Positions 1 through 32,666 of a stretch of DNA of 32,666 nucleotides are shown here, piece by piece (positions within the stretch are counted from its first letter, which is position 1; each line of letters begins with the position of its first letter). The notes beneath the pieces were generated by a model that was not told the DNA's origin, ran no database searches, and saw only the letters and a list, made by a program, of their open reading frames with translations. This DNA is from Myxococcales bacterium (lineage in GTDB: Bacteria; Myxococcota_A; UBA9042). The stretch spans positions 1-32,666 of the forward strand of contig JBBISH010000076.1 in NCBI GenBank assembly GCA_037441385.1, in the 5' to 3' direction. A program made the translations under genes and the position numbers.

Positions 1-447
1 GCGACACCGGCACCGGCCGCTCCTGCGCCGGCCACGCCCCCTTCCGCGGCGAAAGCACCCGCGCCGGCTGCCCCTCCCGCACCCGCGTCGGTGACCAAGG
101 TTCATGCAACTACCGATTCCTCATCGCACATTTGGGCATGGATCGCGACCGGGACTGCCGCGGTAGCCGCCGCTGGCGGCGTGTATTGGATGGCCACCGG
201 GGTGCGTGATGCCAACGCCGCCAACGCAGACGTCTACCCTGGCTCGGGCGGGCCAACGCAGTACGAGGAGCGCTACGAAGCTGCCAAAGGAAGATGGAAT
301 ACCGGGGCTGGGTTGGCTACCGTCGCCGTGATCGGCGCCGGGGTGGCGACTTGGCTATGGCTGCGCGGACCAGATTCCGCCCCTTCCAAGGCAGATGCCG
401 CCCGCGCGGCCGAGGCCGTGGCGTGGGCCAGGGGACAGGCACGATGA
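1..447 (+). CDS. 5'-truncated membrane/secreted protein (C-terminal part resembling myxobacterial TPR/PEGA-type proteins)
   Basis: Frame 1 is open from base 1 (Pro/Ala linker ATPAPAAPAP...). Two Gly/Ala-rich hydrophobic segments follow (WAWIATGTAAVAAAGGVYW; GAGLATVAVIGAGVATWLWL). The TGA overlaps the next ATG (ATGA 444-447). Confidence 0.7.
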   Translation, partial: ATPAPAAPAPATPPSAAKAPAPAAPPAPASVTKVHATTDSSSHIWAWIATGTAAVAAAGGVYWMATGVRDANAANADVYPGSGGPTQYEERYEAAKGRWNTGAGLATVAVIGAGVATWLWLRGPDSAPSKADAARAAEAVAWARGQAR

Positions 448-2477
448 AAGCACGCAGTTCCTGGTTCCTTTTGGTGCTGGCCGCGGCGTGGCTGCTGGCC
501 GGCTGCATGCCTGACCGCAAGGGCGAAGCGCAGATCTTGGCCGAAGCCGCGGCCAAGGCCGACTCGACCGCGCTGGCCGACGGGATCGCCGGCGACGACA
601 GCGCGAGCGACGGCTCCGCTGGCGAGGGGATCGCCGACGACGGGATTGTCGACGCCGCCGACGCGGTGACGGCCGATACCGAGCTGGCCGACACCACCGG
701 GGCCGACGATGGCGACAGTCTGACCGAGGTGGCGGACACTGCCGGCGCCGAGGTTGCCGACACCAGCGGCGACGCGACGGCCGTGGTCGATGCCGCGGAC
801 GCATCCGACACGGCCGAACCCGTTGACAGCGCCGACACTTCCCTGCCGGGCGACGTCGCGGACGTGGCGCCCCCAGCCGACGCGACCGGGTCAGGGGATG
901 CCGCCGACGGATCCGGGCCGCCAGATACGGCCGACGCAACCAGCGACGCGGCAGATGCAAATGACGGCCAAGGGGGCGGTGCCGACAGCGACGCCAGCGC
1001 CCCGTGCACCAAGGACGCCGACTGCAGCAGCGGCAACGCGTGCCAGGTTGCCCACTGCGTTTCGGGGTCGTGCGTCCTGACCGCGGTGAACTGCGACGAC
1101 GGCAACGTGTGCACGGTAGACAGTTGCGCGACCACGGTGGGCTGCGGCCACGTCTCGGTGGCCGATGGCTCGGCGTGCACCACGGGATCGCCATGCACGC
1201 TGGGCGACAGCTGCCAAACGGGCGTATGCACCTCGCTGCCCGCCATCTGGGACAAGGCCGTAGGAACCAAGTCCGAAGATCACTTGGTCGCCGTGGATGC
1301 TACAGCCGCGGGCGTGGTGGCGGTGGGCTCCTCCAACCACAACGGCCTGTGGGAAGCGTGGCTGGTTTGGGTCGACAACACTGGCAAAGTGGTGCTCAAC
1401 AAAACCTTTGGCGGTTCGGGCGAGGCGCACTCGGGCACCGGGATCGCCACACTCGCCGATGGCAGCTTCGCCCTGGCGGTCGGCGTCAACGCCAACAACA
1501 AGCTCAAGGCCCGACTTCTGCACGTCAGCGTCAACGGCAACCTGCTCGCCGAGGCGACCTTCATGGACGTGGACCCGCAAAGGGTGGCCGCCGTGCCCGG
1601 CGGCGGCGCGGTCCTGGTCGGTCGGACTGTGGACGGCGCGTCCGGCAGAGGCTGGGCCGCGCGAGTCGACGCTGGGTGGGGCAAAGTCTGGGAAAAGGAG
1701 TTCGGCGACAGCAGCGCCTCGTCCTTTGCCGACCTTGCCATTGCCAACAGCATGATTTGGATGGTCGGCACCACGCCCGCGTCGCTGACCTCGCTGGACC
1801 AAGCGTGGGTCGTGCGCACCGACCTGAACGGCGCGGTGCAGTTGGAAAAAACCCTGTCATCGCTGCTTCCGCGCTCGCTGACCGGTGTCTCGGCGGCGGC
1901 GCTCGGCGGCGAAATCATCGCGGTCGGCCGCAGCACCTCGGTCGGCGACGCGGGGCTGGTGCTGCGCGTCGATGCGAGCGGCGCCGTCAAGTCGGACAAA
2001 GAGTTCAGCAGCGGCAGCAGCTACTTCCAGGGCGTGGCGGCAACCTTCCCGGTGTCGGGCGTCGACGGCGGTGCTTTGGCCGTGGGCGTCGCCAAGCCGG
2101 GCAGCGACAACCAACTATGGCTCACGCGCACCCAGCAGACCGGCTACCAGGCTTGGCAGAAGACCATGGGCGGCTCTGGCGCGGAACAAGCGCGCGACGT
2201 GTTGCTGCAGGCGCACACCCTGTGGATCGTCGGCGACACCAGCAGCATAGGTGCCGGCGGCAGCGACGGCTGGATCCTGCGGCTCGACGTGTTCGGCAAC
2301 GCTAGCTGCGCAACCTCGGGCCCGTGCGTCACCATTGGCCAAGCGGCCTGCGACGACGGCATCCCCTGCACCGCCGACATTTGCACCGCAGCCACCTACG
2401 CCGACAAATGCGCCAAAGGCGGGTGCGACGCCTACGTGGGCTGCGCGTCCTCGGCGATCTCGATGTGTACTCAGTAG
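444..2477 (+). CDS. Lipoprotein with Asp/Ala-rich linker, Cys-rich repeats and a probable beta-propeller domain
   Basis: ATG at 444 is coupled to the upstream stop. Signal peptide II MKARSSWFLLVLAAAWLLAG|C, an acidic low-complexity linker, CDDGNVCTVDSC and CDDGIPCTADIC repeats flanking repeated 'W.K.(F/M)GG' and 'vAvG..W..r.D..G' blade-like units. Confidence 0.8.
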   Translation: MKARSSWFLLVLAAAWLLAGCMPDRKGEAQILAEAAAKADSTALADGIAGDDSASDGSAGEGIADDGIVDAADAVTADTELADTTGADDGDSLTEVADTAGAEVADTSGDATAVVDAADASDTAEPVDSADTSLPGDVADVAPPADATGSGDAADGSGPPDTADATSDAADANDGQGGGADSDASAPCTKDADCSSGNACQVAHCVSGSCVLTAVNCDDGNVCTVDSCATTVGCGHVSVADGSACTTGSPCTLGDSCQTGVCTSLPAIWDKAVGTKSEDHLVAVDATAAGVVAVGSSNHNGLWEAWLVWVDNTGKVVLNKTFGGSGEAHSGTGIATLADGSFALAVGVNANNKLKARLLHVSVNGNLLAEATFMDVDPQRVAAVPGGGAVLVGRTVDGASGRGWAARVDAGWGKVWEKEFGDSSASSFADLAIANSMIWMVGTTPASLTSLDQAWVVRTDLNGAVQLEKTLSSLLPRSLTGVSAAALGGEIIAVGRSTSVGDAGLVLRVDASGAVKSDKEFSSGSSYFQGVAATFPVSGVDGGALAVGVAKPGSDNQLWLTRTQQTGYQAWQKTMGGSGAEQARDVLLQAHTLWIVGDTSSIGAGGSDGWILRLDVFGNASCATSGPCVTIGQAACDDGIPCTADICTAATYADKCAKGGCDAYVGCASSAISMCTQ

Positions 2478-2531
2478 TTCCACATGCCGTAGCGGCACCC
2501 GGCATCCATGAAAATCAGCATGTTGAACTAG
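2475..2531. repeat. Short palindromic element (MITE-like) starting on the TAG stop codon
   Basis: Left end TAGTTCCACATGC versus reverse complement of the right end TAGTTCAACATGC (12/13). TA/TAG occurs at both ends. Confidence 0.55.
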
Positions 2532-2564
2532 GCGGCCGTGGCCGGGGCCGCACACAGGGGTCGC

Positions 2565-2594
2565 AGGGGGCGGCGCGCCCCCTTGGCATTTTCT
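2565..2594 (+). terminator. Possible intrinsic terminator hairpin
   Basis: AGGGGGCG-gcg-CGCCCCCT 8-bp stem followed by tggcattttct, between convergent genes. The U-tract is weak. Confidence 0.3.
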
Positions 2595-2625
2595 ACCTGG
2601 GGCGGGGTTTTCGGCGCTCATACCA

Positions 2626-2764
2626 GTTCCGTCCGAATCGGATCGAAAACTCGGGCAATTCTTCGGGCTCGAACCGGGGTCCCCGCCTGATTCTCGCCGG
2701 TTGCAGACCGGGTCAGAGAAGCCGTACAGGCGTGAATCAGACGGGGTTCGTATCAGTCGGGCGA
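2626..2764. repeat. Structured direct repeat, copy 1 (candidate ncRNA or DNA site)
   Basis: 2648-2764 aligns without gaps to 3731-3847 at 94/117 identity by manual alignment. Internal inverted repeat 2681-2698/2729-2746 (16/18). Confidence 0.85.
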
Positions 2765-3559
2765 ACCGTGACTTGCCAAGCCGTGGCCAAGCTGCCGCGT
2801 GACTTCGCGCGGCCGCCAGCCAAATTGGTGCAGAAGCTGGCCAAAAACTTGCTGGGCCCGCCGCTGCGATGCCTCGATCCACGCAGCCGTTTCCTGATGA
2901 ATCGTATGGGCTGCCTCGCCACCGCGCACAGAGGCGAGTTCGCGGGCGTGCAGGCGCAACCAGCGCTCGATGAGAAGTTGGTCCACCTCCAAGTGAAACT
3001 GCAACCCATAGGCGCGTTCGCCAAAGCGAAAGGCCTGATTGGGGCACAGGTCGCTCTGGGCCAGCCGCTCACTGCCCGCAGGGATGGCAAAGGTGTCGCC
3101 GTGCCACTGGAATATCGGCGTCTGGGGGCCCAGCAAGCGCAAGGCCGGGTCGACGAGGCCGCTCGTCGTCAACCGAACGTCGTACCAACCCAGTTCTTTG
3201 GTAGGGTTGCGGCCCACCGTGGCGCCCAACGCGTGCGCGAGTAGCTGTCCGCCCAGGCAGATCCCCAGCACTGGCATACCACGGCGCAGCGCCGCCCCCA
3301 GAAGGTCCAACTCGGTCTTGAGGTGCGGGTGGCGATCTTGCTCGTCCACGTTCATCGGGCCGCCCAAGACGATGAGAGCGTCGTAGCCGGCCAAGTCGGG
3401 ACGCGCATCGGGGTGGCGCGCAAAATTGACGTAGCGAATCCGGATCTTCCGGGCCTTCAGCAGCGCATCCAACGCCCCCAGCGGCTCGTACGGCACGTGC
3501 TGAACTACCAGCACCCGCCGCAACTCTGCGTCGCCCAAAGGTTGCGCCTCCGCGCCCAT
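2753..3559 (-). CDS. Class I (type 1) glutamine amidotransferase-like protein
   Basis: LIVLGGPM oxyanion loop, nucleophile elbow GICLGGQLL, FQWHGDTF, catalytic His/Glu in QFHLE. Confidence 0.93.
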   Translation of the reverse strand: MGAEAQPLGDAELRRVLVVQHVPYEPLGALDALLKARKIRIRYVNFARHPDARPDLAGYDALIVLGGPMNVDEQDRHPHLKTELDLLGAALRRGMPVLGICLGGQLLAHALGATVGRNPTKELGWYDVRLTTSGLVDPALRLLGPQTPIFQWHGDTFAIPAGSERLAQSDLCPNQAFRFGERAYGLQFHLEVDQLLIERWLRLHARELASVRGGEAAHTIHQETAAWIEASQRRAQQVFGQLLHQFGWRPREVTRQLGHGLASHGSPD

Positions 3560-3600
3560 ACCGTACCCGCCCGCCCATTGGTCGTCCGATCGCCGGGGCG

Positions 3601-3629
3601 ACTGTGCCGGTGCCAGCTCGCGCCGTCAA
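3601..3629 (-). promoter_or_regulatory. Putative sigma70-type promoter of the amidotransferase gene
   Basis: Minus strand TTGACG-N17-CACAGT, ending ~40 nt upstream of ATG 3559. Confidence 0.4.
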
Positions 3630-3707
3630 GCCCGGTGCGCAGGCGATTGTGGTGGCGTGCCAGGGACATCGCGGTCGCCCCACGCCGCCCACGAGCCCGT
3701 GATCCCG

Positions 3708-3847
3708 GTTCCGTGCGAGTCGAAAACAAGAACTCAGGCAATTCGTCGGGCCCGAACTGGGGTCCCCGTTTGATTCTCGCCAGTTGTAGATCGGGTCACC
3801 GATAGCGTGCCGGCGTGAATCAGGTAGGGTGCGCATGAGTCGGCCGA
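3708..3847. repeat. Structured direct repeat, copy 2
   Basis: Homologous to 2626-2764 at an offset of 1083 bp. Same TGATTCTCGCC-N30-GGCGTGAATCA inverted core (3771-3781/3812-3822). Confidence 0.85.
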
Positions 3848-3848
3848 C

Positions 3849-3877
3849 TTGACAGGCCGGGCCCTGCTGGCAAGGAT
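3849..3877 (+). promoter_or_regulatory. Putative sigma70-type promoter of the small wHTH gene
   Basis: Perfect TTGACA, 17-nt spacer, AAGGAT. ATG at 3917 is preceded by AGGA. Confidence 0.45.
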
Positions 3878-3916
3878 TCCAGCCGCGGACCCTGGCGCCG
3901 CCGTAGGAACCCAATC

Positions 3917-4099
3917 ATGGAAAACGAAGAGAAGGTCATCGCGTTCTTCAAGACGGCCACCAAGCCGGTCAGCGCCGGTCAGATCGCCGACGCCACCGCC
4001 ATTGACCGCAAGGAAGTGGACAAGGTCATGGCTAAGCTGAAGAAATCCGGGCAGATCGAGTCGCCCAAGGTGTGCTATTGGCAGTGGAAACAAGCCTAG
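3917..4099 (+). CDS. Small winged-helix (HTH) protein, 60 aa
   Basis: KPVSAGQIADATAIDRKEVDKVMAKLKKSGQIESPKVCYW is a typical compact wHTH pattern. RBS AGGA; good codon usage. Confidence 0.85.
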   Translation: MENEEKVIAFFKTATKPVSAGQIADATAIDRKEVDKVMAKLKKSGQIESPKVCYWQWKQA

Positions 4100-4115
4100 C
4101 CGCTGCCGAATCTAT

Positions 4116-4144
4116 TTGACGCACTGCCCGGCACAGGCGACCAT
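4116..4144 (+). promoter_or_regulatory. Putative sigma70-type promoter of the pilin gene
   Basis: TTGACG-N17-GACCAT, ~55 nt upstream of ATG 4199. Confidence 0.35.
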
Positions 4145-4198
4145 GGAGGTCAGAGCCGGCGGCTACGGTCCCATCCGTCCTGCTCTGCGAGGCCGCGA

Positions 4199-4759
4199 AT
4201 GAACGCCAAGACCATCCGAGATCGCAGCGCATTGGGCTTTACCCTGATCGAACTGATGATCGTGGTGACCATCATCGGCATCTTGGCCACAGTGGCCGGT
4301 CAGAGCTACAAGCGCTTTGCTCGCCGCGCCCGCGTTCAAGAAGCTGTGTCGCTGCTGGGCGATATCCGCATCAAAGAAGAGAGCTATTACCAGACCTACC
4401 ACCAGTACGTGTCCAGCGGCAACAACGACACCGACTGGTGGCCCAAGGACATGGACTGGCAAAAGCTGAATACGACCTGGGGCATCGACTGCAGCAAAGC
4501 CGGCGACGTGGCCGCCAATCCCGGTTGGTGCGCCCTGGGCGCCGGGTACCGCAGCACCGAGGCCGCCAACTTCCAGTTCGTCGTCGTGGCGCGCAACCCA
4601 GCTGCACCGGCCGCGCCGCCCGTCCAGTACGTCAAGGACGCCACCGTGGACTGGTGGTATGCCCGCGCCCGCGCCGACTTCGACGTCGACGGCGAGTACT
4701 CGGACATCTACCTGTCCAGCGAGATGCGCGAGCCGTTCTTGGACAACGAATTGGAATAG
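4199..4759 (+). CDS. Type IV pilin-like protein (prepilin N-methylation motif)
   Basis: Basic leader, then G|FTLIELMIVVTIIGILA with Glu5, AR..EA helix, a Cys pair, and a C-terminal 'A.ADFDVDG' motif typical of deltaproteobacterial pilins. Confidence 0.92.
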   Translation: MNAKTIRDRSALGFTLIELMIVVTIIGILATVAGQSYKRFARRARVQEAVSLLGDIRIKEESYYQTYHQYVSSGNNDTDWWPKDMDWQKLNTTWGIDCSKAGDVAANPGWCALGAGYRSTEAANFQFVVVARNPAAPAAPPVQYVKDATVDWWYARARADFDVDGEYSDIYLSSEMREPFLDNELE

Positions 4760-4786
4760 CTCGCGCGCCAAGCCTCTGCGGGCCAA

Positions 4787-6385
4787 TCATCGACCGCTGC
4801 ACGCTTGAGAAACGGCCGGCACATCGGCCAGTTCACGGGCCAGCAAGCGCATGAAATCGCCAGCCAACTGCGGCTCGCCGGCCAACGTGGCGGATTGTTC
4901 GAGCCAAACCAGCTCTTGCCGCAGCGTCTTGGGGTTGGGCCCGGCCTGTTGCGCCAGCGCACAGACCCGCTCTTGCCGGGCCACCAGCGCCGCCGCAGCG
5001 TCCAGGCCATCCAGGTGCTGCAAGCACGCGCGGGCACAGCGATCGCGCAGTGGGCCCACATGCACTGCCAGGGCCAGCGCCGCCACGGCGTCCGGCTCGC
5101 TGGCCAGCGCTTCGGCCAACCACTCGGGGTCGTCGTCCACGATGGCCCGCTCGATCAAGCCGCGCCGCAGCGTGGGCCACTGCCGCGTGTTGGCCGCCCG
5201 CCGCGCCCAGTGATACCACGCAAGCACGGGTCGCTTCTCGAACGCCCACAGCGCAATTTCGACCGCGGTCGTCGGCTCGGCCGCCGTGAGCGCCGCCTCC
5301 AAACCCAGGGCCCACAGCGGGCCGCGCGGGTCGTACCATCCCACCAGGCGCTGCAGGTCGCGAGTGCGGCCAGTCTGACCCAATTGCATAGCCAGCGCGC
5401 CCAGATGCGTGCGCCCAGGCCCCCACGCCAGCGCCAGCTCCAACGCTTGCTCGACCTCGCCCGCGGCCAAGCGCAGCCCGCCCACCTGATCCCACAGCAG
5501 GTCGCGGCCACCCAATTGGTCCGTCTCGCGCCAGTGGTTGCTGCCGGCTTGCGCCGACCACGCCAGCAGTTTGGTGGCAAGGCGCTCGGCCAACTCATTG
5601 CGTCGGGTTGCCTGACGGGCCAACGCCACCGCCACGGCCGGGGCAAGCTGCGGCGGCCCGTCGATCGCCACGTCGAAAAGCTGATCAAGCACGGCGTCTT
5701 GCATGTTGATCTCGGCGTGGTCCAGCACCGCGACCAGTTGCTGCAGCGCCGGCTCCGCCCCGCTGGGCAGGGGCACGAACACGACTTTGCGCACGCTCAG
5801 GGCCGACATGAGCCGCGTCGCCCACACCAGGGCCGGCTGCGGTTGTTCGCGCGCCGCCTCGGCAATCCGCTCGATCAAGCTGCGCAGGTCGGCCAATTCC
5901 TGCTCGCCCGGCCGCAGCGATTGCCGCCAAGTCAGCGCCACCAGGTCCACGCTGGCCTCGATCGGCAGCCGCTCGTGGGTCCGCAAGATGCGCAGGCCGG
6001 GATCGCGCGCCTCCGAGCGCACTTGCATGCGCTGCTTCAGCGCCCCCATCACCAGGTCCTGGGTCCGTGCCGACTCCGCCACGGCCCTGGCCTTGCGCTG
6101 CAGCTCGACGAGCGCCGCCACGGCGTGCGGACAGCGACGAACTCCACAGGAACACTGGCTTTGCACGGTGCCATCGGCGAGCAACAGCTCGACACTCTCG
6201 ACCACCGGCGGCGCATGCACCGTGGCGCTCCAGCCGTCGCCCTGCGGCACCAGCCGGCCCAAGTGCCCTGCCCGCTGCAGTTGCATCCCCGCAACGCTGT
6301 GCTTGGCCCCGGCCCAGGCCAAGGTCGACAGTCCGCTCAGCGCGGGCGCCCAAGCCAGCAGGCGGTTGCGCTCGTCGCTACCCAT
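4787..6385 (-). CDS. SWIM zinc-finger domain protein
   Basis: CSCGVRRCPHAVAAL (CxC-x4-CxH) near the N-terminus, followed by a long helical region. ATG abuts the upstream TAG. Confidence 0.8.
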   Translation of the reverse strand: MGSDERNRLLAWAPALSGLSTLAWAGAKHSVAGMQLQRAGHLGRLVPQGDGWSATVHAPPVVESVELLLADGTVQSQCSCGVRRCPHAVAALVELQRKARAVAESARTQDLVMGALKQRMQVRSEARDPGLRILRTHERLPIEASVDLVALTWRQSLRPGEQELADLRSLIERIAEAAREQPQPALVWATRLMSALSVRKVVFVPLPSGAEPALQQLVAVLDHAEINMQDAVLDQLFDVAIDGPPQLAPAVAVALARQATRRNELAERLATKLLAWSAQAGSNHWRETDQLGGRDLLWDQVGGLRLAAGEVEQALELALAWGPGRTHLGALAMQLGQTGRTRDLQRLVGWYDPRGPLWALGLEAALTAAEPTTAVEIALWAFEKRPVLAWYHWARRAANTRQWPTLRRGLIERAIVDDDPEWLAEALASEPDAVAALALAVHVGPLRDRCARACLQHLDGLDAAAALVARQERVCALAQQAGPNPKTLRQELVWLEQSATLAGEPQLAGDFMRLLARELADVPAVSQACSGR

Positions 6386-6616
6386 CTACTTGTCCCGCCG
6401 GGGCGCGCAAGGCGACGCCAGTTCGCACTGCAAAATGTGCGCGATTTCCCTTTGACAGGTACCACCACACGGCCCGCAACCCGCGAACGTCGCGTCGAAA
6501 ATCATCGCCATCGAGCGCGCACCGCCGGCGATCGCCGCGACGATCTCCGAGCGCCGCACGTTGTTGCAGCAGCAGATGACCGGATCGGCGCGGTTTTTCT
6601 GGCGCGGGTCAGGCAT
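6386..6616 (-). CDS. BFD-like [2Fe-2S]-binding protein
   Basis: VICCCNNV...EIVAAI...T.AG.GPCGGTC pattern. Overlaps the DHH stop by 8 nt. Confidence 0.85.
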   Translation of the reverse strand: MPDPRQKNRADPVICCCNNVRRSEIVAAIAGGARSMAMIFDATFAGCGPCGGTCQREIAHILQCELASPCAPRRDK

Positions 6617-7643
6617 GGCCCTCTGTGTCCAGGTGGATCCCCAACTGGTCCACCAGCGCGGCCTGCAGCTGCGCCACCACCTGCGCGCACACTTGCTCGA
6701 TGTCGCCCGTCACGGTGGCACCGGCGGCGTGATCGTGACCGCCACCGCGCAACGCCTTGGCTACATGACCGATTTTTACGGCCGCCTTGGACCGGAACGA
6801 CAGCTTCCACTCACCCGGCTGGCGGCCCGGCTTGGCGATCAGCGCGATCAGCACGCCGTCGATGCCGATGAACGTGGGGATGAGCTCGCCAAAGGCGTCG
6901 GCAGCCAGATCGAGCCCGTCGCCGACTTCTTGCGGCAGGATCGCCCAGGCGATGCGACCGCCCGCCGAAAATCGCTGCCGGTTCAAGGCCCTTCCCAAGA
7001 GCGTGACCTCGTCGCGCGGCCGGCTGGCAAACAGGGCCTCTTGGATCGGGTTGGTGTCGATGCCCGTATCCAAAAGGGCGGCGGCCACGCGCAACGTGTC
7101 GCCCTGATTGCGCAAAAAGCGGAACGAGCCCGTGTCGAAGCTCATCGCCGCGTACAGGGGCGCTGCCACGTCCGCGTCGATGGGCCAACCCAGCGCCTCG
7201 GTCAGCCGGTAGACCAACTCGCCGGACGAAGAAAACTCCGGTGCAATCACACCTTGCAAGTCCAGGGCCGGATCACTTGGGTGATGGTCGACCACCCACA
7301 GCGGGATCCCCAGGGCGCGCAACCGCTCGGCCGGGCGCTTGGCGCGATCGATCTCGTGGGCGTCGAAAATCAGCCCCAACTCTGCGGTGGCGCAGTCGCC
7401 GGCGGCCGTGTCGAAGTCGGCAATGCGACCCTTGGGGTCCATCCAGGAATAGCGCGGCGGGCACGGGTCTTCATTGACGATGTGCGCCTGTCGGCCGGCC
7501 AGCTCGGCGGCACGGGCAAAAGCGAGCTGCGCCCCCAGACCATCGGCATCGGGGCCGACATGGGTCATCAGGCAAAAGCGAGTAGTCTGCTGCAATCGCT
7601 GCAGAAACCACGGTTCAAACGGGTACCCGGACAACTGCCGCAC
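6609..7643 (-). CDS. nrnA: DHH/DHHA1 phosphoesterase (NrnA-like oligoribonuclease/pAp phosphatase)
   Basis: THVGPDADGLG, IFDAH, VDHHP, DTGSF, SFRS and GGGHDHAAG motifs. Start placed at GTG 7643 after GAGG; GTG 7649 is an alternative. Confidence 0.9.
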   Translation of the reverse strand: MRQLSGYPFEPWFLQRLQQTTRFCLMTHVGPDADGLGAQLAFARAAELAGRQAHIVNEDPCPPRYSWMDPKGRIADFDTAAGDCATAELGLIFDAHEIDRAKRPAERLRALGIPLWVVDHHPSDPALDLQGVIAPEFSSSGELVYRLTEALGWPIDADVAAPLYAAMSFDTGSFRFLRNQGDTLRVAAALLDTGIDTNPIQEALFASRPRDEVTLLGRALNRQRFSAGGRIAWAILPQEVGDGLDLAADAFGELIPTFIGIDGVLIALIAKPGRQPGEWKLSFRSKAAVKIGHVAKALRGGGHDHAAGATVTGDIEQVCAQVVAQLQAALVDQLGIHLDTEGHA

Positions 7644-7775
7644 ATCCACCTCGCGGGCCAACTGAGGGCCCAGGGGCAGAGCATCGCAGATTCGCGGGGA
7701 TCGCGCCAAGCGGCGGTGGTCGCCGAGCCGCGACAATGCTAGGCTTTGTCGTGCAGTTGTGGGCAAGGAGCCAGC

Positions 7776-8462
7776 GTGGACAAGTTGGGCAAGCTGTTCG
7801 AGCAGGGCGGACCGACCCTGTACGTGATTGCCGCAGTCGCGGCCCTGGGTTGCGGGCTGTTCATCGAGCGCTTCTTTGCCGTGCGCGGGCTGGTGCAACA
7901 GGCGCGGGCGGTCGATCGGCGTCTGCGCGACCTGACCGCCGCGGGCAACGTCGCCGACGTGCTGGCTGCCTGCAATCGTGCGCCGTCGGGCCTGGCGACG
8001 GTGTTGACGCGCGGTGTAGAGGCGGCGCTGCGCCGCGAGCCCGCCGAGTTGCTGTTTGCACAGATGACCCGCGAAGGTCGCCGGCTGGTGATGGACATTC
8101 GCCGCGGCCTGGGCCTGCTCGCCACCTTGGGCACGATGTCGCCGTTCTTGGGCCTGTTCGGCACCGTGCTGGGCATCATGGCGGCGCTCAAGAAGATCGG
8201 CGAAACGGGCGTGAGCGGCCTGGACGTGGTGGCCGGCGGCGTGGGCGAAGCGCTGGTCGACACGGCGGCCGGCATCCTGGTGGCGATCTGTATGGTGCTG
8301 CTGCACCAGATCCTCAAGGCGCGGATGGCCAAGGCGGTGCTCGAGATCCAGATCTTGGTCGAAGACGCCGCCGACGATTTTGCCCGTCTGGGTCCGCAGA
8401 TCGGCAAGGCCGCCGAAACCGCCCCCGCCACGGAGGCCGCACGTGCGCAATCCGCAGGGTGA
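7776..8462 (+). CDS. MotA/TolQ/ExbB proton-channel protein (set 1)
   Basis: AAGGAG then GTG 7776. Three TM segments, SPFLGLFGTVLGIM and GVGEALVDTAAG motifs. Confidence 0.92.
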   Translation: MDKLGKLFEQGGPTLYVIAAVAALGCGLFIERFFAVRGLVQQARAVDRRLRDLTAAGNVADVLAACNRAPSGLATVLTRGVEAALRREPAELLFAQMTREGRRLVMDIRRGLGLLATLGTMSPFLGLFGTVLGIMAALKKIGETGVSGLDVVAGGVGEALVDTAAGILVAICMVLLHQILKARMAKAVLEIQILVEDAADDFARLGPQIGKAAETAPATEAARAQSAG

Positions 8463-8901
8463 TTGGGGCGAGTCGCCCGAGCTAGACGCTGGCGAGGCGG
8501 TGGAGCTGAACCTGACGTCGCTGGTCGACGTGGTGCTGGTGCTGCTCGTCACCTTCATGGTCTCGACGTCGGCCATCGTCGACCGCGATCGCGCCCAACA
8601 AGCGCAAGGCCAGGTGGATCTGCAGCTGCCCACAGGTTCTACGCCCACCACCCAAGTGGCCCACGCCGAGGTCACGGTCCAGGTCGACGCCGACGGCCAA
8701 CTCTTTGTGAGTGGCCAGCCCACCGAATGGCGGTCGCTGACCAAGGATCTGGTAGAAAAACTGGCGAAAGACGGCGAGTTGCAGGTGCGGGTCGACGCGG
8801 ACCAGCGTTTGCCGGTACAAAAGGCCGTAGAGGTGCTGGAGCAGCTGCAGGGTCTGGGGATCCACAACGTGGGCTTGGGCACCAAAGGCAAGGCGCAATA
8901 G
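8443..8901 (+). CDS. ExbD/TolR family protein (set 1)
   Basis: ELNLTSLVDVVLVLLVTFMV with the essential TM Asp, and VDAD. GTG 8443 overlaps the exbB 3' end; the start is approximate. Confidence 0.9.
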   Translation: MRNPQGDWGESPELDAGEAVELNLTSLVDVVLVLLVTFMVSTSAIVDRDRAQQAQGQVDLQLPTGSTPTTQVAHAEVTVQVDADGQLFVSGQPTEWRSLTKDLVEKLAKDGELQVRVDADQRLPVQKAVEVLEQLQGLGIHNVGLGTKGKAQ

Positions 8902-8932
8902 GTCGTTGCGTGGCGCCGCGGGGGAGTGGAGC

Positions 8933-9973
8933 ATGTCGACGCCTGACGGGAACCGCCGCCTCAAAGCCATCATGTTCACCGACATCAAGGGCTACTCCTC
9001 GATGATGGGCCAGGACGAGGCCCGTACCGTCAAGGCCGTGCTAGAACATCGCGAGATCGTGCGCGAGTGCCTGGCCCGCCACGACGGCGAAGAGCACGAG
9101 ACCATCGGCGACGCGTTTGTGGTGCTGTTCGATTCGGTGGTGAACGCCGTGCGCTGCGGTGCGGACATCCAAGCCCACTTGGCCGAGCGCAACAGCAAAC
9201 TGCCGCCCGAAGAGCAGGTCTGGCTGCGCATCGGCATCCACCTGGGCGACATCATCCTGCAGGGCGACGGCATCTACGGCGACGGCGTCAACGTGGCGGC
9301 GCGCGTCCAAGACAAGGCCGAACCGGGCGGCATTTCGATTACCGAACAGGTCTTTTTGCAGATCGATGGCAAGGTGGACCTGCCGATCGAGGCACAGGGC
9401 AAGGTCGACCTGAAGAACATCCGCAACCCGCCCAGCCTGTATCGCCTCAAGCTCGACGGCACCAAGGCCGCGCCACACGACCCGCCGGCGCACAAGCAGC
9501 CTTGGTGGCTGGTGATTTTGCTGGCGGTGCTGGCCGTGGGCGGCGCCGGCATGTGGTACTTGGTGGGGCGTGCCGCGCCCGCGCCTGCGCCCGTGCCCAC
9601 GCCGGTGGTCATCCAGACGGCCGCACCGGTGGCACCGGCGGCCACTGCGCCTGCGGGGGACGAAAGGCGCGCTGCCGCCGGCCGCAAAATCAACGCCGCC
9701 ATGGCCGCTCAGGGCCAGGCCCGGATCGACCTGCTCCGCGAGGCATTGGCACTCGACCCCGAGAACGCCGCAGTGCAGAATATGTTGGCAATGGCCATGG
9801 CCAACGCCGCGGGGCCCAGCGCAGCGCCCCCGGCCGCCAGCACGGCAACCGCAGCGCCGGCGGCCCCATCGGCGGCCAGTGCCCCAGCGGTCAAGGCAAC
9901 GGCGCCACGCGCCAAGGCGGGCGGAAATGTCGAAGGCGAAACCCGAATCAAGCGCGCGACCGTGGTCGATTAG
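8933..9973 (+). CDS. Membrane-anchored class III nucleotidyl cyclase, probably guanylyl-cyclase type
   Basis: IMFTDIKGYS (Asp17), ETIGDAF (Glu56, Asp60), LRIGIHLGD, GIYGDGVNVAAR (Gly113, Asn120, Arg124), LKNI. Followed by a TM helix, Pro/Ala linker and a TPR-like ALALDPEN segment. Confidence 0.9.
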   Translation: MSTPDGNRRLKAIMFTDIKGYSSMMGQDEARTVKAVLEHREIVRECLARHDGEEHETIGDAFVVLFDSVVNAVRCGADIQAHLAERNSKLPPEEQVWLRIGIHLGDIILQGDGIYGDGVNVAARVQDKAEPGGISITEQVFLQIDGKVDLPIEAQGKVDLKNIRNPPSLYRLKLDGTKAAPHDPPAHKQPWWLVILLAVLAVGGAGMWYLVGRAAPAPAPVPTPVVIQTAAPVAPAATAPAGDERRAAAGRKINAAMAAQGQARIDLLREALALDPENAAVQNMLAMAMANAAGPSAAPPAASTATAAPAAPSAASAPAVKATAPRAKAGGNVEGETRIKRATVVD

Positions 9974-10856
9974 GCGTAGCACGGCGGCGGTGGCCTTGGC
10001 GCTGGCCCTTGCGCAAGTCCTGATGGCGCCGCTGGCCTGGGCTGGCGAGGCCAAACCGATGGGGAGCAAGCAGGCCGCGGCCAAGATCAAAGAAGAAGCC
10101 GCGGCCATCAGCCAGGTCGCCGAAGAAAAGAACAACGCGGGCGATTTTGCCATGTGCGGCGAGCTGTTCCAAAAGGCCTACCGCTTGGATCCCAGCTACT
10201 TGGGTTACTTGTTCAGCGCCGCTCGCTGCGAGCAAAAGGCCGGCCAGCTCGACGCCGCCGAGCGCGACTATCGCCAGTTCATCGCGCGCACGCCGCCCGG
10301 CGACAAGCTGGCAGAAAAGGCCAAGAAGTACCTGGACGAAATCCTGGAAGAGCGCAAGAAGGCGCCGCCAGCGGACGTCAAACCGGCCGACAGCAAACCC
10401 GAGGAAGTCAAACCCGCCGTGACCAAGCCGGCCGAGGTCAAGCCCGCAGAAGGCGACGCAGCGACTCCAGAAGTGACCGTGCCCAAGGCCGCGGAACCCA
10501 AAGTTCCGCAGCAAGTCTGGATGACGGTGATCGGCGGTGCCACACTGGCCGTAGTCGGCGTGGCGCTGATTGGGATCGGCGCGGCGCAGCGCGCGAATTT
10601 GCAGGCAGATTTGACCGCGCAGAGCGATGGTGGTTTGATTACCAGCACAACGCCCGCAGCGGCCCGCGATCGCGAATCCAGTTACCGGACCGCGATGTAC
10701 AGCGGCGCGGCGTGCGTGGCCCTGGGCGCAGCGGCCACCGGTTTCGGGCTTTGGTTGTGGCATGCCGAGCCCGCGCCGCCAGCAGAGGGTGTCAAAGCGG
10801 CCCGGCTTTGGCTTGCGCCCACCCTGAATGGCGCGCAGCTTGGGATCACGTTCTAG
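9927..10856 (+). CDS. Secreted/membrane TPR-repeat protein
   Basis: Signal-like AAVALALALAQVLMAPLAWA, TPR FQKAYRLDP..YLFSAARCEQKAG, VKPA repeats, two hydrophobic segments and terminal GAQLGITF. The start is uncertain (9927 or ~9990). Confidence 0.8.
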   Translation: MSKAKPESSARPWSIRRSTAAVALALALAQVLMAPLAWAGEAKPMGSKQAAAKIKEEAAAISQVAEEKNNAGDFAMCGELFQKAYRLDPSYLGYLFSAARCEQKAGQLDAAERDYRQFIARTPPGDKLAEKAKKYLDEILEERKKAPPADVKPADSKPEEVKPAVTKPAEVKPAEGDAATPEVTVPKAAEPKVPQQVWMTVIGGATLAVVGVALIGIGAAQRANLQADLTAQSDGGLITSTTPAAARDRESSYRTAMYSGAACVALGAAATGFGLWLWHAEPAPPAEGVKAARLWLAPTLNGAQLGITF

Positions 10857-10886
10857 CGGCATTCTTGTGAATTGGAGCGAAGTTGC

Positions 10887-12203
10887 ATGTTTGCACGTTC
10901 GACCGGCGCGACCCATCCAGGCTTGGTGCGCACTGAAAATGCCGACGGCTTTGTGGCCGACGATCATTGCGGCCTGTACGTGGTGGCAGACGGGGCTCGG
11001 GGTGCCGCCGGTGAGTTCGCCGCGCGCCTGTTTCTGCAGGGAGCCGAGCAGCAAGCCGCACACCTGGCACAAGTCGCCGCCGCGGCCCTGCGCGACAGCG
11101 ATCCCGGCCGTGGTCGCCGGGCCGTGCTCGACGCGCTGACCCAGTTGTTTCAGAACATCAACGCCGAGATCTACAACTGGGCCCACGACCGGGCCGAACT
11201 GCGCGGGGCCTCGACCACGGCCACGTTGGCGCTGTTGGATGGTCGGGGCGCGTACATCGCCCATGTTGGTGACTCGCGGCTGTATTTGCAGCACGGCGTG
11301 GAGCTGCGGCAGCTGACTGCCGACCACACCATGGCCGAAGAGCTGATTCGCCTGGGCCAGCTAAAGCGGGACGAGGCCGACGGTTTCCGCTACCGGGGTG
11401 TGGTGAGCCGCATCCTGGGCGAGCGCGCGTTGTGCCGCCCAGACCTGGCGTACATCGACGTCACGCCGGGTGCCCACTTGCTGCTGTGCAGCGATGGCCT
11501 GACCGACTACGTCCCTGATCGCGATCTGGTGTCGCTGCTGAGCCGGCCGGCCCAGGACCTGAGCCAGCCGCTGGTGGACTTGGCGCTGCGCAATGGCGGC
11601 GGCGACAACGTGACGGCCGTGGTGGTGACGATCGCGCCGACCAGCGAGCCGCGCACCGTGGTCTCGACCGTGCCAGGCACGTTCCAAGCCACGCAGAACT
11701 TGGACCTGTTGGCAGGCCTCAGCTTCTGTCAGCACCTGTCGCGCGACGAGCTGATGAAGGTGCTGCGCTACGTGCACGAGGTGCAACTGCTCCCGGGCGC
11801 AGTGGTTTTCCGCGAAGGCGAAGAGGGGCAGGATCTGTTCCTGGTGGTCAGCGGGTCGCTGCAGGTCGAAGTGGGGCGTCAGCCAGTCAACCAGTTGGGC
11901 CCCGGCGCACATTTTGGCGAGATCGCTCTAGTTTCCGGCCAGCCGCGCTCGGCCACGGTGGTGGCCAAAGAACCGACCCGCCTGCTGCGTTTGTGCCGCG
12001 AGGACTTCTATGACCTGAGCCAGCGCGACCAGGGCGTGGCGGTCAAAATCCTTTGGTCGTTCGCCCAGACCTTGGCGGGCCGGGTGACGGGGCTATCCAA
12101 AGAAGTCGCCGAGTTCAAGAAGCACGGCATCGCGCTCTCCGCGGACCACACCATGGACGTCAAGATGATCCACGTGCCGCGGAGCCCAGCTGAAAAGAAA
12201 TAG
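10887..12203 (+). CDS. PP2C (PPM) Ser/Thr phosphatase fused to a C-terminal cyclic-nucleotide-binding domain
   Basis: GLVRTENAD, VVADG, AHVGDSRLY, LLCSDGL and GGGDNVT, then VFREGEEG and FGEIALVSGQPRSATV phosphate-binding cassette. Confidence 0.93.
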   Translation: MFARSTGATHPGLVRTENADGFVADDHCGLYVVADGARGAAGEFAARLFLQGAEQQAAHLAQVAAAALRDSDPGRGRRAVLDALTQLFQNINAEIYNWAHDRAELRGASTTATLALLDGRGAYIAHVGDSRLYLQHGVELRQLTADHTMAEELIRLGQLKRDEADGFRYRGVVSRILGERALCRPDLAYIDVTPGAHLLLCSDGLTDYVPDRDLVSLLSRPAQDLSQPLVDLALRNGGGDNVTAVVVTIAPTSEPRTVVSTVPGTFQATQNLDLLAGLSFCQHLSRDELMKVLRYVHEVQLLPGAVVFREGEEGQDLFLVVSGSLQVEVGRQPVNQLGPGAHFGEIALVSGQPRSATVVAKEPTRLLRLCREDFYDLSQRDQGVAVKILWSFAQTLAGRVTGLSKEVAEFKKHGIALSADHTMDVKMIHVPRSPAEKK

Positions 12204-12209
12204 CGGGAG

Positions 12210-12294
12210 CTAGGAGCCTGTCGGCAAAATGGGCGACACGACATGTCCATTTAGTTATACATTATGATCTTATTGGGTGCCGCCAGTCTCCTAG
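12210..12294. mobile_element. MITE-like element with CTAG flanks
   Basis: CTAG-GAGCCTGTCGGCA ... TGCCGCCAGTCTC-CTAG: 11/13 terminal inverted repeat, CTAG on both sides, AT-rich interior. Confidence 0.55.
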
Positions 12295-12309
12295 CCTTTT
12301 TCGTTTGTC

Positions 12310-12359
12310 CAACTGGCCGAAAATCGCCCGAAGTGAATTCGTGCGATTTCAGCCAGTTG
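12310..12359. repeat. Imperfect palindrome/hairpin
   Basis: CAACTGGCCGAAAATCGCCCGAA versus reverse complement of the right arm CAACTGGCTG-AAATCGCACGAA. Confidence 0.6.
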
Positions 12360-12379
12360 CCGCCGCGCAAGACGCGGCG

Positions 12380-12416
12380 CTAGGATTGTGCCGGGATTAT
12401 CCCGACACGCTCCTGG
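12380..12416. repeat. Short palindrome related to the 12210 element ends
   Basis: CTAGGATTGTGCCGGGA-tta-TCCCGACACGCTCCTGG (13/17). The reverse complement of the right arm, CCAGGAGCGTGTCGGGA, matches CTAGGAGCCTGTCGGCA at 14/17. Confidence 0.5.
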
Positions 12417-12509
12417 AGAGCGGATCAATTAAGACTTTCTCCGTACATCCGAACCTTCGAACTCGGCGCGGCGAGTCGCTGAAGGCGCTCGTTTGCGCCC
12501 CACTTGGGG

Positions 12510-12571
12510 CTAGAGACGCGGCCGGAAGATGTAGTTACTGAACAAATGAGCAGTAATTGGTCGCGTCTCTA
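12510..12571. repeat. Palindromic element anchored on the rel TAG stop
   Basis: TAGAGACGCGGCC versus reverse complement of the right end TAGAGACGCGACC (12/13), plus inner TTACTG/CAGTAA stem. The right arm contains the rel stop codon. Confidence 0.6.
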
Positions 12572-14833
12572 CCCGCGCAACCGCTCGACCCGCGACACGC
12601 CCTTGATCCGCCCCAGCGACGAGATGACGCCGTTGAGTTGGCTGACGTTGTTCACCATGACCTCGAAGTCGTTGATCGCACGGCGTCCGTCGATGACCCG
12701 GCAGTGCGCGGCCTGGATGTCGACCCCGGACTCGGTAAAGCGCTGGCTCATCGCTGCCAAAAGACCAGGCGTGTTCTCGGTGTAGACGCGCACGGTCACC
12801 ACTGCGCCGCTGCCGGTGTCCGTATTCCAGCCGCAGTCCAAGCGCCGCATCGCGTCGGCTTCTAGCACCTTGGGGCAGCCGCGCTGGTGCACGGTGATGC
12901 CGCGGCCGCGGGTGACGACGCCGATGACCGGATCGCCCGGAACCGGCGAACAGCACTTGCCAAAACGCACCAGCACGTCGTCCAGGCCGTCCACAACGAT
13001 GGTGGCGCCGCTGGTCTTTTGCTTGCGCGGCCGTTTGATCGCCTCGGCAATCGCATCGGGCTCGGCCGGCTTGGCGGTGGGGAACAGCGTCTGGGCCGCC
13101 TTGTCGGCATCGGCCTTGCCAAAGCCGATGGCCACCAGCAGGTCTTCCCAGCTCGACACGCCGGCCGACGCCAGCACTTCGGCCAGCTTTTCGTGCTCTT
13201 GCGCGCGGGCCATCGAACACTTGAGGCGGCGGAGCGCCTTTTCCAGCAGGTCACTGCCGATCTCGTGGGCACGGGTGCGCTGCTCGGCGTGGACAAAGGC
13301 GCGGATGCGGTTCTTGGCCTTGGCGGTCGCGACAAATTCCAACCAGTCTTGGCTGGGTTGCGCGTCTTGCCGGGTCATGATGTCCACGACGTTGCCGTTG
13401 CGCAGCTGGTGGCGCAGCGGGACGATCACGCCGTCGACCTTGGCGCCGACGCAGCGCTCGCCCACCTTGCCGTGGATGGCAAACGCAAAATCCACCGGCG
13501 TAGCGCCGCGCGGCAGCACCTTGACGTCGCCCTTGGGCGTAAAGGTGTAGACCTCGTCGTTGAAGAGGTCGACCTTCATCGTCTCCAAGAACTCGTCCGA
13601 GTCCTTGACGCCCGTGTGCCACTCCAAGAGCTGCTTCAGCCAGGCAAAGCGCTCTTCGTCGCGCAGCCGCAGCGACTCGCCGCGCTCTTTGTACTTCCAG
13701 TGCGCCGCCACACCTTCCTCGGCGAAGCGGTGCATATCGTGGGTGCGAATCTGCACTTCGATGCGCTCGGCGCGCGGGCCGATCACCGCCGTGTGCAGCG
13801 ACTGGTAGCGGTTCGACTTGGGCAGTGCGATGTAATCCTTGAAGCGCCCCGGGATCGGCTTCCAATGGCCGTGCACCGCGCCCAGCGCCTGGTAGCACTC
13901 CTTGACGTCATTGACCAAGATGCGGAAGCCCTGGGCGTCGTAGATCTGCTCGTACGGCACCTTGCCCTTCTCCATCTTGTGCCAGATGCCGTACAGGTGC
14001 TTGGGGCGGCCGTACACGCTGGCGTGGCCAAGGCCCTCGGTTTCCATCAGTTCGTGGATCTCGGCCACCACTTCGTTGACGTAGGCCTGCCGCTCGGCCT
14101 GGCGCTGACCCACGGTAAAGGCAAGTTGCCGATACTCTTCGGGATACAGGTGGCGGAAGCACAAGTCTTCCAGCTGCGCCTTCATCCAGCCGATGCCCAG
14201 GCGATTGGCCAGCGGGCTATAGATCTCGGTGGTTTCTTGGGCGATGCGTTTCTGACTCTCGGGCTTCATGTGCTCGAGCGTCGTCATATTGTGCAGTCGA
14301 TCCGCCAGCTTGGTCAGCAACACGCGGATGTCGCGCGACATGGCCACGAGCATCTTGCGGAAGTTTTCGGCCTGTTTGTGCTCCTGGCTGGAGAACTTGA
14401 TTTTGTCGAGCTTGGTCACCCCATCGACAATCAGCGCGATTTCAGGGGTAAAGCGGCGCGAGATCTCCTCGATCGTGACCACCGTGTCTTCGGCGACGTC
14501 GTGGAGCAGGCCAGCGCAGACCGATGCCACGTCCAGCCGCAGGCGCGTGAGCAAAAATGCTACAGCGACCGGGTGGGCAAAGTACGGCTCGCCGCTCTTG
14601 CGAAACTGACCGCCGTGGCTGTGGGCCGCAAAGGCGTAGGCGCGGCGCAACATGGCGAAATCGCTGTCGGGTAGGTAACTCCGCAGCGTCGCAACGAGCT
14701 CTTCGACCGTGGGTACGCCGTCGATGACAATGGGCTCGTACAGGGGGTCTTCGGCGGTCGCACTGGCAGCCAGACCAGGACCGGCACCGGCACCGTCAGC
14801 CGGCGCGACCGCTGATTCGCTAAGATCCTTCAT
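12569..14833 (-). CDS. rel: Bifunctional (p)ppGpp synthetase/hydrolase (long RSH)
   Basis: RKSGEPYFAHP, HD motif LLHDVAEDT, KLADRLHNM, RFKDYI, YQSLHT, EVQIRT, TGS (FTPKG...DFAFAIH), CCSPVPGD zinc finger and C-terminal ACT. Confidence 0.97.
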   Translation of the reverse strand: MKDLSESAVAPADGAGAGPGLAASATAEDPLYEPIVIDGVPTVEELVATLRSYLPDSDFAMLRRAYAFAAHSHGGQFRKSGEPYFAHPVAVAFLLTRLRLDVASVCAGLLHDVAEDTVVTIEEISRRFTPEIALIVDGVTKLDKIKFSSQEHKQAENFRKMLVAMSRDIRVLLTKLADRLHNMTTLEHMKPESQKRIAQETTEIYSPLANRLGIGWMKAQLEDLCFRHLYPEEYRQLAFTVGQRQAERQAYVNEVVAEIHELMETEGLGHASVYGRPKHLYGIWHKMEKGKVPYEQIYDAQGFRILVNDVKECYQALGAVHGHWKPIPGRFKDYIALPKSNRYQSLHTAVIGPRAERIEVQIRTHDMHRFAEEGVAAHWKYKERGESLRLRDEERFAWLKQLLEWHTGVKDSDEFLETMKVDLFNDEVYTFTPKGDVKVLPRGATPVDFAFAIHGKVGERCVGAKVDGVIVPLRHQLRNGNVVDIMTRQDAQPSQDWLEFVATAKAKNRIRAFVHAEQRTRAHEIGSDLLEKALRRLKCSMARAQEHEKLAEVLASAGVSSWEDLLVAIGFGKADADKAAQTLFPTAKPAEPDAIAEAIKRPRKQKTSGATIVVDGLDDVLVRFGKCCSPVPGDPVIGVVTRGRGITVHQRGCPKVLEADAMRRLDCGWNTDTGSGAVVTVRVYTENTPGLLAAMSQRFTESGVDIQAAHCRVIDGRRAINDFEVMVNNVSQLNGVISSLGRIKGVSRVERLRG

Positions 14834-15092
14834 GGGTTAGGGGTCCTCCCCGGCTGCCGAACCAAAGGCCTGTGCGGGCGGGAGTTCGGCGCGCTCCCGC
14901 ACCCCCAGCTTGCATACGTTCGGGCCGCCTGTCACCATTTTCGCCGCGACCGAGTCCTGCGCTCGCTCAATCGTGCGGCCAATGGAGCGGCAAAACGCGG
15001 CGCAACCTTGTTCGGCCTGCGCTCATCCAATCATTTGGGCCGCCCGAACCGGGCCATGCCCAGCCCCCATGGGCGACCAGGGAAACAGGAAA

Positions 15093-15755
15093 ATGACCGA
15101 AAGACTTGCAGTTTTCTTCGATCAGGTGGGTGCCGAGTGGGTGCTGTGGCTGCTCATGGTGCTGGCGATCGGGTCGATCGCGGTGACGATCGAGCGACTT
15201 CTGTTCCTGTGGCAAAATCGGACACCGATCGGTGATCTGGAGCCGAAGCTGCTCAAGGCCCTGGATCGCTCGCCGGCCGAGGCGATGGCCTTGCTCAAGC
15301 CATACCAGGGCATGGAAGCCCGCGTGGTGCTTGCCGGTTTGCAGGAAATGCATCGCGGGCCCGAAGCGGTGCAAGAAGTCATGAACGCCGTGATCGCCGT
15401 GGAGCGCAAGCGCTACGAACGGTTCTTGATCTACCTGTCGTCGCTAGGCGCCAACGCCCCGTTCATCGGCCTGCTGGGCACCGTCATCGGAATCTTGGGC
15501 GCGTTTGCGAACTTGAAGCAGCAGGTGGGCGCGGGAGGTTCGCGACAGGCGCTGATCATGGGCTCGATCTCGGAGGCGTTGGTCGCGACCGCGGTGGGCC
15601 TGTTCGTGGCGATTCCTGCTGTCATTGCCTACAACTGGCTCCGCACGCAGGTGAAGAACACGGTGATGAACACCGACGCCCTGGAAGCGATCCTGATGGC
15701 GCACCTGAAGACCGCGCCACAGGGCAAGGCGGCTAGCTCGGCCAAGGGGGACTAG
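15093..15755 (+). CDS. exbB: MotA/TolQ/ExbB proton-channel protein (set 2)
   Basis: AGGA RBS then ATG 15093. NAPFIGLLGTVIGI and ISEALVATAVGLFVAIPA motifs. Confidence 0.92.
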   Translation: MTERLAVFFDQVGAEWVLWLLMVLAIGSIAVTIERLLFLWQNRTPIGDLEPKLLKALDRSPAEAMALLKPYQGMEARVVLAGLQEMHRGPEAVQEVMNAVIAVERKRYERFLIYLSSLGANAPFIGLLGTVIGILGAFANLKQQVGAGGSRQALIMGSISEALVATAVGLFVAIPAVIAYNWLRTQVKNTVMNTDALEAILMAHLKTAPQGKAASSAKGD

Positions 15756-15758
15756 ATC

Positions 15759-16184
15759 ATGGCTGGGAAAATGAGCAGCGACGACGATGTGTTGTCGGAG
15801 ATCAACGTCACGCCGCTGGTCGACATCATGCTGGTGCTGCTGATCATCTTCATGCTGACTAACGAAGAAGTCAGCGAAAAGATGAAGAAAGCCCAGATCG
15901 ACATCGATCTGCCCAAAGCCGCAAGTGCCGAGCAGAAACCGAGCAAGCCGCTGTCGATCGTGGTGAGCAAGGAAGGCAAGCTGTTCTTGAATGGCAATCC
16001 CGTGGATGCGCTGGGGCTGCAGCAGGCCGTCAAGGTGGCGGTGGCCGAAAACCCGGGGATCGAAGCGATCTTGTCGGCCGATCGGCGCGTCAGCCATGGC
16101 GACGTGGTGCGGGTGATCGACCAAGTTCGCCAGATGGGCGTCGAAAAGGTGGCGGTCAATACCAAGGAGCAAGAGATCGAGTAG
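15759..16184 (+). CDS. exbD: ExbD/TolR family protein (set 2)
   Basis: SEINVTPLVDIMLVLLIIFM, IDLPKA, ILSADRRVSHGDVVRVID. Confidence 0.95.
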   Translation: MAGKMSSDDDVLSEINVTPLVDIMLVLLIIFMLTNEEVSEKMKKAQIDIDLPKAASAEQKPSKPLSIVVSKEGKLFLNGNPVDALGLQQAVKVAVAENPGIEAILSADRRVSHGDVVRVIDQVRQMGVEKVAVNTKEQEIE

Positions 16185-16217
16185 CAGGAGCCGGCCAGCC
16201 GGCAGCAGGGAACAATC

Positions 16218-17027
16218 GTGGATCGCAACTTGGTATCAGGTCTGGTGTTTTCGCTGGTCGCCCACGCCGTGGCGGCTTGGTGGATCATGGGCCTGCAGCC
16301 GCGGCCGCGCCCGCCGGTCGAGCCCGAAAAGAAGGCCGTGCGGACGGTCCAAGAGCAGGTGCAGCTGCCAAAGCCGCCCAAGCCACCCAAACCGCCTGAG
16401 CCGCCCAAGGAGGAGCCCAAGGCCCAGGCCGAAGCGCCCAAGGCGGACACGCCGGCGCCGCAGCCCAAGCCGCAAGCCAAGCGGCCGCCGCAGGCCAAGA
16501 CCGCGGAGCCCAAGGCGGAAGCGCCCAAGCCGAACAACGAACCCGCGCCGCTGGTGCTGTCCAAGACCTACGGCAGCGGCGGCGACGAGGGCGTGGCCGT
16601 GCAAACGGGCAAGGACGACGTCTTGGGCGATCCCAGTGTAGAGGCGAACGAAAACAATGTGCGGCGGCGGCCCACCACCGACCCGGTCGACAACAGCGAA
16701 CCGGCACCCGACACGGGCGTCAAGGGACCCGAGCCGGCCAAGGTCGAGATCGTCCTGGCCAAGCCGAAGATCGCCAACTGCGAAGGTTTTGTGACGTGGC
16801 CGGAGGGCGCGCCAGCCAGCGGCCGGGTGGTGCGCGTGGTGTTGCTGCTCGACATCGGCGCCGACGGGGCGGTCAAGAAGACGCGAATCCTGAAGGGCGC
16901 CGGCCAACCATTTGACGACGAAGCACAAAAGGGCATCCGTCGCTGCCCGTTCCAACCGGGCACGCGCGACGGGAAACCCATTTCGACCAAGGTGGGTTTC
17001 GAGGTAGAATTCAAGCCGACGAACTAG
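16218..17027 (+). CDS. tonB: Energy transducer TonB family protein
   Basis: N-terminal TM with SLVAH (SxxxH), Pro/Lys-rich linker, TonB_C domain (V.LLLDIGADGAV...FDDEA...FQPGTRDGKP). Confidence 0.9.
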   Translation: MDRNLVSGLVFSLVAHAVAAWWIMGLQPRPRPPVEPEKKAVRTVQEQVQLPKPPKPPKPPEPPKEEPKAQAEAPKADTPAPQPKPQAKRPPQAKTAEPKAEAPKPNNEPAPLVLSKTYGSGGDEGVAVQTGKDDVLGDPSVEANENNVRRRPTTDPVDNSEPAPDTGVKGPEPAKVEIVLAKPKIANCEGFVTWPEGAPASGRVVRVVLLLDIGADGAVKKTRILKGAGQPFDDEAQKGIRRCPFQPGTRDGKPISTKVGFEVEFKPTN

Positions 17028-17066
17028 CGAGTGCGGCGGGCTCTGGGGACGCAGCGAGGGATAGCG

Positions 17067-18449
17067 ATGGGCAACAGCGGGCAATGCCAGGGCAATTACA
17101 GGCGGGGCAACCGCACAGCCTGGGTCCGGCTGGAACTGCTGGAACGGCTGTCACGGCTGTCACGGCCAGCACTGCTGTCACGGCCAGCACTGGTGGCACT
17201 GCTGGCACTGCTGGCACTGCTGGCACTGATCAGCCTGTCCGCTTGCACCGACGACTTTGAACCGGCCTATCGGATCAGCAAGTTGCGGGTCTTGGGCGTC
17301 AAAGCCACGCCGCCCGAGGTTCACCTGGACAGCGCCACCGACCTGACCATGCTGGTGGCAAGTCCGCGTCCCGATGCACAACTGTGCTACGCGTGGGCCT
17401 TTTGCCCCTTTGCCTGGGCCAAGGACGGCAACTACAAGTGCTTGGACCCCGACCTGCAAGTGGACCTGGGCACCGGCGCCACGGCCACGGTCACGATCGC
17501 CACGCTGATGCAGTCACTGGCCAACGCCCCGGCCGTGTTCAAGAAAATGGGTATGGACATGCCCAGCGGTAGCTCGGCGGCCCCGGATCTGGGATGCATC
17601 CCGGGTGGCAAAGTAGTGGCAGGTGCGGGCGTGGGCGGCTTCTCTACAGGTTCGGTGCCGGATTTCTACGTGCTGTTCCAGGTCGGCGAGATCGGCGCGT
17701 ACGGCGGCACTTGCCCGACCAAGGCCTCTGCAATGCTGTCCAAGATCTGCGGCGACCGCAGCAACTGCTTGGCGGGCTTCAAGCGCCTGGGCTTGGCCCC
17801 CATGACCGGAAGTTGCCCGGCGTTTGACGCAAACAAGGAGCCGGTTTGTGCAAAGACTCCGGCCAGTTGCGCCTATGTCCCCGAGTGCGGCTGCGACGGC
17901 AAGACCTACAGCAACGCCTGCGAGCGCGCGGCCGCCAAGGTCAGCAAGAGCTACGATGGCGAGTGCCGTTCGGTCAACCAGAATCCCGAGTTGCAGGGCA
18001 TCGGGCTCCGCGTGCCGGCGGTGGACGTAGCGGCCGACGTGTCGCGCGGCGTGGCCTGGCCAGAGGACGTGACCCCCGTGCTGGCACCGGGCAGTACGGT
18101 CCAGTTCTGGCCCCAGTGGGATCCCAGTCAAATTCAGGTGATCGGCCCCTCTAGCGACCCGACCGTGAAGGAGCCCGTCAAAGAAACGTTGTTGTTCTCG
18201 TGGTTCAGCGAAGCCGGCGACTTCAGCGAGGTCAAGACCTGGCACGGCAAGCCACAAGTCGACTACACCGCCCCCAGCTTGGCCGCGACCGAGACCAGCA
18301 AAATCGTGCCGATCTGGCTGGTGGTGCGTGACGAGCGCAACGGCACGGGCTGGCTGCGCAGGCAGGTGCGCATCGAGAAAGGCGCCACCTTGAAGCAGAA
18401 TCCGGTGTGCATCGCCGCGCCGACGGCGGCAGGCTGCAAGGCGCCGTAG
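17067..18449 (+). CDS. Lipoprotein with an inserted Kazal-like Cys domain
   Basis: LISLSA|C lipobox, C.DDFEP...LRVLGVKATPPE N-terminus, PECGCDGKTYSNAC...YDGEC Kazal pattern, C-terminal WLVVRDERNGTGW. Confidence 0.8.
   Translation: MGNSGQCQGNYRRGNRTAWVRLELLERLSRLSRPALLSRPALVALLALLALLALISLSACTDDFEPAYRISKLRVLGVKATPPEVHLDSATDLTMLVASPRPDAQLCYAWAFCPFAWAKDGNYKCLDPDLQVDLGTGATATVTIATLMQSLANAPAVFKKMGMDMPSGSSAAPDLGCIPGGKVVAGAGVGGFSTGSVPDFYVLFQVGEIGAYGGTCPTKASAMLSKICGDRSNCLAGFKRLGLAPMTGSCPAFDANKEPVCAKTPASCAYVPECGCDGKTYSNACERAAAKVSKSYDGECRSVNQNPELQGIGLRVPAVDVAADVSRGVAWPEDVTPVLAPGSTVQFWPQWDPSQIQVIGPSSDPTVKEPVKETLLFSWFSEAGDFSEVKTWHGKPQVDYTAPSLAATETSKIVPIWLVVRDERNGTGWLRRQVRIEKGATLKQNPVCIAAPTAAGCKAP
17130..17228 (+). 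repeat. 9-bp in-frame tandem repeat (11 units) in the signal peptide
   Basis: ctggaactg/ctggaacgg/ctgtcacgg x2/ccagcactg/ctgtcacgg/ccagcactg/gtggcactg/ctggcactg x3. Confidence 0.9.
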
Positions 18450-18611
18450 TCGATACTAGGCGGTACCGGCTGACACTGCGATACCGGTATCACCGGCCCG
18501 CCACGGCGCTGATCATCACGTCAATTCCAAACATTAGAAGCTGCCGCTCTTGGCGTGGAGCTTGCAAGGTCGGCGTGCGCACGCCGTCCAAGCCGACGCC
18601 CAGGAACGCCC

Positions 18612-19241
18612 ATGCCCAAGCACCTGCTCGCCGCCGCCCTAGTGGCCCACAGCACCGCCGCCGCACCGCCGCCACCCCAACCTTGCACGGTCGCGGACAC
18701 CGCCGTCGCCGAGGTTGAGGCTGCTTTTCGCATGGCCGTTCAACCGATTGCCCCGGCGCCGCCCCTGCAGCCCAAACGCTGGTCGGTGCTGCTGCCGGTC
18801 CGAGTCTGGCTCGGTGGACACGATGGTGTGCGCGCGGGCTTGGCCTGGACCGAGACGCAGTCGGGTCTGGACGGCCGTTGGACCCAGTTTGCCGACCGCG
18901 CCGTGAACTTGCGCATCGAGTGGGATCTGCGCGATCTGGCGCGCGATCCGCTGCCCGCGCCACGCCTGACCGCGCTACAGCAGGTCCAGTTGGCCCTGCA
19001 CGCCGAGCAGTTGGCGGCCAAGGTCGCCGAGCCGTTGCGGCAGCTGCGCAAGGCTCAAGCGGCGGCACGGACGTTGGTCGAAGGGGATCCGCTGTGCAGC
19101 AGCGCCCAAGCCGACGCCGAGGCGGCCGCGTTTGTCTTGCGTGCGGTGGTGGCGGCGGTGCGTGCCAGTCGATCGGCTACAGGCTCTGTTGTTCCTGGGC
19201 CAGAAGCGCCGCTCGCTCCGCCGATTGCAGCCCCTGAATGA
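18612..19241 (+). CDS. Hypothetical exported protein
   Basis: AGGA RBS then ATG 18612, signal-like N-terminus, coding-like codon usage. The 3' end overlaps convergent prfA by 65 nt. Confidence 0.6.
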   Translation: MPKHLLAAALVAHSTAAAPPPPQPCTVADTAVAEVEAAFRMAVQPIAPAPPLQPKRWSVLLPVRVWLGGHDGVRAGLAWTETQSGLDGRWTQFADRAVNLRIEWDLRDLARDPLPAPRLTALQQVQLALHAEQLAAKVAEPLRQLRKAQAAARTLVEGDPLCSSAQADAEAAAFVLRAVVAAVRASRSATGSVVPGPEAPLAPPIAAPE

Positions 19242-20253
19242 CCGTGTCGAGTTCGCCCTGCAGCACTTGGTCCAGGTTGTAGACCGTGAGGCCAATCCGA
19301 TGATCCGTCAGGCGGTTTTGCGGGAAGTTGTAGGTGCGGATGCGCTCGGACCGGTCGCCCGAACCGACTTGCTCTTTGCGGGCGGCGGCGGTCTGGGCAG
19401 TCTGCGCCTGCTGTTGCATGTCGAACAACTTGGCGCGCAACTGCATCATCGCCTTGGCTTTGTTCTTGTGCTGGCTGCGCTCGTCCTGACACTGGGTGAC
19501 CACGCCGCTGGGGATGTGGGTGATGCGCACCGCGGAGTCGGTCCGGTTGACGTGCTGACCGCCGGCGCCGCTGGCCCGGTAGGTGTCGATGCGCAGGTCT
19601 TCGGTGCGGATCTCGATGTCCACGTCCTCGACTTCGGGCAGCACCGCCACCGTGCAAGCCGAAGTGTGGATGCGACCTTGCGACTCGGTGCTGGGGATGC
19701 GCTGGACGCGGTGGGTGCCCGACTCGTGTTTGAAGATCGCGAAAGCCTGCGGACCGTCGATCAGGCAGCAGACTTCTTTGAAGCCGCCCAATTCGGTCTC
19801 GTTTTCGCTCATGACCTCGACCTTCAGGCCACGCTTTTCGGCAAAGCGGGTGTACATGCGCAGCAAGTCAGCGGCAAAGAGTCCGGCTTCGTCGCCGCCC
19901 GTGCCGGCGCGGATTTCTACGATGCAGTTGGCGTTGTCGCGGGGGTCGCGCGGAATCATGAGTTCGCGCAGGGCTTCTTGCAGCGGACCGCGATCGCCGA
20001 TCAAGGTCTGCAGTTCGTCGCGCACCATCTCGCGCAGCTCGGGATCGGTCTCGATCGTCAGCAACTCGTTGGCATCGTCGATCTGTTTCTGGTTGTTGCT
20101 CCAGGCCTTATAGGCCAAGACCACCTCTTCGATGGCCGAGCGCTCGCGCATCAGCTTGATCGACTTCTCGGGGTCGGCGGCAATCTCGTTGGTGGCCAGC
20201 GCCTCGCCCAGTTCGTCATAACGGGCGGCAACCGACTGCAATCGTTCGAACAT
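19177..20253 (-). CDS. prfA: Peptide chain release factor 1
   Basis: EIRAGTGGDEA, RF1-specific PxT (RVQRIPSTESQGRIHTS), GAGGQHVN, RIRTYNFPQ. Confidence 0.98.
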   Translation of the reverse strand: MFERLQSVAARYDELGEALATNEIAADPEKSIKLMRERSAIEEVVLAYKAWSNNQKQIDDANELLTIETDPELREMVRDELQTLIGDRGPLQEALRELMIPRDPRDNANCIVEIRAGTGGDEAGLFAADLLRMYTRFAEKRGLKVEVMSENETELGGFKEVCCLIDGPQAFAIFKHESGTHRVQRIPSTESQGRIHTSACTVAVLPEVEDVDIEIRTEDLRIDTYRASGAGGQHVNRTDSAVRITHIPSGVVTQCQDERSQHKNKAKAMMQLRAKLFDMQQQAQTAQTAAARKEQVGSGDRSERIRTYNFPQNRLTDHRIGLTVYNLDQVLQGELDTVIQGLQSAERAALLAQEQQSL

Positions 20254-20339
20254 GGCACAACTCGCTGGGGGACCACGGCAGGCAGCCGGGGCGGCGCAGT
20301 GTGGATCAACGGACCTTCAGGCTCAAGCGCTGTGCCGCT

Positions 20340-21416
20340 TCACGCCGCCAGCGCGACCGGGGCAATCGGGACGGCCGTGGCCTGCAAGAATGCTTCGTAG
20401 TTGGCGAACACCACGGGCTCGCTTTGCTCGGGCAGCGCCAGACCGCTCTGCAAGGCCTGCTCGCGGCGCAGGGTCATCTGCAGGGCGACCAGGGCAATCT
20501 CCAGTTGCTCGTCGTCAGGCTCCTTGGTCGTGATCAGCTGCAGCTTCAGGCCGGGCCAGGTAAACGCCTTGACGATCAAGTTGTTGGGGTACTTGGCCGA
20601 CAAGCGAGTCATCTCATAGGCAATGCCGGCTACGGGGAACATCAGCGGCAGTTTCACGAAGACATAGGCCAGCTGATTCAACCACTTGACGCTGCTCACC
20701 TCGGGCAAGAACGGAAACACGGCCGAAAACAACACGATCGACGTCACCACGGTGATGAGCAAGAACGAGGTCCCGCAGCGCGGATGCAGCGTGATGTACG
20801 CCTTGGCGTTGGCGACGGTCAGGGGCTTGTTGTCCTCGTAACAAAAGATGCTCTTGTGCTCGGCGCCGTGGAACTGGAACACGCGGGCGATGTCGGGCAT
20901 CCGCGAAATTAGGGCCATATAGCCCACGAGCACGGCGATCTTCACGATGCCGTCGACGACTTGGAAGCTGAGATCCTTGCCCGACGCCAGCGAAGCGTTG
21001 CCCAGGACGGTGCCCGCCAGCCACGTCACGAAGTGGGGCAGCGCGGCGAACAGGGCGAAAGCAAAGGCGACTGACACGATGATCGTGCCCGTAATAGCCA
21101 GGCCGGTTAGCGGCGTCTCGGCCGGTGGTGCGGCATCCGCCGACGCAGGTGCTGGCTCTTGATCGCGGGCGGCTTGATCGGCCGAAAACGAGAGCGCTTT
21201 GACGCCGTTGTGCATCGCTTCGAACAGGACGACGGCGCCGCGGAGGAACGGCTTGCGCAGCAGGCGCGCCTTTTCCCAAATCGACACCCAGCGGTCCTCT
21301 TTGACAACGATCTCGCCATTGGCGCGCCGCACCGCGATCGCCAACGAGTTCGGCGAGCGCATCATCACGCCCTCCAGGATCGCTTGCCCACCTACGCTCA
21401 TCGGCCCTTCTGCCAT
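20340..21416 (-). CDS. DUF1385 membrane protein (YqhQ-like)
   Basis: VGGQAILEGVMMR, FQFHGAEHK, HPRCGTSF, LQLITTKEPDDEQLE. Usual position upstream of prfA. Confidence 0.93.
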   Translation of the reverse strand: MAEGPMSVGGQAILEGVMMRSPNSLAIAVRRANGEIVVKEDRWVSIWEKARLLRKPFLRGAVVLFEAMHNGVKALSFSADQAARDQEPAPASADAAPPAETPLTGLAITGTIIVSVAFAFALFAALPHFVTWLAGTVLGNASLASGKDLSFQVVDGIVKIAVLVGYMALISRMPDIARVFQFHGAEHKSIFCYEDNKPLTVANAKAYITLHPRCGTSFLLITVVTSIVLFSAVFPFLPEVSSVKWLNQLAYVFVKLPLMFPVAGIAYEMTRLSAKYPNNLIVKAFTWPGLKLQLITTKEPDDEQLEIALVALQMTLRREQALQSGLALPEQSEPVVFANYEAFLQATAVPIAPVALAA

Positions 21417-21507
21417 CGTAACTTCGCTCCAATTGGTCGGGATCGGAATAGTTGGGCGTACCGGGTCGGCACCGCCGCCGCGCCGCAGCAGCTTGCGCGG
21501 GCCACAT

Positions 21508-21516
21508 AGAATACCA
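21508..21516 (-). promoter_or_regulatory. Putative extended -10 element for DUF1385-prfA
   Basis: Minus strand TGGTATTCT (TGn + TATTCT), ~90 nt upstream of ATG 21416. Confidence 0.35.
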
Positions 21517-21611
21517 CGCCCGGCCCGGCGCGCCATGGCGAAGCAGTCGACAGGGCAGACACTGCTACAGATTTTGGGCGCTTTGGCGCAGAGTGGCTGG
21601 CCGTGGCCGAA

Positions 21612-22196
21612 CTACTTCGCGGTGTCGACCGGGCGCGGCGCGGCAAACACGCGCTGGGGCCCGTCGGCCAGCGACCAGTTCAGCTCTTTGAATTCGACCT
21701 CGCCTTCGCCCACGGCCGCAAGATCGCGCGGCAACTTCCCAAAATGCGTGGTCGGCTTGGGGGCTGGATTCTCAAAATCGCGGGCTTCGTAGGCCGCGCA
21801 CAGCGACAGCTGCCAACCGCACGGAACAAAGACTTCGCTAAAGAATTTACCGTCTTCGGCAGCAATGACCCGGGCCAGGGTATGCGCATCGGCCGCCATG
21901 CAATCGCCTCGAGCGACGTAGATTGCCACGAATTGACCGGCCGGGGCCGTCGCGGTGAGCTGACCCGAAAGCTCGACCTCGCAGGGCGCGACCGGTTCGG
22001 CCGCCTTGGCTGCGGCTTGCGCTGGGCTGGCCGGCTGCGGCAACGCGGCGGGCGGCAGCGGCGCTTTGGGCGGATTGGCGAGCGCCGGGACCGGTGGCAC
22101 AGGCCAGCGCTCGTCGGGCGCCGGGGGTTTGGCCTTCTGGCAAGCAGCGACCGTCAGTACCAGAGCGGCAAAGAGGACAAGGGAGCGGGCGAGCAT
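21612..22196 (-). CDS. Hypothetical lipoprotein with Pro-rich linker
   Basis: GAGGA RBS, MLARSLVLFAALVLTVAA|C lipobox, small beta-rich Cys-containing domain. Confidence 0.75.
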   Translation of the reverse strand: MLARSLVLFAALVLTVAACQKAKPPAPDERWPVPPVPALANPPKAPLPPAALPQPASPAQAAAKAAEPVAPCEVELSGQLTATAPAGQFVAIYVARGDCMAADAHTLARVIAAEDGKFFSEVFVPCGWQLSLCAAYEARDFENPAPKPTTHFGKLPRDLAAVGEGEVEFKELNWSLADGPQRVFAAPRPVDTAK

Positions 22197-22315
22197 GGTA
22201 TTCCTCTGCGAACCGGCCGGCTTGGGTGCGGCGCCGCCCGGAGTTTCGCTCCAGCCTCGCCGCGTGACAATCCCGTGCGCCTCTGGCACCGTGCGCGGAG
22301 CGTTTCGGAGGTGCC

Positions 22316-22999
22316 ATGGCGTCCACTCCCTCTCTCGCACTCCCTGCCAGCGCGGCCGATCTGCCGCCCCTAGCCGATCCCGCCGACCGCGCGCGTGTGG
22401 AAGCTGCCATCGAGGCGGTGGCCAGCGGCGAGTGGATCGCCAGCGATGCCGACGAGACCCTGTGGGCGGCCGATGTGGGCGACGAGGTCGTGCGTCTTGC
22501 CGAGCTGGGCGCCAGCCCGTGGCCAGTGCGCTCCGCCGATTTCGCCTGGTATAGCAAAGAGATGACCGACGGCGACTACGCAGGGGCCTGCCGCTACGCG
22601 GCGCTGTTGCTCCATGGCCACAGCGTGACTGCGGTGCGCAAGGCCCTACAACCCGCGTTGGCGTCGGTGCAGTTGCGGCCGTGGCTGGCCCAAAGTCTGC
22701 AGAAGGCGCGCCAGCGCGGCGTGTTCCTGGCGATCGTGTCGGCGTCGCCCACGCTGGTCGTGGAGTACACGAGTGAGCTGCTGCAGTTCCCCGTCGATCG
22801 CGTCATCGGCTTGGACTTGCACGACGGGCAGGTGGTAGAACCGGCTTCGATCGGCTTTGGCAAGGTCGCGGCGTGGCAGCGCACCGGCCTGCCGCAACCC
22901 CGCTTGGCTCTGGGCGACAGCCGCTGGGATGGACCGCTGCTGGCGTCGGCGCAGCAGGGCCTGCGCTTGATCAAGGCCTCGCAAGACCGCGGCGACTGA
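22316..22999 (+). CDS. HAD-superfamily hydrolase (SerB/HAD-IB-like)
   Basis: GGAGG RBS. Motif I DADETLW, motif II IVSAS, Lys in GFGK, motif IV GDSRWD. Confidence 0.85.
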   Translation: MASTPSLALPASAADLPPLADPADRARVEAAIEAVASGEWIASDADETLWAADVGDEVVRLAELGASPWPVRSADFAWYSKEMTDGDYAGACRYAALLLHGHSVTAVRKALQPALASVQLRPWLAQSLQKARQRGVFLAIVSASPTLVVEYTSELLQFPVDRVIGLDLHDGQVVEPASIGFGKVAAWQRTGLPQPRLALGDSRWDGPLLASAQQGLRLIKASQDRGD

Positions 23000-23122
23000 C
23001 GCGAAAGCTCGCCGACCAGGGTTCCTTTTGTCGCTACCGCAGCCTACCTTGCGGCTGTCGCAATCGCCGCCGAGCCGGGCTATGCTGCCGGCCCGTAAAG
23101 CGTTGCTGGAGAAGTTGCGCCC

Positions 23123-24168
<1,046 letters not shown>

Positions 24169-24178
<10 letters not shown>

Positions 24179-24194
24179 GTGGGTGGTGTAGGTG
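24169..24194 (+). repeat. Perfect 13-bp tandem duplication spanning the stop codon
   Basis: GGTGGTGTAGGTG x2. Confidence 0.85.
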
Positions 24195-24202
24195 GGGTGC
24201 AC

Positions 24203-25423
24203 ATGAGTGCCGCGGCGGCCAATCCGCTCGACGACATCCTGAACGACGCCAAACTGCTGGTGCTTTCGGGCTCTGGTGGCGTGGGCAAGACCACCTCGTC
24301 GGCGGCTCTGGCGGTGCTGGCGGCGCAGCGCGGCCGGCGGGTGCTCGTGTTGACCATCGATCCGGCGCGGCGCCTACTGCAAGCACTTGGTTTACAAGGT
24401 GATTCACCAGAGAGCAAGCCGCCAGCCAACGTCGCCCACCCGGTGTTGCCCAAGCTGGCCGACCAGCTTCCGGGTGGCGTGGCGCCGGGGGGCTGTTTGG
24501 ATGCGATGATGCTCGACGCGAGTACGGGCGCCATCGCAATGGTCGAGCGCCTGCTGCCGAACCCGGAGCTGCGCGATCAGGTCCTGAACAACCGCATTTA
24601 CCGGGCGTTTTTGCCCACGCTGCAGGCCAGCCCGGACTACATGGCGCTCGAGCTCATTTTCGAGTTGGCCCAGGGCGGAAAGTACGATCTGCTCGTGCTC
24701 GATACACCGCCGATGCACAACGCGCTGGATTTCTTGCGGGCGGGCAACACCTTGGCCAGCTTCATCAACGAGCGCGTGCTCAAATGGTTTAGCAAGGTGC
24801 CGCTGCCAGGCGCCAAACCCAAGGGGGGCCTGCTGGGCTGGTTCGGTGCGAGCAGTTCGATGGCGATGGGCGTGTTGGGCAAGCTGTTCGGTTCGGACGC
24901 CCTGCCCGATATCGCCCAGTTTTTCGTGGCCTTCCAAGACGTACTGCCGCGCTTGAAAGAGCGGGCCCTGGCCACCGATGCCATGTTGCGCGAACCCACG
25001 ACACAATTCCTGGTGGTAACGGCGCCCGGCGAGACTTCGCTGCGCGAGGCGCGCCACCTGTACGAACAGCTAAGCAGCCACGGTATCGCGGTAGCCGGGT
25101 TTGTGGTGAACCGGGTGCTCCAGGTCCCGGCTGCACTGCATGGCGGCGGCAACCCTGCGGATCTGCGACAACGGTTGAAGCATCGCGGGCTGGTCGGCGA
25201 GCAGCTCGAACGCGTGGTCGAACAGCTGAGCGAGGCGGCGCGACGCTTGGAGCACCTGCGCACCTCGGACACAGGTCAATTCGACGCCCTGCGCACTCTG
25301 GCCGGCAAGCACGGCTTTTGCAGCGCCGTCCCGCAACGCGAAGGCGACATCCATCAATTGAAGCAGTTGCGCGATCTGGCTCAGGCGATCCTCGACGGCG
25401 TCCGAACGGGCATGGTACCCTAA
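24203..25423 (+). CDS. ArsA/Get3-family ATPase, subunit 2
   Basis: GSGGVGKTT, VLTIDPARRL, YDLLVLDTPP..NALDFL, VVNRV. Confidence 0.92.
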   Translation: MSAAAANPLDDILNDAKLLVLSGSGGVGKTTSSAALAVLAAQRGRRVLVLTIDPARRLLQALGLQGDSPESKPPANVAHPVLPKLADQLPGGVAPGGCLDAMMLDASTGAIAMVERLLPNPELRDQVLNNRIYRAFLPTLQASPDYMALELIFELAQGGKYDLLVLDTPPMHNALDFLRAGNTLASFINERVLKWFSKVPLPGAKPKGGLLGWFGASSSMAMGVLGKLFGSDALPDIAQFFVAFQDVLPRLKERALATDAMLREPTTQFLVVTAPGETSLREARHLYEQLSSHGIAVAGFVVNRVLQVPAALHGGGNPADLRQRLKHRGLVGEQLERVVEQLSEAARRLEHLRTSDTGQFDALRTLAGKHGFCSAVPQREGDIHQLKQLRDLAQAILDGVRTGMVP

Positions 25424-25505
25424 TCAGGTGACTGCGCCGTGGCCCGCGCGCACCGTGCGGCCCGGCCTTGGAGCGGTCCCTCCCAAGGACCGCAGCGTGC
25501 ACGCC

Positions 25506-26957
25506 ATGGCCAATTCTCTTGGTTCTCCTTACACTTCCGCAGCAAGCGCCGCCAGCGACCCCAAGATGGCTGCGGCTCCAACCGCTTTCGTGCCGCCGCC
25601 GGGCCGCCACGTCAAACCGCCGGCTCCTCCGTCGTCGCGGTGGCATACCCAGCTGACCGAGGGCCGGTTTTGGTCACAGATCCCGGCATGGCGCGACGTG
25701 GACGAGGCGACGTTCCTCGATTTTCGGTGGCAAGGCCGCAATTCGATTACCCGGCCCGAAGCGCTGCTGGCAGCCCTGCAGGGTCTGGCGTCGCCTGAAT
25801 TCATTGCCGACGCCGCGGCCGGGTTTGCCCATTCGCCGATGTCGGTGCGGGTCACACCCTACCTACTAAGTCTGGTCGATTGGTCCAACCCATACCGTGA
25901 CCCCGTACGGCGCCAGTTCATCCCGCTGGCTTCGCAGCTCAAACCCGACCATCCCGAACTGGTACTGGACTCGCTGCACGAGCAGGAAGACGCGCCCGTC
26001 GCGGGCCTGACCCACCGCTATCCCGACAAGGCGTTGTTCCTGGCGCTGGACACGTGTCCCGTTTATTGCCGTTTCTGCACACGCAGTTACGCCGTGGGCC
26101 AGGACACCGACATGGTGGACAAGGTCGCCATCAACGCCGATTCCGGCCGTTGGGAACAGGTGTTCGAGTACATCGCCACGCGCCCCGAGCTGGAAGACAT
26201 CGTGCTGTCCGGCGGCGACGTCTACAACCTGCCGGCCAAGCATATTCGGCAGTTGGGCGAGCGATTGCTGTCCCTGCCCAACATCCGCCGCATTCGCTAC
26301 GCGACCAAGGGGCCGGCGGTGATGCCGCAAAAGCTGCTGACCGACCACGAGTGGGTGCAGGCGCTGGTCGACGTGGTCAAGCTGGGTCGCTCGCTGCGCA
26401 AGGACGTGGTGCTGCACACGCACTTCAATCATCCCGCTGAAATTACCTGGATTACCCGCGAGGCGCTGGGCCGTCTAGCCGAAGAAGGCGTATTCATCCG
26501 CAACCAGAGCGTGCTGCAGCGCGGCGTGAACGACGACGTGGACACCATGCGTCTGCTGTGCAAGCGCCTGGGTTGGGTGGGCGTGCACCCGTACTACGTG
26601 TATATCCACGATTTGGTGAAAGGTGTTGAGGACTTGCGCACCACACTGGCCGTCGGCATCGATATCGAGAAGGCGGTCCGCGGCGCCACGGCTGGTTTCA
26701 ACTCGCCTGTGTTCGTGGTCGATACCCTGGGCGGCGGCGGCAAGCGCGACGCCCACAGCTACGACTATTACGATCGCGAGACCGGTATCGCGGTGTTCTC
26801 CAGCCCCAACGTGGATCCCAAGCGGCAGTTCTTCTTCTTTGACCCGATTCGCGAGTTGTCGCCCGAGGTTCAGCGCCGTTGGGCCGATCCGGTCGAGCGC
26901 GAGAAGATGAAGGCAGACGCATCGGCCAAGGCCCTTGAACTGAAAGGGAAACGTTAG
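25506..26957 (+). CDS. KamA-family radical SAM protein (lysine 2,3-aminomutase-like)
   Basis: DSLHEQED.PV.GLTHRYPDK, CPVYCRFCTR cluster motif, LSGGD, HTHFNHP, NQSVLQRGVNDD, PLP-lysine motif GGGGK. Confidence 0.92.
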   Translation: MANSLGSPYTSAASAASDPKMAAAPTAFVPPPGRHVKPPAPPSSRWHTQLTEGRFWSQIPAWRDVDEATFLDFRWQGRNSITRPEALLAALQGLASPEFIADAAAGFAHSPMSVRVTPYLLSLVDWSNPYRDPVRRQFIPLASQLKPDHPELVLDSLHEQEDAPVAGLTHRYPDKALFLALDTCPVYCRFCTRSYAVGQDTDMVDKVAINADSGRWEQVFEYIATRPELEDIVLSGGDVYNLPAKHIRQLGERLLSLPNIRRIRYATKGPAVMPQKLLTDHEWVQALVDVVKLGRSLRKDVVLHTHFNHPAEITWITREALGRLAEEGVFIRNQSVLQRGVNDDVDTMRLLCKRLGWVGVHPYYVYIHDLVKGVEDLRTTLAVGIDIEKAVRGATAGFNSPVFVVDTLGGGGKRDAHSYDYYDRETGIAVFSSPNVDPKRQFFFFDPIRELSPEVQRRWADPVEREKMKADASAKALELKGKR

Positions 26958-27028
26958 GCTATGGACAAGGCTGCCAGCGTGGGGCAGGATGCACGAGTGC
27001 GGCTGGCCCGCACTTGCTAGGACCCAAT

Positions 27029-27913
27029 ATGGACCGACGCGATACGAACGAGCGGCGCTGGGCTGCGGCACTTTGGCCCCGCACCCTTGCGAAACGTTGG
27101 ACGAACTGGCTGTCGGCGGCGGTGGTGGCCGCGGTCGTGCTGCCGTCGTTGGCTGTGGCGGCCCCGCTCGACGTGCATTTCGACAAGTTCTACGACGTCA
27201 GCTCGACCTCGACGGCTCGAGCGCAAAATGACCAGATCAAGCTGCTGATGCGCGAAATTGGCTTGGCGATCGGTCCGCGTTCGTCGGGCCCGGTGTACTC
27301 GCAGGGCGCGCTGGGCATGGACGCCGCGGTCGAGATGTCGACCTCGGGCGCCAAGGCGGACAACGACTACTGGAAAAAGGCAGTTGATTCGCCGCAGTCG
27401 TCGCTGTCGAGCTGGGTCATTCGCGCGCGCAAGGGCATGCCGCAGTCGGTGCAACTCGGCGCGAGCCTGACGCACCTGCAGGACTCGAACCTGTATGCCG
27501 CGGGCGTCGACTTCCAGGCGTCGCTGATCGATGGGTTCCGCTACGTGCCCGACTTTGGCGTGCGCGGCTCGGTCAGCGGCGTGGTGGGCAACAGCACGAT
27601 GGACTTCTTGAACGGCGCGGTCGACGTCGTGGTCAGCAAGAATTTCGGCATCATGGGCGTGCTGTCGCTGCAGCCGTGGCTGGCTTGGTCGCCGGGCTTC
27701 ATGTACGTCAAGCCCAACCTGGAGCCGATCCTGCCCAACGACAAGTCGCTGAAGATGGTGCTGCCCAAGTTCGAGAACGTGACGGCCTTTACCCAGCGCG
27801 CGTCCATCGGTATGCGGGTGGTGTCGTACCGTGTACAGGTCGGCGTGGAGCTGATTCGGTCGTTCACCGACGACTTGAACCTGATTACCGGCAAGATCGG
27901 CGCCGTGTTCTAA
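27029..27913 (+). CDS. Probable outer-membrane beta-barrel protein
   Basis: Signal peptide ending SLAVA|A, alternating amphipathic strands (RARKGMP, PDFGVRGS, DVVVSKNFG), C-terminal Phe (KIGAVF). Confidence 0.65.
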   Translation: MDRRDTNERRWAAALWPRTLAKRWTNWLSAAVVAAVVLPSLAVAAPLDVHFDKFYDVSSTSTARAQNDQIKLLMREIGLAIGPRSSGPVYSQGALGMDAAVEMSTSGAKADNDYWKKAVDSPQSSLSSWVIRARKGMPQSVQLGASLTHLQDSNLYAAGVDFQASLIDGFRYVPDFGVRGSVSGVVGNSTMDFLNGAVDVVVSKNFGIMGVLSLQPWLAWSPGFMYVKPNLEPILPNDKSLKMVLPKFENVTAFTQRASIGMRVVSYRVQVGVELIRSFTDDLNLITGKIGAVF

Positions 27914-28063
27914 AACCGGCAGCAAGTCCGCTCCGCCGTTGCGCCCCGCCTCTGCGCGTTGCCACAGGTCCTGCGGGACTCCCCTGCACGTTCGGCGCGC
28001 GACTTGGGCAGGATCCGGACCTGGATGCCGCCAACGGGCCCGCCGGGTCCAGAGAATTGCAGC

Positions 28064-29062
28064 ATGGTCTCAGCAGTTTCTTCGCCAGGCGCAGCTGATC
28101 GGGCCGCCGCGGCCGTGCTGGCCGGCGATGTGCGCGCCGCCGCCCGCCTGATGCGGCTCTTGGACGATCGCGACCCGAGCGCCACCGAGGTCCTGCGCAA
28201 GCTGTACCCGCACACCGGCCGCGCGCGGGTGTTGGGGATCACGGGCAATCCGGGCTCGGGCAAGTCGACGCTGACCTCGCGGCTCATTGGCAAGTACCGC
28301 GCCCAGGGCAAGAAAGTGGGCGTTTTGGCGGTGGATCCCTCTAGCCCCTTCTCGGGCGGCGCCATCCTGGGCGACCGCATCCGCATGATGGAGCACGCGG
28401 CCGACCCCGGCGTGTTCATTCGATCGCTGGCGACGCGCGGCGCGTTGGGCGGTCTGTCGCGCTCGACCGGCGACTCGGTGCACGTGCTGGACGCGATGGG
28501 TTGCGACGTCGTGATCATCGAGACGGTGGGGGTGGGCCAGGACGAGATCGACATCGTCCGCACCGCCGAGACAACCGTGGTGGTGCTGGTGCCCGGTCTG
28601 GGCGACGACATCCAGGCCATCAAGGCGGGCATCCTTGAAATTGCCGATATTTTCGTGGTGAACAAGGCCGACATCGACGGCGCCGAGCGGACCGTGGCCG
28701 ATTTGCGCGGCCTGCAGATGCTGCTGAGCGAGATGCCGGACTGGCTGCCGCCGATCGTACGCACGGTGGCGGCGCGGGGCGACGGACTTGACGCCCTGGT
28801 AGCGGAGATCGACAAGCATACTGAACACTTGCGAGGCAGCGACCACGCCGACATGCGGCGGCGCGGGCGGGCGAGGTTCGTGGTGTCGTCGCTGCTGCGC
28901 GAGTCGGTGGGGCGCCATGCCGACCGCTGGCTGGGCCGCGATCCCGAGGGACAGGCGTTGGTGCGCCAGGTGGCGAGTCGGCAGGTCGACCCCTATAGTG
29001 CGGCGGAAATCGCGTTGCGCACCGCGATCGACAGCGGCGCCCTGCTGAAGGCTTTGGGGTGA
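28064..29062 (+). CDS. meaB: MeaB/ArgK (MMAA) family GTPase
   Basis: GITGNPGSGKSTL, AVDPSSPFSGGAILGDRIRM, FIRSLATRGALGGLS, IETVGVGQDE, QAIKAGILE, VNKAD. Confidence 0.95.
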   Translation: MVSAVSSPGAADRAAAAVLAGDVRAAARLMRLLDDRDPSATEVLRKLYPHTGRARVLGITGNPGSGKSTLTSRLIGKYRAQGKKVGVLAVDPSSPFSGGAILGDRIRMMEHAADPGVFIRSLATRGALGGLSRSTGDSVHVLDAMGCDVVIIETVGVGQDEIDIVRTAETTVVVLVPGLGDDIQAIKAGILEIADIFVVNKADIDGAERTVADLRGLQMLLSEMPDWLPPIVRTVAARGDGLDALVAEIDKHTEHLRGSDHADMRRRGRARFVVSSLLRESVGRHADRWLGRDPEGQALVRQVASRQVDPYSAAEIALRTAIDSGALLKALG

Positions 29063-29063
29063 C

Positions 29064-31763
29064 ATGGCGAAGAAAGCCCGAACTCAGCCCGACAAAGCGC
29101 CGGCCGACCGGCAGCAAGCGGACGCACCGGTCGCGGAGCCCGCAGCACCAGTCAGTGCTCCGACGGTCGAGTCGGCGGTGGCCACTGCGGAAACCCCGGA
29201 TTGGCCGGTGGGACTGCGTGCGGCCCCGTTGGCGGGCGCGGCCCTGCTAGCCGTGGCGGCGGCGACGGTGGCGAACAGCGCGCAACCCAGCGTCGTTCAA
29301 GGCGCATTGCTGCTGGCGCTGTTGGCGCTGGCGGCGGCGGTGGTCCAGTGGTTGCGGCCCAGTCCGGCGGCGGGCGTGGCGACGGCATTGGCCGGGTTGG
29401 TGTCGGGGAGCTGGCTGATGGCCGGCGGTCCTGCGGCGGTGGCCCTGGGCGAGCCGTTGCGGCCCTCTTTGGCCGGGCTTTCGGCGCCGATGCTGACGGG
29501 GGTGGCGGCGGCGGCGCTGATTTGCCTGGGCGCGATCGGCTCTAGGAAGCTGCGGGCCGTTGCCGGTCTGGCGCTGCTGGGACCGATCTTGTTTGCGTGG
29601 ATGCCACAAGGCTTTTCTGGCAAGACGCCGCTGCCGGTGCTGGCGGCAGTCAGCGGTGTGGAAGTGGCGGCCACGGCCCAACAATCCGCCGTGTTGACTC
29701 CGCTGCCGGGCGGAACGTGGTTGCTGCTGTTGGGTCTGCTGGCGCCACTGCTGCTGGGCGCCCTGCTCACCCGGCGGCTCGAGGGGCGCTTGCCGTGGGC
29801 CGGCGCGGGGTTGCTGCTGGTGCCAGTGCTGGGTTGGGCGCTGCAGGCGGGCCCGTGGTGGCTGCTGCCGGTGCTGGCGCTGCCCCTGGTGGCGGTGGCC
29901 GCGCTGTTGCCGCTGCGGCGCGACGACGATGCCGAGGCCGATGCCGCGTGGGGGCGCGCCTGGGAGTGGGGCTTGGTGGCCCTGCTGGTGGCCGCCTACG
30001 CGGTGCTGAAGACGAACGCGCTGCGGTATTCGACCACCGACGAGGCGCTGTATTTCTACGCGGCAAAGCTATGGAGCGAAGGCACGGTGCCGTACCGCGA
30101 CTTCTTCTTCTCGCACCCGCCGCTGCACCTGGCGGTCCCGGCACTGCTGTACAAGGCGTTTGGCTACCACTACCTGATCGGTAAGTTGCTTTCGGCCGGG
30201 GCCGCGCTGCTTGCGGCGCTGTTCTCGTGGCGCCTGGCTCGGCGGTGGCTGGGGCCGCTCGGCGGAGTGGTCGCGCTGGCGCTGAACTTGCTGGCTTGCG
30301 AGGTGTTGCAGGCGTCGACCAACCTCACCGGCATCAACTTGACCGCGGCTTGGCTGTTGGCGGGCCTGTGGGCGGCGCTGGGCAGCGGTCGCTTCCTGCT
30401 GGGCGGCATGTTGATTGGCGCGGCGGCCTCGACCGGATTTTATGCGGTGGGGGGTGCGCTGGCGGTGGCCGTGCTGGCGGCGGGGATGCCGCGGACGGCG
30501 CGCTTGGGCCAATCGTGGTGGCAGCACCCGGCCGTCAAGACTTTGCTGGGCTTTGTCGCGGTATGGGGCAGCATCAACCTGGTTTTCTCGAATTGGGGCG
30601 GGCCGGGCTACAGCTTGGGTGTATACGCCTACCACTTTGCCAAGAAGGCGAAGGTAGAGGGCTTTACTCCGCTTGGCGAAAGCCCCTTTGCCGTGCTGAG
30701 CAACTTTGCGACGATGCTGGGCGCTCGCGATTTCTTGATCGACCTGTACTACCACGCCGCGCATTGGTGGTGGGCGTTGGGCCTGCCGTTGGCGGCGGGG
30801 CTGCGCGCCAAGGTCGAGGGCCGGGGGCTGGGCGACGTGCTGGACCCGCGGCGCTGGTGGGTGGTGCCGCAGAGTCGTCCGCTGCTGATGTGGGCGGCGG
30901 CGTGCGCGTTGCTGATCGAGTTCGGCAGCTTCAAAGAGCGCTACGACTTCTACTTCGCGCTGCTGCTGCCCGCGGTGAGTCTGGCCGCGGCGGGCTTCGT
31001 GGTCGACAGCGCTCACGTGGTCTGGGCGCTCTTCAGCGGTCGCCGCTTGGCTGCCCCAGGGTTCGCCGCGATCGCGGCGGGCGTGCTGGTGCTGTGGGGC
31101 GCGGCGTGGATGAACGTGGCGATGGCCGCGAACCGGAGCGCCTACCCGACCGAGTTCGGCGGCGCCAAGATGGACGGCAAGGGCCCAGGCGAGCGCCTGG
31201 AATTCGAGTGGCTGGACGCACCCGGACCGGCATGGGTGAGCAGCTATACCAAGGCTCTGTTCTGGCAGGGTTATCGCATCCGCGGCTCGGTCGAGAGCGG
31301 CGTACACCATTACTTGTGGGGCAAGAAGCGCTGGTTCAGCAAGGCCGAAGAGATGGCGGCGTGGATTCGCGACCACAGCCAAGAGGGCGACACGATCAGC
31401 GGGGCGAGCGACTATGCCCCCCTGCTGGCGCTGTTGTCGGGGCGGCGGATGGCCGGGAACCACGTGGATACGAACAGCAAGGTGTTCAATACGGGCACGG
31501 TGGCGGTCGAGAAGTTCTGGAGCGAGGCGTGCCGCGACAAGCTGAAGTTCCTGGTGATCGCGCCGCAGAGCTACTTTGCCCCGGCGGATCTGGCCAAGCG
31601 GGCGACGGTAGGAGCGTACTTCAGGCAAGACAAGGTGTTTTCGGACCCGGCCCTGAAGCACTGGCGCAATTTGGACATGGAGCTGTGGGTGCGCAAAAGC
31701 GACGAACCTTGTCGCTTTACGGCAGCGGCGGCGAACGCGGCTCCGGCGACGAACGACCAGTAG
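29064..31763 (+). CDS. Polytopic GT-C-fold glycosyltransferase (ArnT/PMT-like) with extra N-terminal membrane region
   Basis: TTDEALYFYAAKLWSEGTVPYRDFFFSHPPL first-loop motif, many TM helices, soluble C-terminal domain. Confidence 0.75.
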   Translation: MAKKARTQPDKAPADRQQADAPVAEPAAPVSAPTVESAVATAETPDWPVGLRAAPLAGAALLAVAAATVANSAQPSVVQGALLLALLALAAAVVQWLRPSPAAGVATALAGLVSGSWLMAGGPAAVALGEPLRPSLAGLSAPMLTGVAAAALICLGAIGSRKLRAVAGLALLGPILFAWMPQGFSGKTPLPVLAAVSGVEVAATAQQSAVLTPLPGGTWLLLLGLLAPLLLGALLTRRLEGRLPWAGAGLLLVPVLGWALQAGPWWLLPVLALPLVAVAALLPLRRDDDAEADAAWGRAWEWGLVALLVAAYAVLKTNALRYSTTDEALYFYAAKLWSEGTVPYRDFFFSHPPLHLAVPALLYKAFGYHYLIGKLLSAGAALLAALFSWRLARRWLGPLGGVVALALNLLACEVLQASTNLTGINLTAAWLLAGLWAALGSGRFLLGGMLIGAAASTGFYAVGGALAVAVLAAGMPRTARLGQSWWQHPAVKTLLGFVAVWGSINLVFSNWGGPGYSLGVYAYHFAKKAKVEGFTPLGESPFAVLSNFATMLGARDFLIDLYYHAAHWWWALGLPLAAGLRAKVEGRGLGDVLDPRRWWVVPQSRPLLMWAAACALLIEFGSFKERYDFYFALLLPAVSLAAAGFVVDSAHVVWALFSGRRLAAPGFAAIAAGVLVLWGAAWMNVAMAANRSAYPTEFGGAKMDGKGPGERLEFEWLDAPGPAWVSSYTKALFWQGYRIRGSVESGVHHYLWGKKRWFSKAEEMAAWIRDHSQEGDTISGASDYAPLLALLSGRRMAGNHVDTNSKVFNTGTVAVEKFWSEACRDKLKFLVIAPQSYFAPADLAKRATVGAYFRQDKVFSDPALKHWRNLDMELWVRKSDEPCRFTAAAANAAPATNDQ

Positions 31764-31780
31764 CTGCGCGGGCGGCTGAC

Positions 31781-32449
31781 TCAGCCCGCTGCGGCTTTGC
31801 GCAGGCGCTCGACGACGAATTCGATGGCGACCTGGTTGTTGCCGCCTTCGGGGATGATGACGTCGGCGTAGCGGCGCGACGGTTCAACGAACGCTTCGTG
31901 CATGGGCCGCACGGTCTTGACGTACTGGCGGCGGATGTCGTCAAAGGTGCGGCCGCGGCGCTCCATGTCGCGGCGGATGCGCCGCAGCAGGCGGATGTCG
32001 GCGGGCGTGTCGACGAAGATCTTGACGTCGAAGCGGTCGCGGAGCAGCGGTTCGGCAAAGATCAGGATGCCCTCGACCACGATGACGCGAGTGGGCGCAA
32101 GGGTGGTGGTCTGCGGCGTGCGGCGGTGGTTGACGAAGTCGTAGTTGGGGCGCTCGACGCGCTCGCCGCGGCACAGGGCGTCGATGTGGGCAGCGAGGAG
32201 CTCGTTTTCTAGGCTGTCCGGGTGATCGTAGTTGAGCTGGGTGCGGAGATCGGGGTCCAAGTCCGAGCGATCGCGGTAGTAGTGATCGTGCTCGATGAGG
32301 GTGACGGAGCCGCCGCCTAGCTCGGAGACGACGGTGCGGGCAATGGTGGTCTTGCCGGCGCCGGTGCCCCCGGCGATGCCGATGACCAGGGGTTTCTTGC
32401 TGGTCGGGTCGAGGCCGGCCGGGAGCGGATTGTCGGTACCTTGCGCCAT
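31781..32449 (-). CDS. udk: Uridine kinase
   Basis: VIGIAGGTGAGKTT, DHYY, NYDHPDS, YDFVNHRR, VEGIL, RRIRRD..RGR, VRPMHEAFVEPS, ADVIIPEGG. Confidence 0.96.
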   Translation of the reverse strand: MAQGTDNPLPAGLDPTSKKPLVIGIAGGTGAGKTTIARTVVSELGGGSVTLIEHDHYYRDRSDLDPDLRTQLNYDHPDSLENELLAAHIDALCRGERVERPNYDFVNHRRTPQTTTLAPTRVIVVEGILIFAEPLLRDRFDVKIFVDTPADIRLLRRIRRDMERRGRTFDDIRRQYVKTVRPMHEAFVEPSRRYADVIIPEGGNNQVAIEFVVERLRKAAAG

Positions 32450-32666
32450 TAGAACCTGCCCAGGGGCGACCCGTGCGGTGCGCCCCGTGTACCGCCGCAG
32501 CGGCGCCGGCACTTTAGCGGAGTCAGGGCGCAGAGACAATCGGGGCGCGGGGTGGAGGGTGAGGATCCCAAAACCGGGACCAACGCGCGGTAGGACGACA
32601 ACTTGCGAAAACAAAGAAAGGGGGTACCTCTCGTTGTGCTAACCCCGCCCGCGGACGTCGCGGGCA

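Follow-up and report, generated by a model that had tools for sequence, protein, structure and literature searches.

The 32,666-nt stretch of DNA analysed here (the window) carries two diverged copies of an element of ~125-145 nt, in which a linker with GGGGTCCCCG joins a weak 5′ hairpin to a single long imperfect one. Its best reading is as a dispersed intergenic repeat of low copy number, probably a non-autonomous mobile element, past or present, without inverted ends, and we hold this reading with about even confidence. The two copies, which lie on either side of a gene for a class I glutamine amidotransferase (GATase), would be old ones, placed separately in neighbouring spacers by two insertions, and their flanking of the GATase gene would be incidental. 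The pair had been noticed in an earlier reading made from the letters alone (hereafter, the sequence-only reading); its observation was confirmed in part, and its interpretation was likewise supported in part.

A diverged repeat pair around an amidotransferase gene

Self-comparison of the window bore out the two direct repeats that the sequence-only reading had described, 1083 bp apart with 94 of 117 core positions identical. The gap-free core (80% identity) covers 2648-2764 in the first copy and 3731-3847 in the second, with starts 1083 nt apart, and its 23 mismatches comprise 14 transitions and 9 transversions. With blastn over the whole window, and allowing one 1-nt indel, the alignment extends to 2620-2764 against 3702-3847 (114/146, 78%, E 4.2e-29). 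These are the limits that we use for copy 1 and copy 2, both on the + strand; the covariance model built for the element places their cores at 2626-2752 and 3708-3835. The repeat pair is real and far beyond chance. Similarity between the copies ends at the ends of the element, to the exclusion of the flanks.

No further blastn match to the repeat was present in the 32,666-nt window, the next match, an unrelated one, having an E value of at least 0.06. The covariance model gave 148.1 bits to copy 1, 139.3 to copy 2 and 141.5 to a copy in another genome (JACRCU010000509.1, described below). Run with its filters off, it detected no copy beyond these known ones in the 32.7-kb window or in the piece of JACRCU010000509.1: once the three copies and their echoes on the reverse strand are set aside, the next-best match had 10.6 bits (E 0.26).

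The two copies occupy different kinds of spacer. Copy 1 lies in a convergent one, between a gene for a 727-aa protein and the GATase gene (2753-3559, − strand; PF00117, E 3.6e-18), a neighbour that does not belong to the element. Copy 1 shares its last 12 nt with the 3′ end of this gene, stop codon included, and the earlier remark that copy 1 holds the amidotransferase stop codon was accurate (GATase ORF 2753-3559, − strand). Copy 2 lies in a divergent spacer: on one side of it the GATase gene starts at 3559 (− strand), and on the other, 70 nt downstream of the copy, a small + strand gene for a 60-aa HTH protein starts at 3917 (3917-4099; HTH_11, E 1e-5). For a seemingly rare element, the presence of two like-oriented copies only 1.1 kb from each other goes against the expectation of random placement, a point that counts against the dispersed-repeat reading.

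The longest identical stretch shared by copies 1 and 2 is 12 nt. A run of this length is too short for efficient RecA recombination, and since it falls below what RecA needs, homologous excision of a 1.08-kb circle is unlikely.

The element is non-coding

Several reading frames are open by chance across the copies (the DNA is 66% G+C), and a small coding protein in the repeat was considered. It was rejected on three grounds. The 23 core mismatches fall over the three codon phases as 5/9/9; GC3 is 0.55-0.70 and flat over all phases in both copies, against 0.8-0.9 in the neighbouring genes; and a 1-nt indel separates copies 1 and 2. The repeat element is therefore non-coding.

Copies beside unrelated genes in other genomes

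A scan of 185,579 species genomes for the two arms of the long hairpin, with 28-32 nt between them, detected a third DNA copy in JACRCU010000509.1, a contig of a groundwater MAG labelled Deltaproteobacteria. Exact-arm matches amounted to 1 in 596 Gb, with only one in this MAG; as 22 exact bases were needed, these counts are lower bounds. The copy lies at 2939-3065 (+ strand) of the piece of JACRCU010000509.1 that we analysed, and is recognised by the arm-pattern scan, by blastn and by the covariance model. It is 77.4% identical to copy 1 over 115 nt (E 5.8e-20) and 79.6% identical to copy 2 over 93 nt. It takes up the 148-nt spacer that separates a peptidase M13 gene (stop at 2933) from mfd (start at 3082; domains CarD_TRCF_RID, UvrB_inter, DEAD and Helicase_C), both on the + strand, the element beginning 5 nt past the upstream stop codon and ending 17 nt ahead of the mfd start. 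There is no amidotransferase within 3 kb of it. A relative with one copy and without the amidotransferase, which the sequence-only reading had suggested looking for, is thus found in JACRCU010000509.1, in the peptidase M13 / mfd spacer. We also considered whether this third copy is syntenic with copy 1 and rejected the idea, the protein upstream in JACRCU010000509.1 being unrelated to the 727-aa protein of the window. All three DNA copies lie in spacers between genes, in three different spacers, and any two of them are 77-80% identical, whether they come from one genome or from two.

Further copies were reached through proteins. A profile of one translated + frame, made from the three copies, was run against 1.84 billion representative proteins and matched three of them: P0121 (85 aa, E 4e-16), P0122 (164 aa, E 3e-13) and P0123 (317 aa, E 7e-4). 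All three are singletons, on three different NCBI contigs (9.8, 83 and 43 kb, respectively), and are spurious ORFs through further copies of the element. In P0122 the element comes after a truncated HSDR_N fragment, and P0123 runs across a frame-shifted copy. Residues 2-77 of P0123 are 85.5% identical to the translation of 12200-12427 of the window, where the window has no copy; P0123 therefore comes from a close relative that has a copy at a place where the window is without one. About 150 nt of unrelated sequence separate the shared part from the element, and the two do not form a clean filled/empty pair. This protein route sees only copies that were miscalled as genes and read in that + frame, and its yield is again a lower bound. 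A profile of the − frame had no matches among proteins of 18-88 aa, and a region search with P0121 among proteins of 46-149 aa returned nothing beyond P0121 itself.

The three DNA copies and the three ORF-read copies bring the family to at least 6 copies on at least 5 contigs, that is, several copies in unrelated contexts, as is proper to a dispersed repeat. It is spread over several related uncultured bacteria labelled Deltaproteobacteria, beside unrelated genes. Its copy number looks low, the matches to date being lower bounds.

This dispersal bears on two views of the pair. One is a purely local duplication of a single spacer, decaying neutrally and with no wider family, as might be imagined from just two copies, close together, in 32.7 kb. 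The copy in JACRCU010000509.1 refutes it: copies exist in other genomes and contexts, and similarity stops at the element ends instead of running on, so that we give a local origin practically no credence. The other is the proposal of the sequence-only reading that the pair belongs to the amidotransferase, whether as a cassette, as gene-specific paired sites or as a glutamine-related RNA. It did not survive the finding of copies in unrelated contexts; because family copies adjoin unrelated genes, the pair is not a device around the amidotransferase.

No match among known RNA families

The whole window has no match in Rfam 15 at gathering scores, membership in a family being taken as a covariance-model score at or above its gathering score. 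Around the copies the matches were at chance level, the best one inside a copy being mir-36, at 17.4 bits against a cut-off of 48 (E 1.6), and the copy in JACRCU010000509.1 yielded chance-level microRNA matches only. Ribozyme families in Rfam gave no match to the element. Candidates from Rfam 15 as a whole, among them riboswitches, ribozymes, sRNAs, the glutamine riboswitch, HEARO and group II intron domains, were accordingly set aside, and the inability of the sequence-only reading to match the repeat to any known riboswitch or sRNA was borne out, as was its picture of a non-coding hairpin repeat of no known RNA family. The window holds no tRNA or tmRNA. Neither copy matched the plasmid and phage collections. 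Publications on small repeats in Deltaproteobacteria, Myxococcus and Myxococcota yielded no such element, which is weak evidence that it is undescribed, text not being searchable by sequence.

A long hairpin stable in all three copies

At the heart of the element is an inverted core whose arms are TGATTCTCGCC, at 2688-2698 in copy 1 and 3771-3781 in copy 2, and GGCGTGAATCA, at 2729-2739 and 3812-3822. Copies 1 and 2 have the same 11-nt arms, and in both there is a T/T mismatch in the stem and a 30-nt spacing between the arms, as the sequence-only reading had reported of this core. The arms belong to a long imperfect hairpin (P1) with a helix of ~19-20 bp, the T/T mismatch and a variable top. 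In copy 1 it covers 2681-2746 (+ strand; MFE -31.5 kcal/mol, z -3.04, equalled by 0/200 shuffles) and has a 30-nt variable apical region; in copy 2 it covers 3764-3829 (+ strand; MFE -31.0 kcal/mol, z -3.86, 1/200 shuffles). In the copy of JACRCU010000509.1 its z-score is -5.19, and 0/200 shuffles fold equally well. The long hairpin is therefore stable in all three DNA copies.

The rest of the element is different in this respect. The 5′ hairpin (P0), drawn from the alignment structure at 2629-2666 in copy 1 and 3711-3749 in copy 2 (both + strand; CCG..CGAAT / ATTCT..CGG in copy 1, with an A-rich loop), has on its own no excess stability over shuffles (z -0.3, +0.6 and -1.8 in the three copies). 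Taken as a whole, the elements have no more folding stability than their shuffles, whichever strand is used (z from -0.9 to -1.9). The word 'structured', used of the repeat in the sequence-only reading, holds for the long hairpin (z -3.0, -3.9 and -5.2) but not for the 5′ hairpin or the element as a whole.

We then asked what the alignment of the three copies says about pairing. Over its helices, 78 of 81 cells (96.3%) are paired on the + strand against 72 of 81 (88.9%) when mirrored on the − strand, a comparison biased by the derivation of the structure on the + strand. The gap is due to G.U pairs: seven varying pairs are kept by G.U on the + strand. The better + strand pairing gives a weak hint of a function in single-stranded form. 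Covariation did not rise above shuffles, the observed values being reached by 345-392 of 500, with three sequences too few to show it, and 14 of the 19 pairs of the long P1 helix are invariant across the three copies. Better conservation of stems than of loops is unsupported in the unbiased comparison, that of copy 1 with copy 2, where identity is 34/42 in stem columns and 66/85 elsewhere (Fisher p 0.82). The higher stem identity against the copy of JACRCU010000509.1 arises because the search pattern required the arms. Equal identity in stems and outside them, together with 77-80% identity both within and between genomes, fits old copies drifting apart.

A second, overlapping stem had been put forward in the sequence-only reading as compensatory, and as a sign of a switch or a pseudoknot. 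The double change is indeed present: 2675 C>T and 2699 G>A convert AACCGG/CCGGTT to AACTGG/CCAGTT, and the stem is paired at 6/6 positions in both copies. It is weakened in the copy of JACRCU010000509.1, where one of its pairs is G.U and another position is mismatched (C.A), and its covariation is reached in 329 of 500 shuffles. This stem shares two bases with the long helix (about -31 kcal/mol) and encloses its 5′ arm. A switch or pseudoknot was rejected, as there is nothing beyond a single double change, which the third copy does not uphold.

Possible RNA or DNA function of the hairpin

These data may be set against the idea that the element works as a strand-specific RNA of the + strand, either a cis-acting UTR signal (for processing or stability) or a small RNA cut from longer transcripts, kept by selection at a few sites in each genome. 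Several observations agree with it. Copies are still 77-80% identical across species and contexts, the family is seemingly low-copy, and the + strand is the better paired, by the 96.3% against 88.9% of cells and the seven pairs kept by G.U. The element in JACRCU010000509.1 stands between two + strand genes and would be transcribed in the + sense if read through, while in the window a + strand gene follows copy 2 and another precedes copy 1; the long helix would also make a plausible RNase III substrate. Other observations speak against it. Covariation is not above shuffles, most P1 pairs do not vary, conservation between copies 1 and 2 is no higher in stems than in loops, whole-element folding is no better than in shuffles, and Rfam holds no match. 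Neither a promoter nor a T-run terminator frames the element in a scan of 2400-4250. Copy 1, moreover, comes just after a terminator-like hairpin (2564-2585, + strand, by consensus scan) that belongs to the 727-aa gene before it (294-2477), and on its other side it faces the amidotransferase gene in antisense. We regard such an RNA, the main rival of the dispersed-repeat reading, as possible but doubtful.

The same arms could be seen as targets in duplex DNA of a protein, for example a regulator or a nucleoid protein, that recognises TGATTC..GAATCA. The identity of the 11-nt arms in copies 1 and 2 would suit this, as would the position of copy 2 between divergent genes, with a small HTH protein encoded by one of the two. 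For a single operator, however, a gap of 30 nt between the arms is unusual, and the conserved unit measures 125-145 nt, which is not a short site. Control of initiation is implausible for the copy of JACRCU010000509.1, between co-directional genes, and for copy 1, at a convergent end. At the level of protein reads, the arms also differ in P0122 and P0123 (L-T-L and I-V-G, against L-I-L-A). We consider protein-binding sites improbable. As for the divergent sigma70-like promoters between which the sequence-only reading had placed copy 2, the divergent genes are there and the promoters were not reproduced, a consensus scan of 2400-4250 having returned none. By eye, TTGAC-type -35 hexamers can be seen on each side of copy 2, with poor -10 hexamers.

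Comparison with known small repeats and mobile elements

On the features tested, the element stands outside the ERIC/RU, REP/BIME, MITE and attC families, and no feature places it within IS200/IS605. Its behaviour seems, by analogy, most like that of the small transposase-less intergenic repeats of ERIC/RU type. These repeats occur in either kind of spacer, sometimes overlap gene ends and have no transposase, like the element. Further points of likeness are a length of ~100-170 bp, a non-coding nature, confinement to spacers, a long imperfect hairpin and copies ~80% alike; these family features are drawn in part from PMC3184786 and PMC2759123. More generally, the review PMC3184786 describes small bacterial repeats as often fused to ORF ends, and some classes as having no inverted ends. 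The element differs from ERIC/RU in its apparently low copy number and in having two separate hairpins in place of one whole-length palindrome. It differs from ERIC, REP and BIME sequences in that neither copy has a blastn match at E 0.01 in 5,426 E. coli genomes (28 Gb). REP/BIME sequences resemble it as intergenic hairpins able to sit in transcripts; REPs, as presented in PMC2817692, are 20-40 nt long and usually very abundant, whereas the element is 125-145 nt long and rare.

With MITEs the element has in common that it is small, non-coding, dispersed, intergenic and without a transposase of its own. Terminal inverted repeats of MITE type were not found in the three copies, the best end-to-end scores of 10-11 being equalled or exceeded in 203, 216 and 270 of the 300 shuffles made. 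Target-site duplications were not found either: 4-nt chance matches are all that flanks the three copies, whose exact ends are uncertain by a few bases. On these two absences a classical MITE was rejected. We note against mobility that there are no inverted ends, no target duplications, no transposase among the nearby ORFs scanned and no clean pair of empty and filled sites.

A second comparison is with the palindrome-associated elements derived from IS200/IS605. As described in PMC3201880 and PMC6006769, these are moved in single-stranded form by TnpA, which recognises subterminal imperfect hairpins. The element resembles them in lacking inverted ends and a target duplication, in having a hairpin near each end, in its kept stem mismatch and in its better pairing on one strand. 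It departs from them in that its two hairpins are dissimilar, P0 being weak, and in that no target sequence is common to the left flanks of the three copies. Neither TnpA nor TnpB turned up in the 38.7 kb examined, which comprise the window and the JACRCU010000509.1 piece. By this analogy, a link with IS200/IS605 would go no further than resemblance.

A broader proposal is that the element is a new strand-specific functional unit, either a cis-acting RNA whose 20-bp helix would act in message processing or protection, or a non-autonomous HUH-type transposon with novel hairpins. We consider it unlikely. If it were true, the pair around the amidotransferase would be an example of the capturing or insulating of a gene, and a cis-acting RNA of this kind would be an undescribed one in a little-known deltaproteobacterial or myxobacterial lineage. 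Should a matching single-strand transposase exist, the element would represent a new type of end for HUH transposition.

Another mobile system to be weighed was a one-gene mobile cassette, which the sequence-only reading had offered as one option; the repeats would then be recombination sites of the integron attC or another site-specific type. The geometry resembles that of attC sites: a single-gene unit of 1.08 kb stands between two direct repeats, each with an imperfect inverted repeat inside it, and the repeat at the 3′ end of the gene overlaps the stop codon. The attC core consensus is R″ RYYYAAC and R′ GTTRRRY at the stem base, and the three copies contain 0 matches to GTTRRRY/RYYYAAC on both strands. 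No integrase is encoded by the 26 window ORFs scanned. There are two repeats only and no array, they are just 78% alike, and the third copy is solitary, in the peptidase M13 / mfd spacer. The amidotransferase has thousands of chromosomal relatives, the nearest of which (87%) has the same C-terminal tail. With no attC core sites, no integrase and an ordinary gene between the repeats, we judge a cassette very improbable. More widely, neither integrase, transposase nor reverse transcriptase appeared among the 26 window ORFs and 3 ORFs of the JACRCU010000509.1 piece that were scanned.

A template/variable repeat (TR/VR) pair of a diversity-generating retroelement was also tried and rejected: no RT family is present in the scanned ORFs, and the mismatches are not adenine-specific, the bases at the 23 positions being C8 G6 A5 T4 in copy 1 and T7 G6 C6 A4 in copy 2.

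A dispersed repeat and its possible effect on transcripts

As the low-copy dispersed repeat that we favour, the element would settle in spacers and leave neither inverted ends nor target duplications behind. What is shown is the repeat itself, that it is non-coding and dispersed, that its long hairpin is stable and that the hallmarks of known families are missing; that it moves, how it spreads and what it does to transcripts are inferred. An mRNA that includes the element would fold the long helix, which could there serve as a processing site (of RNase III type) or as a 3′-end barrier. If it is a small dispersed repeat and nothing else, its value is one of annotation, as a marker of spacers in an uncultured lineage. 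It accounts for the spurious ORF calls P0121-P0123 and for the odd C-terminal tail of the amidotransferase, and its covariance model is usable for masking. If, on the other hand, the family proved low-copy, conserved and covarying, it would count as a new structured RNA in bacteria that have received little study.

The amidotransferase gene and its surroundings

By homology, the GATase gene is an ordinary, widely conserved one, with 5858 relatives among 8000 candidates scored. Its nearest homologue, 87% identical, ends in ...HGSPG where the protein of the window ends in ...HGSPD; as this homologue has the same C-terminal tail, the gene end that overlaps copy 1 is no fresh junction. The window as a whole is ordinary chromosome with housekeeping genes, including relA/spoT, tolQ/tolR/tonB-like genes, prfA, a DHH/DHHA1 (recJ-like) gene, meaB, and genes for a cyclase, a PP2C and a pilin-like protein.

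An hsdR-like fragment beside a repeat copy

Two ORFs called on other NCBI contigs read through further copies of the repeat, the non-coding intergenic hairpin element. The first, P0122 (164 aa), comes from an 83-kb contig. Its N-terminal part belongs to PF04313, the N-terminal domain of type I restriction HsdR proteins: residues 27-82 align with profile positions 113-163 of 198, and the ORF enters the repeat copy after this HsdR part. This arrangement suggests that an hsdR-like gene beside the element is truncated or disrupted.

The second ORF, P0123 (317 aa), is a miscall. Its start matches, with 85.5% identity in one translated frame, the first 228 nt of a 365-nt convergent spacer of the window (12204-12568), located between a PP2C/cNMP-binding gene (10872-12203, + strand) and relA/spoT (12569-14833, − strand). 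After the shared part, the P0123 contig diverges from the window, and a repeat copy follows ∼150 nt beyond. No Rfam family was matched in the spacer, whose A+T content is visibly higher than that of the neighbouring DNA.

Genes around the repeat pair

Upstream of copy 1, a 727-aa protein without solid Pfam family is encoded at 294-2477 (+), and a clear terminator-like hairpin (2564-2585) lies 3′ of its gene. The C-terminus of this protein is Cys-rich, and a Cys-rich Dicty_CTDC repeat was detected at a sub-threshold level only (21.2 bits, cut-off 27). Within the amidotransferase coding region, in antisense orientation, Rfam gave a weak match to the Mycobacterium sRNA npcTB_6715 (3160-3385, +); at 19.5 bits for a cut-off of 72 (E 0.025), it was taken as chance. 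Directly downstream of copy 2, a + strand pair is found: a stand-alone 60-aa HTH protein gene, HTH_11/Rrf2-like (3917-4099), then a gene (4199-4759) whose 186-aa product carries a prepilin N-terminal methylation motif.

Other genes of the window

Four long ORFs have a coding-like GC3 of 0.79-0.86. No Pfam family was found at E 1e-3 for 4787-6385 (−), nor at E 1e-4 for 17031-18449 (+), 25428-26957 (+) and 29064-31763 (+). Two adjacent tandem genes at 23123-25423 (+) encode ArsA/ParA-like P-loop ATPases of 351 and 414 aa; 3′ of them lie ORFs without Pfam family, and also meaB.

Follow-up and report, generated by a model that had tools for sequence, protein, structure and literature searches.

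A probably cGMP-forming, membrane-anchored cyclase module placed beside a PP2C phosphatase with a cyclic-nucleotide-binding domain in a Myxococcales bacterium

We analysed a 32,666-nucleotide stretch of the Myxococcales contig JBBISH010000076.1 (the window), in which positions 7776-12203 of the + strand encode, co-oriented and nearly contiguous, an ExbB, an ExbD, a class III nucleotidyl cyclase, a TPR-like protein and a PP2C phosphatase with a cNMP-binding domain. Our preferred reading, to which we assign a probability of about one half, is that an envelope-sensing, probably cGMP-forming cyclase module has recently joined its cNMP-gated phosphatase reader at this locus. The preliminary description had taken the five genes for a self-contained circuit in which a proton motor controls the cyclase. 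The neighbourhoods of relatives contradict this. The five-gene order occurs in 2 of 20 PP2C loci, those of the two closest species (G005 and G007), in 1 of 80 metagenome cyclase loci (contig L223, 90% identical), and at none of 12 other cyclase loci or 13 ExbB loci. In these proteins every carrier shares at least 85% identity with the window, and outside these near relatives the three units sit on different contigs. The five-gene arrangement is young and recently assembled, and only the cyclase and its small TPR-like membrane partner always travel together.

Third-position GC tracks all five reading frames, and a Shine-Dalgarno-like motif precedes each likely start, a GTG for ExbB and ExbD and an ATG for the other three genes (Table 1). 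The ExbB start has AAGGAG 5 nt upstream. The junctions are, in order, a 20-nt overlap (with GTG 8443 as the ExbD start), a 31-nt gap, a 47-nt overlap and a 30-nt gap; all five genes lie where the preliminary description placed them, with one junction slightly looser than its spacing of about 30 nt or less. No strong intrinsic terminator emerged within the cluster from a consensus scan; weak 5-bp stems number 7 against 3.8 ± 2.6 in shuffled sequences. Since a divergent DHH/DHHA1 gene and a convergent RelA/SpoT gene flank it, the run comprises exactly five genes.

Table 1 Positions of the cluster, its features and its flanks within the window.
Feature	Positions	Strand	Basis or remark
DHH/DHHA1 gene	6609-7640	-	Flank, divergent from the cluster
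ExbB/TolQ-type proton-channel protein	7776..8462	+	MotA_ExbB PF01618, E 2.6e-26
ExbD/TolR-type protein, membrane Asp (LVDVV)	8443..8901	+	PF02472, E 3.1e-26
Class III nucleotidyl cyclase, 346 aa	8933..9973	+	Guanylate_cyc PF00211, E 1.3e-18, 67.7 bits (cut-off 21.9)
Glu56 codon, Lys position of adenylyl cyclases	9098..9100	+	Aligns to Ma1120 K101; Glu in 15/15 orthologues
Gly113 codon, Asp position of adenylyl cyclases	9269..9271	+	Aligns to Ma1120 D157; Gly in 15/15 orthologues
Cyclase single membrane helix, residues ~191-212	9503..9568	+	Hydrophobic stretch WWLVILLAVLAVGGAGMWYLV in translation
Helical motif AAGRK...LLREALALDPxNAAVQ, cyclase extracytoplasmic tail	9677..9802	+	Conserved
Exported TPR-like membrane protein, 309 aa	9927..10856	+	Beside cyclase in relatives; predicted fold
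Cyclase C-terminal peptide TRIKRxxVVE/D	9941..9970	+	Inside overlap with TPR gene
TPR-like periplasmic domain, residues 47-145	10065..10361	+	Predicted: five helices, pLDDT 91-97
PP2C Ser/Thr phosphatase with C-terminal cNMP domain, 438 aa	10887..12203	+	PF00481, PF13672, PF00027
cNMP phosphate-binding cassette F343-T357 FGEIALVSGQPRSAT	11913..11957	+	Invariant core
RelA/SpoT gene	12569-14833	-	Flank, convergent to the cluster
Complete ExbB-ExbD-TonB_C set	14910-17027		Separate from the cluster
TonB_C protein nearest to the cluster	16185-17027		In the second ExbB-ExbD cluster, ~7 kb downstream

In the cyclase, the catalytic domain is N-terminal and cytoplasmic; it is followed by one membrane helix, at whose position a hydrophobic stretch aligns in all orthologues, and by an extracytoplasmic Ala/Pro-rich tail. 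Its closest solved relatives are 3mr7 and Ma1120 (PDB sequence search, E 1e-29 to 1e-17), and we placed the catalytic residues by alignment to Ma1120, whose K101/D157 numbering follows the text of PMC4215837. D17, E56, D60, G113, N120 and R124 are unvarying in 14 sequences; both metal-binding aspartates (D17, D60) and the transition-state Asn and Arg (N120, R124) occur in one chain, as in the homodimer type. The guanylyl-cyclase-type residues of the preliminary description proved to be Glu56 and Gly113, which PDB alignments set onto K101 and D157 of Ma1120; at the first of these positions, 13 of the genome's 15 cyclase domains have Lys. As reported in PMC4215837, K101E/D157G gave the best guanylyl cyclase activity for Ma1120, and the second specificity residue in guanylyl cyclases is Cys, Ser, Thr, His, Ala or Gly, a non-Asp set that Gly113 fits. 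The same text states that Glu-type bacterial cyclases can retain adenylyl cyclase activity, and the Tyr that boosts guanylyl cyclase activity in Cya2 (Ma1120 position 167) is an Ala here (A123), nearly invariant in the family. Because Glu and Gly replace Lys and Asp, the product is probably cGMP, possibly together with cAMP. Thirteen orthologues extend as far as the helical motif of the tail, and 12 of them keep it (it is missing in L058). The C-terminal peptide is present in all 13 complete orthologues; its codons also encode the beginning of the TPR protein, which may be part of the reason why this peptide is conserved.

The TPR-like protein starts with a signal or anchor helix, followed by a helical repeat domain with two conserved cysteines, a Pro/Lys-rich linker, a membrane helical hairpin and a short β-hairpin at the C terminus. 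Its AlphaFold2 model has a mean pLDDT of 73.3, rising above 90 for residues 47-145, and the domain forms a strongly conserved block in 12 sequences. The TPR_2 profile stays below its cut-off of 27 bits, with 18.4 bits for the window protein and 23.5 bits for an orthologue (G003). The matches listed by Foldseek are nearly all TPR domains, with two designed transmembrane proteins, at a best E of only 2.3e-3, and the YbgF TPR domain (2xev) superposes on the model at 1.7 Å over 86 columns. The TPR label rests mainly on the predicted fold rather than on sequence.

That this protein is the partner of the cyclase, as initially suggested, is upheld by its genomic context. Its gene adjoins that of the cyclase in all 11 relatives' loci with room for it, and also at L031 and L037 in the two closest species, and an overlap of 40-47 nt between the 3' end of the cyclase gene and the 5' end of the TPR gene recurs across genera. 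We modelled the cyclase tail (residues 238-346) with the TPR domain (residues 46-150). The prediction favoured a contact weakly, with a score of 0.33 against 0.00 for the best of three controls; 116 of the 157 solved complexes reach the mark, as do 2 of 215 mismatches, and passes at 0.60 or below comprise just 18 of the 157 solved complexes and both of the mismatches. The runs share at least 55% of contacts, with a partner pLDDT of at least 74. The model would be consistent with physical contact between the two proteins.

The cyclase-TPR operon of other genera is a separate unit that has an upstream region of its own. It is accompanied by an ANF-receptor-type binding lipoprotein (PF01094/PF13458), encoded downstream of it in seven genomes (directly in G013, G017, G020, G021 and G023, by coordinates in G105 and G106). 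This periplasmic protein, which the preliminary description missed, is a third conserved component that is encoded elsewhere in the window's own genome (contig C59, 50-56% identity). It occurs in 17 of 17 cyclase-positive family genomes versus 1 of 20 cyclase-negative ones; on the RelA tree, six of seven independent pairs vary in the same way and none in the opposite way (p 0.031).

The last gene of the cluster encodes one protein that matches both PP2C (Pfam E 3.8e-14) and cNMP_binding (E 5e-22). For the phosphatase part, PF00481 scores 53.4 bits (cut-off 20.3) and the NCBIfam Stp1/IreP PP2C model gives E 6.4e-50; for the cNMP domain, PF00027 scores 78.1 bits (cut-off 27.5). Solved relatives are tPphA for the former, and PKG, PKA-R and MlotiK1 for the latter. 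The metal-binding Asp motifs (NxD, DG, GDSR, SDG, GxxDN) are all present, with DGxGG reading DGARG in the window, and no variation occurs among 13 sequences at N18, D20, D35, G36, D129, D203, D240 and N241. The cNMP cassette (FGE...R[ST]A; FGEIALVSGQPRSATV) is complete, as had been noted at the outset, and 13 orthologues all share F343, G344, E345, I346, R354 and A356. It ends in Arg-Ser-Ala in the window, which does not discriminate cAMP from cGMP, and in Arg-Thr-Ala in the G015 and G031 orthologues. In PKG, a Thr/Ser hydroxyl favours cGMP, which is not decisive here. Paralogues of this architecture are common (~33% identity to the window protein), and the clade of the window protein separates from them with 99% SH-aLRT support.

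We weighed three other explanations of the cluster. If it were one integrated circuit, the ExbB/ExbD motor would act on the cyclase through the TPR protein, and cGMP would control the phosphatase. The tight spacing (overlaps or gaps of at most 47 nt, no convincing internal terminator) and the identical order in G005, G007 and L223 fit this idea, as do the lack of a TonB-like gene beside ExbB/ExbD in 13 loci and the TPR fold, which resembles many TPRs, the Tol-associated YbgF domain being one of them. However, that order is limited to the near relatives, none of the 13 other ExbB/ExbD loci has the cyclase, TPR or PP2C gene nearby, none of the 12 other cyclase loci has ExbB/ExbD, and the cyclase-TPR operon manages on its own in other genera with its own upstream region and binding protein. 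Since ExbB/ExbD occur in all 16 family genomes searched, seven of which lack the cyclase, the link of the motor to the cyclase is best read as a recent juxtaposition. ExbB and ExbD are encoded together in 13 of 13 relatives' loci, and the genes downstream of them vary between genomes. ExbB is probably co-transcribed with the cluster, yet lies outside the cyclase module; the pair look like bystanders beside the cyclase, and we regard the integrated circuit as improbable. Far more remote still is a Pycsar-like anti-phage system, in which infection would trigger a cyclic pyrimidine and the cNMP-domain protein would be the effector. PADLOC gave two weak matches, one between the cyclase and PycC (22.7 bits, E 1.2e-5) and one between the cNMP domain and the corresponding portion of Pycsar TIR effectors (E 3.7e-16), but these matches span generic cyclase and cNMP folds only. 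The effector module here is a PP2C, with no TIR or membrane-disrupting domain, while the cyclase is membrane-anchored with a periplasmic tail, is accompanied by TPR and binding proteins, and tracks the species tree within one family, indicating vertical descent. Zorya was likewise not indicated, as ExbB/ExbD had no PADLOC match.

A more serious competitor, though one we consider doubtful, is that cyclase and phosphatase belong to separate pathways and became neighbours through a functionally meaningless rearrangement, the phosphatase reading cAMP made by Lys-type cyclases. The two genes adjoin only in the young lineage to which the window itself belongs (G000, G005, G007). No cyclase was found in the fetched flanks, some of them short, at 21 of 26 PP2C orthologue loci, and a PP2C lies near a related cyclase in at most 1 of 80 metagenome loci (L223). 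The phosphatase could just as well receive its nucleotide from the 13 Lys-type cyclases encoded in this genome, the cassette is not diagnostic, and 0 of 14 full-length PP2C-cNMP paralogue loci have a cyclase within 8 kb. Set against this are three independent juxtapositions with three cyclase architectures, all of the Glu type. Besides the window, genes of the same PP2C-cNMP clade adjoin cyclases in two other genera: in G015 a VUPS-cyclase gene is followed after 4 nt by the phosphatase gene, and in G031 a HAMP-cyclase gene and the phosphatase gene converge. These two cyclases are unrelated, and both have Glu at the Lys position. Glu-type cyclases make up 2/15, 3/21 and 2/6 of those in the three genomes (13-33%), and from these base rates the chance that all three neighbours are of this type is ~0.006, a post hoc estimate from three events, one of them a convergent pair. 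Among 107 genomes of the class, the PP2C orthologue occurs in 24, the cyclase in 18 and both in 17, so that one of the 18 cyclase-positive genomes lacks the phosphatase and seven have it without this cyclase. Four to five of seven independent pairs vary in the same way and none in the opposite way (p 0.06-0.125); restricted to genomes at least 88% complete, these drop to two of four and the correlation is not significant. The phyletic link is suggestive only, and the Glu-type neighbours indirectly support a functional tie of this kind of cyclase to this PP2C-cNMP clade.

Our preferred reading, a sensory cyclase module newly joined to its reader, treats the cluster as two unrelated units recently united: a family-wide proton-motor pair, which would contribute merely the upstream promoter here, and a signalling pathway. 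The sensor of that pathway would comprise the membrane-anchored cyclase, with its catalytic domain in the cytoplasm and its tail in the periplasm, the TPR-like protein and the binding lipoprotein. The binding protein may signal the presence of a periplasmic ligand to the TPR protein and also to the tail of the cyclase, and this could alter dimerisation or activity of the catalytic domains. The cyclic nucleotide would then bind the C-terminal cNMP domain of the PP2C and change Ser/Thr dephosphorylation. A more specific version, which we offer tentatively and judge unlikely, is a 'split receptor guanylyl cyclase' assembled from three polypeptides, namely the cyclase, the TPR protein and the ANF-receptor-type lipoprotein, with its cGMP read by a dedicated PP2C-cNMP clade. 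If true, this would be a bacterial pathway from cGMP to protein dephosphorylation, and Glu-type cyclases of differing architecture would converge on one phosphatase clade in the Myxococcota.

Comparison with known systems indicates that the window holds known parts in a new variant arrangement, and the literature found agrees with the earlier statement that no system with this combination has been characterised; according to PMC2887360, the PP2C+cNMP combination was noted in myxobacteria in 2010 and not studied. The proteins concerned, Mxan4398, sce2855 and sce6950, share the two-domain architecture, with a C-terminal cNMP domain, and the phylum; they are catalogued there, the domain being the sole ground for proposing that cAMP or cGMP regulates them, and a locus-tag literature search found no other papers on them. 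The ExbB and ExbD families and the ExbD membrane Asp are those of the TonB-ExbB-ExbD and Tol-Pal energisers, but the window pair scores far under the NCBIfam tolQ/exbB equivalog cut-offs (83 vs 221 bits for ExbB) and has no TonB/TolA-type partner, with no TonB match in its operon or in the fetched flanks of the 13 orthologous loci. The gcyB-gcyC-cgrA operon of Rhodospirillum centenum, described in PMC10187061 as the best-characterised bacterial cGMP pathway, likewise combines a cyclic-purine writer and reader. Its reader is a CRP-family transcription factor, whereas that of the window is a PP2C phosphatase, and the writer-reader adjacency in the window is not conserved.

Among the cyclases, Ma1120 of Mycobacterium avium and 3mr7 of Ruegeria pomeroyi are short class III enzymes that have the shortened dimer arm in common with the window cyclase. 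Both carry Lys/Asp, unlike the Glu/Gly of the window, and Ma1120 is a soluble adenylyl cyclase whose engineered Glu/Gly(/Tyr) forms gain guanylyl cyclase activity, as given in PMC4215837. Cya2 of Synechocystis PCC 6803 (PDB 2w01, E 1.7e-5) is less close in sequence than these two Lys/Asp enzymes. It shares the class III domain, the homodimer-type residues in one chain and, by the same account, the Glu-Gly pair at the purine-specifying positions; it differs in its Tyr and in architecture, the window cyclase having the catalytic domain first, then a membrane helix and periplasmic tail, with TPR partner and binding protein. According to PMC10187061, the cGMP of Cya2 has no known receptor. Finally, eukaryotic receptor guanylyl cyclases such as atrial natriuretic peptide receptor 1 (cyclase domain match E 5.5e-4) join a ligand module of the ANF-receptor/periplasmic-binding-protein fold to a Glu-type cyclase, the two elements that co-occur here. 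In the bacterial system each of these modules is a polypeptide of its own, a TPR membrane protein stands between the two, there is no kinase-homology domain, and the topology is reversed, with the catalytic domain N-terminal. We regard the likeness as functional analogy and do not take it as evidence of descent.

We defined the genes of the window by third-position GC content (GC3) and open reading frame (ORF) analysis, assigned their families with Pfam, and picked start codons from Shine-Dalgarno-like motifs and the point at which orthologue alignments begin. By these measures the preliminary description had the coordinates and parts list of the five genes correct, and its observation is confirmed. 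The successive junctions measure -20, +31, -47 and +30 nt, and a terminator scan found no convincing terminator inside the run. No sigma-70-like promoter was found in 7300-12700, the sigma-70 consensus being uninformative for this phylum, and scans of the window for Rfam families and tRNAs were empty. The assembly that holds the contig is incomplete, with 221 contigs and a completeness of 90.9%. A spacer of 365 nt with lower G+C and without an Rfam match (12204-12568) separates the phosphatase gene from the convergent RelA/SpoT gene, whereas in G005, one of the two closest species, these genes lie only ~20 nt apart. At 210-2477, and near several relatives' loci in the family, lie genes for large proteins that look secreted and carry Dicty_CTDC repeats (Cys-rich, Dictyostelium-type).

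Features of the five-gene run and its surroundings
Feature	Coordinates	Strand or orientation	Basis or position
DHH/DHHA1 gene	6609-7640	divergent	upstream boundary of the five-gene run
ExbB	7776-8462	+	Pfam + GC3/ORF
ExbD	8443-8901	+	Pfam + GC3/ORF
Class III cyclase	8933-9973	+	Pfam + GC3/ORF
Exported TPR-like membrane protein	9927-10856	+	GC3/ORF + Pfam
PP2C phosphatase with C-terminal cNMP-binding domain	10887-12203	+	Pfam + GC3/ORF
RelA/SpoT gene	12569-14833	convergent	downstream boundary of the five-gene run
Complete ExbB-ExbD-TonB_C set	14910-17027

We compared the cyclase with its closest solved relatives, 3mr7 and Ma1120. The PDB versions of Ma1120 differ at exactly K101, D157 and A167, the three positions of PMC4215837, against which the window cyclase aligns E56, G113 and A123. 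The metal-binding Asp residues D17 and D60 and the Asn/Arg pair N120 and R124 are present and invariant (n=14 sequences), and E56 with G113 is kept in 15/15 orthologues. According to PMC4215837, Glu replaces Lys and C/S/T/H/A/G replaces Asp in guanylyl cyclases, K101E/D157G is the best guanylyl cyclase among the Ma1120 double mutants, and Cya2 has the E-G pair together with a Tyr that increases this activity. Unlike Cya2, the window enzyme lacks that Tyr. In a separate cyclase domain from a related genome (L161, G015:C23:6155-6730), the two specificity positions hold Glu and Cys, as is typical of guanylyl cyclases in eukaryotes. A Pycsar reading and a Zorya reading were both dropped after PADLOC.

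Next, we explored the gene order in relatives. Searches with the phosphatase and with the cyclase covered 41 related genomes and those with ExbB 25; up to 6 kb was taken on each side of the anchor gene (the flanks are short in loci L036, L188, L189 and L015), genes were called from GC3 and ORFs, and every window protein was mapped onto the flanks. Every genome used is a draft assembly, and several of the absences fall in genomes 58-84% complete. The five-gene order was repeated in 2/20 PP2C loci, those of the two closest species G005 and G007, at 89-95% identity. In 15 other phosphatase orthologue loci (36-59% identity), none of ExbB, ExbD and the TPR protein accompanies the phosphatase, and the only cyclase match is a weak one (23% identity) to an unrelated HAMP-cyclase in L042, the locus of G031. 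ExbB/ExbD or PP2C stood beside the cyclase in 0/12 other cyclase loci, and cyclase, TPR protein or PP2C near ExbB/ExbD in 0/13 other ExbB/ExbD loci. A metagenome scan with the cyclase alignment returned one contig, 90% identical, that carries ExbB-ExbD-cyclase-TPR, and otherwise mostly distant Glu-type short cyclases (Glu at the adenine-specifying position; 36-47% identity) without the TPR partner; PP2C adjoined a related cyclase in 0/80 metagenome loci. The five genes had been proposed to form one self-contained cGMP circuit, a proposal to be abandoned if relatives did not keep the gene order; since that order is missing from most relatives' loci, the operon as a conserved unit falls. The interpretation is partly supported, the parts and the cyclase-TPR partnership standing. 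Metagenome contig L230 (4986-5962) has a related Glu-type short cyclase immediately preceded, on the same strand, by a cNMP-binding domain; together they may represent a reader and writer that are coupled or fused.

The ExbB/ExbD pair has a distribution of its own. It was found in 16/16 family genomes searched, 7 of them without the cyclase, and in other genera a divergent DHH gene lies upstream in 5/13 loci (L070-L074). The genes that follow it in relatives are unrelated (glycosyltransferase/aminotransferase, CstA, carboxyltransferase, or convergent ribosomal protein genes); no TonB-type gene accompanies the pair in the fetched flanks of 13 orthologous loci, and neither ExbB nor ExbD has a PADLOC match. 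We conclude that ExbB/ExbD is probably a bystander whose promoter would now also drive the inserted genes. In the window, 4787-7640 (- strand) encodes the NrnA-like DHH/DHHA1 phosphoesterase and a protein of 532 aa without known family, divergent to ExbB/ExbD; the latter protein is divergently linked to ExbB/ExbD in three other loci (L071-L073), and this DHH/532-aa linkage is absent in other species of the window's own genus. A second ExbB-ExbD at 14910-18449, with genes for a TonB_C-domain protein and for a 473-aa protein without family match after it, looks like the complete energiser missing from the first pair.

The conserved core of the locus is the cyclase with its TPR partner. A TPR-like gene directly follows the cyclase in 11/11 loci with room for it, and an overlap of 40-47 nt between the two is shared by different genera. 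The periplasmic domain of the TPR partner (residues 47-145) is strongly conserved, has two invariant Cys and is predicted to fold into five helices (pLDDT >90); its Foldseek neighbours are nearly all TPR domains, with weak E-values. In the cyclase tail, a helical motif and the last decapeptide are conserved. At 9927-9973, and at the same junction in loci L051-L057, the last 13-15 cyclase codons are also read, in another frame, as the start of the TPR gene, an arrangement shared by all genera examined. Since both the C-terminal peptide of the cyclase (TRIKRxxVVE) and the N-terminus of the TPR partner (P-x-SSA) are conserved, the overlap is a dual-coding stretch, and this location may in part account for the conservation of the decapeptide. 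That the peptide is a TPR ligand is only an idea. The proposed pairing of the cyclase tail (residues 238-346) with the TPR domain (residues 46-150) gave a weak pass in complex prediction (score 0.33, best control 0.00) against a mark reached by 116/157 solved complexes and 2/215 mismatches, the scores ≤0.60 comprising only 18 solved complexes and both mismatches that passed. Contact agreement was ≥55% and partner pLDDT ≥74.

A third member of this core is a lipoprotein of the Peripla_BP_6/ANF_receptor family. It lies directly 3' of the cyclase-TPR pair in five genomes (G013, G017, G020, G021 and G023) and ~2 kb or less away on the same contig in G105 and G106; the orthologue in the window's genome is on contig C59. 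The binding protein is co-inherited with the cyclase, being present in 17/17 cyclase-positive vs 1/20 cyclase-negative family genomes. Among independent pairs on the RelA tree, 6/7 changed in the same direction and 0 in the opposite (p 0.031), with only 4 pairs left at ≥88% completeness.

In the phosphatase, the metal-binding motifs of PP2C are intact and the phosphate-binding cassette is complete, both being invariant across 13 orthologues. The cassette reads Arg-Ser-Ala, a motif that does not discriminate cAMP from cGMP, and since PKG, PKA-R, Epac and MlotiK1 all match the cNMP domain, the solved domains are no guide to its ligand. The protein falls in a clade with 99% SH-aLRT, separate from the PP2C-cNMP paralogues (~33% identity) present in every genome. 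A contig search with the PP2C alignment listed paralogues (≤38% identity) and PP2C-only proteins; among the matches listed, 0/14 full-length PP2C-cNMP paralogue loci had a nearby cyclase. The distant relatives that carry names in this listing are MAGs of Myxococcota/Polyangia, which makes Myxococcota the probable phylum of the window. No conserved neighbours of the PP2C orthologues were found as possible substrates or kinases. In the window's subclade the canonical DGxGG (10986-11000) has drifted (DGARG, DGSSG, DGVAG, DGSGV, DGANV); deeper branches retain DGVGG, and the catalytic Asp is unchanged throughout. PP2C+cNMP proteins of Myxococcus and Sorangium (Mxan4398, sce2855, sce6950) are recorded in PMC2887360, the only literature found on those locus tags, with cAMP/cGMP control suggested, and cNMP_binding appears among the partner domains of PP2C in PMC12088040. 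Our literature search found no characterised bacterial PP2C with a cNMP domain and a cyclase.

Adjacency of phosphatase and cyclase is limited to one young lineage, which counts against a link between the two. When 28 PP2C loci were scanned with a cyclase HMM, only four contained a cyclase: L031 and L037, of the window's lineage, L044 of G015, where a VUPS-cyclase gene and the phosphatase gene overlap by 4 nt, and L042 of G031, where the HAMP-cyclase is convergent and 55 nt away. In both of the latter cyclases the Lys position is occupied by Glu and the Asp position by Ala or Gly. Glu-type domains make up 2/15, 3/21 and 2/6 of all cyclase domains in the window's genome, G015 and G031, and the chance of three randomly drawn neighbours all being Glu-type is ~0.006, a post hoc figure from three events. 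Across 107 genomes of the class, the phosphatase orthologue occurs in 24, the cyclase in at least 18 (a floor) and both in 17; 4-5/7 independent pairs changed in the same direction and 0 in the opposite (p 0.06-0.125), or 2/4 with more complete genomes. No cNMP reader was found near the second Glu-type cyclase (contig C27) or the binding protein (C59) of the window's genome. Support for a functional link between Glu-type cyclases and the phosphatase clade is moderate and indirect. In L042 and L044, whose phosphatases adjoin the other Glu-type cyclases, the phosphatase cassette is Arg-Thr-Ala; all other aligned orthologues have Arg-Ser-Ala.

We propose that the lipoprotein would bind a periplasmic ligand and dock on the TPR domain and cyclase tail, and that three membrane helices per protomer pair would relay the signal to the dimer of catalytic domains. 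With its Glu/Gly active site the cyclase would make cGMP, possibly with some cAMP, and the nucleotide would bind the cNMP domain of the phosphatase and alter its activity towards phosphoproteins. If the cyclase-phosphatase link fails, the locus is three ordinary signalling/transport units that are chance neighbours. The cyclase, TPR partner and binding protein form a model for how a periplasmic signal could reach a cyclase that crosses the membrane once and has its catalytic domain at the N-terminus.

This phylum has the largest bacterial kinomes, and the phosphatase, if the link is true, would join cyclic-nucleotide and eukaryote-like phospho-signalling. To our knowledge, cGMP signalling in bacteria has been worked out in very few cases. 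Its known readers are CRP-type regulators and one GGDEF protein, the GGDEF-type reader reportedly being that of Xanthomonas, and bacterial guanylyl cyclases are said to have been the subject of work by Ryu et al. in 2015. The R. centenum gcyB-gcyC-cgrA operon is described in PMC10187061, where the receptor of Cya2's cGMP is given as still to be discovered. Beside these systems, a cGMP-responsive Ser/Thr phosphatase would, if true, be a new output class.
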